This document shows positions 1 through 64,000 of a stretch of DNA of 64,000 bases, piece by piece (the first letter of the stretch is position 1; every line of letters starts with the position of its first letter). The notes under the pieces were generated by a model that saw nothing but the letters and a program-made list of their open reading frames with translations, searched no databases and had not been told where the DNA came from. Origin of the DNA: Lachnospiraceae bacterium (GTDB lineage Bacteria > Bacillota > Clostridia > Lachnospirales > Lachnospiraceae). The stretch lies in contig SVDH01000005.1 of assembly GCA_015057865.1 (NCBI GenBank), positions 29,950 through 93,949 on the forward strand. Reading direction: 5' to 3'. Both the position numbers and the translations under genes were made by a program.

Positions 1-444
1 GAGTTCGTAGGCGGATGTATCGCAGGCGGAAGAAACTACTTCCATATCAATGCAAACGGTGATGCAGAACCGTGCGTATTCATCCATTACTCAGGCGCAA
101 ACATCCGTAAGAATACACTGCTTGAGTGCCTGAAGCAGCCACTGTTCATGGCATATCGCGACAACCAGCCGTTCAACGACAATATGCTTAAGCCGTGCCC
201 GATGCTTGAGAATCCGGAAGTGCTGCAGCGTATCGTAAAAGAATCCGGCGCAGTGTCCACAGACCTGCAGTCACCTGAGACAGCTGAGCATCTGTGCGCG
301 AAGTGTGAAGATTATGCACAGGCCTGGGCACCGGAAGCAGATAAGCTCTGGGCAGAGCATCCGCATGTGAAGAGAGGATACATCAACTATAAGCCGGAGA
401 ATCTTGCGGCATTCAAAGAGAGAAATAAGGATGTCATTGCGTAG
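1..444 (+). CDS. radical SAM/SPASM-like protein, C-terminal fragment (5' end lies outside the window)
   Basis: Frame 1 is open from nt 1 (EFVGGCIAGGRNYFHINANGDAEPCVFIHYSGANIR...). It is a close paralog (by eye roughly 75-80% aa identity) of the C-terminal third of the next ORF. Stop at 442-444. Confidence 0.8.
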   Translation, partial: EFVGGCIAGGRNYFHINANGDAEPCVFIHYSGANIRKNTLLECLKQPLFMAYRDNQPFNDNMLKPCPMLENPEVLQRIVKESGAVSTDLQSPETAEHLCAKCEDYAQAWAPEADKLWAEHPHVKRGYINYKPENLAAFKERNKDVIA

Positions 445-461
445 GCGGAAAGGAGAAAAAG

Positions 462-1883
462 ATGGCTACAGTAAAGCATAATGCAGGAAGAAAAGCATTT
501 GAAGTTGCTTTTAACCGCATCTATAAATACATCAATAAAGACCGCCAGGCGCATGTTGTAAAACTGCTGAATCTGGCACACAAGATCACCGGTAACACCT
601 TCCCGGAATATTTCTGGGACAATGCCATTGAAGAGTTCAGTGATATGAACAATAAATGGGCAAAGGTTGTTAACAAAGCATTTGATGACCTGCATCCGAA
701 CGTTGTAAAGCAGCATGTTCTGAACATGGGTTATGAAGCCGGTCTGACAGGCTTTAAACAGGTAAAGGCAAACCGTGAAAAGTATGGATGTAATGTACCG
801 TGGGTTATCTTAATGGACCCGACCTCTGCCTGCAACTTAAGATGTACAGGCTGCTGGGCAGCAGAGTATGGTCATAAGCTGAACCTGACCAATGAAGAGC
901 TTGACAGCATCATCACACAGGCAAAAGAGCTGGGAATCCACTTCTTCGTATTGACAGGCGGTGAGCCGCTGGTACGTAAATGGGACATCATCAAGCTGGC
1001 TGACAAGCACAATGACTGTGCGTTCCATATCTTTACAAATGGTACTCTGATCGATGATGATTTCTGTAAAGAAGTACAGCGCGTTGGTAACATTTCCTTT
1101 GCAATCTCCATCGAGGGAACAGAGGAGACCACAGACGACCGTCGTGGCGCAGGTGTATATCAGAAGGTTATGGCAGCATTTGACAAGCTGCATGAGTATG
1201 GACTGCTTTATGGTGTTTCCGTTTGCTACACCAGCAAGAACTACAAGGCGGTTACAACCGACGAGTTCCTGAACAACCTGGTAGATCACGGTGTACTGAT
1301 CGCCTGGTATTTCCACTATATGCCGGTTGGAAAAGATGCTTCCACAGATCTTTTGCTGACACCGGAACAGCGTGCGTATATGGTTGAGCGTGTACGTGGT
1401 ATCCGTATGAGAACCTGTGACATTCCGCTGTTCACACTGGACTTCCAGAACGACGCGGAATTCGTAGGCGGATGTATCGCAGGCGGTAAGAACTATCTGC
1501 ACATCAACCCGAACGGTGATGTTGAGCCGTGTGTATTTATTCATTATTCCGGTGCAAACATTCGCGAGAAATCTCTGCTTGAATGTCTGCAGCAGCCGCT
1601 GTTTATGGCTTACCATAACAACCAGCCGTTTAACGACAATATGCTTCAGCCGTGCCCGATGCTTGAGAATCCGCAGATGATCAAGCAGATGGTAGAGGCT
1701 TCCGGAGCACATTCTACAGACATGCAGGCAGAAGAGCCGGTTGATGATCTGATCGCAAAGACCGTTCCATATGCTGAGAACTGGGCTCCGACAGCAGAGA
1801 AGATCTGGGCAGAGCATAAAGAGCATATTGAAGAGATCAAAAAAGAGCACGAGGCAAAATACGGAAAAGCATCCAATGCTTAA
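462..1883 (+). CDS. radical SAM protein with Cys-rich C-terminal (SPASM-like) region
   Basis: 473-aa ORF. GGAGAAAAAG-type RBS upstream. CX3CX2C radical-SAM motif CNLRCTGCW. Later Cys cluster GGCIAGG...EPCVFIHYS...QPCPM. Confidence 0.85.
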   Translation: MATVKHNAGRKAFEVAFNRIYKYINKDRQAHVVKLLNLAHKITGNTFPEYFWDNAIEEFSDMNNKWAKVVNKAFDDLHPNVVKQHVLNMGYEAGLTGFKQVKANREKYGCNVPWVILMDPTSACNLRCTGCWAAEYGHKLNLTNEELDSIITQAKELGIHFFVLTGGEPLVRKWDIIKLADKHNDCAFHIFTNGTLIDDDFCKEVQRVGNISFAISIEGTEETTDDRRGAGVYQKVMAAFDKLHEYGLLYGVSVCYTSKNYKAVTTDEFLNNLVDHGVLIAWYFHYMPVGKDASTDLLLTPEQRAYMVERVRGIRMRTCDIPLFTLDFQNDAEFVGGCIAGGKNYLHINPNGDVEPCVFIHYSGANIREKSLLECLQQPLFMAYHNNQPFNDNMLQPCPMLENPQMIKQMVEASGAHSTDMQAEEPVDDLIAKTVPYAENWAPTAEKIWAEHKEHIEEIKKEHEAKYGKASNA

Positions 1884-1920
1884 GTGTTTGACGTAGTTTT
1901 TTCATAACGACAGCATTCAG

Positions 1921-1960
1921 AATTCTGAGGAGAATCTTAAGATTTTCCTCAGAATTTTTT
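1921..1960 (+). terminator. rho-independent terminator after the radical SAM gene
   Basis: Near-perfect 18-nt arms, AATTCTGAGGAGAATCTT / AAGATTTTCCTCAGAATT, running into a T6 tract. Confidence 0.6.
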
Positions 1961-1962
1961 CA

Positions 1963-1991
1963 TTGACAGAAAAACACAAGGGGCGTATCGT
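1963..1991 (+). promoter_or_regulatory. candidate sigma-A promoter for the efflux operon
   Basis: TTGACA, 17-nt spacer, TATCGT; located ~65 nt upstream of the HlyD start. Confidence 0.3.
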
Positions 1992-2056
1992 CATGGATGA
2001 TAAAGCATTCAAACGACTGCGGCAGTAGAACATCATATTGAATGAGGATACCTGGA

Positions 2057-3634
2057 ATGAAAAAAAACAATAAAGATCAGATCAAAGAAAATCCCGGAAA
2101 AAAGAAAAAGAAGATCATCATAATCATCGTGGTGATCGCCGCTGCAGTGATCGCGGCATTTGCAGCTTTTCATGCACATCAGAAAAAGATGGCAGACAGC
2201 ATTATGCCGACAGTCGCAACCGATCAGGTGACGAGAAAAACACTGACATCATCGATCGCTGCGACAGGCACGATCAAAAGTAAGACTGTCACAGATGTGA
2301 CAGCTGCCGGTGTCGGAGAGACCGGCCTGAAGGTGACCGGTGTGAATGTGCAGGTGGGCGATGTTGTAAACGAAGGTGATGTGGTTTGCACGTTTGATGT
2401 TAGCAGTGCAAAGGAGCAGCTGGCGGACGTGAAGGATGCGCAGGCGAAGGCAGAGGCTGCGGAGGCACAGAGCAGGAAAAGCGCGCAGAGAGCGTATGAT
2501 AACGCGGTTTCGTCAAAAGATAGTTCTCTTGAGAGGGCGCAGGCGGCAATTGACAAGGCAAAAGCTGATTTAGAAGCAGCAGAAGCATTAAATAAAGAAT
2601 TGCCAAATCAAATTACGGAAGCAGATAAAGCGGTAAAAGCGGCAGAAGCAGCAGCGGAAAATGCTTCAGATGCAGAAAAAGAAACTTTGGATAAGCAGTT
2701 GGAAAAAGCGAAGGCCGCATTAGATGCACTTGTGGAAAAACAGGATAGCATGCCCGAGACGATTAGTACACTTGAAAATGCTTATCAAGAAGCTGTCTAT
2801 GCATATGAAGATGCTTCGACTGCCGCCGATGAAGCGATCGCTTCTGCAAAGGATGCGCTGGATACGGCGAACCTTGGATCGGATTCATCAGACAACAGCA
2901 CAAAAGCGCAGATCCGTTCCCTGCAGGAAGCGATTGACGGAGAATCCCTGAAATCTCCGGTTTCAGGCACGGTAACGGCTGTCAACGTGAAAGAAGACGG
3001 TATTTATACAGGCGGAGCTGTCGTTACGATCCAGGATACAAATGATCTTTATGTAGAGGCGAGCATCAAAGAGACAGACATTGCGGATGTCAAGGAAGGT
3101 ATGGAGGTTCTGATCAAGACCGATGCAACAGGTGACGAAGAGCTGACCGGAAAAGTGACAAGTGTGGCACCGACAGCGGGGGGCGGCACGTCTCTTCCGG
3201 ATAATGCCGCGGAAGGTCTGATGTCTGGCGCCGCGACTTCATCCGGGTCCGGTTATCTGGTCGAGATCGATCTGCTGCAGAATAACGAGCGGCTCCGGAT
3301 CGACATGACGGCTAAGCTTTCTCTGATCAAAGAGCAGAAGAAAAACATTCTGGTCGTACCATACGATGCGATCTTTACGGATGAGAACGGAAATAAGACG
3401 CTTCATGTTGTATCGGGACCGGCCGGCGAGACAGGACTGTCTGCAGACGAAGAAGCATTGGCGCCAGAAGCTTCGGGCGGATACGAGGAAGTACAGGTGG
3501 AAACCGGTATGGAAAGCGGATATTATGTAGAGATCCTGCCGACTCCGGGGATAGAAAACGGTACCGTGATACTGCTGCCTGAAGCCGATGAAAACAGTCT
3601 GGATGAAATGGACCCGGCAGGCGGGCTTGGCTGA
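2057..3634 (+). CDS. HlyD/MacA-family efflux adaptor (membrane fusion protein)
   Basis: N-terminal TM anchor (IIIIIVVIAAAVIAAFAAF), long Ala/Glu/Lys coiled-coil, C-terminal beta-barrel-like part. Sits directly upstream of the ABC ATPase and FtsX permease. Start moved to the ATG at 2057, which has GAGGAT upstream. Confidence 0.8.
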   Translation: MKKNNKDQIKENPGKKKKKIIIIIVVIAAAVIAAFAAFHAHQKKMADSIMPTVATDQVTRKTLTSSIAATGTIKSKTVTDVTAAGVGETGLKVTGVNVQVGDVVNEGDVVCTFDVSSAKEQLADVKDAQAKAEAAEAQSRKSAQRAYDNAVSSKDSSLERAQAAIDKAKADLEAAEALNKELPNQITEADKAVKAAEAAAENASDAEKETLDKQLEKAKAALDALVEKQDSMPETISTLENAYQEAVYAYEDASTAADEAIASAKDALDTANLGSDSSDNSTKAQIRSLQEAIDGESLKSPVSGTVTAVNVKEDGIYTGGAVVTIQDTNDLYVEASIKETDIADVKEGMEVLIKTDATGDEELTGKVTSVAPTAGGGTSLPDNAAEGLMSGAATSSGSGYLVEIDLLQNNERLRIDMTAKLSLIKEQKKNILVVPYDAIFTDENGNKTLHVVSGPAGETGLSADEEALAPEASGGYEEVQVETGMESGYYVEILPTPGIENGTVILLPEADENSLDEMDPAGGLG

Positions 3635-3705
3635 TCGAGATGCAGCCGTATCACTGCTGTATAGGATGTGACCATGTTATTTGAAGTAAGAAGCAGGAGA
3701 GCAGC

Positions 3706-4419
3706 ATGAAACAAAATGTGATTGAGATGCATCACATTATCAAACGTTTTTTTGAGGGGCAGGAAAACGAGCTTCAAATCTTAAACGGGATCGATCTGTC
3801 TGTCGAGGACGGGGAGTTTCTGTCGATCGTCGGCGAATCCGGATCCGGAAAATCAACGCTGATGAACCTGATCGGGCTGTTAGACCGTCCGACGGAAGGC
3901 ACGTATTTTCTGGACGGGATCGATGTCAACCAGGCGACAGACGCGAACCTGTCTGCCTTGCGCAACAAAAAGATCGGCTTCGTCTTTCAGACCTATAACC
4001 TGATTCCGCGCATGAACGCACTGAAAAACGTTGAAGTACCGCTGATGTATGGTGGGATGTCCAGAAAAGCACGTCAGGAAAAGGCAATGGGGCTGATGGA
4101 GATGGTCGGGATGTCTGACCGCATGGAGCATAAACCGGAGGAACTGTCGGGCGGGCAGAAGCAGCGCGTGGCGATCGCGCGCGCTATGGCGAATGACCCG
4201 TCGATCATCCTGGCTGACGAGCCGACTGGAGCACTGGATTCCAAGACCGGTCATATGATCATGGATATCTTTCATGACCTTCATGAAAATCATGGAAAGA
4301 CGATTATTCTGATCACGCACTCGGAAGCACTTGCAAATGAAACCGAACGGATCATCACATTAATGGATGGCCGTGTGATCAATGAGAGGATCACAGGAGG
4401 TGAGCCATATGTTTCGTGA
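3706..4419 (+). CDS. ABC transporter ATP-binding protein (MacB/LolD type)
   Basis: Walker [13 protein letters not shown] signature LSGGQKQR, Walker [18 protein letters not shown]. Confidence 0.9.
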
Positions 4420-5713
4420 GAACATTTTGCTGGCATTGGAAAGCCTTCGTTTGAATAAGATGCGCGCGATCCTGACCATGCTTGGCATCATTATCGGTAT
4501 CGCCTCAGTGATCACGATCATGACGGTCGGAAACGGTCTGACAAAGGGTGTATCAGACGCCATGCAGTCACTTGGCGGCAATAATATTTCGGTCTATATC
4601 GAAGAAAAAGGGATGGAAGAAGAAGAGGCAGACGAAGGAACCGGTGAAGAGCCTGTTTTCGGAACGGTTGAGCAAACCTACGGCATGACAGATGAGGACT
4701 ATTTTACAGCGGAAATGATCCGTGATCTGTGTGATCACTATCCGGATGAGATTCAGGCCATCTCCGTAGAAGAAGGCCTCGGAAGCGTAGAATGCGTTTA
4801 TAATGACAAAGCAGAAGCAGCCAATCTGACTGGGGTGACGGCGGGATATTTTTATGCCAATAATCTGACCATGGTGCGGGGATCTTATTTTACGGAGCAG
4901 GACCTTGACAGAGGGGCAAATGTCGTGATGATCTCGGACAAATTTGCGGAAAGCCTGTTCGGAGATGTCGATCGCGCGATGGGATCAACCTTTGAATGTA
5001 TGGTGTATGATCAACATCTGGAAATGACCGTTACCGGTATTTACCAGTACCAGAAGGATACGATGATGTCTTCACTGATCATGGGAGAGGGAGATACGGC
5101 ACAGATGTACATGCCGTTGAAGGCAGCCCGTCTGATCTATGGTGAAGATTCCGGCAATAAGTACTACTGGTTTGATATTGTTACCAAGCAGGGCGTCGAT
5201 TCAGAAAGCTTTGCGCAGACTGCGCAGCAGTATCTGACAGATACGTATTACAGAGACAATCCGTATATTCAGCCATCGGCATTCAGTATGTCATCCGTTG
5301 TGGATGAAATGTCGGGCGTCATGGGAAAGGTGACGCTTGCGATCTCGGCCATTGCGGCGATCGCGCTTGTGGTTGGAGGGATCGGTGTCATGAATATCAT
5401 GCTTGTCTCGATCACAGAACGGACCAGAGAGATCGGTACGAGAAAAGCTCTTGGCGCGACAAACGGATCGATCCGGACACAGTTTATCACAGAGGCGATC
5501 ATCATCTGCCTTTTGGGCGGCGTGATCGGTATTGTGATCGGATCGGCGCTTGGTATGATCGCGACCGCAGTGATGGGAGCGCTGAGTGGGCCGACGCCAT
5601 TTAGCATTTTACTGTCTCTTGGCGTTGCGATGGCCGTAGGTATTTTCTTCGGATATTATCCGGCAAACAAGGCGGCGAAGATGAACCCGATCGATGCGCT
5701 GCGGTATGAGTAA
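4409..5713 (+). CDS. ABC transporter permease, FtsX/MacB family
   Basis: N-terminal TM, large extracytoplasmic domain, C-terminal FtsX-like TM bundle (REIGTRKALGA motif). AGGAGGTG RBS before the ATG at 4409. Overlaps the ATPase stop. Confidence 0.85.
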   Translation: MFRENILLALESLRLNKMRAILTMLGIIIGIASVITIMTVGNGLTKGVSDAMQSLGGNNISVYIEEKGMEEEEADEGTGEEPVFGTVEQTYGMTDEDYFTAEMIRDLCDHYPDEIQAISVEEGLGSVECVYNDKAEAANLTGVTAGYFYANNLTMVRGSYFTEQDLDRGANVVMISDKFAESLFGDVDRAMGSTFECMVYDQHLEMTVTGIYQYQKDTMMSSLIMGEGDTAQMYMPLKAARLIYGEDSGNKYYWFDIVTKQGVDSESFAQTAQQYLTDTYYRDNPYIQPSAFSMSSVVDEMSGVMGKVTLAISAIAAIALVVGGIGVMNIMLVSITERTREIGTRKALGATNGSIRTQFITEAIIICLLGGVIGIVIGSALGMIATAVMGALSGPTPFSILLSLGVAMAVGIFFGYYPANKAAKMNPIDALRYE

Positions 5714-5716
5714 GCT

Positions 5717-6214
5717 TTACGCACTAGTGCCGGAAGGCTGATCATGCAGATGTAAAACTGCTTCTTCCAGATCGTCACCATGGTAGCTGACCTTTAGCGA
5801 AAACATGCCGGCATCCTCTGTCAGCAGTTTCAAAAAGAGCTTATCGCCTTCCCACAGGTTTAGCTTCATCAAATCTTTTTTCGGGACCCATGCCAGATTG
5901 CCTTCGTTGCAGGCATGCAGTGTGCCGGTAAAAGCATCTGCTGTATACAAAAACATATATTCCGTCGGCCATGCATCATTTAAAAATGTGATGATGCCGC
6001 GGAGTCTGAAACCGGTCAGTGTCAGGCCGGTTTCTTCTTTGACTTCCCGAAGCAGACACTCTTCCGGTGTCTCATCCGGTTCAAATTTCCCGCCGACACC
6101 GATCCATTTTCCTTCGTTGATGTCATTTTCTTTCTTTGTGCGGTGCAGCATCAGATAGCAGTCGTCTTTTTCAATGTAGCAAAGTGTAGTCAGGTAAAAA
6201 GGTTTGTCTGGCAT
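5717..6214 (-). CDS. NUDIX hydrolase (MutT-like)
   Basis: Nudix box GKWIGVGGKFEPDETPEECLLREVKEETGL. AAGGAGG RBS precedes the second ATG (6214), so that start is preferred over 6229. Confidence 0.85.
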   Translation of the reverse strand: MPDKPFYLTTLCYIEKDDCYLMLHRTKKENDINEGKWIGVGGKFEPDETPEECLLREVKEETGLTLTGFRLRGIITFLNDAWPTEYMFLYTADAFTGTLHACNEGNLAWVPKKDLMKLNLWEGDKLFLKLLTEDAGMFSLKVSYHGDDLEEAVLHLHDQPSGTSA

Positions 6215-6284
6215 GTCAGCCTCCTTCATTTGTGTGTATTACGATGTATCAATTGTGGCGTAAATAGTTGGAAAAAGCAAGCGT

Positions 6285-6315
6285 TTGATAAATTCTTGTT
6301 TGTAGATTCGACAAA
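6285..6315. repeat. 31-nt repeat, copy A (perfect reverse complement of 12841-12871)
   Basis: TTGATAAATTCTTGTTTGTAGATTCGACAAA, verified base by base as the exact reverse complement of 12841-12871. Similarity continues imperfectly for ~10 more nt. Confidence 0.9.
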
Positions 6316-6493
6316 TACAGAATTCATACTGTACATGTCAAAATAATAACTCTTGATTTTCTTGTTTTTTCTCCGCCGCCTATCCACTCGGTCTTTGCGG
6401 GATGACAGGTTTGCACCCGTCTCCGACCTCGTTGTTATGCTCGAAAAAACTGCGAAAATACTGCGAATGTTATTATTTGTGACAGGACAGTAT

Positions 6494-6804
6494 CAAATTC
6501 CGGTGTTTGTCATGATCTACAATCATCGGTATCAGAGAAGCTTTCGCCAACTTCGCTTTTCTTTTGCGATGAGCCGTCGATATTTCTGCAAGGTATCAAG
6601 TCCGAAAAGGGGCAGAATCTGCTATCCGCTGCAGATTCTGAAGCAATAAGGAGAACTGGTTTTCATCAGAAAATCCGGTTCGACTATTGCGGTACCCTTT
6701 GCAGGACGCAGATAGCTTGTATGAAATATCCGGCGATTTAGACTTGAAAACGAAGTTGGTGAAAGATTTCTGATACGATAGCTAGATCTACAAACACGAA
6801 CTTG
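6494..6804. repeat. long imperfect inverted repeat (arms ~110 nt, ~90-nt centre) upstream of fhs
   Basis: The left arm (6494 to ~6600) aligns to the reverse complement of the right arm (~6700 to 6804) at roughly 75-80% identity by eye. Example: ATCGGTATCAGAGAAGCTTTCGCCAACTTCGCTTTTC versus ATCGTATCAGAAATCTTTCACCAACTTCGTTTTC. The centre holds a perfect 10-bp hairpin, CAGAATCTGC (6613-6622) / GCAGATTCTG (6631-6640). The arm ends carry degenerate copies of the 31-nt repeat core (GTGTTTGT..GATCTA). Confidence 0.75.
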
Positions 6805-6927
6805 TCAAATTCCCGTTTTTGTCAGGCATTCGTGTATTCTCAAAAATGCAAATTCGTGCTAAACTAAAGTCCGGGCATTATGAACACCGAAACCTTGAAG
6901 ATAGATATTGTATGATGGAGGATCAAA

Positions 6928-8604
6928 ATGGGGTACAAGTCAGACATTGAGATTGCACAGGAAGCAACAATGGAACCGGTGAACAAGATTGCGGAGAGCC
7001 TTGCGATTCCGGAAGAGTATGTAGAGAATTACGGTCGTTACAAAGCAAAGATCGATTACAACTTTTTAAAAGAGCATAAGGATGACCCGGATGGAAAGCT
7101 GATCCTGGTTACAGCGATCACGCCGACACCGGCAGGAGAAGGCAAGACAACGACTAGTGTAGGCCTGGCAGACGGTTTGAAGAAGATCGGCAAGAAGGTT
7201 GTCGTTGCATTACGTGAGCCGTCCCTGGGACCGGTCTTTGGTATCAAAGGCGGCGCAGCAGGCGGCGGATATGCACAGGTCGTTCCGATGGAAGATATCA
7301 ACCTGCATTTTACCGGTGACTTTCATGCGATCGGTGCGGCAAATAACCTGTTGGCAGCGATGCTTGACAACCATATCCAGCAGGGCAATGAGCTGGGGAT
7401 CGATACGAAGCAGATCACCTGGAAGCGTGCGGTGGATATGAATGACCGTCAGCTTCGAAGCATCGTAGACGGTCTTGGCGGAAAACTTCAGGGCGTACCG
7501 CGCGAAGACGGTTTTGATATCACGGTTGCTTCAGAGGTGATGGCAGTTCTTTGTCTGGCTTCCGATATCAGCGATCTGAAGAAGAGACTTGGCAGTATCA
7601 TCGTTGCATATACCTATGACGGAAAACCGGTTACGGCGCATGATCTGAAAGCGGAAGGCGCGATGGCTGCATTGCTGAAAGATGCATTGAAGCCGAACCT
7701 GGTGCAGACGCTTGAGCATACACCGGCGTTGATCCATGGCGGTCCGTTCGCGAACATTGCGCATGGATGCAACTCTGTCACAGCGACCAGACTGGCATTA
7801 AAGCTTGGAGATTATATTGTTACAGAAGCAGGATTCGCTGCAGATCTTGGCGCAGAGAAGTTTTTGGATATCAAATGCCGTATGGCAGGGCTGAAGCCGA
7901 ATGCAGTCGTGATCGTTGCTACGGTACGCGCACTGAAATATCATGGCGGCGTTGCAAAGGCAGATCTGAACGAAGAGAATCTGGAAGCGCTTGAAAAAGG
8001 TATGCCGAACCTTCTGCAGCATGTTTCCAATATCAAAGATGTCTACGGGCTGCCATGTGTGGTTGCGATCAATGCATTCCCGACAGATACGAAAGCAGAG
8101 CTGGATCTGGTAGAAGCAAAATGCAAAGAACTTGGCGTAAACGTTGCATTGTCTGAAGTTTGGGCAAAGGGCGGCGAAGGCGGCATGGCGCTTGCTGAAG
8201 AAGTGGTTCGCCTCTGTGATGAGCCGAATGACTTCAGATTCTCCTATGATACAGAGCTCTCGATTGAAGAGAAGCTGGAAGCGATCTGCAAGCGTATCTA
8301 CCATGCGGATGGTGTTGCGCTTACCGCAAAAGCAGCGAAGCAGGCAAAGCAGCTGGAAGAGCTTGGGTTCGGAAAGATGCCGGTCTGCATGGCAAAGACC
8401 CAGTATTCGTTCTCGGATGATCCGAAGCTCCTTGGCGCGCCGAAGGGCTTCACGGTTACTGTAAGAAATCTGAAAGTAAGTGCCGGAGCAGGATTTATCG
8501 TAGCATTAACGGGTGATATCATGACCATGCCGGGGCTTCCGAAGGTACCAGCAGCAGAGCGCATCGATGTAGATGAAAACGGAAAGATTTCCGGATTATT
8601 CTAA
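6928..8604 (+). CDS. fhs: formate--tetrahydrofolate ligase
   Basis: 558 aa. Hallmark [12 protein letters not shown]-loop and full-length family-typical sequence. RBS GGAGGA. Confidence 0.95.
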
Positions 8605-8623
8605 TGTAGTTGAGAAAACAGGG

Positions 8624-8661
8624 AAATACAGCGATTTCTCATAAGAGAAATCGCTGTATTT
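8624..8661. terminator. bidirectional terminator hairpin between convergent fhs and the SDR gene
   Basis: Perfect 17-bp stem AAATACAGCGATTTCTC / GAGAAATCGCTGTATTT with a 4-nt loop. Confidence 0.7.
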
Positions 8662-8681
8662 ATAACTAAAAGCAGAGAAGA

Positions 8682-9443
8682 TCAATGTGCAGTCTGTCCG
8701 GCATCTGCGGCGATGATGGAGCCATTCAAAAAGGAAGCCATATCAGATCCCAGGAACAGGGCAACGTTGGCGATCTCTTCGGGCTCCGCGAAGCGATGCT
8801 GCGAGTTGTAGCTTTTTACGAGAGCAAGCATTTCGGGATCATCCATCCATCCGGCAGTGATCTCTGTGCGGGTAAAGCCGGGGGCAATGGCGTTGATCCT
8901 GATATTGCGGTCCGCGTATTCGATGGCAGCTGCCTTGGTCAGTCCGGTGACGGCGTGTTTTGCGCCAACATATGGTGTCATGCCGGGATCTGCGATCAGT
9001 CCGGCTACGGATGTGATATTGATGATCGCGCCGCCGGTTTCATTTTTCAATAATTCCGGCACTTCGTATTTCATACAGAGGAAAACGCCGCGGGCATCAA
9101 CATCAAATGTGTGATCAAAGTCAGCGGTGGTCTGTTCTGTCAGTTTTGCAGTTGGCGGAAGGGTGCCGGCGTTGTTGACAGCGATATCCAGTCTGCCGTA
9201 AATACAAATGGTCTGTTCGATCAGGTGGCGGATGTCATTTTCGTTTGCAACATCACACTGCACATAAGCCGCTTCACCGCCGGCATTTTTGATGGCCTGT
9301 TCTGTATCTGTACATGGACGCCGGCCGGCAAGCACGACTTTCGCACCCTGACCGGCAAACGCGATCGCAACTGCCTGTCCGATGCCGGAACGGGCACCTG
9401 TTACCAATACTACTTTTCCAGTAAAGTCCAGTAATTGTTTCAT
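8682..9443 (-). CDS. SDR-family oxidoreductase (FabG-like)
   Basis: TGARSGIGQA cofactor motif, NNAG, and catalytic YVGAKHAV (YxxxK). RBS AAAGGAG. Confidence 0.85.
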   Translation of the reverse strand: MKQLLDFTGKVVLVTGARSGIGQAVAIAFAGQGAKVVLAGRRPCTDTEQAIKNAGGEAAYVQCDVANENDIRHLIEQTICIYGRLDIAVNNAGTLPPTAKLTEQTTADFDHTFDVDARGVFLCMKYEVPELLKNETGGAIINITSVAGLIADPGMTPYVGAKHAVTGLTKAAAIEYADRNIRINAIAPGFTRTEITAGWMDDPEMLALVKSYNSQHRFAEPEEIANVALFLGSDMASFLNGSIIAADAGQTAH

Positions 9444-9587
9444 GGCATGCTCCTTTCATTTCAAAACCGTTCTAAAGAAAGAATATCCTATTTTGACAGA
9501 AGAGTTGCATGCGAATATTCGATAGGGTATTTGAAAAAGTTATCGAAAGCAATCATGAAACAAACATGAAAGATGAGGCGAACAAAT

Positions 9588-10046
9588 ATGCACATCGTTT
9601 TACACGAACCGGAGATCCCCAGCAACACAGGCAACATCGGAAGAACCTGTATGGCAACAGGATCTTCTCTCCATCTGATCGAACCGCTGGGATTCCGCCT
9701 GACGGACCAGGCGATCCGCCGCTCCGGGATGGATTACTGGTATGATCTGGATGTGACACGTTATATTAATTATGAGGAGTTTTGTCAGAAGCATCCGGGT
9801 GCCCGCATCTGGTATGCATCGACAAAAGCGAAGCACACTTATACCGAAGCGGTATTCGGACCGGATGATTTTATTATGTTCGGAAAAGAGAGCGGCGGGA
9901 TCCCGGAAGAGATCCTGCATCAAAACGAGGATTACTGTATCCGGATTCCGATGGGTGAAGATATCCGTTCTCTGAATCTTGCAAATTCCGTAGCGGTAGT
10001 GTTATATGAAGCATTGCGGCAAAACGGATTTCCCAAATTGCACTAG
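9588..10046 (+). CDS. trmL: tRNA (cytidine/uridine-2'-O-)-methyltransferase, SpoU/TrmL type
   Basis: MHIVLHEPEIPSNTGNIGRTC... and the C-terminal SPOUT knot region (LNLANSVAVVLYEALRQ). Size is ~150 aa. Confidence 0.8.
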   Translation: MHIVLHEPEIPSNTGNIGRTCMATGSSLHLIEPLGFRLTDQAIRRSGMDYWYDLDVTRYINYEEFCQKHPGARIWYASTKAKHTYTEAVFGPDDFIMFGKESGGIPEEILHQNEDYCIRIPMGEDIRSLNLANSVAVVLYEALRQNGFPKLH

Positions 10047-10059
10047 AAAGGTTTGAACT

Positions 10060-10848
10060 ATGCAGGAAGCATTAAAAAACGCAGATTTTTCATTGTCCCA
10101 TATCATTATCAGTCTGTGTGTGATCGGTGCAGCCATCATCATCTGGATGGTTTTTAAAAGGCTGTATAACCGACATGTGGAGCAGCAGGTCGCGGCCGGA
10201 GGCAACAGACCGACGACATTGTTTTACAATGTGGCCCGGGCGATCGTGGTGGTTTTGGTGATTCTGGCAGTGCTGCAGATCAACGAGATCAATGTGACAT
10301 CGCTGGTTGCGGGACTTGGTATCGCAAGCGCGATCGTGGGTCTTGCGCTGCAAGATTATCTGAAAGATATCATCATGGGAACCCATATCGTCAGGGATTC
10401 GTTCTTTAAAGAAGGCGATGCGGTAAAATACGGAGATCAGGAAGGCGTTGTGATCGAATTCAATATGCGGACGACAAAGATCCGCTGCTTTGCATCCGGG
10501 AACATCCTGACCGTTTCCAACAGAAACATTTCAGAGATCAGTGTTATTCCGGAAAGCCAGTTTCAGGATATTGATATCGGTCTGCCATACGAAGAAGATC
10601 ACCAGCGGGTGTTTGATGTACTTGCCAAAGCCTGCGGCCGGATTGCACAATTAGAAGGCGTGGATGACTGTGTCATGAAAGGAATTCTGAAATTTGAGGA
10701 TTCTGATATTCTGTACCGGGTCCGGTTTTTCTGCTATCCTTCAAAAAAATACGACCTTCGTCTTGCAGCAAACAGGATTATCCTGGAGTGCCTGACGGAA
10801 GCCGGTATTTCGATTCCATATCCACAGATGGATGTGCATTTGAATTAA
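10060..10848 (+). CDS. mechanosensitive ion channel family protein (MscS-like)
   Basis: Three N-terminal TM helices, then an MscS beta-domain-like region (GDAVKYGDQEGVVIEFNMRTTKIR). Confidence 0.8.
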   Translation: MQEALKNADFSLSHIIISLCVIGAAIIIWMVFKRLYNRHVEQQVAAGGNRPTTLFYNVARAIVVVLVILAVLQINEINVTSLVAGLGIASAIVGLALQDYLKDIIMGTHIVRDSFFKEGDAVKYGDQEGVVIEFNMRTTKIRCFASGNILTVSNRNISEISVIPESQFQDIDIGLPYEEDHQRVFDVLAKACGRIAQLEGVDDCVMKGILKFEDSDILYRVRFFCYPSKKYDLRLAANRIILECLTEAGISIPYPQMDVHLN

Positions 10849-11195
10849 GATGGTCTTTCGGACAATGTGGTAAAAAACAGATTGGTATATTGTATAAAGA
10901 GATCTAACTGACGCTCCGGAAGCTGGCAGGCGCGCTGAATAAGAAATGGAATTTTTTGATCATCAACCATGCCAAAAAGAAGCAGATCACTGGAGACTTC
11001 ACAGATCTGGCAAATACGAATCAGAGCAGGCAAAGAAGGACTGCTCTTTCCACATTCCATATTTGAAATGTGTTTCTTATTCATTTCAAGCTGTTCTGCG
11101 AGCTGTTCCTGCGTAAGCCCCGCTTTTTTACGGGCTTCCCGAATCCGCAGACCCAATTGGATCCTGAACTCTTTTGTCATCTGCATTTTCACCAT
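10845..11195 (-). CDS. XRE-family helix-turn-helix transcriptional regulator
   Basis: HTH_3 pattern LGLRIREARKKAGLTQEQLAEQLEMNKKHISNMECGK. The true start may be the ATG at 11186, which has better SD spacing. Confidence 0.8.
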   Translation of the reverse strand: MVKMQMTKEFRIQLGLRIREARKKAGLTQEQLAEQLEMNKKHISNMECGKSSPSLPALIRICQICEVSSDLLLFGMVDDQKIPFLIQRACQLPERQLDLFIQYTNLFFTTLSERPS

Positions 11196-11304
11196 ACCTC
11201 ATTTCTTATTTTAAAAAAATGTGGAACAATTGAAAATTACCTGGTACACCCATAAAAAGTGGGTGTATCAGATCCTATAGGTTTTACAGGTGTAAAAGCC
11301 GGTA

Positions 11305-11350
11305 ACAAAAAAACCTTGTGTATCCGCCTGTTGAGCGGATCACAAGGTTT
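11305..11350 (-). terminator. rho-independent terminator after the MFS gene
   Basis: Stem AACCTTGTG.ATCCGC / GCGGAT.CACAAGGTT, followed on the minus strand by a T7 run. Confidence 0.6.
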
Positions 11351-11382
11351 TATGATCTAGAAATGAAGACAAGTACTATCTG

Positions 11383-12765
11383 TTATTCCGCCTTTTTATT
11401 GCTTTTGATAAATCCAAACGCGAGAATGACACAGACGACGGCAAGGATCACCATGCCGACATAACTGTGGCGGACATTCGCGATGGTATAATTGGAATCC
11501 GTTACGCCGACTGACATCAGCGATACAAAGCCTGCTGCGCCAAGCGCTCCGCCGATCGTGCGCAGGCATGTCATCAATGCTGTGCCGTCGGTTTTTTCTA
11601 CGCCCTCAAGCTTTTCCATTCCGAAGGCCGCCAGATTCATCATGACAAAGGACATACCAAAGCCTAAGATGACGAGCGGAATGATCAGAATGTAGGAAGA
11701 CATATTCTCCTTTACAAAAAGTGTGCTGATCTCACTGATCAGAACAAGTGATGTTCCAAGCATCGCCAAGGGCTTCATGCCGATCCTGTCATACAGCTTT
11801 CCGGCAACAGGACTCATCAGACCCGTGATCAATGCGCATGGCGCGATGACGATACCAAATACCGTGGCGCTTTGTCCCTGCACGGTCTGGACCAGAATCG
11901 GGATGATCGTTGACATACCATTCATCAATGCATAAAAGATCATGCAGATGATGACTGCGACGGTAAAGTCTCTGGTCTTAAATACACGCAGATTCAGAAG
12001 CGGTGATTCGATGCGCATCTGACGAACCGAGAAGATGACCAGTGCGACCAGACCGATGACAAGCAGGAGTGCAACCTGAATGCTCATAAACGGATAGCTT
12101 CCCATATTGCCGGCCATAAGTACGATGCAGGTAAACCCGATCGCTGCAAGCACCATGGACAGCAGATCGAAAGAAGGCTTGGAATTCTCCAATACGTTTT
12201 TCATAAATTTTGCGCCGCAGATAAAATCCACCAGGCAGAACAGGAGGATGATCCAGAAGATCACACGCCATCCCCAATGGTCAATGATCACGCCGGCGAT
12301 CATTGGCGCTACAACAGGAGCAAATGTAACAGCCAGTCCGTAGACACCCATCGCAAAGCCGCGTTTGGCGGAAGGGATGATGATCAGGATTACCATCTGT
12401 GTCATGGATATGATGATGCCATAACCGACGCCCTGAATGATCCGCCCGAGCAGCATGATGGAAAAGGTCGGTGCCATGGCACAGAAGAGTATGCCGACTG
12501 TAAACAGTCCCATGCCGATAAAAAACAGGTTTTTCGTCGGGAACCGTTTGACGATAAATGCTGTAGCCAGAATCATGATCCCGCTGACCAGGGAATAGAT
12601 ACTGGTGACCATCTGCGCCTGACTTGCCGGAATACTGAAGTCAACCATGATGACCGGCAATGCGGTACTCATAACGGTTGATACAATGGAAGTGATGACT
12701 GATCCAAGGACCAGAACAAAGAAAATCCCTTTCCGGCTGATTTTAGAACTGTTGCTAGAACTCAT
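11383..12765 (-). CDS. MFS transporter, DHA2 (EmrB/QacA-like, ~14 TM) family
   Basis: Hydrophobic throughout with about 14 TM segments and the length typical of drug/H+ antiporters. Start placed at MSSSN (12765, SD-like GAAAGGG) rather than the ORF-track ATG at 12801, which has no SD. Confidence 0.85.
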   Translation of the reverse strand: MSSSNSSKISRKGIFFVLVLGSVITSIVSTVMSTALPVIMVDFSIPASQAQMVTSIYSLVSGIMILATAFIVKRFPTKNLFFIGMGLFTVGILFCAMAPTFSIMLLGRIIQGVGYGIIISMTQMVILIIIPSAKRGFAMGVYGLAVTFAPVVAPMIAGVIIDHWGWRVIFWIILLFCLVDFICGAKFMKNVLENSKPSFDLLSMVLAAIGFTCIVLMAGNMGSYPFMSIQVALLLVIGLVALVIFSVRQMRIESPLLNLRVFKTRDFTVAVIICMIFYALMNGMSTIIPILVQTVQGQSATVFGIVIAPCALITGLMSPVAGKLYDRIGMKPLAMLGTSLVLISEISTLFVKENMSSYILIIPLVILGFGMSFVMMNLAAFGMEKLEGVEKTDGTALMTCLRTIGGALGAAGFVSLMSVGVTDSNYTIANVRHSYVGMVILAVVCVILAFGFIKSNKKAE

Positions 12766-12840
12766 GGTGAAGACCCTTTCTGTTTGCGTTTTCAATTTCA
12801 TAAGATGATACCACTATTTTTTTTGTCTTGCAAATTCGTG

Positions 12841-12871
12841 TTTGTCGAATCTACAAACAAGAATTTATCAA
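12841..12871. repeat. 31-nt repeat, copy D (perfect reverse complement of 6285-6315)
   Basis: TTTGTCGAATCTACAAACAAGAATTTATCAA. Together with 12835-12840 it forms an 11-7-11 palindrome, TTCGTGTTTGT-CGAATCT-ACAAACAAGAA. It lies ~70 nt upstream of the MFS start. Confidence 0.9.
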
Positions 12872-12969
12872 TGGATAAGAACAGCATTTTGTGCTATTCT
12901 ATAATCAACAAATCAGCATAACAATGTAAAAAATGATACGGAAATACGTTTAGAGAGGAGATGTTTTTT

Positions 12970-13158
12970 ATGATCAGCAGAAGATTGATCCTGGCAGGCG
13001 CGGCGGCAGTCGTTGCGGCAGCACTTCCGGCAGCATTCTTTATCAGTGCGGTAGTGGAAGATGAGAAAAAAAGACGTGAAGGCGCAATGGAGCGCAAGGA
13101 AAAGATCCTGGAGGCAATGGCGAAAAATCGCGCAAAGGATGAGGAAGCAATGGGCTAA
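12970..13158 (+). CDS. small hypothetical membrane-anchored protein
   Basis: GAGGAG lies 9 nt before the ATG at 12970. MISRRLILAGAAAVVAAALPAAFFISAVV, then a Lys/Glu-rich tail. No recognisable family. Confidence 0.3.
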   Translation: MISRRLILAGAAAVVAAALPAAFFISAVVEDEKKRREGAMERKEKILEAMAKNRAKDEEAMG

Positions 13159-13202
13159 AGAGCGTAAGAGCCCTGTTTGTGTGGTTGGAATGGGCGGATC
13201 TG

Positions 13203-14450
13203 TTACCGGCTCAGATAATCCAGAATATAAAAAGATAACTCATATAGAAATAGAAGATGACTGTCTGTGGCAGAAATGTCAAGCAGCTCTTCTATTTTTT
13301 TGATGCGGTAAAAAAAGGTGCTCCTGTGGATGTGCAGCTTTGAGGCAGCGAGCGCCGCGTTTCGGTCACAGTCCAGATAGGTGCGTAGCGTCTGTATAAA
13401 ATCCGTACGGTATTCCCTGTCATGCTCGATCAACTGATAGATATGATGGTGAATGCCGATCTGCAGACCGGAATAGTCACAGTTCGAAAACAGGTAAGGC
13501 AATAATGCGTCGGTGCTGTGATAGAGCCGGATGGACGGATTGGAGGTATCACTCAACTCCAGTGTGCGCAGCGCCTGGTGATAATACGCGCTGATTTTAA
13601 TGATGTCCGCAAACGGCTGACTGATCCCGGCAATCATATCATTGCGGGTGCAGAATGTCTGGAGAGGATGCAGAAAAGCATCCGTGAGCAATACGGGATG
13701 TTCCTGATTGATCAACAGCAGGATGTGGTCCTTGTAAACAACAGCCATACTTTTTGGATAATGCTCTCTGAGTGTCATGACCTGACGTCTATGAAAAAGA
13801 TGATTATCAAGCGGCGTGGCAGATTCAAGCGCGATCACACAGTAATATCCTCCCGGCGTATGTCCGAGGATAGACAAACGCTCGGTGATTGTATCAGATT
13901 CTGTAAAACGGCCTTCAAAAAGGTCGATCAGAAAAGATTCGTAGGGCATACCCGTCCGGTTGTCCGGCAGCCCCCGGCGCTGCATCTCAAGCGCGCAGAC
14001 ATCAGAAAAAGCCGTGATCAGCTGCAATTGATCGTCGCTTAGCCGGATTTCCTTGGGCAGACATACGGCGACATACCCCATCGGAACCTGATGAATGCGG
14101 ATTGCGCAAAACGCCCAGGTCGTATCCGGGTGATCCTCAGGATTGACATGGAATGTCTGACGGTTCTCATAGATCTTTTCTTCGATCTGAAGGCGCCTCA
14201 GACTTTCGATTTCGCTGCTGTCTAAAAGAAGTCCTCCCGGCGTGCGCTGGATGCCGAAGGGAAACTGGTTCATCTGATCTGAGACGGCAATGATCTGGTA
14301 GCTGATGTCGCAGATGGATACCGGATAATGGATGTAATCTTCAAGCATCTGTGCCAGACGGGGCATTCCGCCATCTTCGGACAGGCTTTGATAGAGTGCA
14401 TTGATCTGTGTCAAAAGCATGATGTTTTCTGTGGTGATATCCTGTGCCAT
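13203..14450 (-). CDS. PucR/CdaR-family transcriptional regulator
   Basis: C-terminal PucR-type HTH (DRNAALAASKLHIHRSTFFYRIKKIEELL) and a long N-terminal sensor-like region. Divergent from the oxidoreductase genes. Confidence 0.8.
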   Translation of the reverse strand: MAQDITTENIMLLTQINALYQSLSEDGGMPRLAQMLEDYIHYPVSICDISYQIIAVSDQMNQFPFGIQRTPGGLLLDSSEIESLRRLQIEEKIYENRQTFHVNPEDHPDTTWAFCAIRIHQVPMGYVAVCLPKEIRLSDDQLQLITAFSDVCALEMQRRGLPDNRTGMPYESFLIDLFEGRFTESDTITERLSILGHTPGGYYCVIALESATPLDNHLFHRRQVMTLREHYPKSMAVVYKDHILLLINQEHPVLLTDAFLHPLQTFCTRNDMIAGISQPFADIIKISAYYHQALRTLELSDTSNPSIRLYHSTDALLPYLFSNCDYSGLQIGIHHHIYQLIEHDREYRTDFIQTLRTYLDCDRNAALAASKLHIHRSTFFYRIKKIEELLDISATDSHLLFLYELSFYILDYLSR

Positions 14451-14642
14451 AGTTTCGCTCTCCAGGTTATATAAAACTAATCAGACAAATGTTGAATGAT
14501 TGATAATGATATTTGCAATAAAATCCTACGAACGTTTGAGGATAAGATGAATAAAACATGATATACTGGGAATAAGGTATCATGATAACGGAAACTTTGT
14601 CAATCGATGAATGACAGGACAATTGTTCAAAAGGAGATGGAT

Positions 14643-16796
14643 ATGGCTATTATCACGATTGATGGTGTCCGGCTTACGGTGCCGGATGACCGGAATGTAC
14701 TGGAGAGTGCACTCCAGGCGGGAATCTACATCCCGCACCTTTGCTATCATCCGGACCTGCCGGAGAATGGCAGCTGCCGGATGTGTATCGTCGAAGTGGA
14801 CGGAGAGGAGCAGCCGGTTCCTTCCTGTACACTGAGACCAAAAGACGGTATGGTGATCCGTACCCGTTCGGAACGTGTCGACAAGCTCAGAGTTCTTGCG
14901 CTTGAGCTGCTTTTGGCAGCGCATCCTGAGGATTGCTCAACCTGTCCGAAGTATGGCAACTGTGAGCTTCAGACCCTGATGCAGTATGTCGGTGCCAATG
15001 CGTCCCGTATGCGTGTGCGTATCAAGGGCGCCAGAATGGAAGAAGGGAATCCGCTCCTGATCCATGATATGAACCGTTGCGTACTTTGCGGCAGATGCGT
15101 ACGTGCCTGCAAGAAGCTTCGTGGTGTCGGTGTGCTGGATTATACCAAACGTGAAGACCTTGAGACGTTTGTTGCGACAGTTCATGGAAAACTCCTGAAA
15201 GATGAGGACTGCCGGTTCTGCGGAGCGTGTGCGGAAGTCTGCCCGACAGGCTCGATCCGTGACAAGCTGCAGGCGGCTGAGACAGGAAAGACAAAAGAGG
15301 AACTTACGGTTCCGTGCCGTGCGGCATGCCCGGCGCATACCGATGTTCCGAGATATGTCCGTTTCGTAAAACAGGGTGATTATGATGCTGCGCTTGCGGT
15401 GATCCGCGAGAAAGCTCCGTTCCCGAAAGTCCTTGGCTATATCTGCAACCACGTCTGCGAGCTGGACTGCAAGCGCAGGGAAGTCAACGAAGCCATGTCG
15501 ATCCGCAACATCAAACGTTATGCGGCAGAACATGACACAGGGAAATACTGGAGAGGAAAAGGCAAGCAGCTTCCGGATACCGGAAAGAAGGTATGCGTTG
15601 TCGGCGGCGGACCGGCCGGCCTGACAGCAGCATATTATCTGCGGAAACAGGGTCATGATGTTACATTGAAAGAAGCGCTTCCGAAGTGCGGCGGTATGGC
15701 ACAGTACGGAATCCCGGCATACAGAATGCCGCGGAATATTGTGGATGAAGAGATCGCCATCATTGAGGAACAGGGCGTTAAGATCGAGACGAACTGCCGT
15801 GTAGAAAAGCCGGTAGATCTGTTGAAAGAATTTGACGCAGTGCTCTTAACGATCGGATCACATGAAGGTGTCCGTCTTCCGATGGAAGGCAGTGACCTGC
15901 CGGAGGTTCTTTTGAACATCGACTTCCTGCAGAACGCATCCATGGGAAAAGAAACCGGCATGGGCAAACGCGTCATCGTTCTTGGCGGCGGTAACGTTGC
16001 ATTTGACTGTGCGCGCAGTGCAAAACGTCTGGGCGCAGAAGAAATTCACCTTGCCTGCCTGGAAGCAAGAGATGTCATGACGGCAGACGATGAAGAGATC
16101 GAACAGGCACAGGAAGAAGGCATCTTCGTGCATCCGGCACAGACATTTGAACGCATTACCGGTACGGATCATGTAACCGGTGTTGATTTCATGAATGTAA
16201 AAGCATTCTACTTTGACGAAAACCGCCGTGCGGTGATCGAGAAGGAAGAAGGATCTGAGCATCATATCGAAGGTGACACCGTTATCTTCGCAACAGGACA
16301 GCGCCCGCAGGGCACCGTGGATATGGGCCTTGAACTCGGACGCGCAAACAGCATCGTGGTTAAAGAAGGATCGAATGCGGCTTCCGTAGATGGCATCTTT
16401 GCTGCAGGTGATGTGGTTTACGGAACAAAATCTGTGATCATGGCGATCGAGGCAGGCCGTGAGGCGGCACAGGAGATCGACCGTTACCTTGGCGGAGACG
16501 GAGACATTTCAGAAGTGCTCGCACCGGAGCAGGTGAAAGATCCGTGCATCGGCAAGGAAGAAGGCTTTGGCTACCTTGCGCGCAAGCAGCCTGAACTGAA
16601 GACGGCAGAAGAGAGAGAGGATAACTTCAATCAGTTTGACTTCGGAATCTGCGATGCGGACATCTGCGGTGAAGCAAGCAGGTGCCTGCAGTGTGACTTA
16701 AGACTTATGATCCATCCTCCGCGGCTGTGGAATGAATTTTCCAATACAGAAGCAGCTGAAGGAAATAAGGAAGAGGAGGTGACGGTCAATGCGTGA
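14643..16796 (+). CDS. Fe-S oxidoreductase subunit: NuoG/HydA-like N-terminus ([2Fe-2S] plus [4Fe-4S] clusters) fused to a GltD-like NAD(P)H/FAD module
   Basis: CYHPDLPENGSCRMCIVEV (2Fe-2S); HPEDCSTCPKYGNCELQ (His-ligated cluster); CVLCGRCVRAC and CRFCGACAEVCPTG (4Fe-4S); Rossmann motifs VCVVGGGPAGLTAAYYL and VIVLGGGNVAFDCA. AAGGAG lies 6 nt before the ATG at 14643. Confidence 0.8.
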   Translation: MAIITIDGVRLTVPDDRNVLESALQAGIYIPHLCYHPDLPENGSCRMCIVEVDGEEQPVPSCTLRPKDGMVIRTRSERVDKLRVLALELLLAAHPEDCSTCPKYGNCELQTLMQYVGANASRMRVRIKGARMEEGNPLLIHDMNRCVLCGRCVRACKKLRGVGVLDYTKREDLETFVATVHGKLLKDEDCRFCGACAEVCPTGSIRDKLQAAETGKTKEELTVPCRAACPAHTDVPRYVRFVKQGDYDAALAVIREKAPFPKVLGYICNHVCELDCKRREVNEAMSIRNIKRYAAEHDTGKYWRGKGKQLPDTGKKVCVVGGGPAGLTAAYYLRKQGHDVTLKEALPKCGGMAQYGIPAYRMPRNIVDEEIAIIEEQGVKIETNCRVEKPVDLLKEFDAVLLTIGSHEGVRLPMEGSDLPEVLLNIDFLQNASMGKETGMGKRVIVLGGGNVAFDCARSAKRLGAEEIHLACLEARDVMTADDEEIEQAQEEGIFVHPAQTFERITGTDHVTGVDFMNVKAFYFDENRRAVIEKEEGSEHHIEGDTVIFATGQRPQGTVDMGLELGRANSIVVKEGSNAASVDGIFAAGDVVYGTKSVIMAIEAGREAAQEIDRYLGGDGDISEVLAPEQVKDPCIGKEEGFGYLARKQPELKTAEEREDNFNQFDFGICDADICGEASRCLQCDLRLMIHPPRLWNEFSNTEAAEGNKEEEVTVNA

Positions 16797-19737
16797 ATAT
16801 AATGGTTATATCAAAGCAAAAGGCATCGGATCAGAAGATCTGATCACGATGATCAGAGAAACCGGTCTTCTCGAGTTTGGCATTGAAAAAGAGCCGGTTG
16901 CTGACAAGTGGGATCGTGTGATCGCAGAAAGAGATCAGCAGACCAATCCGATCCGTGTGGTTGCCGGACTGAATAACGCAGACAGAAACGGCGCGCTTCT
17001 GGCGCTGCTCAAAGAAGATGCAGAAAAAGTGCTTGACGGAATCTGCATTGCGGCACATGCGGTCAATGCCGATGAAAAATGGCTGTATCTGCCGGAAGGC
17101 TGTGAAGCACTTGGGGAAGAGATCTCCGACGCGGCAAAAGAATGCAGCGTAGAGATTCAGTATGGGATCATCAATCGCAGGGAGAGCAAGGGCGGTGCGT
17201 TCCATCACATTGAGACATTGCATGCGCTTTCTGAGATTCTGACAGGTTCCTATGAGCCGGGAACCTATGTGGCAGTCTGCCCGGTATCAAACGGCAAAGA
17301 GGCTGTGACAGGCGAGATCCGAAAAGTTTCGTTTGGAACAAAGGTTTCTGACATCCTGAAAGAATCGGGCATTTCAGAAGACATCCAGGCGATCGCGATC
17401 GGCACAAAACTGTTTGATGCATCTGGCGCAGAGATGGTCATCGAAAAAGAAACGCCGGTCGGAAACGGCGTTATTACCGTATATGACAATACCTGCTGTA
17501 TCGTGCATGAAGCAGAGAAGATCCTGTTAGAGGGCAGAAAGCAGAGCTGTGGCAAATGCACATTCTGCAGAGAAGGCCTGATCCAGCTGCATACGATGGT
17601 CAGAGAGATCACAGAAGGAAAAGGAAAGAAGGAATTCCTTCCGATGATCCAGGAGATCGGCGAGGCAATGGTGATTTCAACACCGTGTACGATGGGACAG
17701 ACCGGTTCGGATTTCGTTCTTGGCGCACTGGCTCAGTTTGCCGGTGAATTTGAAGAGCACATCCGCAAAAAATGTGCACATGATGTTTGCGAAGCGTTCC
17801 AGACGATTTACATCGATCCGAAGAAATGTACCGGATGCGGTCTGTGTATTGAAGCATGTCCGGTCAAAGACGCGATCACAGGGAAACCGGGTTATGTCCA
17901 TATGCTGGATGCATTTGCCGGCGTGAAAGCAGGTGAATGGATGGATGCATGTCCGGAAGGCGCGATCATCAAGACTTCAGGGCGTGTACCGAAGCTTCCG
18001 TCCAAGCTGACACGCGCGTCGGCAAAACCGGCACCGGGAAGCGCCGGAGAAGCGGCATTGCTGGCAGCCGGCGGAGCAGCTGCAGCAGACGGAAAGGGTG
18101 AAGCAAAGAAAGCTTCCAGACGGATTCGTCGTAGCAGTGCGGCACTGATGGCAGCAGCACAGAACAGTCAGGCGGCAGCTGAGGCAGGCGTATCATCCAT
18201 CAGCGGCAAAAAGAAAAAGGTTACCAAACCGAGAGTATTCAATAATACGGATCAATTACTTGGCGGAGGAAAGATTATGAAGAAAATGGAAGCAGATGTC
18301 ATCATCGCAGGCGGCGGCCCGGCAGGCCTTGCAGCTGCAGTAACAGCAGGTGAAAACAACCTGACCTCAATTATTTTTGAGAAGACCAACACCACCGGCG
18401 GTGCAGCAAATATGGGTATGGGACCGCTTGGAATCGATACCCATATCCAGAAAAAACTGTTCAATAATATCACGGTACAGGAAGCGCTGGATGAGCATAT
18501 GCGCTATACGCATTTCCAGGTAGATTCCGATCTGGTTCAGACCTACTTTAACAAGTCTGCTGATACCATTTCCTGGCTTGAGGACTATGGTGTAGAATTT
18601 GCCGGTGCATTCCGTTACTTCAAAGAGTCTGCGGCAACCTGGCATATCGTAAAACCGGAGAATGGTGTGATCGGCCCGCGTGCGGCAGGTCCGATGGCAC
18701 GTATCCTGGCAGAAAAGGCGCAGGAGATGGGAACGACCATCTGCCTGGAAACATCCATGAAGAGCCTGATCGTAGAAGACGGCCGTGTAGTCGGTATGAT
18801 CGCTGTTGACAAAGACGGCAATGAGATCGAAGCACGCGGTAAAGCAGTTGTGGTTGCAACCGGTGGATTCGGTAATAACGAAGAGATGCTGCGTGATGAA
18901 TTTGACCTGAATCTCTGGAAAGACTTCTGGCCGTTCCGTATCCCGGCACACCAGGGCGAAGGCCTGCAGGGTATGTGGGATGTCGGCGCAGAGCGTTATG
19001 GCGCGAACCTGGAGATCATCTACCAGCTGGCAGACAACATGAACTGGTTCCTGCTTGATGCAGTGCTTCGTCAGCCGAACCTGATGATCAATCAGCGCGG
19101 CGATCGCTTTATGAACGAGCAGTACATGGGCAATACGACCTATACCGGAAATGCGATCCGTCAGCAGCCGGGTAAATACGCATACTGCATCCTGGATGAC
19201 GCGATCATCAACTACTATAAGCAGAATGGACCGGATATCTTTGATATCGTGCATCCGGAAGAAGCATTCTTTGCGGTAGGACCGGAATTTGAGCGCGCCG
19301 TTGCAGAAGGATACGAAGGATACTTCGAAGCAGATACCATCGAAGAACTTGCAGAAAAGATCGGCATCGATGCTGATAAGCTGCAGGAGACCTTTGATGA
19401 ATACAATCAGATGTGCGAAGAAGGACGTGACGGCAAGTTCCACAAGAATCCTGATTTCCTGCACCCGATCTATGGTAAGGGCAAATACCGCTGCGGTAAG
19501 TTCTTCGTAGCGGCTTACGGCAGCATCGGCGGTGTCCGCATCAACAAGTACTGCGAAGTAATGGGCGGCGACCAGGAGCCGATCCCGGGTCTGTATGCAT
19601 GCGGTAATGATTCCAATATCATCTACGGCGACAGCTACAACTTCACCCTTTGCGGTAACTCCATGGGATTTGCAGTCAACTCCGGACGTATGGCAGGCGA
19701 AGCGATCGCAGAGTATATCGAGGATATGGGGCTGTAA
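16789..19737 (+). CDS. fusion protein: NuoF-like SLBB/[4Fe-4S] module, ferredoxin, Ala-rich linker, and FAD-dependent (fumarate-reductase/KstD-like) flavoprotein
   Basis: SCGKCTFCREG (NuoF-type cluster), CTGCGLCIEACP, a ~100-aa low-complexity linker, then DVIIAGGGPAGLAAA through GLYACGND (FAD_binding_2-like). The ATG overlaps the upstream stop (ATGCGTGA). Confidence 0.8.
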   Translation: MREYNGYIKAKGIGSEDLITMIRETGLLEFGIEKEPVADKWDRVIAERDQQTNPIRVVAGLNNADRNGALLALLKEDAEKVLDGICIAAHAVNADEKWLYLPEGCEALGEEISDAAKECSVEIQYGIINRRESKGGAFHHIETLHALSEILTGSYEPGTYVAVCPVSNGKEAVTGEIRKVSFGTKVSDILKESGISEDIQAIAIGTKLFDASGAEMVIEKETPVGNGVITVYDNTCCIVHEAEKILLEGRKQSCGKCTFCREGLIQLHTMVREITEGKGKKEFLPMIQEIGEAMVISTPCTMGQTGSDFVLGALAQFAGEFEEHIRKKCAHDVCEAFQTIYIDPKKCTGCGLCIEACPVKDAITGKPGYVHMLDAFAGVKAGEWMDACPEGAIIKTSGRVPKLPSKLTRASAKPAPGSAGEAALLAAGGAAAADGKGEAKKASRRIRRSSAALMAAAQNSQAAAEAGVSSISGKKKKVTKPRVFNNTDQLLGGGKIMKKMEADVIIAGGGPAGLAAAVTAGENNLTSIIFEKTNTTGGAANMGMGPLGIDTHIQKKLFNNITVQEALDEHMRYTHFQVDSDLVQTYFNKSADTISWLEDYGVEFAGAFRYFKESAATWHIVKPENGVIGPRAAGPMARILAEKAQEMGTTICLETSMKSLIVEDGRVVGMIAVDKDGNEIEARGKAVVVATGGFGNNEEMLRDEFDLNLWKDFWPFRIPAHQGEGLQGMWDVGAERYGANLEIIYQLADNMNWFLLDAVLRQPNLMINQRGDRFMNEQYMGNTTYTGNAIRQQPGKYAYCILDDAIINYYKQNGPDIFDIVHPEEAFFAVGPEFERAVAEGYEGYFEADTIEELAEKIGIDADKLQETFDEYNQMCEEGRDGKFHKNPDFLHPIYGKGKYRCGKFFVAAYGSIGGVRINKYCEVMGGDQEPIPGLYACGNDSNIIYGDSYNFTLCGNSMGFAVNSGRMAGEAIAEYIEDMGL

Positions 19738-19780
19738 AGATCAAAGAACGCAGAAGCTTACCAACAGTATGAATCATAAG

Positions 19781-19815
19781 AAAAGGAATCCGGCCGGTCT
19801 GGTCGGATTCCTTTT
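19781..19815. terminator. bidirectional terminator between the reductase gene and the ahcY operon
   Basis: AAAAGGAATCCGGCC-GGTCT-GGTCGGATTCCTTTT, with an A-run on one side and a T-run on the other. Confidence 0.65.
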
Positions 19816-19842
19816 GCATGTTGTTTGTTTATCAACTTGTTT

Positions 19843-20013
19843 TCAGCCTTCCGCTGCTTTCCTCAGTTTTCCCTCCCCGAACTTGTCTCCGCGCGGGCAG
19901 CGGCTGCCGGATACATACGGTTTGCCGTCGACGTATTTGGCGGTCAGGTTGCAGTTTGTCGTGCACATGTTGCAGACAACGTTGATCTCAAGATCTTTGT
20001 TTTCGTTACTCAT
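19843..20013 (-). CDS. small Cys-rich protein (56 aa), resembles the N-terminal CxxCxxxC...C(P/K)RG part of DUF1667 proteins
   Basis: Not in the ORF track because it is under 60 aa. My translation: MSNENKDLEINVVCNMCTTNCNLTAKYVDGKPYVSGSRCPRGDKFGEGKLRKAAEG. AGGGGGA SD lies 7 nt upstream. It starts 22 nt downstream of the ahcY stop on the same strand. Confidence 0.5.
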   Translation of the reverse strand: MSNENKDLEINVVCNMCTTNCNLTAKYVDGKPYVSGSRCPRGDKFGEGKLRKAAEG

Positions 20014-20035
20014 GAAATGTTCCCCCTAAGCTGTG

Positions 20036-21301
20036 TCAAAATTCTATGGAAGAGGAATTCAGATAGGCTTCCTGTTCCGGCGTCAGTGTATCGATTTTCT
20101 TTCCGAGGAAGGAAAGCTTCCTGGTTGCGACTTCCAGATCTACTTCACGCGGTACGCGGATCAGGAAGTCGGTGCCTTCTTTGCCGGCAAGTTCTGCTTT
20201 ATGCTCTACCAGGTATTTTGCGCTCAGTGCCTGGATCGCAAAGCTCATGTCCATGATCTCGGCCGGGTGTCCGTCGCCTGCGGCCAGGTTTACAAGACGC
20301 CCTTCCGCGAGAACATAGATCCAGTTCTCATCAGAAATCTGATAGCCTGTAATATTCTGACGCTGGTCGATCGTATCGAGCGCGATCTCGCGAAGCCGCT
20401 TCATATTGATCTCGACATCGAAGTGTCCTGCGTTACACAGGATCGCGCCGTTTTTCATCAGGTGGAAATGCGCTTCATCGATGACACCTGCACAGCCTGT
20501 GACAGTGATAAAGAAATCACCGATCGGTGCGGCTTCTGCCATCGGCATCACATCAAATCCGTCCATGACAGCTTCGATCGCCTTAACCGGATCGATCTCT
20601 GTGACGATGACCTGTGCGCCCATCCCTTTTGCGCGCATCGCAACGCCTTTTCCGCACCAGCCATATCCTGCAACAACCACTTTTTTGCCTGCGACGATCA
20701 GGTTGGTCGTGCGGTTGATGCCGTCAAATACGGACTGGCCTGTCCCGTAGCGGTTGTCAAACAGATGCTTGCAGTCGGCATCGTTTACCAGCATCATCGG
20801 AAATGTCAGCTGCTTTTCTTTTGCCATGGCGATCAGGCGGATGATACCGGTCGTGGTCTCTTCACAGCCGCCGATCACGTATTGCAGCTTATCACGCATT
20901 TTTGTATGGAGCATATTTACCAGGTCTCCGCCGTCATCGATGATGATGTTACAGTTTCCTGCAAGGACCTGCGCGATGTTGGCGTCATATTCTTCCTCAG
21001 TGCATCCGTGCCATGCAAATACGTTCAATCCGCCTGCGGCAAGTGCAGCTGCGACATCATCCTGTGTGGAGAGCGGATTGCTTCCCGTGATATACATTTC
21101 TGCACCGCCTGCGGCCAGCACACGGCAAAGATAAGCGGTCTTTGCTTCCAGATGAATGGACAGGGCAATGCGGATGCTCGCAAATGGTTTTTCTTTCGAA
21201 AAATCTTCTTCCAGACTTCTCAGTAAGGGGCAGTTCTTTCTGACCCAGTCAATCTTATGTTCGCCCGAAGGCGCAAGTGCAATGTCTTTGATCTGATACA
21301 T
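20036..21301 (-). CDS. ahcY: adenosylhomocysteinase
   Basis: 421 aa. NAD-binding GYGWCGKG and full-length family-typical sequence (DDGGDL, GHFDVEI). RBS GGAGG. Confidence 0.95.
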   Translation of the reverse strand: MYQIKDIALAPSGEHKIDWVRKNCPLLRSLEEDFSKEKPFASIRIALSIHLEAKTAYLCRVLAAGGAEMYITGSNPLSTQDDVAAALAAGGLNVFAWHGCTEEEYDANIAQVLAGNCNIIIDDGGDLVNMLHTKMRDKLQYVIGGCEETTTGIIRLIAMAKEKQLTFPMMLVNDADCKHLFDNRYGTGQSVFDGINRTTNLIVAGKKVVVAGYGWCGKGVAMRAKGMGAQVIVTEIDPVKAIEAVMDGFDVMPMAEAAPIGDFFITVTGCAGVIDEAHFHLMKNGAILCNAGHFDVEINMKRLREIALDTIDQRQNITGYQISDENWIYVLAEGRLVNLAAGDGHPAEIMDMSFAIQALSAKYLVEHKAELAGKEGTDFLIRVPREVDLEVATRKLSFLGKKIDTLTPEQEAYLNSSSIEF

Positions 21302-21360
21302 TTATAACCTCCATTTTCCATTTGTTTTCAAAAGCTTTTTATAGTCTTTTAACGGAACAA

Positions 21361-22056
21361 TTAAATAATTTCAAAAAACTCTATTTCGTCAATCTGTTCC
21401 AGTTCCTTAAGGAACTGTTCGAGTGAGAAATTGCGCTCGAGACTGATATTGACAGTCAGCGCGGTGCCTTCTTCCGGAGAAGTGCCGGGCATCAGGTTAA
21501 ACTCCGTAAAAGTAATCCGGTGCTTTACGAAAAAACGCATCAGTGCACGCGTGTTTTGTCCGGCTTTGAGTTCGACATACAGGTCAAAATGCCGTTCGTC
21601 GTTCCGGAGATTTTTTTCTGCGACAGACATCAGACTTAAGGTAACGATGATCAGAATCACGGCAATGATCGTACCTTCGATAAATCCGATGCCGATGGCC
21701 AGTCCCGTGCAGGCGCATGCCCAAAGTCCTGCGGCGGTTGTTAACCCGCGTATATGTCTGCGCTGTGTGACAATGATCGTGCCCGCACCCAGAAAACCGA
21801 TGCCGCTGATGACCTGTGCACCAAGTCTCGCCACATCACCGTTCGCGCCCGGAAAATGAAGGAATACATACTGGCCTGTCATCATGACAAGGGCAGCGCC
21901 GATACAGACCAGGACATGTGTACGGATACCGGCACTCCGGTTATTCCGTTCTCTGTTTATGCCGATCGCAAAGCCGATGACCCAGGCAAGGATCAGACGT
22001 ATGAGGATGGAAAAGAAGCTCCAGTCAGACATCCATTGTGTAAATGATTGCCACAT
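21361..22056 (-). CDS. mgtC: MgtC/SapB family membrane protein
   Basis: MgtC core (GFAIGINRE...AGIRTHVLVCIGAA...GIGFLGAGTI) plus a C-terminal ACT-like domain. GGAGGTG SD before the ATG at 22056. The longer ORF-track start (22287) would overlap the divergent gene. Confidence 0.8.
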   Translation of the reverse strand: MWQSFTQWMSDWSFFSILIRLILAWVIGFAIGINRERNNRSAGIRTHVLVCIGAALVMMTGQYVFLHFPGANGDVARLGAQVISGIGFLGAGTIIVTQRRHIRGLTTAAGLWACACTGLAIGIGFIEGTIIAVILIIVTLSLMSVAEKNLRNDERHFDLYVELKAGQNTRALMRFFVKHRITFTEFNLMPGTSPEEGTALTVNISLERNFSLEQFLKELEQIDEIEFFEII

Positions 22057-22109
22057 GTAAGTCACCTCCGTTTCATTGAGTTCTGCTTCTCTATGATAAC
22101 AAACTTTCG

Positions 22110-22138
22110 TTGTAAAATACAGGGAAAATAGGTATACT
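22110..22138 (+). promoter_or_regulatory. candidate promoter for the DUF853 gene
   Basis: TTGTAA, 17-nt spacer, TATACT. Confidence 0.4.
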
Positions 22139-22203
22139 GAAAAAGATAGATAAAGTCGGTGAATCATCCGCTTAAACGCGGATTTATGAAAGGAGCGGTA
22201 CTT

Positions 22204-23802
22204 ATGTTCTATGAAGGCGCTATATGGATGGGTAATACGCAAGCCGGAGAAAAGGTCTCGATCCTGCCGGGAATGGCAAACCGTCATGGATTCATCGCAG
22301 GAGCGACCGGTACCGGAAAGACGGTAACACTAAAGGTTATGGCGGAAGCGTTCTCTGATATGGGAGTCCCGGTATTTCTGGCGGATGTCAAAGGCGATAT
22401 CGCGGGGATGATGAATGCAGGTGCGGATTCCGCGGATATGCAGGAGCGCATCGCACGGTTCGGACTCGGGGAAGCAGGCTTTTCCTATCAGGGTTACCCG
22501 GTTACGTTCTGGGATATTTACGGAAAGAACGGGATTCAGCTGCGTACGACGATCTCTGAGATGGGGCCGCTTTTGCTGGCAAGGATCCTTCAGTTGAATG
22601 ATCTGCAGACAGATATCCTGAACATCGTATACAAGATCGCGGATGACAACAATCTGCTTCTGATCGATACAAAAGATCTGAAGGCGATGTTGAATTTTGT
22701 AAATGAAAATGCATCCGAACTGGCCGCTGATTACGGAAAGATCAGCAGTGCTTCTCTTGGCGCGATCACAAGAGCACTCGTTGCACTGGAGCTGGAAGGC
22801 GGCGATGTATTTTTCGGAGAACCTGCACTGAATATCAATGACTGGCTTGCGGTCGGCGCAGGCGGAAAAGGGATGATGCACATCCTTGATTCGAGCAGTC
22901 TGATCAATAACGGCAGACTGTATTCGACGTTCCTGTTATGGCTGCTCTCGGAACTGTTTGAGACGCTGCCGGAAGTGGGCGATCTGGATAAGCCGAAGCT
23001 CGTATTCTTCTTTGATGAGGCACATCTGCTTTTCAGTGGCGCGTCAAAGAATCTTCTTGAAAAGATTGAGCAGGTGGTCAAACTGATCCGTTCAAAGGGT
23101 GTCGGTGTTTATTTCTGCACACAGAATCCGGGGGATATTCCCGATGGCATTCTGGCACAGCTTGGCAATAAGATCCAGCATGCCCTGCATGCGTATACAC
23201 CGACCGAGCAGAAGGCTGTCCGCGCTGCAGCGGACGCGTTCCGTGAGAATCCGGAGTTTGATACATATGAGACATTGGAAGCGCTGGGGATCGGCGAAGC
23301 GGTCGTTTCCTTCCTGGGTGCAGACGGTGTGCCGGGCATCGCGCAGCGTGTCAATATCCTGCCGCCGCAGAGCCTGATGGATGGGATCAGCGAAGCAGAG
23401 CGGGATACATGCATGAAATCATCTCTTCTTTACAGCAAATACGCACAAAGCATCGATCCGGATTCCGCATATGAGTTCCTGCAGAGAAAGGGCCTTGAAG
23501 CACAGGCTGAGGCTGAGACGCAGGCTGCTGAGGCAGAAGCACAAAAGGAAGCTGAGAAGGCAGAAAAAGAGGCATTAAAGGCAGAAGAAAAAGCCAAAAA
23601 AGAAGCTGAAAAGCAGGCGGAAAAAGAAGCGAAGGCCAAGAAAAAAGCAATCAAACAGGTGGGCGCTACGGTAGCCGGAACGGTTGGACGACAGGTCGGA
23701 AAACAAGTCGGCAAGAACTTTGGTAAATTCGGACAGACGCTCGGCGGAAATGTCGGCGCAAGTCTGGGAAGGGGAATATTAAGTACTTTATTTAAAAGCT
23801 AA
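22204..23802 (+). CDS. DUF853/HerA-like P-loop ATPase (YjgR-like)
   Basis: Walker A AGATGTGKT, Walker B-like VFFFDEAH, Lys/Glu/Ala-rich C-terminal coil. AAAGGAG SD before the ATG at 22204. Confidence 0.75.
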   Translation: MFYEGAIWMGNTQAGEKVSILPGMANRHGFIAGATGTGKTVTLKVMAEAFSDMGVPVFLADVKGDIAGMMNAGADSADMQERIARFGLGEAGFSYQGYPVTFWDIYGKNGIQLRTTISEMGPLLLARILQLNDLQTDILNIVYKIADDNNLLLIDTKDLKAMLNFVNENASELAADYGKISSASLGAITRALVALELEGGDVFFGEPALNINDWLAVGAGGKGMMHILDSSSLINNGRLYSTFLLWLLSELFETLPEVGDLDKPKLVFFFDEAHLLFSGASKNLLEKIEQVVKLIRSKGVGVYFCTQNPGDIPDGILAQLGNKIQHALHAYTPTEQKAVRAAADAFRENPEFDTYETLEALGIGEAVVSFLGADGVPGIAQRVNILPPQSLMDGISEAERDTCMKSSLLYSKYAQSIDPDSAYEFLQRKGLEAQAEAETQAAEAEAQKEAEKAEKEALKAEEKAKKEAEKQAEKEAKAKKKAIKQVGATVAGTVGRQVGKQVGKNFGKFGQTLGGNVGASLGRGILSTLFKS

Positions 23803-23805
23803 ACT

Positions 23806-24786
23806 ATGAGAAAGTCAAACAGAAAGAAACCATTTATTATGATCTTAACGGGAGCACTGATCATCAGTACGATCAGTCTTTCGGGATGCAGCATCGGAAA
23901 AGACAGAGAACAGGAAGAAGCATACAGAAGTGAAGGAATCGCGGCGTTTAAGGCAGGCGATTACCAGACTGCGATCGAGAAGTTTGATCTGGCTTTGGAG
24001 GAGTCAAAGGGAGACACTTCTGAACTGGAGACGGATATCATTTATTACAAGGCAAAAGCTTTGGTAGAAAATGGGGATCCGGAAAGCGCGATCGGCATTT
24101 ATGACGAGATATTGGAAGAGGATCCTTCAGACAGTAATGTCTGGTATCTGCGTGGCTGTGCGTCTTTGGCAGCAGGACTGATCGAACAGGCAGATACGGA
24201 TTATGCGCGTGCCGTTCAGAATGCACCGAACGATTATGAACTGACCTTTGCTGTTTATCAGGCTTTTAAGGATGCTGAACAGCCGGAAAAGGCAAATGCC
24301 GCGCTGGAACAGGCGCTTGCGTTTGAAGAGGAATCGGAAGAAGATCTATGCAGAAAAGGATACATTTGCTATCTGCTTGATGATACGCAGCAGGCAAATT
24401 CCTATCTGAATCAGGCTATTGAGGAAGGCTCGGATCAGGCGGTCTTATACCAGGGGATGATCTATGCGCAGACAGGACAGCGAGAAGAAGCCGTTACCAT
24501 GTTTGACCGGTATGCCGAAGAACACGCGGATGATCCTGACGAAATGCTGGATCTGGCAGCTGCGGCGGAAGGCGGCGGTCTCTATGAAGAAGCGATCCGA
24601 TATTATTCCGCATTGCGGGAAATGGAAGACGCAGACGGACAGGCGGTCTTAAAAGGCCTGATCGCATCCTATGAAGGAAGCGGAGATTATGAAACGGCTT
24701 ATACGCTGCTGGAAGAGTATCTGCAGTCCTGGCCGGACGATGAATCAGCACAAAAAGAACTGACTTTTGTGCAGACGAGGAGATAG
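23806..24786 (+). CDS. tetratricopeptide-repeat lipoprotein
   Basis: Signal peptide with lipobox LSGC, then repeated TPR-like A..Y..AL helices. Confidence 0.7.
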   Translation: MRKSNRKKPFIMILTGALIISTISLSGCSIGKDREQEEAYRSEGIAAFKAGDYQTAIEKFDLALEESKGDTSELETDIIYYKAKALVENGDPESAIGIYDEILEEDPSDSNVWYLRGCASLAAGLIEQADTDYARAVQNAPNDYELTFAVYQAFKDAEQPEKANAALEQALAFEEESEEDLCRKGYICYLLDDTQQANSYLNQAIEEGSDQAVLYQGMIYAQTGQREEAVTMFDRYAEEHADDPDEMLDLAAAAEGGGLYEEAIRYYSALREMEDADGQAVLKGLIASYEGSGDYETAYTLLEEYLQSWPDDESAQKELTFVQTRR

Positions 24787-24790
24787 TTGC

Positions 24791-27271
24791 ATGCATGAAG
24801 TGATCAAACGATATATTGATCTGGTGAATTCCTATGTAAAGCCGGCAGATTGGAAGGTTTTAAGCGATGAAAAGGGGGACTTTTCCATCGGCGGTCTGAT
24901 CTTGAGCAATTCCGGAGCAGTGACAGAAAACTACTGGCTTTCTGAGGTCTATGATCAGGAAATCGCGCAGGCACATAAAAACGGTCTGATCCATATTCAT
25001 GATCTGTCCATGCTGACGGGGCGCAGTGCCGGCTGGTCATTAAGACAGCTTATTTCAGAAGGACTGGGCGGCGTCGGCGGCAAATTAAGCTTCGGACCGG
25101 CAAGACATCTGGCAGTATTGTGCAACCAGATGGTCAGCTTTATGGAGATCATGCAGAATGAGTGGTCAGGCGCGCAGGCATTTTCATCGTTCGATACCTA
25201 TCTGGCGCCATACGTCCGTGCAGAGGAACTGAATTACCGTCAGGTCCGGCAGTGCATCGAATCGTTTGTATTCGGTGTCAATGTGCCGAGCAGATGGGGG
25301 ACACAGCCGCCGTTTTGTAATATTACCATGGACTGGCGTGTGCCGGCCGATCTTTATGATGTTCCTGCAGTTGTCGGCGGGGAAGAGATGGAATTCACCT
25401 ATGGTGACTGTCAGGCAGAGATGGATATGATCAACCAGGCGTTCTTAGAGACCATGATCGCGGGTGACAGTGAGGGGCAGGCTTTCCGATATCCGATTCC
25501 GACTTATGCCATAACAGAGGCTTTTGATTGGTCGGACACAGATAACAACAGGCTTTTATTTGAGATGACGGCAAAGTACGGAACGCCGTATTTTGCAAAT
25601 CATATTTTCAGTGACCGGCTTCCCGAAGATGCCAGACGGAACGAAAAGGGAGAAGAACCGGGAGAGACCCTTTTGAAAAAAAGCGGCGGTTATTTCGGTT
25701 ACGGGGAACACAGCGGTTCAATCGGTGCAGTGACGGTGAATCTGCCGAGGATCGCCTGGCTGTCCGGTGATGAAAATGATTTTTACCGGAGACTGGATGA
25801 GGCGATGGATCTGGCAGCGAGATCTTTAAAGATCAAACGCGGGGTTCTGACCCGTCTTTTGACAGAGGGACTTTATCCCTATACCAAGCGGTATATGGGG
25901 ACATATAACAGGCATTATTCGAGTATCGGTCCGGTCGGGATCAATGAAGCCTGTCTGAATGCGCACTGGCTCAAGCGCGATCTCTGGAATCCGACGGCAC
26001 AGAAGTTTGCAAAAGATATCCTGAAGCATATGAAGGACCGTCTGGTATATTACCAGCAGCATTATGGAGATCTGTTTGAACTCGAGGCGACGCCTGCAGA
26101 ATCGGCAGCCTTTGCCATGGCGCGCAAGGACAGGGGACTGTATCCGGAGATCGTCACGGCAGGAAAGCCCGGAGACACACCGTATTACACAAGCAGCAGT
26201 CAGCTGCCCTCTGATGCGACGACCAATGTGCAGGAGGCGCTCTCCATACAGGACGGTCTTCAGTCGATGTATACAGGCGGCACGGCATTTCACATCTATC
26301 TTTCTGAACAGATGAAGAGCTGGATGGATACGGCTTCTTTGGTGCGTTACGTGACAGAAAACTATGAACTGCCGTATTTTACCGTTTCACCGATCTATTC
26401 GATGTGTCCCGGACATGGGTATCTTAAGGGAACGGTCTACGAATGTCCGGTATGCGGACAGAAGACCAATGTATTTTGCAGGATCGCGGGATACTATCAT
26501 CCGATGGATGAGTGGAATGACGGAAAACTGCAGGAATTTAAAAACCGTAGAAACTTCCTGCTTCATCCGAGAAAAGCAGAGACGCCGGAAGAAGTCCGTG
26601 AAAATATTGCGCTGCAGTTAAAGGAAGACGCAGACGCGATGGAACAGCCGACGCCGGAAGAGATCGAAGCCGGAAGAGAGGCATTTAACTGGGCACAGCG
26701 GATCCGGGCGGATATGGAGGAGTGGCATAGACCCCGGGACGACGAACCGGCTGACGGATCAGGAACCGACGAGGAAATATATGGCCTTCAGATCGAAGGA
26801 GATGTGGTGGTCGGCCCGTTTTCCGAGGCAGAGCTGACCGGGAAAAAACCGGAACCGGTGCGCACAGAAGAAGAGGCAGACGGACAGCTGCGGTTTGCGG
26901 ATATGGAGTTTGAATCCGGCACGCCCAAAGCAGAAGAACCGGAGACCGTATCAGAAGGTGATACGGTTCCGGAAAACCAGATGACACTTGATTTTACAAG
27001 CGGCGGATGGAAGAGCAATGCGGATGCGCCGAATAAAAAGAACCCGGGTGAGCTGCCAAACGGATGGTATCTGTTTGCGGCACACAATGATCCGAACAGC
27101 ATGTATGCAAGAGAACTTTTAGGCGGCAAAGCATATCGTGAATTCAATGCTTATAAAGAGCCAAAGCTTGTGGCGGCGATCGGCATCAGACAGGCGCCGG
27201 CATACGTTTCTTTAAATGACGGAGAAGTACAGATCTATACAGGTATAAAAGAGATCAGGGAGTTGTGCTGA
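24791..27271 (+). CDS. anaerobic ribonucleotide reductase (NrdD)-like glycyl-radical-family protein with a long C-terminal extension
   Basis: NrdD-typical blocks: GLIHIHDL, NEWSGAQAFSSFDTYLAPYV, GSIGAVTVNLPRIA, YYTSSSQLP, YTGGTAFH, Zn-ribbon CPGH...CPVCG and Gly-radical-like FCRIAGYY. AGGAGA SD before the ATG at 24791. See the findings for the atypical features. Confidence 0.8.
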   Translation: MHEVIKRYIDLVNSYVKPADWKVLSDEKGDFSIGGLILSNSGAVTENYWLSEVYDQEIAQAHKNGLIHIHDLSMLTGRSAGWSLRQLISEGLGGVGGKLSFGPARHLAVLCNQMVSFMEIMQNEWSGAQAFSSFDTYLAPYVRAEELNYRQVRQCIESFVFGVNVPSRWGTQPPFCNITMDWRVPADLYDVPAVVGGEEMEFTYGDCQAEMDMINQAFLETMIAGDSEGQAFRYPIPTYAITEAFDWSDTDNNRLLFEMTAKYGTPYFANHIFSDRLPEDARRNEKGEEPGETLLKKSGGYFGYGEHSGSIGAVTVNLPRIAWLSGDENDFYRRLDEAMDLAARSLKIKRGVLTRLLTEGLYPYTKRYMGTYNRHYSSIGPVGINEACLNAHWLKRDLWNPTAQKFAKDILKHMKDRLVYYQQHYGDLFELEATPAESAAFAMARKDRGLYPEIVTAGKPGDTPYYTSSSQLPSDATTNVQEALSIQDGLQSMYTGGTAFHIYLSEQMKSWMDTASLVRYVTENYELPYFTVSPIYSMCPGHGYLKGTVYECPVCGQKTNVFCRIAGYYHPMDEWNDGKLQEFKNRRNFLLHPRKAETPEEVRENIALQLKEDADAMEQPTPEEIEAGREAFNWAQRIRADMEEWHRPRDDEPADGSGTDEEIYGLQIEGDVVVGPFSEAELTGKKPEPVRTEEEADGQLRFADMEFESGTPKAEEPETVSEGDTVPENQMTLDFTSGGWKSNADAPNKKNPGELPNGWYLFAAHNDPNSMYARELLGGKAYREFNAYKEPKLVAAIGIRQAPAYVSLNDGEVQIYTGIKEIRELC

Positions 27272-27291
27272 TCGAAAGAGAGAGGACAATA

Positions 27292-27780
27292 ATGGCAAAA
27301 CATGCACATATACAGATGACAGATCAGGAATTTGAAGATGCGCTCAAAATGGTGATGAAGCGCTCGACAAAGGAGCCCGAGCGTATGAATGCGAGCTTAA
27401 AGCTGCAGCTTCTTGACAGCAGTGCAGACGGAAAAGAGGGATTTGGGGAAGCGATTTTTGGTTATACCGTAAATCCTGCACATCTGAATCCATATGGCGG
27501 GATCCATGGCGGAATCGTGGCAGCACTCCTTGATACCTGTATGGGTACGGCGATCGCGGCCCGTACCGGACATTTTGTGATCACAACAGATCTTTCGGTA
27601 AGCTTTTTACGCGCATTGACGGATTCCCATTTCCGTATCTATATCGCATTTACCCACCTGGGACGGCGGATGGCCAGCGTGACCGGAAAGATCGTCAATG
27701 CAGACAATGACGAGATCTGCGCAACCGGAATGGGCACATTCATGCTGCTCGATACCGGTGATGCGGGAGTACAGGGATGA
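27292..27780 (+). CDS. PaaI-family (hotdog fold) thioesterase
   Basis: NPYGGIHGGIVAALLDTCMGTA motif, ~160 aa, GAGAGGA SD. Confidence 0.75.
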   Translation: MAKHAHIQMTDQEFEDALKMVMKRSTKEPERMNASLKLQLLDSSADGKEGFGEAIFGYTVNPAHLNPYGGIHGGIVAALLDTCMGTAIAARTGHFVITTDLSVSFLRALTDSHFRIYIAFTHLGRRMASVTGKIVNADNDEICATGMGTFMLLDTGDAGVQG

Positions 27781-28310
27781 TCATCCATAGAAGATTAAAA
27801 CAAGTTCCAAAAGGACGGTTCAGACGGTTTGCAGCATTGCTTGTTATCCTGAGCATGATGCTTTTTCTGCTCGTCGGATGTGGAAGCAAAAGTGAGCAGC
27901 CCGCGCCCCAGCAGACAGAGACTGTGACAGAAAGTGTGGCATCAGATCAGGAGACCGATGAGCATGTCTCTGCTCCGCAGATAGATGAGGATGGGAGTTA
28001 TACGTCTAAGGAAGATGTGGCATTGTATCTGCACACCTATGAAAAGCTGCCGTCTAATTTCATCACAAAAAAGGAAGCCAAAAGCCTTGGATGGGAAGGC
28101 GGTTCTCTGGAACCGTATGCGCCCGGAAAATGTATTGGCGGAGACCGGTTTGGGAACTACGAAGGACAGCTGCCCGACGGCTCTTACCATGAATGCGACA
28201 TCGGTACACTGGGAAAATCCAGCCGCGGGGCAAAACGCATCGTCTATTCCGATGATGGAAGGATCTATTACACAGATGATCATTATGAGACATTTGAACA
28301 GCTCTATTGA
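27777..28310 (+). CDS. secreted barnase-type ribonuclease (lipoprotein signal)
   Basis: The C-terminal 110 aa align by eye with barnase: VALYLHTYEKLPSNFITKKEAKSLGW...GKCIGGDRFGNYEGQLP...YHECDI...RIVYSDDGRIYYTDDHYETFEQ. N-terminal signal peptide with LLVGC lipobox. Confidence 0.85.
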   Translation: MIIHRRLKQVPKGRFRRFAALLVILSMMLFLLVGCGSKSEQPAPQQTETVTESVASDQETDEHVSAPQIDEDGSYTSKEDVALYLHTYEKLPSNFITKKEAKSLGWEGGSLEPYAPGKCIGGDRFGNYEGQLPDGSYHECDIGTLGKSSRGAKRIVYSDDGRIYYTDDHYETFEQLY

Positions 28311-28339
28311 ATGTTGAAACACCAAATACGGTAGGAAGA

Positions 28340-29455
28340 ATGATAGAATACAGAATCGATCTAAAAGGAATCCAGAGCAGAGAGGCGCTGCATGATCTGT
28401 TGGAGCAGGTGCTTCCGCTGCCGGACTATTACGGGCGAAATCTTGACGCACTCTATGATGTGCTGACTGACTGGAGTGGGAAAACCGGGATTTTGCTTTG
28501 TGGTGTACGCGCCGCAATGGAAAACGAAGGAATGGAAAAGATTATCCGGGGGCTGGTGTCCGTTTTTATGGATGCAGCCAAAGAGAATCCGGGTTTTTCT
28601 GTTACAATAGAGGATGAGCATACAGACAAAGAGGAGGGACTTATGGAGAACAAGACAGATTACATTGCAAGTGCAGGACAGACGTATATTCCGTTTCAGA
28701 AGAATATCTATACCGATCTGATGCCGTTTGATCCGCCGGCAAAGCCGGATCCGCTGCTGCCACCGCTTGAGCTGACGGACGAAGCGATCGCAAAAGGATA
28801 TGTGCTGCCGTCACAAAAGCAGCATTTCCTTCCGGGCGTGACATCAGAGATGATGGACTGGTTCTGGGCAAATATGGAGAAGGGATACTATCTTTGGGCA
28901 CCGGGTTCTCACAAGCGTTTTAACTGGGTGAAATCTCCGGTAGAATACGGCATGGAGGATTCCATTCATATGATCGCAGAAACGACAGCCAAAGGGCTGC
29001 CGGTATTCGGAGGAGAGGGCGTTCAGATCCATCGCCTGCATCTGGATGAGTTTTATCCCTGTAAAACAGCATTAAAGCATGTTATTTGCGAGGGCGTTTT
29101 TAATGACGCCGGCGAATTTGTCGATTCCACGATCCATGAGTGGGAAGATGTGCCGGGCGGTCTGGTTCATATCACGGCAACGGTTTCGAATACAAAAGCT
29201 TCGATGCCGCCGGGATTTGTACTGAAGATGATCCAGGAAGATCCGAATGTGAAGATCGTTCCGAACTGGGCGACCGACCATGAAGACTATGAGGCAAGTC
29301 AGTGGCCGATCTTCCTGCCGAAGTTATATGAGCTTTGGAAAAACCATCCGGATCCGGCACAGAATGTACAGTGTAATCTGGAGGTTGCATTGGGCGAAGA
29401 TGGGAAGTATCATTATATAGCAGAAAACGGACCGGTTCAGATACCGGAAGCGTAG
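28340..29455 (+). CDS. barstar (RNase inhibitor) fused in frame to a ~270-aa PhlG/phloretin-hydrolase-like domain
   Basis: N-terminus MIEYRIDLKGIQSREALHDLLEQVLPLPDYYGRNLDALYDVLTDW is barstar-like. No stop occurs before an internal SD+ATG (AAGAGGAGGGACTT-ATG at 28643). The C-terminal part has YYLWAPGSHKRFNW and HEDYE (H-x3-E). I recall this as DAPG/phloretin hydrolase-like, from memory only. Confidence 0.7.
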   Translation: MIEYRIDLKGIQSREALHDLLEQVLPLPDYYGRNLDALYDVLTDWSGKTGILLCGVRAAMENEGMEKIIRGLVSVFMDAAKENPGFSVTIEDEHTDKEEGLMENKTDYIASAGQTYIPFQKNIYTDLMPFDPPAKPDPLLPPLELTDEAIAKGYVLPSQKQHFLPGVTSEMMDWFWANMEKGYYLWAPGSHKRFNWVKSPVEYGMEDSIHMIAETTAKGLPVFGGEGVQIHRLHLDEFYPCKTALKHVICEGVFNDAGEFVDSTIHEWEDVPGGLVHITATVSNTKASMPPGFVLKMIQEDPNVKIVPNWATDHEDYEASQWPIFLPKLYELWKNHPDPAQNVQCNLEVALGEDGKYHYIAENGPVQIPEA

Positions 29456-29495
29456 TTGGAACCATTGAAGTTAAATCAAAAGGAGTAGTTTTTTT

Positions 29496-30482
29496 ATGAG
29501 TATTAAAATCGGAATTGCAGGTTATGGAAATCTTGGCCGCGGTGTAGAATGCGCGATCCGTCAGAACGAGGATCTGGAGCTGGCGGCAGTTTTTACCAGA
29601 AGAGATCCGGAAACAGTCAAGATCCTGACAGAAGGCGTGCCGGTCTGCCGCGCAGAAGAAGCAGCCGACTGGAAAGATAAGATCGATGTATTGATCATCT
29701 GCGGCGGAAGCGCAACAGATCTTCCGGTACAGACACCGAAGTTTGTAGAGCTGTTTAATGTCATTGACAGCTTTGATACACATGCAAAGATCCCGGAGCA
29801 TTTTGCGACAGTCGATGCTGCAGCGAAAGCGAGCGGTCATGTAGGAATCATTTCCGTAGGTTGGGATCCGGGTCTGTTCTCCCTGAACCGTATGTATGCA
29901 AATGCGATCCTTCCGAACGGAAAAGATTACACATTCTGGGGCAAAGGCGTCAGCCAGGGACACTCAGACGCGATCCGCCGGATCCCGGGTGTCAAAAATG
30001 GTAAGCAGTATACCATTCCGGTGCCGGAGGCGCTCGACGCTGCACGTTCCGGACAGAATCCGGAGCTGACCACACGCCAGAAGCATACAAGAGAGTGCTT
30101 TGTTGTGGCTGAGGAAGGTGCTGATAAGGCAGCGATCGAAGAAGCGATCAAGACCATGCCGAACTACTTTGATGAGTATGATACCACCGTACATTTCATC
30201 ACTGAAGAAGAACTGCTGACAGAGCACAGCGCAATGCCGCACGGCGGATTTGTACTGCGTTCCGGAAAGACCGGCTGGGATCTTGAGAACAACCATATCA
30301 TTGAGTACAGCTTAAAGCTGGATTCCAATCCGGAATTTACCACAAGTGTACTGGTGGCTTATGCGAGAGCAGCTTACCGCATGGCGCAGGAAGGACAGAC
30401 AGGCTGTAAGACGGTATTCGATATTGCACCTGCATACCTGTCCGCAAAGAGCGGGGAAGAGCTTCGGAAATCCCTGCTGTAA
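29496..30482 (+). CDS. ddh: meso-diaminopimelate D-dehydrogenase
   Basis: IKIGIAGYGNLGRGVE N-terminus, 328 aa, family-typical throughout. AAAGGAG SD. Confidence 0.9.
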   Translation: MSIKIGIAGYGNLGRGVECAIRQNEDLELAAVFTRRDPETVKILTEGVPVCRAEEAADWKDKIDVLIICGGSATDLPVQTPKFVELFNVIDSFDTHAKIPEHFATVDAAAKASGHVGIISVGWDPGLFSLNRMYANAILPNGKDYTFWGKGVSQGHSDAIRRIPGVKNGKQYTIPVPEALDAARSGQNPELTTRQKHTRECFVVAEEGADKAAIEEAIKTMPNYFDEYDTTVHFITEEELLTEHSAMPHGGFVLRSGKTGWDLENNHIIEYSLKLDSNPEFTTSVLVAYARAAYRMAQEGQTGCKTVFDIAPAYLSAKSGEELRKSLL

Positions 30483-30552
30483 GCTTCGGATGTAATGAGC
30501 GGAGCGCATTAGAAGTATTCACGCTCAGGATTGTGGAATGATGAAAAGAAAT

Positions 30553-30586
30553 ATCTCCCCTGTGGATTGCCGCAGGGGAGATTTCA
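30553..30586 (+). terminator. hairpin after ddh
   Basis: ATCTCCCCTG / CAGGGGAGAT stem with a 10-nt loop, followed by TTTCAAATC (a weak U tract). Confidence 0.45.
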
Positions 30587-30604
30587 AATCTGCTGGAAGT
30601 GTAA

Positions 30605-31207
30605 ATGATGATCGGCATTTTTATTGGCAACAGCATACTGCTTGGGATAGCATTGGCGATGGACGCGTTTTCCGTGTCCGTCGCACATGGACTGTCTGAT
30701 CCCCGGATGAAGTCTGCCCGGATGGCGACGATTGCAGGCGTATTTGCCTTTTTTCAGTTTCTGATGCCGATGATCGGCTGGATCTGTGTACATACGATCG
30801 CAGCACAGTTTACTTCATTTGAAAGGCTGGTTCCGTGGATCGCGCTGATCCTTCTTGCAGTCCTGGGGATCAATATGATCCGGGAAGGAATCACGAAGAA
30901 GCGGGATGCAGCCGGATCAGAAGAGCCGGCTGGCATGCGTTTTACTGCAGGCGTCCTGTTCGTACAGGGGATCGCCACTTCGATCGATGCGCTTTCCGTT
31001 GGATTTACCATATCCGGATATGGCGCGCTGATGGCATTTTTTGCCTCTGTGATCATTGCCGCAGTCACATTTGTGATCTGTATCGGCGGCGTGAAGATCG
31101 GCCAGAAGATCGGTGCAAGATTTACATCTTATGCCACGATCATTGGCGGCCTGATCCTCATTGCGATCGGGATAGAGATCTTTGTTCGGAATCTGCTGGC
31201 GGGTTGA
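30605..31207 (+). CDS. mntP: manganese efflux pump MntP family protein
   Basis: Six TM segments and duplicated DAFSVS/DALSVG motifs typical of MntP/YebN. Confidence 0.85.
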   Translation: MMIGIFIGNSILLGIALAMDAFSVSVAHGLSDPRMKSARMATIAGVFAFFQFLMPMIGWICVHTIAAQFTSFERLVPWIALILLAVLGINMIREGITKKRDAAGSEEPAGMRFTAGVLFVQGIATSIDALSVGFTISGYGALMAFFASVIIAAVTFVICIGGVKIGQKIGARFTSYATIIGGLILIAIGIEIFVRNLLAG

Positions 31208-31212
31208 ATTCC

Positions 31213-32682
31213 TTACCACAGGAAGGAGAAGAAGTCTTCTAACGAGTTCCCGCCGTAGGAACCACCGTTTCCATACTGTGAATCATTGTCACCAAACGGA
31301 TCCATATTATTCCCGTAAGAACCGTCCTGAGAAGGATTTCCATCATTCCGGGAACCATTATCTGTGCTACTGTCATTCGCATTTGCGCTTTCTTCTGAAT
31401 CGAGTGTAACAGTGACAGTTTTTTCTTTATAAGTACCATTTGAATTTCTTGCATAGGTAACTTCTGCCTGTGTACCTGCTTTGTAGTACTGAAGCAGGTT
31501 TTTCAGTTCTGTCATACTGCTGATCTCCTGTCCGTTAAAGGCAGTAATGATATCACCCTTTTGCAGTCCTGCGGCCTGTGCACAGCTGCCGTTAACAACC
31601 TGTGAGATGTAGATGCCGACCGGCAGACCATAGTTTTCAGCTGTCTGGGAATCAACATCCTGTCCATAGATGCCAAGATATCCGTAGCCGCTCTCAAGCT
31701 TGCTTTTGGTTTCTTCTGTCATCAGTTTTTCAAGGATCGGTTCCGCACTGGAGATCGGGATCGCAAATCCCATTCCCTCTACCGTTGTATCGGAGAATTT
31801 AGCGGTGTTGATACCGATCAGTTCACCGTTCATGTTGAACAGGGCACCGCCGCTGTTGCCCGGATTGATGGCAGCATCTGTCTGCAGCAGCGTGGAAGTC
31901 GTGTTCGCGTCGATCTCAACTTCTTTATCCAAAGCACTGATATAGCCGGATGTGACGGATTGCCCGTACCCAAGTGCATTGCCGATGGCGACAACCTGAT
32001 CACCGACGCTTGCGCTGTCAGCATCTGCAAAGGTTGCGATCGAGATGCTCTTTAAAACATCATCATCAATGTCCGAAAGAGAAACTGCGACCACGGCCAG
32101 ATCGTTGGCAGAATCGGTTCCTTTGATATTGGCTTCATAGACAGCCTCTTCCGAATCGTTGAAGCATACCGTTAATGTGTTTGCGCCTTCCACGACATGA
32201 TAATTGGTAGCGATCAGAAGCTCGTCATCATTCTTTCCGATGATCACGCCTGAACCGGCGCTTTCGATCTCCGCGCTTTCACCAAACATGCTCATTGTTT
32301 CAGAAACGCTTTTGTTCGTGATCGCGACAACGGATGAGGTGCACTGATCGGCAACCTGCGAAACCGTCATGCCTTCGGCAAGCGTAGCCGTTCCGGATGT
32401 GATTTCGTTATTGGATGCTTCGTTTTGTGAAGTCTGGGAAGTGGTGGTGGCGATCGCCGTCGGCGCAGCAGTGCCGCCATACACGTTTTTCCCCGCTGCA
32501 AAGGAGCCGAATACCATACCTCCGCCGACACCGCCGATGATCAGCGCACAGAGCAGCGAACGCAGATAAATGTTCAGGTGTTTCTTTTTCTTTCTGGGTT
32601 TCACCTCCTGATAAACGGAATCCCAGCTGACGTGTTCATAGGTTTCGTTTTTGTTTTTCTTCAGATTCTTCAGTTGAAACAT
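31213..32682 (-). CDS. HtrA/DegP-like S1C serine protease with PDZ domain
   Basis: TM anchor, catalytic DAAINPGNSGGALFN, PDZ-like GLQKGDIITAFNGQEI, Gly/Asn/Ser-rich tail. GGAGGG SD before the ATG at 32682. Confidence 0.85.
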   Translation of the reverse strand: MFQLKNLKKNKNETYEHVSWDSVYQEVKPRKKKKHLNIYLRSLLCALIIGGVGGGMVFGSFAAGKNVYGGTAAPTAIATTTSQTSQNEASNNEITSGTATLAEGMTVSQVADQCTSSVVAITNKSVSETMSMFGESAEIESAGSGVIIGKNDDELLIATNYHVVEGANTLTVCFNDSEEAVYEANIKGTDSANDLAVVAVSLSDIDDDVLKSISIATFADADSASVGDQVVAIGNALGYGQSVTSGYISALDKEVEIDANTTSTLLQTDAAINPGNSGGALFNMNGELIGINTAKFSDTTVEGMGFAIPISSAEPILEKLMTEETKSKLESGYGYLGIYGQDVDSQTAENYGLPVGIYISQVVNGSCAQAAGLQKGDIITAFNGQEISSMTELKNLLQYYKAGTQAEVTYARNSNGTYKEKTVTVTLDSEESANANDSSTDNGSRNDGNPSQDGSYGNNMDPFGDNDSQYGNGGSYGGNSLEDFFSFLW

Positions 32683-32851
32683 ATTTGTTCCCTCCATGTC
32701 TGATCAAGTTGATATGTCAATTGCTTTCAAATCTTTTTCTTTATGCTGCAATCATACAAAGGGATTGTTTTCAAAAGTTGTTTTTTTGGTGAAGAAACTG
32801 TGTATTCTGTGTCTATTTTGTGAAGCCTTTATAAAGTCGGTGCCAAATCGC

Positions 32852-32880
32852 GTGACATTTTGATAGAGATTTGCTATTAT
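32852..32880 (+). promoter_or_regulatory. candidate promoter for the DUF1002-to-AAA+ gene string
   Basis: GTGACA, 17-nt spacer, TATTAT; ~80 nt upstream of the ATG at 32960. Confidence 0.4.
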
Positions 32881-32959
32881 CGGTTGTGTTTTGCAAAAAG
32901 CAGATGTGAAAAGGAAAGAATCCTTTGTATCTGCAAAATCAAATATTGGGAGGCATATC

Positions 32960-33871
32960 ATGAATCGATATATAAAAAAAGGAACAGTAATCGCATTGAC
33001 GGCAGCGTTCATCGCGACCGCCGGCCAGACGGCTGCTTTTGCGGCAGATGGGAATTATGATACGAAGGAAACGTATTTATCCCTTGGCGCAGACTTAAGC
33101 GACAGTGAAAAAGCGACTGTTTATGAGCTTTTAGGGATCAAAGAGGGAGAGATTCCGGAAGACCAGATCCAAAAGGTTACAAATGAGGAGGAACACCAGT
33201 ATCTGGATTCCTATATTCCGTCAAATCAGATTGGCACCAGGGCACTTTCCTCCGTTCTTGTGACGGAAGCCGCAGACGGGAAAGGGATTGATGTCACGAC
33301 AAAGAATATCGGTTATTGCACAGAAGGCATGTATGAAAATGCACTTGCAACAGCCGGTGCGAAAGACATCGATGTTGTCGTTGCAGGTCCGTTTGAGATC
33401 TCCGGAACCGCAGCACTTGTCGGCGCGATCAAGGCGTATTCCGAAAAAACCGGAGAAACGGTGGATGAGGAAACGGTAGATGCAGCGATCGATGAGATGG
33501 TCACGACGGGTGAACTCAAAGATAGCATGGCCGAATCCGTTGAAAGCGGAGAAGTATCCGACGAAGCAGTAGAAGGCATGGTGGCATGGCTGAAGGAAAA
33601 GGTGGCAAACAGTGACGATGAAGATCTTGACGCGCTGATCGATGAAGGGGAGGAAAAGTTTGGTGTTTCCCTGACTGAAGATGAGCAGGCACAGTTAAGA
33701 GATCTGCTTCGGAAACTTTCTTCTTTGGATCTTGATGTGAAATCCTTGAAAGATCAGGCACAAAGCATTTATAATAAGCTTGATGATATGGGTATCCATG
33801 TTTCATCAGAAGATGCAAATGGGATCATTCAGAAGATCATGGCATGGTTGAGAGGTTTTCTGAATAAGTAA
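32960..33871 (+). CDS. secreted DUF1002 (YpuA-like) protein
   Basis: Signal peptide ending AAFA and LSLGADLSDSEKATVYELLGI-type repeats that I recall from DUF1002. GGGAGG SD before the ATG at 32960. Confidence 0.6.
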   Translation: MNRYIKKGTVIALTAAFIATAGQTAAFAADGNYDTKETYLSLGADLSDSEKATVYELLGIKEGEIPEDQIQKVTNEEEHQYLDSYIPSNQIGTRALSSVLVTEAADGKGIDVTTKNIGYCTEGMYENALATAGAKDIDVVVAGPFEISGTAALVGAIKAYSEKTGETVDEETVDAAIDEMVTTGELKDSMAESVESGEVSDEAVEGMVAWLKEKVANSDDEDLDALIDEGEEKFGVSLTEDEQAQLRDLLRKLSSLDLDVKSLKDQAQSIYNKLDDMGIHVSSEDANGIIQKIMAWLRGFLNK

Positions 33872-33896
33872 ATGCCGTTAGGCGGGATGGATCATT

Positions 33897-34964
33897 ATGA
33901 AATACGAAATACACAATGACCGTATCGTGATGCGGGATGAGAACGGAAAAGCGGTTGCGCAGATTCAGTACCCGGAAGTAGGAAAGAATGTAAACGAGAT
34001 CGCGCACATTTACGGAGAGAATTCTCCGGAAGGACGCGCACATGCGAACCTGCTGATGGAGATGGCTGTTGCTGAGATCAGAAAAAACGGTCGCATGCTG
34101 ATCCCCGGATGCGCATTTGCCACGCATTGGTTTACCAAACATCCGGAAGAGCAGGATGTGGTGACAAGCTGGGATGCGCTAAAGGAAATGGAAGCAGCGC
34201 TGTATGGCGAGCCGACAAAAGAGATTTCTCCTGTTAACAGCAGTGCGCAGGCGGGCGTGTCCGGAGAAACGGGGAATATCGGTAAAGTCGGAAAGCAGGA
34301 TGAGGAAGCTGCCCGGCTGGAAAAGGATAAAAAGCAGTTTGAGGAAGATGTCCGTTCTGCGAAAGAGCGAAAGAAAGCGCAAAAAGAAGCGCGGAAGAAA
34401 GAACTTGCCAGACAGCAGGAAGAAGAGAGACAGCTTGCAATTCTAGAAGACGCAAAGGAAGAAGAAGAAAAGATCAGAAAAGGGGAGGCACGTCTGGATA
34501 GCTCGCTTACGGTTGTTTTGCGTGTACTGCAGGTGATCTCCATGCTGTGTATGGTGGCGGTTCTGGCATTTTATTTTTCAGCAGCGATCACAGAAAAGAT
34601 TTATATCGTTGAGAATTTCCCGCAGCTGATCTGTCTCGGCTTATCAGCGTTTATCCTGATCTTCGGAGTAATCCAGATCATCTGGATCATGACGAGGAAA
34701 AGACTCCGTGATGAGTTTGGAGACAAGCTGGATATCCGATACGATGCCGGCCGGGGTGTGTTCGGGTTTATCGTTATCCTGATCATTTCGCTGGTCTGCG
34801 GATTCGCGGTGAATTATGTACCGGAAGGACTGGTTGATTTGATTGGCATTTCTCAGTTTTCCGAAATCTATCAGATGCGGATCATGCCGATCGTATACGC
34901 GGCGATCGCAGGCCTTGTGCTCTGCATCATCCGGAAGGCTGCAGGTAGAACGCTTGTAAGGTAA
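33897..34964 (+). CDS. GNAT-like (YjdJ-type, ~90 aa) domain, Lys/Glu coiled-coil and 4-TM C-terminal domain
   Basis: The N-terminus (HIYGENSPEGRAHANLLMEMAVAEIRKNGRMLIPGCAFATHWFTKHPE) resembles the short GNAT fold. The middle is KE-rich. The C-terminus has four hydrophobic helices. Confidence 0.55.
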   Translation: MKYEIHNDRIVMRDENGKAVAQIQYPEVGKNVNEIAHIYGENSPEGRAHANLLMEMAVAEIRKNGRMLIPGCAFATHWFTKHPEEQDVVTSWDALKEMEAALYGEPTKEISPVNSSAQAGVSGETGNIGKVGKQDEEAARLEKDKKQFEEDVRSAKERKKAQKEARKKELARQQEEERQLAILEDAKEEEEKIRKGEARLDSSLTVVLRVLQVISMLCMVAVLAFYFSAAITEKIYIVENFPQLICLGLSAFILIFGVIQIIWIMTRKRLRDEFGDKLDIRYDAGRGVFGFIVILIISLVCGFAVNYVPEGLVDLIGISQFSEIYQMRIMPIVYAAIAGLVLCIIRKAAGRTLVR

Positions 34965-34976
34965 TCGGGAGACAAT

Positions 34977-35852
34977 ATGCCGTTTACGTATGAACAAAAA
35001 GAAATACAGGGAGAGGCAGCTGCGCAGGTGACAGGCTATGAAGGGGAAGTATCCCGGCTGCGGATACCGGAGCAGATCGATGGACTTCGGGTCCTTGGTA
35101 TCGGCAGCAATGCTTTTTCCTGGAGAGAGGATATCAAAGAGGCAATCCTGCCTGAGCATCTTAGGGTGCTCGGGGGGTTTGCCTTTTACAATTCTAAAAA
35201 CCTTCAAAGCATCACGCTCTATGACGGAGTCGAGGATTATCATGACGGCGTGATCCGTCACTGCAAAAACCTTTCTGAGATCCGTGTGAATATGACTAGG
35301 GAAAACTATGTGCTTGTGAAGGCACTTCTGGGTGACAATGACAGGATGCTGCGGCTGGTGCTGGATACAAAGAAGGAAACCATTTGTCTGACATTTCCCG
35401 AATACTTCAGTGATTATATTGAAGACACCCGTGCAAGGGCATTTCATACAAAGATCGAAGGCGCGGGGTACCGTTACCGGGAATGCGTGACCGGCAAAGG
35501 GATCCTTTATCAGGAATATGACGAGGTCTTTATCCGGGCATCATCTTACGACGGCCCTTCTGCGGCCAGGATCGCATTGGATCGTCTGATGTTTCCGCAT
35601 GAGCTGAGTGCCTACGCGAAGAACCGCTATGAGGAATATCTGCGTATGGAAATGGAATCCATCCTGCCGGAACTGATCGACAACAGACAGGAGGATGTGA
35701 TCACATTTCTTGCCAGACGTGATCTGATCGGAGAAAAAGCGCTTGAGAAAGGCATTTTTCTGGCTTCGAAGCAGAATGCGGTTTCAATCAGTGCCCGATT
35801 AATGGAGGCACAGCAAAAGGTGAGAAAGCCCGCGGGCAGATTTGTGCTGTAA
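34977..35852 (+). CDS. cytoplasmic leucine-rich-repeat (BspA-type LRR) protein
   Basis: Repeats of the type IPEQIDGLRVLGIGSNAFSWREDIKEAILPEHLRVLGGFAFYNSKNLQSITL. No signal peptide. Confidence 0.6.
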   Translation: MPFTYEQKEIQGEAAAQVTGYEGEVSRLRIPEQIDGLRVLGIGSNAFSWREDIKEAILPEHLRVLGGFAFYNSKNLQSITLYDGVEDYHDGVIRHCKNLSEIRVNMTRENYVLVKALLGDNDRMLRLVLDTKKETICLTFPEYFSDYIEDTRARAFHTKIEGAGYRYRECVTGKGILYQEYDEVFIRASSYDGPSAARIALDRLMFPHELSAYAKNRYEEYLRMEMESILPELIDNRQEDVITFLARRDLIGEKALEKGIFLASKQNAVSISARLMEAQQKVRKPAGRFVL

Positions 35853-35876
35853 CGGGAAGAGGAGACATAGAACTGT

Positions 35877-37199
35877 ATGAAGCAGAGACAGGAACTGGAA
35901 AAGATGGGGAATCGCATCTTATCGGCGTCCCGGACAGAGCTGTTTTTATCGATGCGTTTTCTGGGGCCGGCGCTGGACGGACTGGACTGTGTGATGGATG
36001 TATCCACACGGACGATCGGAACAGACGGGGTGTCTTTGCGTTATCATCCGGACTATGTATTCCGTACCTGGATGGCACATCCCTACCGGGTCAACCGGGC
36101 ATACGTCCATATGCTCATACACAGCCTGTTCTGTCATATGTATCATGCGAAAGACTATGAAGATATCGGGTTGTGGAATCTCTGCTGTGATATTGCAGCG
36201 GAATCCATACTGGATTCGATGGATTCGGAGGCAGTACGTGTCTGCCCCTCTGACTTCAGGGAAAGCTGGTATGAAAAGCTTGACAGGGAAGTCTCTGTGC
36301 TGACGGCAGAAAAGCTGTATGCATGGTTTTACGGACAGAAACGGGACGCGTATCTGGAAGAGCAGCTGCGCAGAGAGTTTTCGACGGATGATCACAGTTT
36401 CTGGGAACGGCTCGAAGATGAAAAGGAAAAGCCGCCGGAAAATCCGGATCTGCCGGTACAGAATCCGGAAGATGACTGGAATGAAAAAGCCAAGCGGCTG
36501 AAGGAAGATCTGGAATCCCGGGGATCGGAAGCGGCTGATGAGTATGGGACGCTGTCACGTATTCTGCGGGCTGTTTACAGAAAGCGCACGGACTATCGGA
36601 AATGGCTGGAGCGTTTTTCTGTATTGCGGGAAGAGACAAAGATCGATCCCGATTCATTTGATTATCATTTCTATTATTACGGACTCTCTCTGTATGGCAA
36701 TATGCCGCTGATCGAGGAAAACGAGTTTTGCGAAAGCAGGAAAGTGGAAACACTGGTATTGGCGATCGACACATCGGCGTCATGCCAGCCCGCACTGGTA
36801 CAGGAGTTTGTAAATGAGACCGTTTCCATTCTGAAATCGAAAGAGAGTTTTTTTCGTACAGTAGACATTCATATTGTAGAATGCGATAATCAGGTGCAGC
36901 GGTGTATGCATTTAAAACGACTGGAAGATATTGATGCATGGAAAGATACATTTACGGTTTCCGGCGGATTCGGTACAGATTTCCGGCCTGTTTTTCAATG
37001 GGTTCGGGATATGCAGAACAAAGGCGCGCTGCAGACACTCAAAGGATTGCTTTATTTTACGGACGGATACGGCATCTATCCGGAAGAAGCAACACCTTAT
37101 GAAACGGCATTTGTCTTTTGGAACGATGCGGATGAAGGGGAAGTCAAAACCCCTGACTGGGCCCAGCGTCTGTATGTCGAGCCGGGTGGTGAAATATAG
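35877..37199 (+). CDS. DUF2201-type protein: metallopeptidase-like N-domain plus vWA domain
   Basis: The N-domain has an H-x3-H-x4-H helix (VHMLIHSLFCH) in which the usual Glu appears replaced by Met. The C-domain has the MIDAS motif LAIDTSAS and GGFGTDFRPVF. Confidence 0.7.
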   Translation: MKQRQELEKMGNRILSASRTELFLSMRFLGPALDGLDCVMDVSTRTIGTDGVSLRYHPDYVFRTWMAHPYRVNRAYVHMLIHSLFCHMYHAKDYEDIGLWNLCCDIAAESILDSMDSEAVRVCPSDFRESWYEKLDREVSVLTAEKLYAWFYGQKRDAYLEEQLRREFSTDDHSFWERLEDEKEKPPENPDLPVQNPEDDWNEKAKRLKEDLESRGSEAADEYGTLSRILRAVYRKRTDYRKWLERFSVLREETKIDPDSFDYHFYYYGLSLYGNMPLIEENEFCESRKVETLVLAIDTSASCQPALVQEFVNETVSILKSKESFFRTVDIHIVECDNQVQRCMHLKRLEDIDAWKDTFTVSGGFGTDFRPVFQWVRDMQNKGALQTLKGLLYFTDGYGIYPEEATPYETAFVFWNDADEGEVKTPDWAQRLYVEPGGEI

Positions 37200-37214
37200 T
37201 GCAGGAGAAACAGG

Positions 37215-38741
37215 ATGAACATCAAAGAAGCCAGACAGGAAATTATCAATACGGTAAAAGCATATCTGAAAAAGGATGAAACGGGTGCTTATGTGATTCC
37301 GACGGAAAAACAGCGGCCGATCCTTTTGATGGGACCGCCCGGGATCGGGAAGACAGCCATCTTAGAGCAGGCGGCGAATGCCTGCGGGATCAATCTGATC
37401 GCCTATACGATCACGCATCATACCAGGCAGAGCGCGATCGGTCTGCCGTTTATCGCGACACGAACATATGACGATAAGGAGGTCTCTGTAACAGAATATA
37501 CGATGAGTGAGATCATTGCTTCGATCTATGACCGGATCGAGCAGACGGGGATCAAAGAGGGGATCCTGTTTCTCGATGAGATCAATTGTGTCTCGGAGAC
37601 GCTTGCGCCTACGATGCTTCAGTTTTTGCAGTATAAGACCTTTGGCGCGCATCACCTGCCGGAAGGATTTCTGATCGTAACGGCAGGAAATCCTCCGGAA
37701 TATAATAAATCCGTTCGCGATTTTGATATCGTAACACTTGACCGTGTGAAGCGGATCGATATCAAAGAAGACTATCCCGCCTGGAAAGAGTATGCATATC
37801 GCGCAGGTGTACATGGCGCGATCATGGCCTATCTGGAGATTCGGAAAGAGCATTTTTATTCCATCCGTGTGGACCTTTCGGGAAAACACTTTGTGACAGC
37901 CAGAGGATGGGAGGATCTCTCGCGGATCCTTACCGTTTATGAGGATCTTTCGCTTCCTGTGACACAGAGTCTGATCATTCAGTATCTTCAGGATGAAGAG
38001 ATCGCGGCAGGTTTCTCCGTTTACTATGACCTCTATCAGAAATACCATGAGATCTATCATGTAGAGGAGATCATGGAGGGCACAGCATCCGTCGATGCAG
38101 ATGTGATGCGGCAGGCGCCGTTTGATGAAAAGCTCACCCTGATCGGGCTTCTGGTTGACCGGTTGAACCGGGAGTTTCGCGTGTACGACAGGGAACGGCG
38201 TGTGCAGGAAGGCATTTTTACAGAGCTTCGCCGGATCAAGGAAGCGGCTTCCAAACCGGATGCCGGTGAACAGGCAGATGAGATCAGAGAACTGCTTTCG
38301 GAGCGGATCACCCAAAAAAGAGAGTTCTATGAGAAGCAAAAGGATGCGCATCTGCTCGATCATCACGAAGAAGATGTGCAAAGACGCGTACTGGCGCAGC
38401 TTAATGAACTGTATCGTGCGCTAAGCATGCAGAAAGCGGACAGAGAAGCTGCCGGTCTGCGCTTTGTCAGCGATTGGTTTGCTGTGCGGGAAGATGCGCG
38501 GCAGCAGGCCATCACACAAAGCGGAGAACACCTGACCAACGCATTTGCCTTTCTTGCGGAGATCTATGGAGAGTCACAGGAGATGGCACTGTTTTTATCA
38601 GAACTGGCCGCCGGATATTACAGCCTGAAGTTTGTCAGTGAATGCGGCAATGATGCATATGATAAGTACCAAAAGCTTTTACTTACAAAAGACAGACGGC
38701 ATGAGATTGCAGAGGAGCTGCAGTCATTCCTTCAGATCTAG
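37215..38741 (+). CDS. MoxR-like AAA+ ATPase (AAA_5 type)
   Basis: Walker A GPPGIGKT, Walker B ILFLDEIN, a long helical C-terminal extension. AGGAGA SD. Starts 15 nt after the vWA gene. Confidence 0.8.
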   Translation: MNIKEARQEIINTVKAYLKKDETGAYVIPTEKQRPILLMGPPGIGKTAILEQAANACGINLIAYTITHHTRQSAIGLPFIATRTYDDKEVSVTEYTMSEIIASIYDRIEQTGIKEGILFLDEINCVSETLAPTMLQFLQYKTFGAHHLPEGFLIVTAGNPPEYNKSVRDFDIVTLDRVKRIDIKEDYPAWKEYAYRAGVHGAIMAYLEIRKEHFYSIRVDLSGKHFVTARGWEDLSRILTVYEDLSLPVTQSLIIQYLQDEEIAAGFSVYYDLYQKYHEIYHVEEIMEGTASVDADVMRQAPFDEKLTLIGLLVDRLNREFRVYDRERRVQEGIFTELRRIKEAASKPDAGEQADEIRELLSERITQKREFYEKQKDAHLLDHHEEDVQRRVLAQLNELYRALSMQKADREAAGLRFVSDWFAVREDARQQAITQSGEHLTNAFAFLAEIYGESQEMALFLSELAAGYYSLKFVSECGNDAYDKYQKLLLTKDRRHEIAEELQSFLQI

Positions 38742-38810
38742 ATAAAACAGAATTCTTTTTTGGATACACTTATGATATGATAGATGCAATAACGACCGAA
38801 GGGGAACGGC

Positions 38811-41540
38811 ATGTTTTTTGACAAAGAAGACAAATACGCGCAGCGGACGATGTTCATCACAGAGTCGCATAAGCGTTATACCTATCAGACTGTTTACAAA
38901 CTGCAGGATCAGATGACCGATCAGCTGATGCCGCGCAGTCTTGTTTTGATCCTTTGTAAAAACTGTGTTCCGGCGATTGCGATGTATCTGGGTCTGCTTC
39001 GCAAAAACATGGTACCGATCCTGATGGATGAGCATGTGACGGCAGGTTTTTTAAAAGAGTTTATGGCAGCTTACCGGGTCAACGCGGTATTGTTGCCGGA
39101 GAACCGGAGAACGGAGATCAGAGGCGGTGAAACGCTCTGGAACGGAGAGGGGTACAGTCTGATCGGGATCAGGAAAGCCGGCCCTGTGATGTCACCGGAT
39201 CTGGCACTGCTTGTACCGGTTTCGGACCGTACGGGAAGCCTGATGATGGTCCGCTACTCCAAAGAGAATCTTCAGGCGGGAACAGAAAGTGCGGCTGCGG
39301 TGCAAAAGATCGTGGGCGGAGACCGGCTGATCACAAATCTGCCGTTTCATTTTTCATTTCCGCTGACCATACTCCACAGTTATATTCTGCGCGGTGCGCA
39401 GATCCTGCTTACGGAACGCAGCGTGACGGAGCGCGGCTTCTGGCAGTTTTTTCATGATGAAGAAGCCTCTGCGCTATGCGCGTTCCCGCACACCTGTCAG
39501 ATGCTGTGGCGGATGCACATAGACAAAATGCATATCCCGGGACTCCGGACGCTGGCGATATCCGGCGGATCGCTTCCTGTGACGCTGCAGAAAGATCTGG
39601 CAGACTGGGCATCGATCCGCGGCGTACGTCTGTTGATCTTTTATGGGAAGACAGAAAGCGCGGGATTCATGGCACACCTTGGCAGCAGGGACAGTTTAAA
39701 AGTCCTGAATTCGATCGGCAGACCGAATGCGTTCGGCAGAATGGAGCGGATCGACAAAAACGGCCGCCTGATCACAAACGGCAGCCAGGTGGGTGAGATG
39801 GTCTATTATGGAGAGAATGTTTCTCTTGGATACGCCGGAAACACAGATGATCTTCGCAGAGGAGATGAACACAAGGGTGTTTTGAAGACAGGCGATCTTG
39901 CGGTCTGTTCAGAGCAGGGATACTATTCGATCCGCGGAAGATCGGAACGCTTCCTGAAAGTGACAGGGATCCGGATCGATCTAGATGAGCTGGAGCGGCT
40001 GTTGAAAGACCGCTGGAACCGGAACTTTGCCTGCGTGGGAACAGATGATCTCTTAGAGATCTTTGAAGAAGCGCGCCAGGTGGAAGCACCGCCGGATGAT
40101 GAGAGCGATGCAGGGGATGGCCTGGTCTTTTTAGAGGTGGAAGATAATAAAAAGGGAAGACGGGGGCGTCGTGCAAAAAAGGGAACGGGTCCGATCAGAG
40201 AGATTCCGTCGACACAGCTGGAAGAAAAACCGGAAGAGATAAAAGAAGGCGGACAGCAGGCGGATTGGAAGACGACGAATCCGACCATATGGGCCTGGAC
40301 AGCAAAGCGTCTCGGAATCCCGAAGCATATGATCCGATATACGATTTGTAAAGAAATTCCAAAAGAGGTTCAGGATACAGATTATACAAGCAAGGAGAGG
40401 CACATGATTTACAGAACTTTTCAGGACATGAAACTGTCAGCTTTAGGTATGGGAGCGATGCGGCTTCCGGTCATTGACGGAGATGACAGCAGGATCGATA
40501 AAGAACGGACACAGGAAATGGTTGATTATGCCATGGCAAACGGTATCAATTATTACGATACCGCATGGGGATATCATGACGGTAATTCCGAGCTCGTGAT
40601 GGGGGAGGCTTTAAAGAAATATCCGCGTGAAAACTTTTATCTGGCAACCAAATTTCCGGGATATGATCTTTCCAATATGCCAAAGGTAAAGGAAATCTTT
40701 GCAAAGCAGCTGGAAAAATGTCAGGTAGACTATTTTGATTTTTATCTGGTTCACAATGTCTGCGAACTGAATATCAACGAATATCTGGATGATGCACAGT
40801 TTGGCATCGTTTCCTACTTAAGAGAACAGAAAGAAGCAGGAAAGATCCGCCATCTCGGTTTTTCCGCGCATGGCAGCGTAGAAGTAATGAAACGGTTCCT
40901 GGATGCATACGGTGAGTACATGGAATTCTGTCAGATCCAGCTGAACTATCTTGACTATTCCTTCCAGGATGCAAAAGGCAAGATCGAGCTGCTCAAAGAG
41001 TGGAATCTGCCCATCTGGGTCATGGAACCGCTGCGCGGCGGGCGTCTGGCAAAATTGAATGATGAAGAAACAAAACTTCTGGCTTCCCTGCGTCCGGACG
41101 AAAAGGTGCCAGCCTGGGCATTCCGTTTCCTGCAGAGCATTCCGGAAGTGACGATGATCCTGTCCGGTATGTCTGATTATGATCAGATGAAGGAAAATAT
41201 CGAGACCTTCGCGACGGATGCACCGCTTTCGGAAAATGAATGGAATGAAGTACTCGCAATGGCAGACAGGATGCTGCAGACAAAGACACTGCCGTGTACG
41301 GCGTGCCATTATTGTACCAGCCATTGCCCGCAGGAACTGGACATCCCGTGGCTGATCGAATTATACAATGAGCACGGTTTTACAGGTGGTGGATTCCTGG
41401 CGCCGATGGCATTGGCGTCCGTGCCAAGGGAAAAGAGGCCGTCTGCATGCATCGGATGCAGAAGCTGTGAGGCTGTTTGTCCGCAGCAGATCAAGATTTC
41501 CGAAGCAATGGCAGATTTTACCGAGAAATTAAAGCAGTAA
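38811..41540 (+). CDS. fusion: adenylate-forming (AMP-binding) enzyme-like domain plus aldo/keto reductase with C-terminal 4Fe-4S ferredoxin motifs
   Basis: AMP-binding motifs FYGKTES, LKTGDLA, IRGRSERFLKVTGIRIDLDELE, with a degenerate P-loop (VSDRTGSLMM). An internal AAGGAGAGG SD precedes the ATG at 40404, which starts a complete AKR (MIYRTFQDMKLSALGMGAMRLP...) ending with CTACHYCTSHCP and CIGCRSCEAVCP. Confidence 0.75.
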   Translation: MFFDKEDKYAQRTMFITESHKRYTYQTVYKLQDQMTDQLMPRSLVLILCKNCVPAIAMYLGLLRKNMVPILMDEHVTAGFLKEFMAAYRVNAVLLPENRRTEIRGGETLWNGEGYSLIGIRKAGPVMSPDLALLVPVSDRTGSLMMVRYSKENLQAGTESAAAVQKIVGGDRLITNLPFHFSFPLTILHSYILRGAQILLTERSVTERGFWQFFHDEEASALCAFPHTCQMLWRMHIDKMHIPGLRTLAISGGSLPVTLQKDLADWASIRGVRLLIFYGKTESAGFMAHLGSRDSLKVLNSIGRPNAFGRMERIDKNGRLITNGSQVGEMVYYGENVSLGYAGNTDDLRRGDEHKGVLKTGDLAVCSEQGYYSIRGRSERFLKVTGIRIDLDELERLLKDRWNRNFACVGTDDLLEIFEEARQVEAPPDDESDAGDGLVFLEVEDNKKGRRGRRAKKGTGPIREIPSTQLEEKPEEIKEGGQQADWKTTNPTIWAWTAKRLGIPKHMIRYTICKEIPKEVQDTDYTSKERHMIYRTFQDMKLSALGMGAMRLPVIDGDDSRIDKERTQEMVDYAMANGINYYDTAWGYHDGNSELVMGEALKKYPRENFYLATKFPGYDLSNMPKVKEIFAKQLEKCQVDYFDFYLVHNVCELNINEYLDDAQFGIVSYLREQKEAGKIRHLGFSAHGSVEVMKRFLDAYGEYMEFCQIQLNYLDYSFQDAKGKIELLKEWNLPIWVMEPLRGGRLAKLNDEETKLLASLRPDEKVPAWAFRFLQSIPEVTMILSGMSDYDQMKENIETFATDAPLSENEWNEVLAMADRMLQTKTLPCTACHYCTSHCPQELDIPWLIELYNEHGFTGGGFLAPMALASVPREKRPSACIGCRSCEAVCPQQIKISEAMADFTEKLKQ

Positions 41541-41589
41541 TACAGATCCTTTCGGATATGTCTTTCATGGTTTTTGGGGAGAGACAAGT

Positions 41590-42270
41590 ATGCGGTTACT
41601 TTTAATAGAGGATGAAAGATCTCTGGCGTGTGCGCTGGAGACGATCCTGTCCGACAAAGGTTGTCTGGTAGAAACAGTTTATGATGGAAAAGAAGCACTG
41701 CGCGCTGCATCAGCGGGCGGTTATGATGCGATTGTCCTGGATCTTATGCTTCCGAAAGAAGATGGCTTTTCTGTATTGAAAAAAATCAGAAAGAGCGGAG
41801 ATGTCACGCCGATCCTGATCTTAAGTGCCAGAGCTGAAGTGGAAGACAGGATACAGGGGCTGGATCATGGAGCGGATGATTATCTGACGAAACCGTTTGA
41901 TCCGCAGGAGCTCTGGGCCAGGATCCGCGCCATGACAAGAAGACAGGCAAGACTGCCGGACTCTTTGCTGTCATTGGGGAACACGGTCCTGAACCGCTCG
42001 ACACACGAGCTGTCTTCAAAGCACGGAAGTCATATTCTTTCCAACAAAGAATATCGCATGATGGAACTTTTGATGATACAGCCGGCACGCATGGTAACCC
42101 TGGACCGCCTTCGTGAAGTAGTGTGGACAGGGGAAGAAAACGTGGATTCAAGTGTGATCTGGACCTATATTTCCTATCTGAGGAAGAAGCTCAAAGCTCT
42201 GGAATCCAACATATCGATCATCGCGATCCGCAACACGGGATATTCTCTGGAGGTCGGAGATGACACGTAA
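41590..42270 (+). CDS. OmpR/PhoB-family response regulator
   Basis: Receiver domain (LLIEDE...DAIVLDLMLP...LTKPF) plus a winged-helix output domain (IIAIRNTGYSL). Confidence 0.9.
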   Translation: MRLLLIEDERSLACALETILSDKGCLVETVYDGKEALRAASAGGYDAIVLDLMLPKEDGFSVLKKIRKSGDVTPILILSARAEVEDRIQGLDHGADDYLTKPFDPQELWARIRAMTRRQARLPDSLLSLGNTVLNRSTHELSSKHGSHILSNKEYRMMELLMIQPARMVTLDRLREVVWTGEENVDSSVIWTYISYLRKKLKALESNISIIAIRNTGYSLEVGDDT

Positions 42271-43456
42271 GATCCGAAGAAGGTTTATGCTGACATCCAT
42301 GACAGCAATCAGTATCATACTTGTCGTACTGGTCGCCAGCATCGGGATATCGGATTATCACAAGATGGTCAGCCGTCTGGATCAGCAGATTGCATCCGGG
42401 GAAGCACAATATCTGGTGAATGGCAGAGTAGAGGTTCCGCAGGAAGCGATTCTGGCCGTTCAGGGTCTGCCGGTTTTTTGGGTGGCGGAATATGACCGGT
42501 CGGGTACGCTTAGCTATATATCGGTCGTATCTGATGAAAGCATACAAAATAAAATGGAGCAGATCACAGAAGCCGTTTATGCCGGAGGTCAGGAAGATGG
42601 TTTTTACGGGGGGTGCCGTTTTCAAAAAAAGGTGCTCGCAAACGGCTCCCGTATTATATTTCTCGAAGCGTCCCGCAGCCTGACACAGCTGCATGACTCG
42701 ATCAGGAATCTGATCCGTCTCGCGCTGATCGCAGGTGGCGTTTCGTGGCTGATCATGTTTCGTATGGCGCGCTGGATGGTGCGGCCGTATGAACAGGCTT
42801 ATGAATCACAGAAGCGGTTTGTTTCAAACATCAGCCATGACCTGAAGACGCCGCTGACCGTGATCCGGGCAGATGCCGATGTACTGACCGGAATCTATCC
42901 GGAAGATCGCTGGGTCAATGATATCCACATGCAGGCCGGGAAAATGTCGGATCTGATCGAGGAGATGCTTCTTTTATCCAGATTGCAGGAAAAGGAACAT
43001 CAGATGAGCTGGGTTGATTTCCCGATCTCGGATATCGTAGAAGAAGAAGCGCAGCTTTTTGTACAAATGGCGGAGATCAAAAAAAAGAAATTCAGCTATG
43101 AGGTACAGCCTATGCTGACCTACCATGGCAATGCCAAGGCAATCCGCCATATCACAGGGATCCTGCTGGACAATGCGATCCGATACTCTGATGAGAACGG
43201 GATCATCCGGTTAAAGCTGTTTATGAAAGGGAGTCGGATCATACTGACGGTATTCAATACCGTTACGCATATCTCACGAAGCGAGCTGCCAAAGCTGACG
43301 GAGCGGTTTTACCGTTCTGACACATCGCGCAGCGCAGAGTCCAACTCGCACGGCATCGGCCTTCCGTCAGTAGAGGAGATCGTGCGCGCGCATCATGGGG
43401 AGATGATATTATCGACAGAGGATGAGCAGTCTTTCCTCGTGACCATTAAACTATAG
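42260..43456 (+). CDS. sensor histidine kinase
   Basis: Two TM segments, HisKA H-box SHDLKTPLT, and an HATPase region (NAIRYSDENG...GIGL). The start overlaps the response-regulator stop. Confidence 0.85.
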   Translation: MTRKIRRRFMLTSMTAISIILVVLVASIGISDYHKMVSRLDQQIASGEAQYLVNGRVEVPQEAILAVQGLPVFWVAEYDRSGTLSYISVVSDESIQNKMEQITEAVYAGGQEDGFYGGCRFQKKVLANGSRIIFLEASRSLTQLHDSIRNLIRLALIAGGVSWLIMFRMARWMVRPYEQAYESQKRFVSNISHDLKTPLTVIRADADVLTGIYPEDRWVNDIHMQAGKMSDLIEEMLLLSRLQEKEHQMSWVDFPISDIVEEEAQLFVQMAEIKKKKFSYEVQPMLTYHGNAKAIRHITGILLDNAIRYSDENGIIRLKLFMKGSRIILTVFNTVTHISRSELPKLTERFYRSDTSRSAESNSHGIGLPSVEEIVRAHHGEMILSTEDEQSFLVTIKL

Positions 43457-43526
43457 AGGATGTATTTTTGCACAAATATATCTTTCATGATAAACTGGTA
43501 AAAAAATAAATCTGGAGAATGAAAGA

Positions 43527-44429
43527 ATGAAATCATTATCTCATTTAGACAAGCTTGAAGCAGAAGCGATCTATATCATCAGAGAGGTGGCGGCAGAATG
43601 TGAAAAACCGGTGATGCTGTATTCAATCGGCAAGGATTCATCGGTCATGCTGCATCTGGCGATGAAAGCGTTCTACCCGGAAAAACCGCCATTTCCCTTT
43701 CTGCATGTCAATACGACATGGAAATTCCGTGAAATGATCGAATTCAGAGACCGGCGCGCAAAAGAGCTCGGCATCGAGATGCTGGAATATATCAACGAAG
43801 ATGGCCTGGCACAGGGGATCAATCCGTTTGATCACGGTGCTGCATATACGGACATTATGAAGACACAGGCGTTGAAGCAGGCTTTGACAAAGTACGGATT
43901 TACGGCTGCGTTTGGCGGCGGCAGAAGAGATGAAGAAAAAAGCCGCGCAAAAGAACGTATCTTTTCTTTCCGGAATGCGGAGCAGGCCTGGGATCCGAAA
44001 AACCAGCGCCCGGAGATGTGGAAGCTTTTCAATACCGAGATCAACCAGGGTGAATCGATTCGTGTATTCCCGATCTCAAACTGGACCGAAGCAGATATCT
44101 GGCAGTATATCCGCCGGGAGAATATCCCGATCGTTCCGCTGTACTTATCAGCGATGCGGCCGGTTGTAGAGCGTGACGGAAATCTGATCCTTGTAGACGA
44201 TGACCGCATGCGTCTGTATCCGGGAGAGAAACCGCAGATGAAAATGGTACGGTTCCGTACACTCGGATGCTATCCGTTATCCGGCGGCGTAGAATCGCAG
44301 GCGACAGATATTGACTCCGTGATCAAAGAAACCCTGTCTGCAGTAGAGTCGGAACGGACCAGCAGGGTGATCGATAAAGACGGCGGTTCCGCCAGCATGG
44401 AAAAGAGGAAGAGAGAGGGATACTTTTAG
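43527..44429 (+). CDS. cysD: sulfate adenylyltransferase subunit 2
   Basis: [18 protein letters not shown]...[17 protein letters not shown]-reductase-like fold. 300 aa, ending RKREGYF. Confidence 0.92.
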
Positions 44430-44431
44430 AA

Positions 44432-46267
44432 ATGAAAGGATTACTGAAATTTATCACATGCGGCAGTGTGGACGACGGGAAATCCACGCTGATCGGCCAT
44501 ATGCTTTACGACGCCAAGCTTCTGTTCACAGATCAGGAGCAGGCGCTTGAACTTGACAGTAAAGTCGGTTCCCGCGGCGGAAAGGTAGATTATTCCCTGC
44601 TTTTAGACGGTCTTATGGCAGAGCGGGAGCAGGGGATCACGATCGATGTGGCATACCGCTATTTTTCGACGGAGAACCGGTCGTTTATCGTGGCAGACAC
44701 TCCCGGTCATGAAGAATACACCAGAAACATGGCAGTCGGTGCTTCTTTCGCTGACCTTGCAGTTATTCTGGTCGACGCATCGCAGGGTGTATTGATCCAG
44801 ACAAGACGTCATACCAGGATCTGTGCACTGATGGGCATCCGGCATTTTGTATTTGCTGTTAATAAGATGGATCTTGTCGATTACGATCAGAAGCGGTTTG
44901 AGCAGATCAAAAAAGAGATCCGTATCCTGGCTGCTGAATTTGAATATGATTCGATCCAGATCATTCCGGTTTCCGCGACAGAGGGAGATAATATTACCGA
45001 GCGCTCTTCGAGAATGTTCTGGTATCAGGAAGCGACACTTCTGCAGTATCTGGAAGAGATCGATGTGGAAAAGGCAGACCGGGAATCCGGATTTACGATG
45101 CCTGTACAGCGTGTCAGCAGACCGGATCACACCTTCCGGGGGTTCCAGGGTCAGATCGAGACCGGCGCTGTATCAGTCGGAGATGAGATCCGTGTGCTCC
45201 CGTCTGAGGAAACGGCCCGCGTAACAAAGATCTTAAGCGCCGGAGAAGACGTGGACGAAGCAGGCAAAGGGGAGCCGGTCACCATCTGTCTTGACAAAGA
45301 GATCGATGTTTCGCGCGGATGTGTCCTGATCAAAGATGCAAAAACGCGTACCGGAACGATGTTTACGGTACAGCTTCTCTGGATGGATGACGGAAAGCTT
45401 TTGACGGGGCATAACTATCTTTTGCGTCTCGGTACCGCGAAGGTTTCCGCGACCGTTATGAATATTAAATATCGGATCGATGTGAATACAGGCAATCAGG
45501 TTCCGGCAGACGCGATCCGGAAAAACGAGCTGGCAGTCTGTGATATCTCTGTCGCTGCGCCGCTTGTGTTTGATGTATTTGAACAGAACCGCGCGCTTGG
45601 CGGATTCATTCTGATCGACCGTGTGACGCACATGACATCTGCCTGCGGTACGATCCTGCATCCGCTGCGCCGCGCAGACAATATCGTTCCGTATGAGATG
45701 GATATTGACCGGACCCTCAGGGAAAACCAGAAAGGACAGAAGGCCCGTACGATCTGGCTGACCGGCCTTTCAGGATCCGGAAAATCTACGCTTGCAAATG
45801 AGATCGAAAAACGCCTGTTTGCAGAAGGAAAGCATACGATGACGCTTGACGGTGATAATGTCCGTAAGGGTCTGAATCAGAATCTGGGATTCAAGGAAGC
45901 AGACAGGATCGAGAACATCCGTCGTGTTGCCGAGGCGGCACGCCTGATGAATGATGCAGGCCTGATCGTGATCGCGTCATTTGTTTCTCCATATGAAAGA
46001 GACCGTGCGCGTGCGCGTGAGATCATCGGATCAGAGAATTTTATTGAGATCTATGTGAGCACGCCTTTGGAGGAGTGCGAGCGGCGTGATGTAAAAGGCC
46101 TTTATCAGAAAGCCCGCCGGGGAGAGATTCCGAATTTCACCGGAGTTACGGCAGTATATGAAGTACCTGAAAATCCGGAGATTACGATCGACACGACAGA
46201 CATCAGCTTAGAAGAAGCGGCGGATATCGTGTTGGGACAGCTTGCAGGTTTTTTACAGGCGGATTAA
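44432..46267 (+). CDS. cysNC: bifunctional sulfate adenylyltransferase subunit 1 / adenylylsulfate kinase
   Basis: GTPase motifs GSVDDGKST, DTPGH, NKMD. C-terminal APS kinase P-loop GLSGSGKST. Confidence 0.92.
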   Translation: MKGLLKFITCGSVDDGKSTLIGHMLYDAKLLFTDQEQALELDSKVGSRGGKVDYSLLLDGLMAEREQGITIDVAYRYFSTENRSFIVADTPGHEEYTRNMAVGASFADLAVILVDASQGVLIQTRRHTRICALMGIRHFVFAVNKMDLVDYDQKRFEQIKKEIRILAAEFEYDSIQIIPVSATEGDNITERSSRMFWYQEATLLQYLEEIDVEKADRESGFTMPVQRVSRPDHTFRGFQGQIETGAVSVGDEIRVLPSEETARVTKILSAGEDVDEAGKGEPVTICLDKEIDVSRGCVLIKDAKTRTGTMFTVQLLWMDDGKLLTGHNYLLRLGTAKVSATVMNIKYRIDVNTGNQVPADAIRKNELAVCDISVAAPLVFDVFEQNRALGGFILIDRVTHMTSACGTILHPLRRADNIVPYEMDIDRTLRENQKGQKARTIWLTGLSGSGKSTLANEIEKRLFAEGKHTMTLDGDNVRKGLNQNLGFKEADRIENIRRVAEAARLMNDAGLIVIASFVSPYERDRARAREIIGSENFIEIYVSTPLEECERRDVKGLYQKARRGEIPNFTGVTAVYEVPENPEITIDTTDISLEEAADIVLGQLAGFLQAD

Positions 46268-46294
46268 TCCGGCTGATGGAATTTATGCAGAAGG

Positions 46295-47938
46295 ATGACA
46301 GAGTTTTTGTGCCAGGAAGAAACAAAGAATCAAGGGAAAGCTGTTCCGAAAATCCTTCATAAAAAAGGGTATCTTTATGTAACGGAATTTTTTGCCGGAA
46401 TGGCAGTAATGGCTGTGGAACTGGGTGCCAGCAGACTGCTGGCGCCTTATTTCAGTTCGTCACAGATCGTCTGGACGATCATTATCGGGACGATCATGAT
46501 CGCGATGGCCCTGGGAAATGTATGGGGCGGCCGGATGGCAGACCGATATCCGGAGCCGGACCGTCTCTATAAAAGGATGCTGATCGCTGCAGTCTGGATC
46601 GCATTGATCCCCGTTTTGGGGAAATATGTGATCGTCGGGATCACGGGGATCCTGATCATCACGATCAATACCAATCTGCTGATCTGGGCAGCATTTCTTG
46701 CATGCATGATCATTTTTGTGTTCCCGCTGTTTTTGCTGGGGACGGTAACGCCTTCCCTGGTGAAGTTTGCGACCGGGAATCTCGAACATAATGCAAGCGT
46801 TGTCGGCTCGCTGGGTGCCTGTAACACTATCGGAAGTATCATCGGTACATTCCTGCCGACGTTTGTAACGATCCCCGCTGTCGGAACGGCAGTGACGTTT
46901 TTACTGTTTTCCGGCATCCTGCTGGTGATCGCATTGGTCTATTTTATATCGGCAAAGGGCGGAAAGCGGATGAGTGCTATTGCGGTTGCTGCATTTATCG
47001 TTTGCAGTATTTTCGGAAACTCTGACAGCTTTGCCTTTTGGGAAGATGATCTGACCTATGAAGGAGAATCTGTTTACAATTACCTTCAGGTGCGGGATAC
47101 AAAGAGCAGCACGATTCTGTCGACAAATGTATTGTTTGGGGTTCAGTCTGTGCGCATGAAAGAGGGCGGTCTGACCGGAATGTACTATGATTACGCGCTG
47201 GCAGCGCCTGTTATGGCGCATGTGGCGGACAGGGAGGACCCGTCGCTTTTGGTGCTTGGCATGGGGACGGGCACGTTTGCGCAGCAGACGGCAGAGTATT
47301 TCCCGGATGTGTCAGTAGAAGGTGTGGAGATTGACGAATCGATCACAGATCTTGCGCATGCGTATTTTGAACTGTCAGAAGGGATTCCGGTTACGACCTA
47401 TGACGGACGTGCCTATCTGTATGCGGATGAGCATCTGTATGATGTGATCATGGTGGATGCCTATCAGGATATCACCATTCCGTTTCAGATGAGCTCTGTT
47501 GAATTCTTTCAGCTTGTAAAAGAGCATTTAAAACCCGGCGGGGTCATGGTCGTCAATATGAATATGCACACCGATGAAAAAGGGAATATCAATGAGTACC
47601 TTTCCGATACGATCGATTCGGTTTTCTTGGATGTGGCATATGTAGATGTGAAGGGTTCTACCAACAGGGAACTGTTTGCCAGTGATGATCCGGATGTGAT
47701 CGATGCTTTTTTAAAGCAGCCGACAAAGACGGATTCTGCAGAACTGAATTCCATGATGGAAGAAGTGCGGAGCGGTATGACGCCGTATCAGGGCGGAAAC
47801 TGTATTTTTACAGATGATAAAGCGCCGGTTGAACTGATGGGAATGAAAGCGATCGATGCGCTGATCCGGGATGAGCTGGGATATTATAAAGATCTTTACC
47901 ATGAAAAAGGCTTAAAAGGCCTGATGGATGAATTATAA
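46295..47938 (+). CDS. membrane-fused spermidine-synthase-like (aminopropyltransferase fold) protein
   Basis: About 7 N-terminal TM helices, then LVLGMGTGTFA...VEGVEIDE...DVIMVDAY, a SAM-MTase/SpeE-like fold. Confidence 0.75.
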   Translation: MTEFLCQEETKNQGKAVPKILHKKGYLYVTEFFAGMAVMAVELGASRLLAPYFSSSQIVWTIIIGTIMIAMALGNVWGGRMADRYPEPDRLYKRMLIAAVWIALIPVLGKYVIVGITGILIITINTNLLIWAAFLACMIIFVFPLFLLGTVTPSLVKFATGNLEHNASVVGSLGACNTIGSIIGTFLPTFVTIPAVGTAVTFLLFSGILLVIALVYFISAKGGKRMSAIAVAAFIVCSIFGNSDSFAFWEDDLTYEGESVYNYLQVRDTKSSTILSTNVLFGVQSVRMKEGGLTGMYYDYALAAPVMAHVADREDPSLLVLGMGTGTFAQQTAEYFPDVSVEGVEIDESITDLAHAYFELSEGIPVTTYDGRAYLYADEHLYDVIMVDAYQDITIPFQMSSVEFFQLVKEHLKPGGVMVVNMNMHTDEKGNINEYLSDTIDSVFLDVAYVDVKGSTNRELFASDDPDVIDAFLKQPTKTDSAELNSMMEEVRSGMTPYQGGNCIFTDDKAPVELMGMKAIDALIRDELGYYKDLYHEKGLKGLMDEL

Positions 47939-47972
47939 ACGTCGTGAAAAGATACGATAAGAGGATGCGTAT

Positions 47973-50237
47973 ATGGGAAAACGGATCGCACTCATCGTAG
48001 CGGTCGTGGCGGTCGCGCTTGCGCTGACCGGCAATTCGATCGGATGGATCCAGCGGACAGAGCTTAGCCGCGAGGAGTATTTTGCGTCTTTTGCGCAAGA
48101 TTACAGAGAACAGGGGAAAGATGATGACGGGAACACCATGATCCTGGTGTCCGCGCCTGATTTTTCGCGCCTTCAGAAAGAATCAGCGAGACCGATCGCG
48201 GAACTGAACGTCAATGACCTTCAGGTTCTGGTTTCCGGTCATCCTGCATACAAAAAGGACTATACGTTTCCGGTAGAGGAAGTCTCACAGGAGTCGGTAC
48301 AGGAAGGGTTCTTCCGGCAGCTGGCACTGGGCTATCTTTATCAGACGGGAGAGACCGCGGCGATCAGCGGACAATGGTCTGAAAAAAAGAGTGAAGCGGA
48401 TGCGGCGGTCCTTGCAAGTGAGATCACGGTTTCAACCGGATCATCACAGGAGCCTGCAGGTGATGACCTGAAGGAATATCTGACATGGTATCGGGACGGC
48501 AAGGCGGAAAACCTGCTGCTGCTTCCCGAAAACTATAATTACTGGAAGGTGGCAGAAGCGCTTGAACCGGAGAATGCGGAAGCGATCTGTTATCAGCCGG
48601 TCTATGAACTGACAGGAGAAGAATTTGCGGTAGAGGATGCCGATTACTATGAGATCCTGATGGAAGAACTGGTACTGATGGATCTTGACGAAAGTAAAAC
48701 AGAATATGCTTCCGAGCTGACCTTTGACAACCTGCATTCCTTTGTGGATGCGGAATTTGAAAAAGAGATCATGCGCAAAGCAGTGGTAGACCGACTTGCG
48801 GGGAGCAGCCCTGGGATGGCATCTCTGCGGGATGATATCAATAACGTTACGACCCTGATCAAAAACGGGACGGAAAGCGGCTATGAATGGTCAGAAAGTA
48901 TGGCGGTCTTTGAAGTCATGGCGGAAAGCTATGCGGATTTTGACAATCTGCTGACAACCATTTCCGCAAATAGCGATGGGGCATTAAAGGAGCAGGCAGA
49001 TGTGCTTCTTGCTGAAACGCAAAAGGCCATGCGGATCCGTCTGCAGACCTATCAGAGCTTTTCCAATGCGACCAGAAGCGATTTCGATGTCCGCTGGCTC
49101 AACGCGATCTTCTTTGAGGCGGCAAAAGCATCGGAGGATTATGCGAATGACGAACAGTTCAGCCGGATGATCGACGAGGCCGAGAGACTGTTTGGCCTGG
49201 TTTCGATCAGACAGGACATGAAGCAGAATATCGCTGCGATGACGGTGCTCCCGCAGCCGGAGCTTGTAAGCTGTATGCAGAACACAAGCGAACTGATTGC
49301 GCAGGCCAGGATCGACCGGGTCGTTGAACAGGCTCTTTACGCACTGACAACCCAGATCCAGAAAGAACAGTCTGCCGGTACACTGCAGGAGATCACCGGA
49401 AAGGCATATATAGCATATTCCAAGTACCTGTTGTTTGGCAGGATGCATGGGGAATATCTGCTGCACGGGTTTGTGTCGACCGATAAGGATGTGCGGCAGT
49501 GGTTTACAGAGAATGTCGGTACAGACATTGTCTCCTGGTATGATACAAAGAGCGCAAATCTTCTGAATATGAGAAGCGATCTTTTGAAGGTCCATGAGTC
49601 TGATCTGGAATCCTATGAAGGACACAGCTATCTTTGCGTTGATTCCGGGAAAACCTGGGAAGAGGCGAAGGAATTCTGTGAATCCATGGGCGGGCATCTG
49701 GCCTGTGTCAATACAGAAGGCGAGCAGAAATTCATCGAGTCCCTGATCGGAAGCGGTGATATGCATCAATACTGGCTCGGCGGCTACGCATCGGGCGAGG
49801 CGTATGTCTGGATCACCGGGGAAGAGTTTTCCTATACCAACTGGGATGTGAAAGAGCCGGGCGGTGAAGGTCTTACGGCCGGCGGCACATATCTGCAGAT
49901 CTTAAAGGACGCGGATCCAAAGATCACGGACAGTAAGGCATTTGCCTGGAAGCTGGCACCGGTTGACAATATCTATCAGGTGGAAAAACCGGAGTTGATC
50001 AAAAAAGCGGAAGAGGAAGCCAAAAAGGCACAGGAGGCTGCCGCGGCGCAAGCTGCCGGAGAGCAGAGTGCAGGAAATACTACGGCCGCCGCTCCGGCCG
50101 GCACGGATCAGGCAGCGGTACTGACACCTGAGCAGCAGAAAGAGCTGGAAGCAGTACAGAAACAATATAAAGAAGACCTGGATACAGTAGGTTTTTATGG
50201 AACAGATCACGTCGGCTTCATATGTGAGTGGGATTGA
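47973..50237 (+). CDS. membrane-anchored protein with a C-terminal C-type lectin-like domain
   Basis: N-terminal TM. CTLD signature YLCVDSGKTWEEAKEFCESMGGHLACVNTEGEQKFI...YWLGGY...YVWITGEEFSYTNWDVKEPGG and a terminal GFICEWD. The ~550-aa N-terminal region is unassigned. Confidence 0.65.
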   Translation: MGKRIALIVAVVAVALALTGNSIGWIQRTELSREEYFASFAQDYREQGKDDDGNTMILVSAPDFSRLQKESARPIAELNVNDLQVLVSGHPAYKKDYTFPVEEVSQESVQEGFFRQLALGYLYQTGETAAISGQWSEKKSEADAAVLASEITVSTGSSQEPAGDDLKEYLTWYRDGKAENLLLLPENYNYWKVAEALEPENAEAICYQPVYELTGEEFAVEDADYYEILMEELVLMDLDESKTEYASELTFDNLHSFVDAEFEKEIMRKAVVDRLAGSSPGMASLRDDINNVTTLIKNGTESGYEWSESMAVFEVMAESYADFDNLLTTISANSDGALKEQADVLLAETQKAMRIRLQTYQSFSNATRSDFDVRWLNAIFFEAAKASEDYANDEQFSRMIDEAERLFGLVSIRQDMKQNIAAMTVLPQPELVSCMQNTSELIAQARIDRVVEQALYALTTQIQKEQSAGTLQEITGKAYIAYSKYLLFGRMHGEYLLHGFVSTDKDVRQWFTENVGTDIVSWYDTKSANLLNMRSDLLKVHESDLESYEGHSYLCVDSGKTWEEAKEFCESMGGHLACVNTEGEQKFIESLIGSGDMHQYWLGGYASGEAYVWITGEEFSYTNWDVKEPGGEGLTAGGTYLQILKDADPKITDSKAFAWKLAPVDNIYQVEKPELIKKAEEEAKKAQEAAAAQAAGEQSAGNTTAAAPAGTDQAAVLTPEQQKELEAVQKQYKEDLDTVGFYGTDHVGFICEWD

Positions 50238-50262
50238 TCTGCCAAATGAGGCAGGTAATGCG

Positions 50263-51009
50263 ATGAGTTATAAAGATGAAAAAAGAAAACCGGATCTGTA
50301 TGAGTCCGAAAACGTAGTGAAGCTGGATTTTCAGAATATCAACGGAACAACGATAGAAGATGTTCAGCGTCTTCTTGAGATGCAGCATCAGTTTGATGAT
50401 TTCCGTAAACTGATGATGGAATACGAGTGTGCGATCTCTGAGGTGCGGACAAAACTGGACGTGCTGAATGCAGAGATGTCACTCCGCACGGACCGGAATC
50501 CGTTTGAATCGATCAAGGTACGCCTGAAGTCGCCCATCAGCATTTATGAAAAGATCGAGCGCCGCGGTTATCCGTTTACAGTGGAAAGCATCCGTGATAA
50601 TCTGCATGATATCGCGGGGATCCGTGTGGTCTGCTCGTTTATTGATGATATCTACAGGCTGCGGGATTATCTGCTGCAGCAGGACGATGTCACGCTTGTG
50701 GAGGAAAAGGATTATATCGCCAACCCGAAGCCGAACGGTTACAGGAGTCTTCATATTATTATCGAGATTCCGGTATTCATGGTAGAAGGCAAAGTCCTGA
50801 GAAGGGTAGAGGTGCAGTTTCGGACGATCGCAATGGATTTCTGGGCCAGTCTGGAACACAAACTGAAATATAAGAGGGATATCGAGAATGCGGAAACCAT
50901 CATAGAGGAGCTTGCCATCAGCGCCGATATGGTCAATCAGCTTGACCGGCGCATGCAGCAGATCCGGGAAAAGATCGATGGAAACACAATAAAGGAAGAG
51001 AACATGTAA
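50263..51009 (+). CDS. small alarmone synthetase (RelQ/RelP-type GTP pyrophosphokinase)
   Basis: RelA/SpoT synthetase core: IKVRLKSPISIYEKIERRG...DIAGIRVVC...NGYRSLHIII...VEVQFRTIAMDFWASLEHKLKYK. Confidence 0.85.
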   Translation: MSYKDEKRKPDLYESENVVKLDFQNINGTTIEDVQRLLEMQHQFDDFRKLMMEYECAISEVRTKLDVLNAEMSLRTDRNPFESIKVRLKSPISIYEKIERRGYPFTVESIRDNLHDIAGIRVVCSFIDDIYRLRDYLLQQDDVTLVEEKDYIANPKPNGYRSLHIIIEIPVFMVEGKVLRRVEVQFRTIAMDFWASLEHKLKYKRDIENAETIIEELAISADMVNQLDRRMQQIREKIDGNTIKEENM

Positions 51010-51015
51010 AGAAAG

Positions 51016-51049
51016 GCCGCGCAACTTTTTTGGTTGACGCGGCTTTTTT
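51016..51049 (+). terminator. rho-independent terminator after the alarmone synthetase gene
   Basis: GCCGCGCAAC / GTTGACGCGGC stem followed by T6. Confidence 0.6.
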
Positions 51050-51062
51050 CATATGGTATAGT
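51034..51062 (+). promoter_or_regulatory. candidate promoter for rpmG-secE-nusG
   Basis: TTGACG, 17-nt spacer, TATAGT (preceded by TGG). Overlaps the terminator's 3' arm. Confidence 0.4.
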
Positions 51063-51130
51063 AGTGTGGCTAAAGAAGCAATTGGTCTTTTTTTTATGCC
51101 TAAAAATAGAATTGGATGGAGGTGGAAGCC

Positions 51131-51280
51131 GTGCGTGTGAAGATCACATTGGCCTGCACAGAGTGTAAGCAGAGAAATTACGATTTAACAAAGGAAAAGA
51201 AAAATCATCCGGATCGTATGGAAGTAAGAAAGTACTGCAGATTCTGCAGAAAACATACTCTTCATAAGGAAACAAAGTAA
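51131..51280 (+). CDS. rpmG: 50S ribosomal protein L33
   Basis: Not in the ORF track (49 aa, GTG start). My translation: [58 protein letters not shown]. Confidence 0.85.
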
Positions 51281-51486
51281 TGGGAAAAGAGAAAAACGAA
51301 AAAGCCGAAAGAGGAGCATGGTTTGCCGGACTGAAGTCTGAGTTTTCCAAAATCGCCTGGCTGGACCGCCCAACGCTGTTTAAGCAGGTTGTAGCTGTAA
51401 TCATCGTCTCAGTGATCCTGGGTATTATTATTGCTGCGCTTGATTTTGGTATTCAGCAGGGCGTGGATTTCCTTGTCAGTCTTTGA
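51280..51486 (+). CDS. secE: preprotein translocase subunit SecE
   Basis: 68 aa. WFAGLKSEFSKIAWLDRPTLFKQ followed by a single TM. TAATG overlap with rpmG. Canonical position before nusG. Confidence 0.85.
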   Translation: MGKEKNEKAERGAWFAGLKSEFSKIAWLDRPTLFKQVVAVIIVSVILGIIIAALDFGIQQGVDFLVSL

Positions 51487-51510
51487 CCGTAGAAAGGAGC
51501 AGATGCATAT

Positions 51511-52026
51511 ATGGCAGAAGCGCATTGGTATGTAGTTCACACCTATTCCGGTTATGAGAATAAAGTAAAAGCGAATATTGAGAAAAAGATTGAAAACCGT
51601 CATCTGGAAAATGAGATCCTGGAAGTACGTGTTCCGATGCAGGATGTGATCGAGCTCAAGAACGGAGCGAGAAAGCCGGTGCAGAAGAAGATGTTCCCGG
51701 GATATGTTCTGATCAACATGATCATGAATGATGATACCTGGTATGTCGTTCGCAACACCAGAGGTGTGACGGGATTTGTCGGTCCCGGATCCAAACCGGT
51801 ACCGCTGACGGAAGCAGAGATGCGTCCGCTCGGCATCAAAGTGGAGAATCTGGTCATTGATTATGCAGAGGGCGATTCTGTTAAGGTGATCGCCGGCGTA
51901 TGGCGTGATACGGTCGGCATTGTCCGCAAGATGGATATGAACAAACAGATCGTTACGATCAATGTCGAGCTGTTTGGCCGTGAGACGCCTGTTGAGATCA
52001 GCTTCGAAGATGTCCAGAAGCTCTGA
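51511..52026 (+). CDS. nusG: transcription termination/antitermination factor NusG
   Basis: HWYVVHTYSGYENKV NGN domain and a KOW motif (GDSVKVIAGVWRDTVGIV). Confidence 0.95.
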   Translation: MAEAHWYVVHTYSGYENKVKANIEKKIENRHLENEILEVRVPMQDVIELKNGARKPVQKKMFPGYVLINMIMNDDTWYVVRNTRGVTGFVGPGSKPVPLTEAEMRPLGIKVENLVIDYAEGDSVKVIAGVWRDTVGIVRKMDMNKQIVTINVELFGRETPVEISFEDVQKL

Positions 52027-52083
52027 TAGTTGTTAGATTCTGTGTGTCAACCGCAGTTATCTTTATAAAGGAGGCTATGAAAA

Positions 52084-52509
52084 ATGGCAAAAAAAGTAGA
52101 AGGGTTTATTAAGTTGCAGATCCCTGCCGGAAAAGCAACACCGGCCCCGCCGGTCGGTCCCGCTCTTGGTCAGCACGGTGTTAACATCGTGGAGTTTACC
52201 AAGCAGTTTAACGCAAAAACGGCGGACATGGGTGATACGATCATTCCGGTCGTGATCACAGTATATGCTGACAGAAGCTTTAGCTTCATTACAAAGACAC
52301 CGCCGGCACCGGTTCTGATCAAAAAGGCATGCAAGATCCAGTCAGGATCAGGACAGCCGAACAGAACAAAGGTCGCAAAGATCACAAAGGATCAGATCCG
52401 CGAGATCGCTGAGACCAAAATGCCGGACCTGAATGCAGCAAACATCGAATCTGCCATGAGCATGATCGAAGGTACCTGCAGAAGCATGGGTGTTGTTGTA
52501 GAAGACTAA
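52084..52509 (+). CDS. rplK: 50S ribosomal protein L11
   Basis: [26 protein letters not shown]. Confidence 0.97.
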
Positions 52510-52556
52510 AGGTTTTCGTGGGAGAAGAAATTCGCGATCACCACAGGAGGTAAAGA

Positions 52557-53249
52557 ATGAAACGAGGAAAGAAATATCTTGAAGCTGCAAAGTCTTATGA
52601 CAAAACGGTTCAGTATGATCCGGAAGCAGCGATCGAGATCGTAAAAGAGAATGCAAAAGCAGGATTTGATGAGACGATCGAAGCGCATATCCGTACAGGC
52701 TGCGATTCCAGACATGCAGATCAGCAGATCCGTGGAGCGGTCGTACTTCCGCATGGAACAGGTAAAACAGTCCGCGTCCTTGTTTTTGCAAAAGGAACAA
52801 AACTGGATGAAGCACAGGAAGCCGGCGCAGATTTCGTTGGCGGAGAAGAGCTGCTTCCCCGAATTCAGAATGATGGATGGCTTGACTTTGATGTCGTAGT
52901 TGCGACACCGGATATGATGGGCGTTGTAGGACGTCTCGGACGTGTACTTGGACCGAAAGGCCTGATGCCGAACCCGAAAGCCGGTACCGTAACGATGGAT
53001 GTAGCAAAAGCCATTGCCGATATTAAAGCCGGTAAGATCGAGTACCGTCTGGATAAGTCCAATATTATCCACGTGCCGATCGGCAAAGCATCCTTTACGA
53101 AAGAACAGATTCTTGAGAACTTCCAGACCCTGATGGGCGCAGTTGTAAAGGCAAGACCGAGCGCAGTAAAAGGTGCGTTCTTAAAGAACATTACGATTGC
53201 ATCTACCATGGGACCGGGCGTAAAAGTAAACCCGGCGAAGTTCGTTTAA
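52557..53249 (+). CDS. rplA: 50S ribosomal protein L1
   Basis: 230 aa. [12 protein letters not shown]... through GPGVKVN. Confidence 0.97.
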
Positions 53250-53265
53250 ACAATAATCTTTTGTG

Positions 53266-53294
53266 GTTGACACACAGAATATAAAATGCTAGAA
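53266..53294 (+). promoter_or_regulatory. candidate promoter for rplJL
   Basis: TTGACA, 17-nt spacer, TAGAAT. Confidence 0.5.
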
Positions 53295-53299
53295 TAGCA

Positions 53300-53500
53300 A
53301 AGCAATTGCCGAAGACAGCAGGTGCCAAAAGGCGTAATCATTGTGAGCCTGCCGAGGGAATTTACAAAGAGACGCGAAAGCGTATATTGTAAAGAGTTTA
53401 TACTCCCTCTGTCTTGTGCAGGCAGAGGGAGTTTCTTGTATACACTCCCGTGGCAATTTTTGTAACCATTGTGCACGAATCAAAAGGAGGTGTACGTTTC
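53300..53500 (+). promoter_or_regulatory. structured 5' leader of rplJ (position and type of the Firmicutes L10 leader/attenuator)
   Basis: A ~200-nt untranslated leader between the promoter and the GTG start. It contains the hairpin ACTCCCTCTG (53402-53411) / CAGAGGGAGT (53423-53432), followed by TTCTTGT. I cannot verify the covariation model by eye. Confidence 0.5.
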
Positions 53501-54127
53501 GTGGCAAAAGTAGAATTAAAACAGCCGATCGTACAAGAGATATCCGAGCAGATCGCCGGCGCGCAGAGCATCGTACTGGTAGATCACCGCGGACTGACCG
53601 TTGCAGAGGATACAAAACTTCGTAAAGAGCTGAGAGAAGCAGGCGTTTCTTATAAAGTATATAAGAACACTCTGATGAACTTTGCTTTTAAGGGAACGGA
53701 GTTTGAAGCTCTCACGGAATGCTTGAAAGGACCGAGCGCCATCGCAGTTTCAAAAGAAGATGCGACAGCACCGGCCAGAATCCTTGTAAACTTTGCAAAG
53801 AATGCTCCGAAGCTTGAGCTCAAAGCAGGCATCGTGGAAGGCCAGATGTATGATGTGAATGGCCTGAAGGAAGTTGCTGCCGTACCGGCAAGAGAAGTCC
53901 TGATTTCCAAGCTGCTTGGAAGCATGCAGTCACCGATCGCAAATCTGGCTCGCGTTCTGAACCAGATCGCAGAGAATGGTGGCGGCGCAGCAGCTGCTGC
54001 AGAAGCACCGGCTGAAGAGACAGCAGAAGCACCGGCAGAAGAAGCTGCAGAAGCACCGGCAGAGGAAGCTGCTCCGGCAGAAGAAGCTGCAGAAGCACCG
54101 GCAGAGGAAGCACCGGCTGCAGAATAG
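53501..54127 (+). CDS. rplJ: 50S ribosomal protein L10 with an Ala/Glu/Pro repeat tail
   Basis: GTG start 8 nt after AAGGAGGTG. VAKVELKQPIVQEISEQIAGAQSIVLVDHRGLTVAE. Confidence 0.9.
   Translation: MAKVELKQPIVQEISEQIAGAQSIVLVDHRGLTVAEDTKLRKELREAGVSYKVYKNTLMNFAFKGTEFEALTECLKGPSAIAVSKEDATAPARILVNFAKNAPKLELKAGIVEGQMYDVNGLKEVAAVPAREVLISKLLGSMQSPIANLARVLNQIAENGGGAAAAAEAPAEETAEAPAEEAAEAPAEEAAPAEEAAEAPAEEAPAAE
53999..54124 (+). repeat. in-frame tandem repeat (~24-nt unit, GCAGAAGCACCGGCAGAAGAAGCT) encoding (AEAPAEEA)n at the rplJ 3' end
   Basis: About 5 consecutive near-identical units are visible in the DNA and in the protein (AEAPAEETAEAPAEEAAEAPAEEAAPAEEAAEAPAEEAPAAE). Confidence 0.75.
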
Positions 54128-54207
54128 GCCGGAAGTTACCTGGATAGCGCCATGCGGCGCAAACCTGTAATGTTAATAAGTATTATAATTTCTGGAGGAA
54201 AGAAATC

Positions 54208-54585
54208 ATGGCAAAATTAACTACTGAAGAATTTATCGAAGCGATCAAAGAGCTGACAGTACTGGAGCTGAATGATCTGGTAAAAGCATGTGAAGAAGAG
54301 TTTGGCGTATCTGCAGCAGCAGGCGTTGTTGTAGCAGCAGCAGGCGGTGACGCAGGCGCAGCTGAGGAAGAGAAAGATTCCTTTGATGCTGAGCTGACAG
54401 AGATCGGCCCGAACAAGGTTAAGGTTATCAAGGTTGTTCGTGAGATCACAGGTCTTGGCCTGAAAGAAGCAAAAGAGCTGGTTGACAGTGCACCGAAGAT
54501 GATCAAAGAGGGCGTTGACAAGGCAGAAGCTGAAGAGATCAAGGCTAAGGTTGAAGCAGAAGGTGCTGTTGTTACACTGAAGTAA
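54208..54585 (+). CDS. rplL: 50S ribosomal protein L7/L12
   Basis: [34 protein letters not shown]... through [10 protein letters not shown]. Confidence 0.97.
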
Positions 54586-54586
54586 T

Positions 54587-55078
54587 ATGCGCACGAGAAA
54601 AAAACTGGCTGCCTTTTGCAATATCATTGGTATCGTGATATTGGCAGTGGTGATTGCCGCATGTGTACCGATCGCGGCGCCGAGGTTTCTGGGGTATCAG
54701 GCATACAACATCATGAGTGGAAGTATGGAACCCGAGATTCCTGTCGGCAGTCTGGTTTATGTCAAGCCGATTGCACCTGAGGATATCGAACCTAACGATG
54801 TGATCGCTTTTTCTTCAAATGATTCTGTGATTGTTCACAGGACAGTTGAGAACCATATCGTAGAAGGCGAGATCGTTACCAAGGGCGACGCGAATGAGGC
54901 GGAAGATATGGCACCGGTTGCCTATCAGTCGGTCCTTGGCCGTGTTGAACGCCACATCCCTTATCTGGGACAGCTGATGCTGATCTTAGGATCCGGGATC
55001 GGAAAGGTGTGCATGTTGTGTCTTGCGGTATGCGGGATCCTGCTCAATGTTTTGGGCAGCAGGCTGAGACAAGAATGA
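54587..55078 (+). CDS. signal peptidase I (SipW/archaeal-type S26B)
   Basis: N-terminal TM, catalytic SGSMEP box, KGDAN box, C-terminal TM. The ATG follows 1 nt after the rplL stop. Confidence 0.8.
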   Translation: MRTRKKLAAFCNIIGIVILAVVIAACVPIAAPRFLGYQAYNIMSGSMEPEIPVGSLVYVKPIAPEDIEPNDVIAFSSNDSVIVHRTVENHIVEGEIVTKGDANEAEDMAPVAYQSVLGRVERHIPYLGQLMLILGSGIGKVCMLCLAVCGILLNVLGSRLRQE

Positions 55079-55087
55079 GATACTTGG

Positions 55088-55127
55088 GCGGAGAATTTTC
55101 TTTTGAAAATTCTCCGCTTGTTTTTTT
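55088..55127 (+). terminator. rho-independent terminator before rpoB
   Basis: GCGGAGAATTTTC / GAAAATTCTCCGC stem followed by TTGTTTTTTT. Confidence 0.7.
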
Positions 55128-55301
55128 CTAAAAACCATAAAATTTCCTTGACACTTGACATACATTTATGATATCCTTATTTGCGCTTTACTGCGTAAAC
55201 ATGGGTGAACTATGCCCTGAGCAGTGAAAATGCACGAAATCTGATATGATTTCTTAGGACTTTTACCAAAAAACACGCATATTTTGAGAGGTGGAACGTC
55301 A

Positions 55302-58300
55302 ATGGAGAAAAACAGAATACGTCCGGTCGAGGCCGGAAGAAACATGCGTATGAGTTATTCCAGACAGAAGGAAGTCCTGGAGATGCCCAACCTGATCGAG
55401 GTTCAGAAGGAATCCTATAAGTGGTTTCTGACCGACGGGTTGAAGGAGGTCTTCGAGGATGTGTCTCCGATCATGGATTACAGTGGTAATCTCAGCCTGG
55501 AATTCGGGGACTTTACACTATGTACGGATGAAGTGAAATATTCCATACAGGAGTGTAAGGGAAGGGATATGACTTATGCAGCACCATTGAAAGTCAAGGT
55601 GAGACTCTATAATAAAGAGGCAGAAGACATCAATGAGCATGAGATTTTTATCGGCGATCTTCCACTGATGACTGAGACGGGAACGTTTGTGATCAATGGG
55701 GCAGAGCGTGTTATAGTCAGCCAGCTGGTTCGTTCACCGGGCATTTATTATGGAATCGCCCATGATAAAGTCGGTAAGGAGCTCTTTTCGTGTACCGTAA
55801 TCCCGAACAGGGGTGCATGGCTGGAATATGAGACAGATTCAAACGATGTTTTTTATGTTCGTGTTGACAGGACCCGTAAAGTACCGATCACAGTTTTGAT
55901 CCGTGCGCTTGGATACGGGACGAATCAGGAGATCGTTGACCTCTTTGGCGAGGAGCCGAAGATCATGGCAAGTCTCGGAAAAGATATTGCAGCAAGCTAT
56001 CAGGACGGTCTTCTGGAATTATATAAGAAGATCCGCCCGGGTGAGCCGCTGTCTGTAGAGAGCGCAGAGAGCCTGATCACAGCGATGTTTTTTGACCCGA
56101 GAAGATATGATCTTGCCCGTGTAGGCAGATATAAATTCAACAAAAAGCTGATGCTGCGCAACCGGATCGCCGGCCAGACACTCGCAGAGGATGTTGTGGA
56201 TATGCAGACAGGTGAATTCCTGGCAGAAGCAGGCACGGTTGTAACAAGAGAACTTGCGGATCAGATCCAGAATGCCGCAGTTCCGGCAGTGCTGATCCAG
56301 ACAGAAAGCCGCAATGTACGTGTTCTTTCCAACATGATGGTAGATCTGCGTAATTTTGTGGATTGTGATCCGGAAGAGCTTGGGATCACAGAGCTTGTAT
56401 ACTATCCGGTACTTGAGCAGATGATGCGCGAGATCCCGGAAATTGAAGAACTCAAAGAAGCGATCAAGAGAAGCGTACATGACCTGATTCCGAAGCATAT
56501 CACCAAGGAAGATATCATCGCTTCTATCAACTATCATATCCATCTCGAATACGGAATCGGCAGTGATGATGACATTGACCACCTCGGAAACCGCCGTATC
56601 CGTGCAGTCGGTGAGCTTCTGCAGAACCAGTACAGAATCGGTATTTCACGTCTGGAGCGTGTTGTGCGGGAGCGCATGACCACACAGGATATCGAAACGA
56701 TCACACCGCAGAGTCTGATCAACATCAAGCCGGTGACGGCAGCTGTAAAGGAATTCTTTGGTTCTTCCCAGCTGTCCCAGTTTATGGATCAGAACAACCC
56801 GCTTGGCGAGCTGACGCATAAGCGTCGTTTATCAGCATTGGGACCGGGCGGTCTGTCCAGAGACCGTGCCGGATTTGAGGTTCGTGATATCCATTATTCC
56901 CATTACGGAAGAATGTGCCCGATCGAGACACCTGAAGGTCCGAATATCGGTCTGATCAACTCCCTGGCTTCTTATGCCCGTATTAACAAGTACGGCTTTG
57001 TTGAGGCACCGTATCGTAAGATCGATAAAACAGATCCGCAGAATCCGCGTGTTACGGATGAAGTTGTCTACATGACTGCGGATGAAGAAGATAATTACCA
57101 TGTAGCACAGGCAAATGAGCCGCTCGATGAAGAAGGACACTTCAAGAGAAAATCCGTTTCCGGCCGTTTCCGTAAAGAGACGCAGGAATACGAGAGAACA
57201 GCGTTTGACTTCATGGATGTCTCTCCGAAGATGGTGTTCTCAGTCGCAACCGCACTGATCCCGTTCCTGGAGAATGACGATGCGAACCGTGCGCTGATGG
57301 GTGCGAACATGCAGCGTCAGGCAGTACCGCTTCTGACCACAGAAGCACCGGTCGTTGGTACCGGAATGGAGCCAAAGACTGCAGTTGACTCCGGCGTTTG
57401 TGTCGTTGCAAAGGCAGACGGTGTGGTAGAGCGCGCATGTGCGGATGTTATCACGATCAAATATGATGAGGATGGCACCAGAGAAGACATTCGTCTTTCC
57501 AAATTCGAACGCTCCAACCAGTCCAACTGCTACAACCAGCGTCCGATCGTATTCAAAGGCGATCACGTTGAAGCAGGACAGGTCATTGCAGATGGTCCGT
57601 CTACCGCTAAGGGCGAGCTGGCACTCGGCAAGAACCCGTTGATCGGATTTATGACCTGGGAAGGTTATAACTACGAGGATGCGGTTCTGTTAAGTGAGCG
57701 TCTGGTACAGGATGACGTTTATACATCCATCCATATTGAAGAATATGAAGCAGAAGCACGTGATACCAAGCTGGGACCGGAAGAGATCACAAGAGATGTT
57801 CCGGGTGTCGGCGAAGATGCATTAAAAGATCTTGATGAGCGTGGTATCATCCGCATTGGCGCAGAGGTCCGCGCCGGAGATATCCTGGTTGGTAAAGTAA
57901 CACCGAAGGGTGAGACAGAGCTGACAGCAGAAGAGCGTCTTCTTCGCGCGATCTTCGGTGAGAAAGCACGTGAAGTACGTGACACCTCCCTGAAAGTACC
58001 GCATGGCGAATATGGTATTGTTGTTGACGCAAAGGTATTCTCGCGTGAAAACGGGGATGAGCTTTCACCGGGCGTGAACCAGGCAGTTCGTATTTACATC
58101 GCACAGAAGAGAAAGATCTCTGTCGGCGATAAGATGGCCGGCCGACACGGAAATAAGGGTGTTGTATCCCGTGTGCTTCCGGTAGAAGATATGCCGTTCC
58201 TGCCGAACGGACGACCGCTGGATATCGTACTGAATCCGCTGGGCGTTCCGTCCCGTATGAACATCGGACAGGTCCTGGAGATCCATCTGAGTCTGGCTGC

Positions 58301-59192
58301 AAAAGCGCTTGGCTTTGAAGTGGCAACACCTGTCTTCGACGGCGCAAAAGAAAATGATATTATGGATACCCTGGATCTGGCGAACGACTATGTAAACCTG
58401 TCCTGGGAAGAATTTGAAGCAAGACATAAAGAGGAGCTTCTTCCGGAAGTTCTGGAGTATCTTTATGAAAACCGTGAGCATCGGAAGCTGTGGAAGGGCG
58501 TACCGATTTCAAGAGACGGTAAGGTCAGACTTCGTGACGGACGTACGGGTGAATTCTTCGACAGTCCTGTTACGATCGGACATATGCACTATCTGAAGCT
58601 GCATCATCTGGTAGATGATAAGATCCATGCACGTTCTACCGGCCCGTACTCACTCGTAACACAGCAGCCGCTGGGTGGTAAGGCACAGTTCGGCGGACAG
58701 CGTTTCGGTGAGATGGAGGTTTGGGCACTTGAAGCGTATGGCGCATCCTATACTCTTCAGGAGATCCTGACAGTGAAGTCTGATGATGTGATCGGACGTG
58801 TTCGTACTTACGAGGCGATCATTAAGGGAACCAATATCCCGCAGCCGGGTATTCCGGAGTCCTTCAAGGTACTGTTGAAAGAGCTGCAGTCTCTTGGACT
58901 TGATATGACCCTTGAGGATGAGGACGGCAAAGAGGTTCGCCTGAAAGAAGCGAGCGAATACGGTACGACAGATTTCAATGCGATCGACCGTGATATGAGC
59001 CGTAATATGCAGCGTGACAACGAATCTGAATTTGCAGCAGCAGGTTATACCTCTCAGGAATTCAATGAGCAGGGTGAACTTGTGAACGTTGACGTGGAAG
59101 AGGAAGTGACGGATGAGTTTGATGCAGGTGAGATGGATCTGGAACCGTCAGATGACTTTGACATGGATGCGGAAGCAATGGATGAAGAGTAA
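55302..59192 (+). CDS. rpoB: DNA-directed RNA polymerase subunit beta
   Basis: Full-length RpoB (e.g. [25 protein letters not shown]). GAGAGGTGGA SD before the ATG at 55302. Confidence 0.97.
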
Positions 59193-59209
59193 GGGAAGGA
59201 GAATCGGAC

Positions 59210-62200
59210 ATGGCAGATTTAGCAAATAAAGATAACGTACAGAACCCAACGTTTGATGCCATTCGGATCGGACTGGCTTCCCCTGAAAAGATCCGCGAAT
59301 GGTCACACGGCGAAGTAAAAAAGCCTGAGACGATCAATTACCGTACACTGAAGCCGGAAAAAGACGGCTTGTTCTGTGAGCGCATTTTCGGACCGAGCAA
59401 GGACTGGGAATGCCACTGCGGAAAGTATAAGAAGATTCGCTATAAAGGTGTAGTCTGCGACCGATGCGGCGTAGAGGTTACAAAATCCAATGTCCGTCGT
59501 GAGCGGATGGGACATATTGAACTGGCAGCACCGGTTTCCCATATCTGGTACTTTAAGGGAATCCCGAGCCGCATGGGACTGATCCTGGATCTGTCCCCGC
59601 GTGTGCTGGAGAGAGTTCTTTACTTTGCATCCTATATTGTTCTGGATGCCGGAGATTCCGGACTTGCATATAAGCAGGTGCTGACCGAGGGTGAGTATCA
59701 GGAAGCACTGGAAAAGTACGGCATGACATTCCGTGTCGGTATGGGCGCGGAAGCAGTTCGTGAGCTTCTTGCAGCGATCGATCTGGAGAAAGAGTCTGAA
59801 GAGCTGAAGGATGAACTGAAAAAATCAACCGGCCAGAAACGCACACGTATCATCAAGCGTCTGGAAGTGGTGGAGGCATTCCGTGATTCCGGAAACAAAC
59901 CGGAATGGATGGTCATGACCGTTATCCCGGTCATTCCGCCGGATCTTCGCCCGATGGTACAGCTTGACGGTGGCCGTTTCGCGACATCAGATCTGAACGA
60001 TCTGTATCGTCGGATCATCAACAGAAACAACCGTTTGAGCCGTCTGCTTGAGCTTGGCGCACCGGACATCATCGTTCGCAACGAGAAGCGCATGCTCCAG
60101 GAAGCAGTAGATGCGCTGATCGACAACGGCCGTCGCGGAAGACCGGTTACAGGACCGGGCAACCGTGCACTGAAATCGCTTTCTGATATGCTGAAAGGTA
60201 AGGGCGGACGCTTCCGTCAGAACCTTCTGGGTAAGCGTGTTGACTATTCCGGACGTTCGGTTATCGTCGTCGGACCGGAACTTAAGATCTATCAGTGCGG
60301 TCTGCCGAAAGAAATGGCGATCGAGCTGTTTAAGCCGTTCGTTATGAAAGAGCTTGTTGGAAACAAGACAGCACATAACATCAAGAACGCAAAGAAGATG
60401 GTGGAAAGACTTCAGCCTGAGGTCTGGGATGTGCTTGAAAAAGTCATCAAAGAGCATCCGGTTATGTTAAACCGTGCCCCCACACTGCACCGTCTGGGTA
60501 TTCAGGCATTTGAGCCGATCCTGGTAGAAGGTAAGGCGATCAAGCTGCATCCGTTGGTATGTACTGCATACAATGCCGACTTTGACGGCGACCAGATGGC
60601 GGTTCATCTTCCGTTGTCTGTAGAGGCGCAGGCAGAATGCCGCTTTATGCTTCTTTCACCGAACAACCTGCTGAAACCGTCTGACGGCGGTGTCGTTGCG
60701 GTTCCGTCCCAGGATATGGTACTTGGTATCTATTACCTGACACAGGAGCGTCCGGGTTCCATCGGAGAAGGTCACTGCTTTAAGGACCTTGGGGAAGCCA
60801 TCATGGCATATGAGAACAAGGAACTCATTCTGCAGAGCCGTATCAAGGTCCGTGTGACAAGACAGATGGCGGACGGAAGCAGCAAGACAGGCCTGGTAGA
60901 GTCTACACTCGGCAGATTCCTGTTTAATGAGATCCTTCCGCAGGATCTGGGATTTGTTGACCGCTCCGTGCCGGAGAACGAACTGGCTCTGGAAGTTGAC
61001 AAGCTGGTCAAGAAAAAAGACCTCAAAGAGATCCTTGAGCGCGTGATCGGTGTACATGGCGCAACGAAGACAGCTGAAGTACTGGATGCGATCAAGTCTA
61101 TGGGATACAAGTATTCCACACAGGCCGCAATGACGGTATCCATTTCCGATATGACCGTGCCGGCTGAGAAGCAGCAGATGCTTGATGAGGCGCAGGCAAC
61201 CGTTGACAGCATTACAAGGAACTATCGCAGAGGTCTTCTGTCCGAGGAAGAACGTTACAAAGAAGTCGTACAGACCTGGAGAGATACCGATGAGAAACTG
61301 ACAAAGGTACTGCTCGATGGTCTGGATGAATTTAACAATATCAACATGATGGCGGATTCCGGAGCCCGTGGTTCCGATAAGCAGATCAAACAGCTTGCAG
61401 GTATGCGTGGACTGATGGCAGATACAACCGGTCGTACGATCGAGCTGCCGATCAAGTCGAACTTCCGTGAAGGCCTTGACGTTCTGGAGTATTTCATGTC
61501 AGCGCACGGTGCACGTAAGGGTCTGTCTGATACAGCGCTTCGTACAGCCGATTCCGGTTACCTGACGAGACGTCTGGTAGACGTTTCACAGGAGCTGATC
61601 ATCCGGGATGAGGATTGCTGCAAAGACGCACCGGAGATCCCGGGTATGTATGTATCCGCATTTATGAAGGGCAAGGAAGAAGTCGAAAGCTTCCAGGAGC
61701 GTATCACAGGACGTACCTCATGCTATGATGTCGTTGACAAAGACGGCAACGTGATCGTTGGAGCAAATCAGCTGATCACACCGAAGCGCGCGGCAGATAT
61801 CGTAGAAAAGGGTCTTGATGAAAACGGTGTTCCATTTGCAGAGCAGGAGAAGGAAGTACGGAAGTTAAAGATCCGTACGATCCTGAAATGCCGTTCCCAT
61901 CTGGGTGTTTGCGCAAAATGCTACGGTATGAACATGGCAACCGGCGCACCGGTACAGGTTGGTGAAGCGATCGGCATCATCGCAGCACAGTCGATCGGTG
62001 AGCCCGGTACTCAGCTTACCATGCGTACCTTCCATACCGGTGGTGTGGCAGGAAGCGATATCACACAGGGTCTTCCGCGTGTCGAGGAGCTGTTTGAGGC
62101 ACGTAAGCCGAAAGGTCTTGCGATCATCACTGAATTTGGCGGCAAGGCAGAGATCCGTGATACAAAGAAGAAACGTGAAGTCGTTGTAACAAATGATGAG

Positions 62201-62896
62201 ACAGGCGATTCCAAGACATATCTGATCCCGTACGGATCCAATATCAAGATCCATGACGGTGATGTGCTTGAGGCCGGCGATGAGCTGACAGAAGGTAGTG
62301 TGAATCCGCATGATATCCTGCGGATCAAGGGTCCGACAGCGGTTCAGGATTACCTGCTCAGAGAAGTACAGCGTGTATATCGTCTTCAGGGTGTTGAGAT
62401 CAACGATAAACACATCGAGGTTATCGTTCGTCAGATGATGAAGAAGATCCGTATCGAAGATAACGGAGACTCCGCATTCCTGCCGGGAACTCTGATCGAT
62501 GTGCTTGATTTTGAAGAGATGAATGAAAAGCTTGTTGCAGACGGTCTTGAGCCGGCAACCGGCAAACAGGAACTTCTGGGAATCACAAAAGCATCTCTGG
62601 CTACGAATTCGTTCATGTCAGCTGCTTCCTTCCAGGAGACGACAAAGGTATTAACCGATGCGGCGATCAAAGGAAAAGTCGATCCGTTGGTTGGCTTGAA
62701 GGAAAACGTTATCATCGGAAAACTGATACCGGCCGGCACAGGTATGAAGCGTTATCGCAATCTGCAGCTGGATTCTGATTTCACGATCAATACGAAGATC
62801 GATCTGGATGATCTCGGATTAGAAGAGGAAGCACCGGAAGTCACAGAAGAACCCGCGGATGAAGCGGAAGAGACTGTTGTGACGGAAGAAGCATAG
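59210..62896 (+). CDS. rpoC: DNA-directed RNA polymerase subunit beta'
   Basis: Zn-finger [20 protein letters not shown], catalytic NADFDGD. Confidence 0.97.
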
Positions 62897-62936
62897 GGTA
62901 CAGACAGAAGAGAATTGCAGAAACGAATGAAATGAA

Positions 62937-62986
62937 AGGGCTGCTGTATGAATGGATTTCGTACAGCAGCTCTTGCTATATTTTTC
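62937..62986 (+). terminator. terminator hairpin after rpoC
   Basis: GCTGCTGTA / TACAGCAGC stem, followed by TCTTGCTATATTTTT. Confidence 0.5.
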
Positions 62987-63064
62987 TTGCAACGGGATAT
63001 GGTTAAGAAGTATAGTTAAAGCATGCAAAACAGGTATTCATCAAAAGGCAGGGTGAATGAGAAA

Positions 63065-64000
63065 ATGGATAAGGATTTTCTGAACGACGTATATAAGGAT
63101 TTTTTCGGAAGTGGCAGCAAAGATCCGGTTAAGAACGCAGAGGATGCGCTGAAAGAAGCAGAAAAAATGCTGGCAGATCTGCAAAAAAGGAATCAGGCCG
63201 GCATTGATGCGTTAGAAAAAGAAGTGGATGCCGTAACCGGGACAGATCCTGAAGAAAATGCAGATATCACAAAGGCAGTTTCACAGACAGAACAGGAGGA
63301 GGCACCAAAGGAACCGGAAATAGATCCGATGGAGCAGCTCAACGAACTGATCGGTCTGGCGGGGATTAAGCATGATGTACTGGAACTGACGGATTTTGTA
63401 AAAGTCCAGAAGATGCGAAAAGACCAGGGAATGAAATCGGTCCCGGTTTCCCTGCATCTTGTGTTTACCGGGAACCCCGGAACCGGTAAGACAACCGTTG
63501 CGCGGATCCTTGCAAAGCTTTATGCAAACATCGGTGCACTGTCAAAGGGACAGCTGGTGGAAGTGGACCGTTCGGGACTGGTCGCGGGGTATGTCGGACA
63601 GACAGCGCTGAAGACGCAGGAAAAGATCAAGGAAGCACTCGGAGGAGTTCTTTTTATAGATGAGGCATATGCACTTTCGCAAAAGGATGATGCCTTCGGA
63701 CAGGAAGCGATCGATACCATCCTGAAGGCGATGGAGGATCACCGGGATGATCTCGTTGTCATCGTGGCAGGTTACACGAAGCCGATGGAGGAATTTATCA
63801 ACAGCAATCCCGGACTCAAATCGCGTTTTAATAAATATATCGAGTTCCCTGACTACTCGGTTGACGAGCTCGAGGAAATCTTCTATTCTAACTGCAGCCG
63901 GTATGATTATGTTGTAGAAGAAGAGGCAAAGAAGCATGTTCGCGAGATGATCGTTGCAAGAAAGATGCAAAAGCAGGAGAATTTTGCGAATGCAAGAGAA
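63065..64000 (+). CDS. AAA+ ATPase, SpoVK/CbbX-like (3' end lies outside the window)
   Basis: Not in the ORF track because no stop falls inside the window. I read an open frame from the ATG at 63065 to 64000: MDKDFLNDVYKDFF...LHLVFTGNPGTGKTTVARILAKLY...GGVLFIDEAYAL...VVIVAGY. Confidence 0.8.
   Translation, partial: MDKDFLNDVYKDFFGSGSKDPVKNAEDALKEAEKMLADLQKRNQAGIDALEKEVDAVTGTDPEENADITKAVSQTEQEEAPKEPEIDPMEQLNELIGLAGIKHDVLELTDFVKVQKMRKDQGMKSVPVSLHLVFTGNPGTGKTTVARILAKLYANIGALSKGQLVEVDRSGLVAGYVGQTALKTQEKIKEALGGVLFIDEAYALSQKDDAFGQEAIDTILKAMEDHRDDLVVIVAGYTKPMEEFINSNPGLKSRFNKYIEFPDYSVDELEEIFYSNCSRYDYVVEEEAKKHVREMIVARKMQKQENFANARE

Follow-up and report, generated by a model that had tools for sequence, protein, structure and literature searches.

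A putative NAD(P)H-dependent ene-reductase with an iron–sulfur wire of complex I and hydrogenase type in a Lachnospiraceae bacterium

The window analysed here is a stretch of 64,000 nucleotides from a gut Lachnospiraceae bacterium (contig SVDH01000005.1). It contains two overlapping genes, here called A and B, and divergently from them a gene for a PucR-family regulator. These three open reading frames are confirmed where an earlier note had described them, and the start/stop overlap of A and B (ATGCGTGA at 16789-16796), from which translational coupling had been proposed, is real. The domains given there for the regulator, A and B were recovered with Pfam, whereas its interpretation as a whole is partly supported. 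The following features were assigned:

11383..12801, minus strand: DHA2/EmrB-type MFS efflux transporter (Pfam MFS_1; NCBIfam TIGR00711)
13203..14450, minus strand: PucR/CdaR-family transcription regulator, 415 aa (HTH_30 and GGDEF_2)
14451..14642, no strand: divergent intergenic region, presumed promoter/operator (AAGGAG before ATG 14643)
14643..16796, plus strand: subunit A (Pfam domains)
14643..15302, plus strand: NuoG/HydA-N-terminal-like Fe-S domain of A (Fer2_4, NADH-G_4Fe-4S_3, Fer4_Nqo3)
15303..16796, plus strand: GltD/NfnB/DPD-like module of A (Fer4_20, E=1.8e-15; Pyr_redox_2, E=2.4e-33)
16789..19737, plus strand: subunit B (Pfam domains)
16789..17433, plus strand: B 1-215, vestigial NuoF FMN/NADH-binding and SLBB region, cofactor site lost (fold, hhalign)
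17434..17988, plus strand: B 216-400, N3-type [4Fe-4S] domain, possible Zn hinge and ferredoxin-like domain (NADH_4Fe-4S)
17989..18270, plus strand: B 401-494, flexible linker rich in Ala, Lys, Gly and Ser (composition, motif positions)
18271..19737, plus strand: B 495-982, predicted catalytic FAD_binding_2 domain of the VprA-like 'GGAANMGMGPLG' clade (E=1.2e-49)
19781..19815, plus strand: strong hairpin terminator of the A-B operon (16-pair stem, T-rich tail)

The regulator matches HTH_30 (E=1.3e-17) and GGDEF_2 (E=2.2e-12). Its divergent gene adjoins A-B in 25 of 87 clustered loci (80 from species-representative genomes, six more and the window itself), and PucR-A-B is a conserved unit within the clade of the window copy. 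A search of the intergenic region (14451-14642) for inverted repeats of at least 10 nt found none, nor did any sigma-70 match there stand convincingly above background. Subunit A begins at ATG 14643, with AAGGAG 6 nt upstream, and the proteins of relatives begin with MAVITIDG; subunit A therefore has 717 amino acids. The ATG at 14607 (ORF 14607-16796) was rejected as it lacks a Shine-Dalgarno site. A GAGGAGG Shine-Dalgarno site lies upstream of the overlap. Seven of the 16 stem pairs of the terminator are GC, and the hairpin is common to the convergent ahcY gene. The MFS gene has the same orientation as the regulator gene and scores 280.5 bits on the NCBIfam model TIGR00711 (efflux_EmrB; cut-off 230.2), so that an obvious importer was rejected in favour of an efflux type (DHA2). 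Its membership in the system is uncertain because it adjoins the PucR gene only in the closest relatives (L001 and G004) and not in other members of the clade.

In subunit A, clusters of NuoG/HydA type are joined with an NAD(P)H-flavin module resembling GltD, as had been read from the sequence before (Pfam: Fer2_4, NADH-G_4Fe-4S_3, Fer4_Nqo3, Fer4_20, Pyr_redox_2). The N-terminal domain matches HydA, NuoG and HoxU (PDB, NCBIfam) and carries a [2Fe-2S] cluster, a [4Fe-4S] cluster with a His ligand and two further [4Fe-4S] clusters, whose ligands (15/15 Cys and the single His) are invariant across 26 homologs. The second part comprises two [4Fe-4S] clusters (Fer4_20), an FAD site (GGGPAG), an NAD(P)H site (GGGNVA) and then a C-terminal Cys cluster. 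Residues 236-697 match NfnA 9bov_A (E=3.4e-126), 9n5u_A and StnC 8oh5_C.

In subunit B the Pfam matches are NADH_4Fe-4S (250-324, E=2.5e-18), Fer4 (340-359) and FAD_binding_2 (503-958). The NuoF-like beginning proposed earlier gave no Pfam match for residues 1-215, but it stands by fold and by alignment to the genome's own HydB. The AF2 model of this N-terminal region has a pLDDT of 91.4, and Foldseek aligns the NuoF part to HydB 7q4w_B and NfnB 9bp5_B with TMq 0.72-0.73 over about 470 columns; judged from the model, residues 1-425 have a true NuoF/HydB fold. With the genome's own HydB, hhalign gives a probability of 99.95%, and the FMN loops are either replaced or missing. In this profile alignment EFGIEKEP (part of the LLEFGIEKEP motif, B 27-36) stands opposite GRGGAGFP and the GAGA..CGEETAL segment is deleted, which bears out the suspicion of a degenerate FMN/NADH loop. 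None of the 25 aligned relatives retains the FMN pocket, only N63 and D65 are invariant in this part of the alignment, and the FMN/NADH site of the NuoF remnant is gone across the whole family. A paralogous locus encodes a 230-aa "mini-Bn" which has no counterpart of B 1-215.

Residues 216-400 match the C-terminal regions of HydB, NfnB and StnB. The ligands of the N3-type [4Fe-4S] cluster (C254, C257, C260, C300) are invariant in aligned relatives, the first three lying in SCGKCTFCREG (B 253-263), and H324, C329 and C334 possibly form a Zn hinge. The ferredoxin described in the earlier note is present as Fer4, but ligands are left for only one [4Fe-4S] cluster (C347, C350, C353, C388). Three Cys of the second cluster, kept by 55 of 59 relatives, are replaced by G378, A381 and W384; this loss could mean a changed or shortened electron path in this lineage. 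The Ala-rich linker of about 100 residues was found as B 401-494 (23 Ala in 94 residues) and is poorly conserved in the alignment. Just past it lies MKKMEADV (B 497-504), the start motif of a separate flavoprotein gene in split relatives, and B is split into two genes at this point in 24 loci.

That B ends in a complete FAD_binding_2 domain is supported by Pfam. The two motifs quoted for it were located (DVIIAGGGPAGLAAA within B 497-517, GLYACGND at B 934-941). Its assignment to the fumarate/urocanate type did not hold. The substrate and catalytic residues H365, R402, H504 and R545 of flavocytochrome c3 (Fcc3) are all replaced, by Y745 (approximate position), the N782-T784 region, Y910 and T953, respectively, and the domain lacks the His and Arg with which fumarate and urocanate reductases bind carboxylates. 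The best match to a characterised family is vinylphenol reductase VprA (NF053717), with 303 bits over the full length, which is below the equivalog cut-off of 600 bits; true VprA scores 665 bits and is about 30% identical to the FAD domain of B. The structural neighbours of its AF2 model (pLDDT 87.2) are UrdA (Z 36.5), KstD (Z 33.3) and Fcc3 (Z 33.1). With VprA from Lactiplantibacillus plantarum it shares the lack of fumarate-type carboxylate ligands and a GGxRxx motif after the Tyr/Gly segment. VprA acts on a C=C bond in conjugation with a hydroxyphenyl ring and reduces it, similar to the chemistry proposed below. Unlike B, it stands alone and has about 480 aa, whereas the domain of B is tethered to a NuoF remnant and a ferredoxin and is paired with an NAD(P)H subunit that has many clusters.

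The gene context of close relatives points to plant polyphenols and not to purines, urocanate or steroids, which had been listed as inducers to be screened. In the sister clade, with FAD domains 64-69% identical to that of the window copy, operons have the order FLR-like / A / B / DUF1097 / DAPG-hydrolase (Phy-like); FLR-like genes resemble flavone reductase and Phy-like genes phloretin hydrolase. Among the 87 loci FLR-like genes occur in 28, Phy-like genes in 18 and DUF1097 in 16, the FLR-like protein matching the FLR structure 7d38 with E=5.6e-25; in a more distant clade C-glycoside deglycosidase genes follow A-B. The genome itself has a second locus (contig C30) with the order PucR | FLR-like / Bc / A / mini-Bn / MFS / unknown / Phy-like, and its 2.16 Mb contain five full-length DAPG_hydrolase (phloretin-hydrolase-family) genes, a family that no more than 6 genomes, this one included, possess among the 301 sampled from the class. 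Among the five genomes of the class sample that carry the clade (this one included) a Phy-like gene is absent in three. Neither the window copy nor most members of its clade are adjoined by FLR, Phy, decarboxylase or glycosidase genes, and therefore the polyphenol assignment is borrowed from the sister clade and the paralog. Because of the operons of FLR/Phy type in relatives, the second locus and the five phloretin-hydrolase-family genes, the substrate of the window copy is probably a flavonoid, chalcone or hydroxystyrene-type phenolic.

The gut flavonoid enzymes FLR, Fcr/enoate reductase and Phy (Flavonifractor plautii, Eubacterium ramulus, Clostridium butyricum) offer a comparison, since A-B of relatives is placed between FLR-like and Phy-like genes. 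In C. butyricum this position is occupied by Fcr (PMC11868195), which by analogy suggests that A-B of relatives may perform the same step, from chalcone or flavanone to dihydrochalcone. Fcr is, in contrast, an OYE-type Fe-S flavoenzyme without homology to A-B, and the window copy has no FLR or Phy neighbour.

With moderate confidence we propose that A and B constitute a linear-wire NAD(P)H-dependent ene-reductase for a plant phenolic. It would be a cytoplasmic two-subunit enzyme induced via the divergent PucR regulator. NAD(P)H would reduce the FAD of the GltD-like module, and single electrons would then pass over the two Fer4_20 [4Fe-4S] clusters to the NuoG/HydA-like clusters of A. From there they would cross to the N3-type cluster in the NuoF remnant of B, a putative scaffold no longer binding FMN or NADH, and reach via the single remaining ferredoxin cluster the FAD of the tethered VprA-like domain, which would transfer a hydride to the conjugated C=C of the substrate. 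This would most likely be a plant phenolic whose double bond is in conjugation with a hydroxyphenyl ring, a carbonyl or both; chalcones or flavanones, hydroxycinnamates, vinylphenols and compounds of stilbene type are candidates. The analysis shows the gene structure, the domains, the cluster ligands, the lost FMN site, purifying selection and the gene contexts of the family. The order of the path is inferred from homology with HydABC and NfnABC, and the reaction direction, the nucleotide used (NADH or NADPH) and the class of substrate are inferred as well. Redox couples of enes and enoates are found at about 0 mV, against about -320 mV for NAD(P)H, and this favours the reductive direction.

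Such a flavin / Fe-S wire / flavin design would resemble that of dihydropyrimidine dehydrogenase or glutamate synthase (GltBD), where a GltD-homologous NAD(P)H-FAD input (Fer4_20 and Pyr_redox_2) is followed by [4Fe-4S] clusters and a second flavin, at which the former reduces a C=C bond and the latter an imine. Their acceptor is a TIM-barrel FMN domain instead of FAD_binding_2, and the window system has extra NuoG- and NuoF-derived cluster domains between the flavins. Compared with the structures of NfnABC, StnABC and HydABC (PDB 9bov/9bp5, 9n5u, 8oh5, 8a6t, 7q4w), the GltD-like part of A matches NfnA/StnC (E=1e-102 to 1e-126), its N-terminus the cluster domain of HydA/NuoG, and B 1-425 shares with HydB/NfnB the fold with the N3/B1 cluster, the hinge His and Cys and the C-terminal ferredoxin. 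Unlike these enzymes, the window system lacks the FMN/NADH site, the NuoE-like C subunit and the FMN-B1-C1 flavobicluster, the domain order of A is permuted (NuoG-like before GltD-like), and B has lost one ferredoxin cluster and carries an attached FAD_binding_2 domain.

This descent of the modules from enzymes of the Bfu type is one reason to consider an electron-bifurcating or -confurcating reductase, as the earlier note had thought possible, which would either use NAD(P)H to reduce both the ene substrate and ferredoxin or reduce the substrate with ferredoxin and NAD(P)H. The GltD-like module is moreover homologous to NfnB/NfnL (5jca/4ylf), whose FAD bifurcates, the number of clusters exceeds the need of a simple wire, and the roughly 300 mV that separate NAD(P)H from the ene would otherwise be unused; Bcd-Etf and caffeyl-CoA reductase are comparison cases for its use. 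However, the bifurcation site of Bfu enzymes consists of FMN, cluster B1 and the NuoE-type cluster C1 (PMC11829005). The pocket for this FMN is lost in 25/25 aligned relatives and a NuoE-type gene is absent from the operon (window ORFs and Pfam hits), and Bfu-type bifurcation is therefore not supported. Also the loss of a ferredoxin-domain cluster in this lineage, the paralog that manages with the 230-aa mini-Bn and the lack of any sign of a second branch from the GltD FAD render this reading distinctly improbable. Another reading would keep the wire but assign it a non-phenolic substrate. Examples are 3-ketosteroids and other enones, acrylate or itaconate, and nitrogen heterocycles to which PucR would respond; PucR regulators are classically linked to purine and nitrogen catabolism. 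The missing polyphenol neighbours of the window copy and its clade would fit, as would a fold equally close to UrdA and KstD and the presence of Y910 instead of Fcc3 H504, at about the position which we take to be that of the catalytic Tyr of KstD. Against this stand the absent carboxylate-binding His/Arg residues, the VprA match and the similarity to FAD domains from FLR/Phy operons, there being no alignment position that separates the two clades. Furthermore, PucR regulators also flank flavonoid-type operons (loci L003, L004, L005, L010 and C30), and on balance we regard a non-phenolic substrate as unlikely.

The loss of three ferredoxin Cys in this lineage only and the more complete-looking second locus might indicate a decaying or non-catalytic paralog whose function passed to the FLR/Phy-linked C30 locus. 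This appears highly improbable, since all parts are under strong purifying selection: dN/dS ranges in B from 0.013 to 0.12 (1-215, 0.12; 216-400, 0.055; linker, 0.106; FAD domain, 0.013) and is 0.047 for PucR (versus L001). The frames are intact in the other carriers of the genus: G003 and G004 have them in full, and in G005 they run into contig ends. A faecal metatranscriptome contains contigs that match A and B at 100% identity, and the PucR gene is covered by none; they are weak evidence for transcription of A/B because DNA carry-over is possible.

Literature searches returned neither a characterised ortholog of A-B nor a published description of this wired-reductase design, and a survey of the Bfu family from 2022 makes no mention of such enzymes. 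Among soluble FAD_binding_2 reductases with other electron inputs (flavocytochrome c3, UrdA and, with FMN_bind, ARD/Crd; with Fe-S partners, TfrAB, TcuAB and FrdAB) the same catalytic fold is combined with interchangeable electron-input modules, and in a Lactobacillales sister clade FMN_bind replaces the Fe-S wire. The input by NuoG-like and GltD-like parts and a NuoF remnant is outside the described types, and the four Fcc3 residues named above are not conserved in B. If the proposed linear-wire ene-reductase is true, an NAD(P)H-oxidising Fe-S wire built from leftover parts of complex I/hydrogenase type feeds a VprA-like domain, and by reduction of phenolics the cell would gain an electron sink and/or detoxification.

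The module under study comprises two co-oriented genes, A (NAD(P)H/Fe-S subunit) and B (flavoprotein fusion), and a divergent gene for a PucR-family regulator. This arrangement and the start/stop overlap of A and B at 16789-16796 had been described in an earlier note on this DNA and are borne out by the ORF table.

13203-14450, minus strand: PucR regulator gene, divergent from A and B (ORF table)
14607-16796, plus strand: gene A, ORF counted from the upstream ATG (ORF table)
16789-19737, plus strand: gene B, co-oriented with A (ORF table)
19781-19815: hairpin terminator with 16 pairs, downstream of B

Gene B starts inside the stop region of A (ATGCGTGA), preceded by GAGGAGG as its Shine-Dalgarno site. 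The ATG at 14643 is the real start of A: AAGGAG lies 6 nt upstream and the equivalent MAVITIDG begins more than 50 homologs, while the ATG at 14607 shows no Shine-Dalgarno site. In the intergenic region 14430-14660 neither an inverted repeat of 10 nt or longer nor a promoter signal above shuffled background was detected. The regulator has the typical PucR/CdaR layout with a C-terminal HTH_30 (63.8 bits) and a GGDEF_2-like domain in the middle (47.7 bits), both exceeding their Pfam cut-offs. Its gene is separated by 400 bp (window 12802-13202) from an MFS gene of the efflux-type DHA2, a neighbour equally compatible with detoxification or export and with coincidence.

Subunit A has 717 amino acids. 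Its N-terminal 220 residues resemble the N-terminal domains of HydA, NuoG and HoxU and carry ligands for one [2Fe-2S], one His-ligated [4Fe-4S] and two more [4Fe-4S] clusters, all of them invariant in 26 homologs. Residues 236-697 form a GltD/NfnB/DPD-type module with a two-cluster Fer4_20 domain (Pfam, E=1.8e-15) and Rossmann motifs for FAD and NAD(P)H (Pyr_redox_2, E=2.4e-33), visible as GGGPAG and GGGNVA at residues 329-342 and 456-469 in P0002 numbering. The best solved relatives of this module are found in Bfu-type transhydrogenases, in the GltD-like parts of NfnA (9bov_A, E=3.4e-126; 9n5u_A) and StnC (8oh5_C), with further PDB matches to 5jca_L, 4ylf_B and 6s6s_G. It stays under the equivalog cut-offs of the named NCBIfam models, and compared with NfnA and StnC the domain order of A is permuted.

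In subunit B (982 amino acids) residues 215-397 align with the C-terminal part of HydB, NfnB and StnB, i.e. with the N3/B1 cluster domain and the ferredoxin, and residues 1-215 give no Pfam match. The domains named in the earlier note are found by Pfam with the exception of SLBB, and B has no match to Complex1_51K either; the motifs that the note quoted lie where it had placed them. When residues 1-425 are modelled with AlphaFold (pLDDT 91.4), the fold can be laid over complete chains of HydB and NfnB (TMq 0.72-0.73, with E values as low as 1e-25). In the profile alignment (hhalign, probability 99.95%) with the 628-aa HydB of the same genome EFGIEKEP falls opposite the FMN loop GRGGAGFP, and the GAGA..CGEETAL segment is deleted. 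Since, in addition, N63 and D65 are the only invariant residues of the NuoF-remnant part in 25 relatives, the FMN/NADH loop is indeed degenerate, as had been suspected, and it is so throughout the family.

The N3-type ligands C254, C257, C260 and C300 are invariant in the family alignment of B. Also invariant are H324, C329 and C334, which are present in HydB as well and may form a HydB-type zinc hinge. Most relatives carry two CxxCxxCxxxC motifs in their ferredoxin domain (both kept in 55 of 59). The window lineage has G378, A381 and W384 in the second motif, and the remaining ligands are C347, C350, C353 and C388, so that only one cluster can be ligated. Among the 59 relatives 18 (B or its split N-terminal part, loci L003-L086) have Asp, Ser, Asn or Glu in place of the second Cys of the first motif, which suggests a non-Cys-ligated or a [3Fe-4S] cluster there; in the window lineage, by contrast, the first motif is intact and it is the other cluster that is missing.

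A linker of 94 residues rich in Ala, Lys, Gly and Ser leads to the FAD domain, and at this linker B is split in 24 related loci into two genes, Bn (NuoF remnant and ferredoxin) and Bc (flavoprotein). Within the genus, B is fused (982 aa) in four genomes and split in one complete genome (G001:C1:1523410-1528391, corresponding to L109:9410-14391, compared with window 14643-19737). There Bc is 86% but Bn only 54% identical to the window's B, so that the fusion, or a replacement of Bn, is recent. As the window copy shows, evolution can dispense with each of three things: the NuoF remnant, the second ferredoxin cluster and the fusion within B.

Residues 495-982 of B adopt a complete two-domain FAD_binding_2 fold with capping domain (AF2 model, pLDDT 87.2). 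Structural neighbours are urocanate reductase UrdA (6t86, Z 36.5, rmsd 3.7 Å over 443 residues), 3-ketosteroid dehydrogenase KstD (Z 33.3) and flavocytochrome c3, Fcc3 (Z 33.1). The Fcc3 residues were mapped by HMMER alignments to chains of the 1d4d and 1qjd type, in which H365 and R381 may be shifted by about one residue. H365 corresponds approximately to Y745, R402 to the N782-T784 region, H504 to Y910 and R545 to T953. As all four substrate or catalytic residues are replaced, the assignment to a fumarate- or urocanate-reductase type made in the earlier note does not hold. For KstD, whose catalytic constellation is Tyr/Tyr/Tyr-Gly, the comparison covers the fold and a single Tyr (Y910) at the position of Fcc3 H504. 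The best-matching characterised family is vinylphenol reductase VprA: B reaches 303.4 bits with NF053717, below the equivalog cut-off of 600 bits, and the true VprA from Secundilactobacillus collinoides, at 664.9 bits with this model, shares 29.9% identity with the FAD domain of B.

Measured against a 95%-identical ortholog, dN/dS is 0.013 in this FAD domain, 0.055 in the N3 and ferredoxin part, 0.12 in the NuoF remnant and 0.106 in the linker of B, and 0.047 in the PucR regulator. DNA of the locus occurs in animal gut and faecal metagenomes. In a faecal metatranscriptome 100%-identical contigs cover A and B and none the regulator gene; strand, level and a joint A-B transcript cannot be read from them, and as evidence of expression they are weak because DNA carry-over is possible. 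The A-B feature is real and functional.

Fused full-length homologs of about 905-980 amino acids are common in metagenomes, Lachnospiraceae, Oscillospiraceae, Clostridium and Erysipelotrichaceae. They bear generic names only, with database labels such as “fumarate reductase” or “glutamate synthase small subunit”. At least 566 loci are present in species-representative genomes, and the family is rare with about 1-2% of sampled Clostridia. For an overview of gene neighbourhoods ORFs were clustered from 87 loci, namely the best 80 of those at least 566, six fetched earlier and the window itself. The main clade (41 rows) has FAD domains 64-69% identical to that of the window and shows a typical operon with the order FLR-like (flavone reductase), A, B, DUF1097 and DAPG_hydrolase (PF18089, phloretin-hydrolase-like). 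Of the clustered loci, 28 have an FLR-like gene, 18 a phloretin-hydrolase-like gene and 16 a DUF1097 gene. The match of the FLR-like protein to flavone reductase (structure 7d38) runs from end to end (E=5.6e-25).

Next to B in nine loci (L015, L031, L034, L045, L052, L055, L073, L079, L084) the phloretin-hydrolase-like gene is replaced by a conserved set of thiolase-like, DUF35/zf-ChsH2, ACP, phosphotransacylase and acetate/butyrate-kinase-like genes. With this set dihydrochalcones could be cleaved by thiolysis, with a gain of ATP, instead of by hydrolysis. In a further clade (L064, L068, L070, L078, L085), which shares about 44% identity with the window copy in the FAD domain (39-41% over the full-length protein), B is immediately followed by C-glycoside deglycosidase genes (CGDB subunit and xylose-isomerase-like TIM-barrel subunit). 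These neighbours link the module to the breakdown of flavonoid C-glycosides.

The enzyme of the window belongs to a well-supported clade of 22 rows (SH-aLRT 97) with the conserved unit PucR, A, Bn and Bc; its sister is a clade of FMN_bind plus FAD_binding_2 proteins from Lactobacillales and streptococci. No FLR-like gene adjoins the window operon, and a genome-wide search for PF18089 found none on the window's contig. The window ORF 28307-29455, a candidate PhlG/phloretin-hydrolase-like context gene, was dropped as unsupported by Pfam, its sole match at E<=1e-4 being Barstar. In the form of the window copy, the module also occurs on its own, as a unit of regulator and reductase. At no alignment position do the window's clade and the FLR/phloretin-hydrolase clade differ in conservation, so the reaction type is probably common to both. 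In the genus the locus is present in four of five other genomes, and 13 other genera of the family yielded no copy.

The genome of the host bacterium (2.16 Mb) contains a second, paralogous locus on its contig C30 (L101:7780-18341) with the gene order PucR, FLR-like (318 aa), Bc (FAD_binding_2, 497 aa, 41% identical), A-like (703 aa), mini-Bn (230 aa), MFS, a 448-aa protein and DAPG_hydrolase. Mini-Bn is a NuoF-C-terminal-like protein without the NuoF remnant. Flavone reductase and phloretin hydrolase are thus co-located both in the FLR/phloretin-hydrolase clade and in this paralog locus, which directly adjoins a HydABC-type hydrogenase cluster. In total five full-length DAPG_hydrolase genes occur in the host (contigs C13, C17, C30, C1 and C41; L094-L098), and the one on C1 adjoins another, distant FAD_binding_2 paralog. 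Any DAPG_hydrolase is present in six of 301 sampled class genomes including the host, and in none of 14 control genomes; the bacterium has the look of a polyphenol specialist. In 300 class genomes the clade and PF18089 gave five and six positives, two in common including the host, too few for their co-occurrence to carry weight. With VprA as the nearest family, the carboxylate ligands missing and flavonoid gene contexts in close relatives and in the paralog, the substrate of A-B is probably a plant phenolic, which for the window copy we infer from these comparisons.

Read in the simplest way, the electron path is a linear wire, comparable to those of dihydropyrimidine dehydrogenase and glutamate synthase. 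Electrons would pass from NAD(P)H to the GltD-like FAD and the Fe-S clusters of A, on into B with its N3-type cluster and its one ferredoxin cluster, and finally via the VprA-like FAD to a C=C bond of the substrate, an order of steps inferred by homology with HydABC and NfnABC. A three-part complex prediction (A 13-232, B 215-425, B 495-982) scored 0.01 and has no weight either way. The earlier note had considered the enzyme as possibly bifurcating. From the electron-bifurcating HydABC/NfnABC/StnABC (Bfu) family A-B has indeed retained the N3-type (B1) [4Fe-4S] cluster, the C-terminal ferredoxin domain in B and the NuoG/HydA-like cluster domain in A. Bifurcation of the Bfu type requires an FMN-B1-C1 flavobicluster (PMC11829005). 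What A-B lacks is the FMN/NAD(H) site beside B1 and the NuoE-like C subunit, besides one of two ferredoxin clusters. No gene for a NuoE-like BfuC (C1 [2Fe-2S]) was found in the operon, its flanks or related loci, and the only 2Fe-2S_thioredx gene seen lies within the separate HydABC cluster on C30. Since both FMN and C subunit are absent, the Bfu-type mechanism is excluded and the enzyme is probably not bifurcating. That the GltD-like FAD acts as an NfnSL-type bifurcating flavin, sending the high-potential electron through the wire to the VprA-like FAD and a phenolic C=C bond and the low-potential one to ferredoxin, is improbable. If true, it would constitute a new class of flavin-based electron-bifurcating enzymes on a Bfu scaffold stripped of its FMN bifurcation site, and gut Clostridia would conserve energy from the reduction of plant phenolics.

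In A-B a VprA-like ene-reductase is served by an electron-input module of a new kind. No description of this architecture or of a characterised ortholog was found in the papers searched, and FarAB from Weissella was ruled out as an unrelated system. In the known flavonoid pathway the corresponding step is catalyzed by the OYE-type enoate reductase Fcr, which is non-homologous to A-B. A role of A-B in filling an Fcr gap of this genome was dropped since it has five OYE-type (Oxidored_FMN) genes. FLR has been assayed only with added NADH:FMN reductase.

Among the compounds whose double bonds gut Clostridia saturate are dietary flavonoids, chalcones, hydroxycinnamates and vinylphenols, and products such as dihydrochalcones, phenylpropionates and ethylphenols reach the animal or human host. 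Recognition of this family as Fe-S-wired VprA-like ene-reductases would allow database annotations to be corrected. If this is right, its members would be candidates for taking the place of the non-homologous Fcr in flavonoid operons and might be candidate physiological electron suppliers for FLR. The family would also be an example of a bifurcating Bfu scaffold that lost its bifurcation site and came to serve as a simple electron wire.

Follow-up and report, generated by a model that had tools for sequence, protein, structure and literature searches.

The closest described relatives of the protein in this study are class III ribonucleotide reductases (RNRs) of the NF006126/PRK08270 type, in which canonical NrdD carries an N-terminal ATP cone and a C-terminal glutaredoxin-like fusion, and for which the usual operon is nrdG, nrdD and a trxB-like gene. 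To our knowledge, the beta-A Cys and the finger-loop Cys are regarded as universal in the RNR literature, and we know of no characterised glycyl-radical enzyme that does not use a finger-loop Cys. Conserved motifs described for NrdD include the NxN flap, of which the first Asn hydrogen-bonds the substrate gamma-phosphate, and HxHD (PMC11226230), as well as the finger-loop motifs MGCR and MCCR (PMC9669993). Among solved structures the closest in sequence is the NrdD of T. maritima (NrdDh; PDB 4COI, 4U3E), which like the protein in this study has a C-x2-H first zinc pair and no Cys at the crystal finger-loop tip (PMC4493059), but which is an active enzyme in which both the SCCR motif and Cys125 are kept. 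The catalytic Cys and motif residues that have been lost here are ones that the literature treats as essential.

Inactive members of the wider RNR family do exist, the betaherpesvirus M45/UL45 R1 homologues and yeast Rnr4 being catalytically inactive homologues whose fold is reused for interaction or partnering. They resemble the present case in that an RNR fold is under selection after catalytic residues were lost, but they are class I large or small subunits, from eukaryotes and viruses. We know of no dead homologue among class III (glycyl-radical) RNRs, and none emerged from searches of the literature for a Cys-less or pseudo-NrdD. The protein in this study would be the first "dead" anaerobic RNR to be described, with earlier cases confined to class I subunits in herpesviruses and yeast. 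A further parallel is GrcA/YfiD, a free-standing 14-kDa radical domain that takes the place of the C-terminus of pyruvate formate-lyase after its cleavage and likewise has a conserved glycyl-radical loop and no catalytic Cys of its own, whereas here the radical domain is still attached to a complete Cys-less barrel.

The gene encoding this variant NrdD lies at 24791..27271 of the window, that is, the whole 64-kb stretch of DNA analysed (all coordinates given are for features on its forward strand), and runs from an ATG at 24791 to a TGA at 27269–27271, encoding 826 aa. A Shine-Dalgarno-like GAGGAG (24777..24782) is found 8 nt 5′ of the ATG, and the start MHEV is shared by all variant orthologues. 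The NrdD-like motifs quoted in the original prediction, which was made from the letters of the window, are all present, and Pfam NRDD (PF13597) matches residues 31–589 with an E-value of 1.8e-151 (506 bits). The protein also exceeds the cut-offs of TIGR02487 (422 vs 326 bits) and NCBIfam NF006126 (824 vs 548 bits), and is named ribonucleoside triphosphate reductase by NCBI. As the NF006126 match spans profile positions 100–681 only, the ATP cone is absent from the variant. The best 36 Foldseek matches in the PDB are all class III RNRs (E-values down to 2.6e-24), and the best solved-structure match by sequence is T. maritima NrdD (E 5e-34). The full-length AF2 model is of moderate quality (pLDDT 69.7), its weakest regions being the flap, beta-A, finger tip and Gly loop, and its confidence is low exactly in the barrel interior.

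Motifs were compared with T. maritima NrdD, P. copri NrdD and 63 canonical relatives. Variant and canonical proteins have in common the fold, HxHD, phosphate loop, loop 2, zinc ribbon, RxxGY and a thioredoxin-fold C-terminal domain, but the variant is without the ATP cone, flap Asn, beta-A Tyr-Cys, finger-loop Met-Cys-Cys and CPNC, and has a longer acidic linker. Barrel identity between the variant and its canonical relatives is 58–68%; across the variant clade, identity to canonical sequences is 61–69%, compared with 80–100% among the canonical sequences themselves; the variant clade forms the longest branch in the tree (an accelerated stem), and 98 changes are fixed in it at positions at least 90% conserved in canonical sequences.

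Just upstream, with a gap of 4 nt between its stop and the variant start, is a gene for a TPR-repeat lipoprotein (23806..24786), which has a signal peptide and an LSGC lipobox and matched TPR models only in the profile search. A TPR gene is immediately 5′ of the nrdD-like gene in every variant orthologue, and also 5′ of the distant Cys-less lineages P0250 (41% identity) and P0245 and of one canonical NrdD, L120. We read this adjacency as inherited synteny, a functional link being unproven. Canonical loci have nrdG upstream in 60 of 76 cases and a trxB-like gene downstream in 34 of 76, whereas neither is adjacent at the variant loci. The missing neighbouring NrdG gene had been put forward as a sign of lost function, and none is indeed found within the 64-kb window or adjoining any variant orthologue, but the argument is weaker than it seemed, as the canonical, TPR-linked L120 is likewise without an adjacent nrdG. 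NrdR-box-like sites were found in none of the variant operons, compared with 13 of 55 canonical loci upstream of nrdG, which is weak negative evidence, and a comparison of NCBI accession blocks placed no canonical NrdD accession close to those of the variant. A link to anti-phage defence was considered and set aside, since PADLOC gave no match for the NrdD-like protein, thioesterase, RNase or barstar fusion. Elsewhere upstream, a HerA-like ATPase is encoded that matches HerA and mad8 models.

Several catalytic elements are altered. The substrate flap is a degenerate LSDEKG (24860..24877), compared with KENSTV in canonical relatives and the NxN flap ENANM of P. copri, with Asp26 at the flap Asn position; this loss and that of the N-terminal ATP cone went unmentioned in the original prediction. 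The beta-A strand TGRSAGWSL (25016..25042), which does not vary among the orthologues, has Arg78-Ser79 where canonical GYCAGWSL has Tyr-Cys, and Ser79 aligns to T. maritima Cys125 (of Tyr124-Cys125) and to a Cys in 62 of the 63 canonical relatives. The finger loop RLPEDARRNEKGEEPGETLLKK (25616..25681) has no Cys, where canonical relatives have MEPSDVRSMCCRLRLDLRELRKK; RSMCCRLRLD in the canonical alignment becomes RRNEKGEEPG, and the two columns that hold Cys in 62/63 and 63/63 canonical sequences are empty in the variant and throughout the five orthologous lineages described below. Both Cys losses had been predicted from the window and are confirmed by these alignments, in which no Cys or Sec falls at the finger-loop or bottom-face positions. 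The finger-loop tip is acidic and variable, with indels among orthologues, no invariant column in residues 283–293 (pN/pS 0.57) and an AF2 pLDDT below 50 at residues 285–288. Translation of the three critical regions in all frames revealed no hidden canonical motif and no in-frame stop, and the latter means that there is no Sec in the protein. Of the pair that marks glycyl-radical enzymes, a Gly loop and an opposing finger-loop Cys, the variant therefore has the loop and is without its Cys partner.

The nucleotide-binding elements are better preserved. Alignment shows that HIHD (24992..25003), the HxHD triphosphate-binding motif, is kept (PMC4493059), as is the ATPAES phosphate-binding loop at a helix N-terminus (26087..26104; PMC11226230, PMC4493059). 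Loop 2, NVPSRWGTQPPFC (25280..25318), retains R168, Q172 and F175, corresponding to R221, Q224 and Y227 of T. maritima NrdD, which contact the substrate base (PMC4493059). The beta-hairpin and helix alpha-A of the specificity site (25058..25153) are mostly conserved by alignment (PMC4493059), with the fixed changes S101F, N116S, L118M and G119E at positions invariant in canonical relatives; the N116 column is that of T. maritima Gln161, which reads the effector base (PMC4493059). With three fixed changes in alpha-A and the flap Asp, nucleotide binding by the variant is uncertain.

The zinc ribbon, C539-x2-H542 ... C552-x2-C555 (26405..26455), is kept in the pattern of the canonical relatives. 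Its first pair, CPGH, had been listed as an anomaly, but this does not hold, as nearly all canonical relatives have the His of H542, and C-x2-H is also found in T. maritima. It is followed by the glycyl-radical-type loop FCRIAGYYH (26474..26500), with Gly567 at 26489–26491, in which the RxxGY motif (RIAGYY) and the Tyr after the Gly are, at the level of sequence, intact and nearly invariant. This loop is the most constrained part of the gene, with a pN/pS of 0.011 for residues 558–580 and 0.024 for 535–590, at a pS of ∼0.7. Three Cys have also been gained and are kept in all variant orthologues: the lineage-conserved Cys176, next to F175 in loop 2, where canonical relatives have Ser/Thr; Cys388 in NEACLNA (25952..25954), which is Gly in 57 of 63 canonical relatives and is common to several other Cys-less NrdD-like lineages; and Cys563 at Gly-4 relative to Gly567, which is Ser in canonical relatives. 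That selection is strongest on the Gly loop raises the question of the purpose of a glycyl-radical domain without a thiyl partner; such constraint is not explained by a purely structural role, and could reflect persisting radical chemistry.

Between the radical domain and the C-terminal domain is an acidic linker of 165 aa (26561..27055; net charge −26; pN/pS 0.26), for the most part predicted to be disordered. It contains two helices by prediction and a number of short motifs that are conserved, and is ∼110–150 aa longer than in canonical NrdD-Grx fusions. In the thioredoxin-fold domain that follows (27056..27268), DPNS (27089–27100) replaces CPNC, with D767 and S770 occupying columns that are both Cys in 63/63 canonical relatives. 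The tail was thus rightly described as glutaredoxin-like and Cys-less, but the redoxin domain itself is no novelty. Its 38% identity (E 4.5e-9) to canonical NrdD tails, which are PF00462-positive, indicates that it was inherited from canonical NrdD-Grx fusions, the Cys loss and the longer linker being what is new. No match to the variant was obtained with the Pfam Glutaredoxin or redoxin models at E ≤ 1. The AF2 model of the domain has a pLDDT of 85.5 and a beta-alpha-beta-alpha-beta-beta-alpha topology, and the best Foldseek matches are fold-switched KaiB, the SasA N-terminal domain and thioredoxins (TM 0.6–0.7). KaiB and SasA, which are Cys-less modules for interaction, share with the tail a thioredoxin fold without the redox CxxC (TM 0.60–0.67), but these matches are marginal (E ∼2e-3) and show no sequence homology, and the tail descends instead from the NrdD CPNC domain. 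A homologue search with linker and tail alone was uninformative, returning one identical fragment and missing even known orthologues.

The identical variant protein is present on 13 metagenome contigs. Five orthologous lineages with 83–96% identity, from ruminant-gut Lachnospiraceae MAGs, all share the Cys and motif changes, including the altered C-terminal domain; these orthologues come from three MAGs plus another four metagenome contigs, and their synteny is conserved. Six sequences that differ at a dS of 0.4 to >1 all have an intact 826-codon ORF, with a dN/dS of 0.04–0.08 (0.025–0.06 for the core), and by region pN/pS is 0.012 for beta-A, 0.089 for the core and 0.17 for the tail. Purifying selection is therefore strong over the whole gene apart from the tip of what was once the thiyl-radical loop, which is nearly neutral.

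The variant belongs to a wider set of NrdD-like proteins without these Cys in gut Clostridia, a set that apparently has not been described before. Amongst the 150 nearest NrdD representatives at 50% identity, around nine (∼6%) are without the beta-A Cys and, with one exception, without the finger-loop Cys too, while a tenth, P0356, is without the finger loop only. All ten cluster in 53 of 60 NJ bootstraps and share derived residues, and the TPR synteny of three lineages lends further support to their grouping, although this monophyly may be a long-branch artefact. The variant itself shows the Cys loss, degenerate flap, derived residues and selection that mark the proposed NrdD-derived group. 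The other Cys-less proteins (P0245/P0391, P0250, P0254, P0257, P0260, P0295, P0346/P0392 and P0358/P0413) resemble it in having no beta-A or finger-loop Cys, a degenerate flap, and the motifs NEACLNA, YFAN, APYV, QPPF and PARHL, and P0250 and P0391 are further like it in their upstream TPR gene, their acidic linker and a thioredoxin-like tail that is poor in Cys (GWYLFA..NDPN). However, most of these relatives keep the ATP cone and have lost the zinc ribbon and glycyl-radical domain, whereas the variant is the reverse, with its radical domain frozen; their phosphate loop and loop 2 are also more degenerate, and the short-type members pair with a MarR::NrdG-like fusion gene rather than a TPR gene. 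Since these relatives have no glycyl-radical domain, the shared function of the family needs none, although the variant lineage may differ. Having lost further catalytic parts, mostly the whole radical domain, they are unlike active enzymes that dispense with these Cys. All of them also exceed the NF006126 cut-off and receive the same reductase name from that NCBI model, so that metabolic reconstructions of rumen and gut Clostridia may count a non-functional RNR, an annotation that checking the two Cys columns would correct. The wider set, including the members paired with MarR::NrdG-like genes, may represent an unexplored class of dNTP-linked regulators. A metagenome scan with the Cys-less alignment, whose patterns are generic, gave ordinary canonical nrdD at 78 of 80 loci, and also yielded L098, an orthologue of P0250, and the canonical L120. 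With TPR-nrdD synteny in three Cys-less lineages and one canonical NrdD, the presence of the latter in the same context suggests that a resident nrdD degenerated in place.

Every sequence test that was run agrees with the original view, in which the protein does not work as an RNR and is instead a pseudo-enzyme, a regulator or a radical protein with other chemistry, and on these grounds it is very probably not a functional reductase. Most likely, variant NrdD is a repurposed, non-catalytic relative that is wrongly labelled as a working reductase in the databases. The parent would have been of the type with an ATP cone, alpha/beta barrel, zinc ribbon, glycyl-radical loop and fused glutaredoxin-like domain. 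The variant still has the fold and most of the elements that bind nucleotides, with HxHD, the phosphate loop, the loop 2 contacts, most of the specificity-site hairpin, the zinc ribbon and the RxxGY loop all kept, while the redox and radical residues (beta-A Tyr-Cys, finger-loop Met-Cys-Cys, flap Asn and redoxin CxxC) have all been replaced and the ATP cone deleted. As no thiyl radical, active-site disulfide or thiosulfuranyl species could then form, ribonucleotide reduction would not be expected. Such a protein would have arisen in place, from a TPR-linked nrdD already resident there, after the supply of dNTPs had passed to another RNR, and its most plausible present role would be that of a nucleotide-binding regulator or scaffold associated with the NrdD/NrdG system, in which the frozen glycyl-radical domain might partner or decoy the activase or a canonical subunit, and the acidic linker and Cys-less thioredoxin-fold domain would act as protein-interaction modules. 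Taken whole, this account of a non-catalytic, nucleotide-binding clostridial class III derivative that arose in place is more likely than not to be right, but confidence in a specific regulatory or scaffold role is low.

The alternative that survives best is that variant NrdD continues to act as a glycyl-radical protein, its chemistry being rewired or different. NrdG or some other activase would then place a radical on Gly567, to be used through a new Cys (C176, beside the base-stacking Phe175, C563 or C388), or non-catalytically as an oxygen-sensitive switch or radical reservoir. The extreme constraint on the Gly loop and zinc ribbon (pN/pS 0.011–0.024), the intact RxxGY and following Tyr, and the conserved gain of three Cys would all fit, as would the retained HxHD, phosphate loop and loop 2 contacts, and the C176 column directly follows the residue that stacks on the substrate base (PMC4493059). 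However, the finger-loop tip that should carry the thiyl Cys is acidic, variable and near-neutral, the nearest Cys-less relatives have dropped the entire radical domain, and the window holds no activase gene; C388 also occurs in relatives without that domain and is therefore not linked to radical chemistry. This reading is consequently considered unlikely. The same caution applies to its broadest form, an activated glycyl radical without a finger-loop thiyl Cys within a gut-Clostridia family of NrdD-derived nucleotide sensors, to which we give little weight. If true, it would be the first protein with the RNR/glycyl-radical-enzyme fold to carry a radical without that Cys, either using it via a relocated C176 or C563 or bearing it as a regulator of the anaerobic RNR system that responds to oxygen or nucleotides, and the MarR::NrdG-like pairing of one branch would suggest a transcription-factor complex.

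That the non-catalytic relative favoured here is instead a working RNR without the canonical Cys, relying for example on an external thiol or formate, or on another hydrogen-abstracting residue, is very improbable. The NF006126 equivalog cut-off is passed and the NCBI name is that of an RNR, and T. maritima NrdD is active despite crystallising without a Cys at the finger-loop tip (PMC4493059). Nevertheless, T. maritima retains SCCR and Cys125 whereas the variant has zero Cys in finger loop or beta-A, and the flap Asn, the Tyr neighbouring the beta-A Cys, the redoxin CxxC and the usual operon partners nrdG and trxB are gone as well, with the finger-loop tip unconstrained.

Least credible of all is that the gene is a pseudogene that was inactivated recently, or that it reflects an artefact of sequencing, assembly or chimera formation, for although rumen nrdD genes are often broken at contig ends and one sequence, P0005 (contig L081), joins a variant N-terminal half to a canonical C-terminal half, the ORF is intact at low dN/dS across six diverged sequences, 13 independent contigs carry the identical protein, and the gene in the window is collinear with all other orthologues. 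P0005 was also considered as an evolutionary intermediate and rejected, being a hybrid of the variant and the canonical P0121 on a single 3.9-kb contig; its crossover sits within a 21-nt run found in both parental sequences, a position indicating that this single contig was misjoined at a short k-mer.

The Cys-less NrdD-like gene extends from the ATG at 24791 to the TGA at 27269–27271 on the + strand and encodes 826 aa, with a GAGGAG ribosome-binding site on the same strand 8 nt upstream of the ATG, in a window of ~49% G+C whose + strand holds most genes. Its start codon lies 4 nt past the stop of a gene for a TPR-repeat lipoprotein (23806–24786, +). A Pfam search returned one NRDD domain (residues 31–589, 1.8e-151); glutaredoxin models gave no match, even at a threshold of E ≤ 1. 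The NCBIfam equivalog NF006126 (‘ribonucleoside triphosphate reductase’, the name that NCBI also gives to the cluster, MBE6009538.1, MBQ9022322.1 and MBQ7447762.1) scored 824 bits (cut-off 548). This match spans only profile positions 100–681 of 684, and as it begins at position 100, the ATP cone (~100 N-terminal residues) is missing. The best relatives of known structure are the NrdDs of T. maritima (E 5e-34), P. copri and T4.

All motifs quoted in the original prediction are present in the translation, and the proposed loss of the beta-A and finger-loop cysteines, as well as the Cys-less nature of the glutaredoxin-like tail, was upheld when the window protein was aligned with 63 canonical relatives and the representatives of four orthologous clusters. 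The beta-A column is Cys in 62 of the 63 canonical sequences and Ser in the window protein, the two finger-loop columns (Cys in 62/63 and 63/63) are Glu and Lys, and both CPNC positions of the redoxin, Cys in 63/63, are Asp and Ser in a tail for which a thioredoxin topology is predicted. Pairwise, Tyr124-Cys125 of T. maritima NrdD corresponds to Arg78-Ser79, and the SCCR segment pairs with a Cys-free stretch. No canonical motif appeared in alternative frames of the translated critical regions, and there is no in-frame stop. The supposed anomaly of the CPGH zinc pair did not hold, C-x2-H being the family norm in the canonical relatives and T. maritima too; the Zn-ribbon residues C539, H542, C552 and C555 are retained, as is Gly567.

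At 98 positions with at least 90% conservation among canonical sequences, another residue is fixed in the variant. These changes cluster in the substrate flap, beta-A, helix alpha-A, the finger loop with its flanks, and the surroundings of the radical Gly. In the flap, canonical ENSTV (ENANM in P. copri) has become SDEKG; the first Asn of this ‘NxN flap’ binds the gamma-phosphate in P. copri NrdD (PMC11226230). Helix alpha-A of the specificity site carries N116S, L118M and G119E, the N116 column being Gln161 in T. maritima. HIHD and the ATPAES phosphate loop are kept, as are the loop 2 residues R168, Q172 and F175 (R221, Q224 and Y227 of T. maritima; PMC4493059). Three cysteines have been gained and are present in all orthologues: C176, directly after the base-stacking Phe, C388, and C563, four residues ahead of the radical Gly.

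The nearest canonical proteins are Lachnospiraceae NrdDs of ~790–820 aa (58–68% identity), consisting of an ATP cone, barrel, radical domain, short linker and CPNC glutaredoxin-like domain. As these carry the latter domain, the C-terminal domain of the window protein is inherited; new in the variant tail are the Cys loss and an acidic linker, ~110–150 aa longer and with a net charge of -26. Pairwise identity is 80–100% between canonical proteins vs. 61–69% between variant and canonical, and the variants form a monophyletic group whose branch is the longest in the tree. The history of the variant, as read from its sequences, indicates a burst of change and then stasis.

In canonical reference-genome loci, nrdG lies immediately upstream in 60/76 and a trxB-like flavoprotein gene immediately downstream in 34/76, and the TPR gene was found in none of the 76. 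The window, over its 64 kb, holds no nrdG, second nrdD or other RNR, in agreement with the predicted lack of an adjacent NrdG activase gene. Canonical clostridial NrdD with the fused CPNC domain usually sits in an nrdG-nrdD-trxB-like operon (loci L004–L079 and L099–L177; e.g., L026 8874–12109, L086 463–3488), which suggests a self-contained relay for an MCCR-type class III RNR, starting at NAD(P)H and passing by way of flavoprotein and fused redoxin to the active site. In 13 of 55 canonical loci (L005, L032–L062), palindromes resembling NrdR boxes precede nrdG by 30–120 nt, some in tandem ~32 nt apart; none was found ahead of the variant operon, either in the window (21300–24800) or in orthologues. 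Of the closely related canonical nrdD genes from rumen and gut MAGs (P0121–P0239), a large proportion are partial, ending at contig edges, and near-identical copies (80–100%) are binned to taxa as distant as Erysipelotrichaceae, Oscillospiraceae, Coriobacteriaceae and Eubacterium. The pattern points either to assemblies that break at a gene of high conservation or to an operon that moves horizontally.

Thirteen metagenome contigs carry a gene for the identical protein, and orthologues with 83–96% identity were found in MAGs from the ruminant gut with the label Eubacterium sp. or Lachnospiraceae (L001–L003) and on contigs L082–L085. MAGs with the gene include the assemblies of JAFUBZ01 and CADBRG01. 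A word-indexed homologue search with residues 590–826 returned one identical fragment and missed orthologues of 83–92% identity, so its negatives are unreliable for low-complexity queries. All orthologues have the gene order MgtC(-), HerA-like ATPase, TPR, NrdD-like, hotdog thioesterase, barnase-like RNase, barstar fusion and DAP dehydrogenase. Whole-gene dN/dS (Nei-Gojobori) is 0.04–0.08 (window vs. L001: 0.046 at dS 0.43). Pooled pN/pS is lowest in the Gly loop (0.011) and beta-A (0.012), followed by the whole Zn ribbon/glycyl-radical domain (0.024), the remaining core (0.089), flap (0.16), thioredoxin-like tail (0.17) and acidic linker (0.26), and reaches 0.57 in the finger-loop tip, which has indels and zero invariant columns.

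The residues for thiyl-radical generation and for delivery of reducing equivalents are gone and their loop drifts, while the rest is conserved, the glycyl-radical domain most of all. From this pattern we infer that the window protein lacks the ability to reduce ribonucleotides and that its role is non-catalytic; the original prediction that it is not a working RNR is supported at the level of sequence, by the lost catalytic residues and the drifting finger loop. The extreme constraint on the Gly loop, together with the three gained cysteines, could instead be taken to mean that a Gly radical is still made and used, but this main alternative is improbable given a finger tip that evolves almost neutrally and relatives that have lost the whole radical domain. 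Synonymous divergence in the radical domain is not lowered (pS ~0.7), so the constraint acts at the protein level, which excludes both a decaying pseudogene and a sequencing artefact.

One apparent intermediate, P0005 (L081 1336–3441), joins a variant N-terminal half (P0001-type) to a canonical C-terminal half (P0121-type) with a trxB-like gene downstream. It was rejected, as it is present on a single 3.9-kb contig with a 21-nt run common to both parents at the switch, and is probably a metagenome-assembly chimera, the alternative being a natural recombinant.

The full-length AF2 model (mean pLDDT 69.7) is confidently predicted to have the NrdD barrel fold, its top 36 PDB matches all being class III RNRs. 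Values of pLDDT <50 were seen in the flap (21–46), beta-A (72–81), finger tip (285–288), residues 302–308 and the Gly loop (563–572). Modelled alone, the last 83 residues reached pLDDT 85.5 with thioredoxin topology, and the best structural matches were fold-switched KaiB and the SasA N-terminal domain, then thioredoxins (TM 0.6–0.7, marginal E-values). KaiB in this form and the SasA domain are Cys-less interaction modules, which the modelled tail would resemble in fold.

For the non-catalytic role, the protein may still bind nucleotides, as suggested by the HxHD motif, phosphate loop and loop 2 contacts that it keeps, along with most of the specificity-site hairpin. A nucleotide-gated conformational switch is a coherent model, since nucleotides, on binding to P. 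copri NrdD, order or disorder its radical domain and flap (PMC11226230). Such a switch would expose the radical domain, acidic linker and Cys-less thioredoxin fold to partners, for which NrdG, canonical NrdD or others are candidates. No description of a Cys-less or pseudo-NrdD was found in a full-text literature search. The closest known analogues are class I homologues that are inactive, namely M45/UL45 of herpesviruses and Rnr4 of yeast, and GrcA, a stand-alone radical domain.

A search with the core against 1.84 billion 50%-identity representatives, motif columns being read from the HMM alignment for the best 150, showed the beta-A Cys to be absent in about nine further representatives (P0245/P0391, P0250, P0254, P0257, P0260, P0295, P0346 and P0358), six of which also lack the finger-loop Cys (present in P0346, unaligned in P0358). 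In P0356 the finger loop is deleted. Representatives without the beta-A Cys make up ~6% of the best 150, in line with its 92.6% conservation among class III sequences (PMC9669993). Unlike the window protein, most of the others keep the ATP cone and stop right past the last barrel strand, without Zn ribbon or radical loop, the cone-bearing ones covering NF006126 to about position 626 of 684; all the Cys-less sequences pass its cut-off. A long acidic linker and Cys-poor thioredoxin-like tail also occur in P0250, P0391 and P0295, the tail motif being GWYLFALRNDPNC in P0250, LLFTAKNSPNC in P0391 and GWYLFAAHNDPNS in the window. Derived residues in common with the window protein include NEACLNA, YFAN, APYV, QPPF and PARHL. 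All ten Cys-less sequences group together in 53/60 NJ bootstraps, with internal branching not resolved and long-branch attraction possible. Many NrdD representatives (P0243–P0390) have 1000–1880 aa and match the query in 2–5 separate stretches, often broken near residues 283–294, the finger loop, which is consistent with putative inteins at the catalytic-Cys site.

Each short Cys-less protein (P0257, P0392, P0413) is preceded, with a gap of 2–17 nt, by a 378–381-aa protein in which a MarR-type winged helix is joined to a radical-SAM domain resembling NrdG; this domain has CxxxCxxC intact and passes the TIGR02495 (NrdG2) cut-off. The second gene of this conserved module (L093 3943–6994; L094/L095 6853–9836; L096/L097 6851–9821) encodes a 606–632-aa ATP-cone-NrdD-like protein without both catalytic Cys and without the glycyl-radical domain. 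This hints at an NrdD/NrdG pair put to regulatory use in that branch, which may act as a nucleotide-sensing transcription-factor pair.

Homologues of the TPR lipoprotein lie directly upstream of P0250 (41% identity; L091, L098) and P0245 (L092), the P0250 locus continuing with pyrC-pyrF-pyrK-pyrD-pyrE. A TPR-nrdD-pyrF arrangement without adjacent nrdG, a context otherwise seen only with Cys-less copies, is also present in L120 (4637–9329), where the 797-aa NrdD is fully canonical (ATP cone, ENSTV, GYCAGWSL, RSMCCRL, SRITGYY, CPNC). L120 probably preserves the ancestral arrangement of the locus, and the TPR linkage is most simply read as synteny by inheritance. In that case the Cys-less genes would have derived in place from a resident canonical nrdD, which would imply that dNTP supply passed to another RNR; a candidate is the nrdG-nrdD-trxB type, which is highly conserved and widespread in rumen MAGs.

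In the window lineage only, an apparent HerA-TPR-NrdD-like operon begins with a HerA_C/DUF87-type ATPase gene (22159–23802), whose product has a low-complexity, K/A/E-rich C-terminal tail and weakly matches the PADLOC defence models for mad8 and HerA. Two consecutive genes kept downstream of the NrdD-like gene in all orthologues (27777–29455 in the window) encode, first, a ribonuclease of the barnase family (PF00545 in orthologues) and, second, a 382-aa protein whose N-terminal barstar domain is fused to an uncharacterised C-terminal domain of ~270 aa. The only radical-SAM gene of the window (462–1883), ~23 kb upstream, encodes a 473-aa radical-SAM/SPASM protein of the maturase type, not a glycyl-radical activase. 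Elsewhere in the window, a 909-aa ORF (38811–41540) fuses an AMP-binding enzyme, an aldo/keto reductase and a 4Fe-4S dicluster domain, and a 754-aa ORF (47973–50237) has a C-type lectin domain as its sole Pfam match.

Follow-up and report, generated by a model that had tools for sequence, protein, structure and literature searches.

A four-gene string and its conserved part

The window, a stretch of 64,000 nucleotides from a Lachnospiraceae bacterium (contig SVDH01000005.1), contains four co-directional genes on the + strand, located at 33897-34964, 34977-35852, 35877-37199 and 37215-38741. These genes are separated by gaps of 12, 24 and 15 nt, and a Shine-Dalgarno-like sequence precedes each of the four starts. 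A DUF1002 gene (Pfam 1.3e-67) ends 25 nt upstream of the first one, and the Pfam matches of the DUF1002, GNAT, LRR, vWA and AAA proteins all lie above the gathering scores. The four open reading frames, their gaps and the motifs cited in a preliminary description of this DNA were all confirmed. Its statement that no terminator occurs until well downstream also holds: no credible + strand terminator was found between 33.9 and 41.5 kb (10 terminator-like sites found vs 10.4 expected). Promoter-like sites in the region were at chance level (17 found vs 13.3 ± 3.5 expected). The first two features of the region are:

33746-33775, + strand: best sigma-70-like promoter match (TTGAAA-18-TATAAT, 11/12), within the 3' end of the DUF1002 gene and upstream of the string; a match to the consensus only
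33897-34964, + strand: gene for a GNAT(Acetyltransf_CG)-KE-rich-4TM protein, hereafter GNAT-TM (Pfam PF14542, 1.8e-13, 50.8 bits, residues 10-88)

Tight spacing alone is an ordinary operon trait; what stands above chance is the adjacency of LRR, vWA and AAA genes, which recurs over hundreds of genomes. With the vWA alignment as query, at least 565 species genomes proved to contain relatives, and in almost all of the best 80 loci the LRR gene lies directly upstream and the ATPase gene directly downstream of the vWA gene. In an unranked sample of 120 genomes, the gene orders were LRR-vWA-AAA (53 loci), vWA-AAA-LRR (17) and vWA-LRR-AAA (6). The vWA and ATPase genes are neighbours in essentially all loci, and the gene for the third protein is adjacent to the pair or one gene away from it in 81 of the 86 assessable loci of this sample. 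No third partner was detectable in 5 of these 86 loci, Eggerthella among them, and given these cases the pair may be able to function alone. The flanking genes are housekeeping genes, unrelated between lineages, and no fourth conserved gene was found in the neighbourhoods of the trio across lineages. The conserved unit thus consists of three genes: the LRR gene (34977-35852), the DUF2201_N/DUF2201 vWA gene (35877-37199) and the AAA_5/MoxR-like ATPase gene (37215-38741). The neighbourhood check across Clostridia that had been proposed for LRR, DUF2201 and AAA_5 therefore came out in favour of a recurring trio.

The hosts are gut Clostridia and some Coriobacteriia (Lachnospiraceae, Oscillospiraceae and Eggerthellaceae), with genera such as Roseburia, Blautia, Dorea, Faecalibacterium, Butyrivibrio and Slackia. 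The trio is broadly and vertically conserved in chromosomes, and all three genes showed dN/dS values of 0.05-0.14, those of the LRR gene (0.12-0.14) indicating purifying selection. No description of a combination of LRR, DUF2201 vWA and MoxR proteins was found in the searchable literature, in agreement with the earlier remark that it was not recognised as a described system.

The GNAT-TM gene is probably co-transcribed with the trio at this locus. Its product also matches YjdJ (5i0c, 6e-8); part of it is rich in K and E, and residues 202-350 include about four hydrophobic segments. The preliminary description had included it in the system, and the four genes could be viewed as a unit in which GNAT-TM is a membrane-anchored fourth component in this lineage, for example acetylating or tethering the complex. 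This would agree with the 12 nt gap to the LRR gene with no terminator in between, with the purifying selection acting on the GNAT-TM gene, and with the retention of the arrangement in close relatives. However, GNAT-TM adjoins the trio only in three genus-level relatives (L002, L003/L011; in the L001 genome it lies on a separate contig), and since their vWA proteins are 86-92% identical, shared synteny is expected anyway. The gene was found within 6-7 kb on either side of the trio in 0 of about 73 other loci, and other lineages carry different upstream genes (FolC-like, threonine-aldolase-like or histidine kinase). The GNAT-TM gene is not part of the conserved module, and a four-gene unit as the general arrangement is largely refuted; even as a trait of this lineage, a fourth component has hardly any probability left.

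Domain structure of the three proteins

The first gene of the trio codes for a cytoplasmic protein of 291 amino acids, here called the third subunit, with these features:

34977-35852, + strand: third subunit, with an N-terminal BspA-type LRR_5 solenoid, a beta/junction region and a C-terminal helical domain with a conserved tail (Pfam, AlphaFold2, Foldseek)
35556-35849, + strand: C-terminal helical, putative docking domain (residues ~194-291), including the conserved tail; delimited from helical-only variants and tail conservation
35832-35849, + strand: C-terminal tail …AGRFVL, the conserved C-terminus of the family

The LRR_5 assignment (Pfam 1.6e-9, 38.2 bits vs a cut-off of 27.7) was supported by an AlphaFold2 model of high confidence (pLDDT 95.4, pTM 0.90), for which Foldseek returned only TpLRR/BspA-type LRRs over 120-150 residues, and by matches of the family profile to 4gt6, 4fs7 and 6mlx. 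The third subunit shares the repeat type and fold of BspA/TpLRR-type proteins. The latter have many repeats and are secreted or located at the cell surface, whereas the third subunit is short, is fused to a unique helical domain and tail, and contains no signal peptide or hydrophobic segment, which sets it apart from the secreted or surface BspA-type LRR_5 proteins. The signal-less LRR partner noticed earlier is real and conserved. No enzymatic or other functional domain was found in it by Pfam or Foldseek, and its helical domain matches no Pfam family. The beta/junction region (residues ~140-170) is strongly conserved, with 141-170 as the most conserved block, and D182 and R203 are invariant. 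Of the 81 family members, 69 end in [FYW]-x-[LIMV]-COOH, usually as F-E-L preceded by several basic residues. In five loci (L099, L124, L131, L217 and L219) the partner gene encodes the helical domain only (113-202 aa). Judged from these sequences, the constant part of the protein is the helical C-terminal domain with its conserved tail, and the N-terminal LRR is a dispensable part that evolves faster.

The second gene codes for the vWA protein, a putative adaptor of 440 amino acids:

35877-37199, + strand: vWA protein; its N-domain (DUF2201_N) is a zincin-like pseudo-peptidase, followed by an acidic, disordered linker and then a minimal vWA domain (DUF2201) (Pfam, AlphaFold2)
36108-36137, + strand: degenerate zincin motif HMLIHSLFCH (H78, H82, H87; Met in place of the catalytic Glu of HExxHxxxxH), from the alignment
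36693-36728, + strand: clade-specific acidic insert YGNMPLIEENEF (clade consensus MPL[IV]EPxE), just before vWA strand beta-1, from the alignment
36768-36782, + strand: MIDAS motif DxSxS, read as DTSAS (298-302), invariant in the alignment
36972-36980 and 37059-37067, + strand: further MIDAS residues T367 (GTD) and D396 (TDG), invariant in the alignment

Both domains were recognised by Pfam (PF13203, DUF2201_N, 1.4e-7, 31.9 bits vs a cut-off of 23.2, with 27 bits for the N-domain alone; PF09967, DUF2201 vWA, 4.2e-12). In the AlphaFold2 model (pLDDT 76 overall, ~88 for the N-domain), the C-terminal domain matched the vWA folds of Rpn10, integrin I-domains and C2a with a Foldseek probability of 1.00, and over the full length there were structural matches to phage proteins annotated as "Metallopeptidase/VWA-like". 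No hydrophobic (TM) segment was found in this protein or in the ATPase. The intact MIDAS that had been reported from DTSAS is completed by GTD and TDG, and all 81 aligned sequences share D298, S300, S302, T367 and D396. The PL[IV]EPxE insert is invariant or nearly so in the alignment and was found in nearly all clade members; the homologues of Cupriavidus, phage G and Synechocystis lack it.

The replacement of the HExxH glutamate by Met, which had been pointed out for this single protein (VHMLIHSLFCH), holds throughout the clade, and distant relatives keep HExxH. The three His of the motif are invariant in 81 aligned clade sequences, none of which (0/81) has the catalytic Glu at position 2; across the clade this position is variously M, L, T, S, I, V, C, Q, A, G or P, and E occurred only once among the sampled loci. 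Of the 74 distant viral homologues, 65 keep the Glu, and remote homologues from plasmids and phages read HEVLH or HELLH. The vWA protein is thus a DUF2201_N homologue but very probably no peptidase, and since the three His are kept and the catalytic Glu is lost, its N-domain most likely serves to bind a peptide and not to cleave it. Alternatively, the His triad may have been kept for catalysis, either residual or of another kind, and not for binding alone. A further explanation of the triad is that the trio serves in metal-cofactor insertion or maturation of a specific metalloenzyme, as do NorQD, CoxDE and chelatase-type AAA+/vWA pairs, with the three-His site as a metal relay. Many characterised MoxR-like/vWA pairs do serve metal-centre maturation, and the His are invariant in spite of the lost catalysis. 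Nevertheless, a structural zinc site accounts equally well for their retention and no linked metalloenzyme gene was found in any lineage, which makes a role in metal maturation rather improbable.

The third gene codes for an ATPase of 508 amino acids:

37215-38741, + strand: MoxR-like AAA+ ATPase; AAA+ module at residues ~30-316 (Pfam, hhalign)
37332-37748, + strand: region of the ATPase catalytic motifs, from invariant columns of a 71-sequence alignment
37332-37355, + strand: Walker A, GPPGIGKT, invariant in 71 sequences
37404-37514, + strand: insert YTITHHTRQSAIGLPF…TEYTMSEI between Walker A and Walker B, invariant in the 71-sequence alignment
37566-37580, + strand: Walker B, LFLDE, invariant in 71 sequences
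37680-37694, + strand: sensor 1, TAGNP, invariant in 71 sequences
37734-37748, + strand: Arg-finger motif TLDRV, invariant in 71 sequences
38163-38738, + strand: clade-specific helical C-terminal extension of ~190 aa, which the shorter partner ATPases of distant pairs do not have

The assignment of this protein to the MoxR class is based on Pfam AAA_5 (1.5e-8, 35.1 bits vs a cut-off of 22) and on profile comparison, and is not exclusive, as Pfam AAA (PF00004) scores as well (3.5e-8, 34.4 bits). By hhalign, residues 35-316 aligned to the Synechocystis pSYSA "MoxR family ATPase" with 99% probability, and E. coli RavA was matched with 86% over 64 columns only. In a PDB profile search the match was confined to the P-loop region, with midasin as the best hit and classic AAA+ proteins scoring as well. 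The invariant insert of 37 residues sits, by its position in the sequence, where a helix-2 insert would be expected; a helix-2 insert and a pre-sensor-1 beta-hairpin are the clade 7 structural inserts that mark MoxR-class ATPases. These results support the earlier view that the core consists of a MoxR-like AAA+ ATPase and a vWA protein.

Relatives on mobile elements and comparison with known systems

Relatives of the vWA-ATPase pair are frequent on phages and plasmids, where they occur as two-gene pairs of a MoxR protein and a DUF2201_N/DUF2201 protein (Synechocystis pSYSA, in which the ATPase gene precedes the vWA gene, Cupriavidus pRK1-1, Bacillus phage G gp576 and the cyanophage S-TIM5 "metallopeptidase"). 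Like the trio, these pairs are functionally uncharacterised, and they share with it a homologous ATPase and a vWA protein of the same overall fold, in which both Pfam domains occur and the MIDAS is intact. In contrast, they keep the catalytic HExxHxxxxH lost in the trio, have a short ATPase (331-422 aa), and lack the PL[IV]EPxE insert; an LRR/helical partner was found in 0 of 74 viral loci. The trio appears to be a cellular derivative of such a pair that lost the catalytic Glu and gained the insert, ~190 C-terminal ATPase residues and the third protein. The comparison thus offers an evolutionary series from an active-site zincin to a pseudo-enzyme with a new subunit.

MoxR-vWA pairs with an obligatory third protein have also been described as ternary conflict systems, in which the third component is a VMAP, iSTAND, FtsH or beta-propeller protein (Kaur et al., 2020; PMC7159879). 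The trio could accordingly serve in phage defence or conflict, with the LRR as sensor of an invader and the activation threshold set by the MoxR-vWA pair. In form it is such a ternary system, its third component containing repeats; relatives of its pair are common on mobile elements, and the ATPase gives a weak match to the bpMoxR Pfam model (20 bits, below the cut-off of 27). However, its third protein (LRR_5 plus a novel helical domain) belongs to none of those four types, and no effector domain or linked effector gene was found. The known ternary systems occur in variable or mobile neighbourhoods of multicellular bacteria, unlike the vertically inherited trio of gut Clostridia and Coriobacteriia, whose neighbours are housekeeping genes and not defence islands. 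Purifying selection on the LRR gene also argues against a sensor of invaders. Comparison with PADLOC-DB yielded no significant match, only marginal ones to IetA (9e-4, P-loop level) and AbiZ (2e-3, KE-rich region), and none for the LRR or vWA proteins. A sensing or defence-like module, one of the two options of the preliminary description, is thus very unlikely, and its alternative of a dedicated chaperone-like set fits better.

Proposed function of the trio

The trio looks like a housekeeping protein-remodelling machine rather than a defence system. We consider, with a probability of about one half, that it is a non-proteolytic MoxR-vWA remodeller, a three-subunit cytoplasmic AAA+ machine with a dedicated adaptor. 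Its mechanistic template is NorQ/NorD and CbbQ/CbbO, where a MoxR AAA+ hexamer works with a single vWA adaptor (PMC9976466 gives the mechanistic frame for MoxR/vWA pairs). As in the trio, a specificity domain at the N-terminus of those adaptors is joined through a disordered linker to a C-terminal vWA domain with a MIDAS; in contrast, their N-domains are unrelated in sequence, and they are two-component systems encoded beside their client genes (NOR, RuBisCO), whereas the trio has a dedicated third subunit. By analogy, the MoxR-like ATPase would form a ring, on which the vWA protein would dock through its vWA domain and transfer motion powered by ATP to any partner held by an acidic group at its MIDAS. 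The third protein would use its helical domain and tail as an anchor to the pseudo-peptidase cleft or MIDAS of the vWA protein, or to the C-terminal extension of the ATPase, the choice of surface being a guess. The LRR might then recruit a conserved cellular client, whose complex would be remodelled, assembled or disassembled. A functional analogy, and no more, can be drawn with midasin/Rea1 and Rsa4/Ytm1 in eukaryotic ribosome assembly, where a MIDAS attached to an AAA_5-type ring grips an acidic residue of the adaptor and assembly factors are removed or remodelled; midasin is a single giant polypeptide and its adaptors use a UBL instead of LRR/helical domains. A more specific version is tentative: the machine would derive from a domesticated phage or plasmid protease module, its dead protease domain serving as receptor for the tail of the LRR/helical adaptor, which would deliver a core client for ATP-driven remodelling.

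Unlike cbbQO, norQD and coxDE, the trio has no obvious client gene beside it in the neighbourhoods across lineages. MoxR-vWA systems are usually encoded next to their target, and the only conserved neighbour here is the LRR/helical protein, which might itself be the client: the pair would grip its tail or an acidic residue and unfold, release or activate it, and the LRR protein would perform the real function. Its conserved extreme C-terminus resembles a recognition tag, and block 141-170 with the invariant D182 and R203 suggests a functional site of its own. Against this, helical-only variants of ~115 aa, devoid of the LRR and the conserved junction, still accompany the pair, which fits a docking subunit better, and the protein contains no domain with a recognisable function. 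We therefore regard the client role as unlikely, although less so than metal maturation, and favour the three-subunit remodeller.

To our knowledge, few AAA+ systems are as poorly understood as the MoxR-vWA pairs, with clients known only for a handful (CbbQO, NorQD, RavA-ViaA and CoxDE). The trio is a distinct and easily recognised variant of these pairs, found in hundreds of dominant species of the human and ruminant gut, and because it is so widespread in dominant gut species its client is likely a conserved part of their physiology. The MIDAS, the His triad, the PL[IV]EPxE insert, the C-terminal tail and the natural helical-only variants provide experimental handles. The vWA proteins of the trio also correct the annotation expectation that "predicted metal-dependent peptidases" are proteases.

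The gene string and its chromosomal setting

The string consists of four genes, the last three of which (the trio) code for an LRR protein, a vWA protein and an AAA+ ATPase, here called the partner, the adaptor and the motor, respectively. The features referred to in the text are:

32891-33871 (+), DUF1002 gene
33897-34964, GNAT-TM gene
34977-35852, LRR protein gene (partner)
35877-37199, DUF2201_N/DUF2201 vWA gene (adaptor)
37215-38741, AAA_5/MoxR-like ATPase gene (motor)
38811-41540 (+), ORF of 909 aa
53291-53446 (+), ribosomal protein L10 leader (RF00557, 74 bits)
55284-62896, rpoB/rpoC-sized ORFs

The four ORFs were recovered exactly at the positions of the preliminary description, together with the intergenic gaps of 12, 24 and 15 nt and the end of the DUF1002 gene 25 nt upstream of the string, and each of the four starts is preceded by a Shine-Dalgarno-like sequence. 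The domains it had named also held, every one scoring above the Pfam gathering thresholds: Acetyltransf_CG in the GNAT-TM protein (residues 10-88), LRR_5 in the partner, DUF2201_N and DUF2201 (vWA) in the adaptor, and AAA_5 and AAA in the motor. The peptide HMLIHSLFCH and the MIDAS motif DTSAS were both found in the adaptor, and no terminator-like site breaks the string, as had been claimed; terminator-like and promoter-like sites occur in the region at chance level. The GNAT-TM protein contains a stretch rich in K and E and some four hydrophobic segments. The three trio proteins have no hydrophobic segments and are predicted to be cytoplasmic.

The window represents an ordinary part of the chromosome of a Lachnospiraceae/Eubacterium-like organism, and its closest relatives are rumen and gut MAGs. 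The L10 leader and the rpoB/rpoC-sized ORFs downstream of it confirmed the core chromosomal setting. The 909-aa ORF begins 69 nt downstream of the ATPase gene and is possibly on the transcript of the trio; it codes for an unusual architecture of an AMP-binding (adenylate-forming) domain, a low-complexity linker, an aldo/keto reductase and a 4Fe-4S dicluster domain, and this fusion is kept in two homologous loci (L001 and L003). The listed start of the DUF1002 ORF is a TTG; the in-frame ATG at 32960 is the likelier start, since it is preceded by GGGAGG and the resulting protein carries a typical signal peptide, MNRYIKKGTVIALTAAFIATAGQTAAFA.

Conservation of the trio

Using the LRR protein as query, six relatives were found (27-47% identity), and DUF2201 and AAA genes adjoin in all six, with unrelated flanks. 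When one genome per species was scanned with an alignment of the vWA protein, at least 565 relatives were found. In nearly all of the best 80 of these loci the LRR homologue lies directly upstream and the ATPase gene directly downstream; the next commonest neighbour in this sample, a FolC-like ligase, occurred in only 13 of 73 loci. Since the 80 loci were ranked by similarity, a second, unranked scan was added, in which a sample of 120 loci was collected with a DNA pattern for an invariant ATPase motif. These included loci from Blautia, Dorea, Faecalibacterium, Ruminococcus, Oscillibacter, Lacrimispora, Oribacterium, Butyrivibrio and Anaerovoracaceae, and from the Coriobacteriia Slackia, Eggerthella and Paraeggerthella. 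The census was based on our own six-frame ORF calling and on HMMs built for this analysis. Three gene orders were represented in the unranked sample (LRR-vWA-AAA, 53; vWA-AAA-LRR, 17; vWA-LRR-AAA, 6), and the partner was adjacent or one gene away in 81 of the 86 loci with enough flanking DNA, being undetected in five. No fourth conserved gene appeared in either the close or the broad sample. A linkage that survives permutation of the gene order and changing flanks is strong evidence that the trio is a functional unit.

Two loci, from Paraeggerthella (L130) and Eggerthella (L140), contain a vWA-AAA pair with all clade features (no Glu, PLIEPLE insert) and no detectable partner gene nearby; the upstream view of L130, on an 8-kb stretch, covers only about 260 nt, so an upstream partner is possible there. 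The partner is present in other Eggerthellaceae (L137) and in Slackia (L115), and its absence may reflect lineage-specific loss or relocation. A 718-aa Eggerthella "vWA" ORF was rejected as a high-GC start-codon artefact.

The GNAT-TM gene had been proposed as part of the system. It was found beside the trio only in three relatives, whose vWA proteins are 86-92% identical, and it is a lineage-specific neighbour and not a component, possibly co-transcribed with the trio. The suggestion that the string might be a defence system fared no better. PADLOC returned no significant hit for any of the four proteins, no effectors are present, and the neighbourhoods are not defence islands; furthermore, dN/dS is low, at 0.12-0.14 in the LRR gene and 0.05-0.11 in the other genes, and inheritance appears to be chromosomal and vertical. 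For these reasons, defence is the weakest of the rival readings.

The three proteins

The AlphaFold2 model of the partner was very confident (pLDDT 95.4) and predicts a short LRR_5 solenoid joined by a beta-rich junction to a C-terminal helical bundle. A fold search with this model returned structural analogues for the LRR part only, of the TpLRR and BspA type, and none for the helical domain. Conservation in the family is highest at residues ~141-170 and at the extreme C-terminus. Five loci (L099, L124, L131 from Lactonifactor, L217 and L219) have partner genes of 113-202 aa that code for the helical domain only, and in a Clostridia MAG (L160:1893-3257, +) the partner position upstream of the vWA-AAA pair is occupied by a DUF4116-repeat protein (454 aa) that weakly matches the helical domain, which may represent an exchange of the repeat module. 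It follows from these cases that the helical domain is the constant element; the partner can do without its N-terminal repeat module and perhaps swap it for another. In 69 of 81 family members the protein ends in [FYW]-x-[LIMV]-COOH, with F-E-L after a run of basic residues as the typical form; the ending is L-[E/D]-[E/D]-W in a Lachnospiraceae subclade and GRFVL in the window partner. Both tail types were found within one vWA subclade. The C-termini of the vWA and ATPase proteins showed no comparable conservation.

In the adaptor, the three His of the zincin motif and the MIDAS residues are invariant throughout the cellular clade, whereas the "Glu" position is free, being occupied by M, L, T, S, I, V, C, Q, A, G or P, and by E in a single locus. 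A short acidic insert precedes the vWA domain (clade consensus MPL[IV]EPxE; YGNMPLIEENEF in the window), and the linker is acidic and disordered. A PDB fold search of the model identified the C-terminal domain as a vWA fold; this domain dominates the matches, making the search uninformative on the N-domain. A sequence search of solved structures with the vWA protein gave no match.

The Walker A, Walker B, sensor 1 and TLDR Arg motifs of the ATPase are invariant. So are 37 residues inserted between Walker A and Walker B, at the place where MoxR-type proteins carry the helix-2 insert. In the cellular clade the ATPase has approximately 190 extra C-terminal residues with no Pfam match. Profile comparison matched the pSYSA MoxR ATPase over the whole AAA+ module (99% probability) and, from Walker B to sensor 1, E. 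coli RavA (86%), while searches of solved-structure sequences matched the P-loop region and nothing beyond. The ATPase was accordingly placed in the MoxR clade, a putative assignment that rests on profiles and motifs. Among 150 representatives, no Rosetta-stone fusion of the ATPase with LRR or vWA modules was found; the long members are read-through artefacts or, in one case, an apparent methyltransferase fusion. The family member P0190 (792 aa) has a C-terminal SAM-dependent methyltransferase-like domain (motif VLDVCCRRGKG), which may be genuinely fused or may stem from an error in assembly or gene calling.

Relation to known MoxR systems and to mobile elements

NorQ/NorD and CbbQ/CbbO each have a MoxR hexamer that bears a single vWA adaptor; this adaptor binds an acidic group of the target through its MIDAS, and specificity comes from its N-domain (PMC9976466). 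By analogy, the ATPase ring of the trio would drive the vWA adaptor, whose dead zincin domain may act as a peptide-binding module, putatively still binding metal through the three His. A rival reading is that the trio inserts a metal cofactor; another is that the partner is itself the client. In the reading we prefer, the partner is a subunit that would be anchored through its helical domain and C-terminal tail and would recruit the client through its LRR. The tail might be bound by the zincin cleft, by the ATPase extension or by the MIDAS, which could contact either the terminal carboxylate or the penultimate acidic residue. The trio is not among the described members of the NorQD, CbbQO or RavA-ViaA types. 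It also falls outside the MoxR-vWA ternary conflict systems of Kaur et al., since it has a different third component, lacks effectors and matches bpMoxR only below threshold. Our literature search found no functional study for DUF2201, COG3864, "VWA-like domain-containing protein" or MoxR + LRR + Clostridia. The trio was classified as a MoxR-vWA system whose adaptor is a pseudo-peptidase and which has a new, obligatory subunit.

Plasmids and phages commonly carry more distant DUF2201 proteins (21-30% identity), and phage "Metallopeptidase/VWA-like" proteins match the vWA model structurally over its full length. On Synechocystis pSYSA, a 341-aa "MoxR family ATPase" is followed by a vWA-like protein; in Cupriavidus pRK1-1 the order is ATPase-DUF3150-vWA-like, and the phage G homologue is gp576. 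In contrast to the trio, all three keep the canonical HExxHxxxxH. Among the best 80 viral-contig loci, the 74 distant members kept the Glu in 65 cases and had an AAA+ neighbour in 56, short where listed (~345-420 aa), and an LRR-family partner in none; the six Clostridia-clade members kept the Glu in none, with an AAA+ neighbour in five and an LRR-family partner in four. This comparison of Glu loss, insert, ATPase extension and third subunit suggests that the trio is the cellular derivative of a two-gene system of mobile elements, one that lost the catalytic residue and gained new parts together with the third subunit.

The pRK1-1 locus (L094, 2943-6167), on a conjugative megaplasmid of Cupriavidus basilensis, is an ATP-binding protein/DUF3150/VWA-like triplet with HExxH intact, so that this adaptor family also occurs in a three-gene arrangement unlike that of the trio. 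The trio also occurs in all of six faecal contigs deposited as "UNVERIFIED: Bacteriophage sp." (L098-L103: MT835935, MT836813, MT837836, MT837937, MT839739 and MT838983). A phage origin of these close homologues was rejected: L098, the one contig of the six in which other genes were checked, looks like a mislabelled bacterial fragment, its neighbours being ordinary bacterial genes (FolC, DegV, M18 aminopeptidase and class IV aminotransferase). Three IMG/VR contigs classed as viral (L227, L228 and L230), which may be prophage flanks or misclassified, also contain the full cellular-type trio, with no Glu, an LRR partner and an ATPase of ~500 aa.
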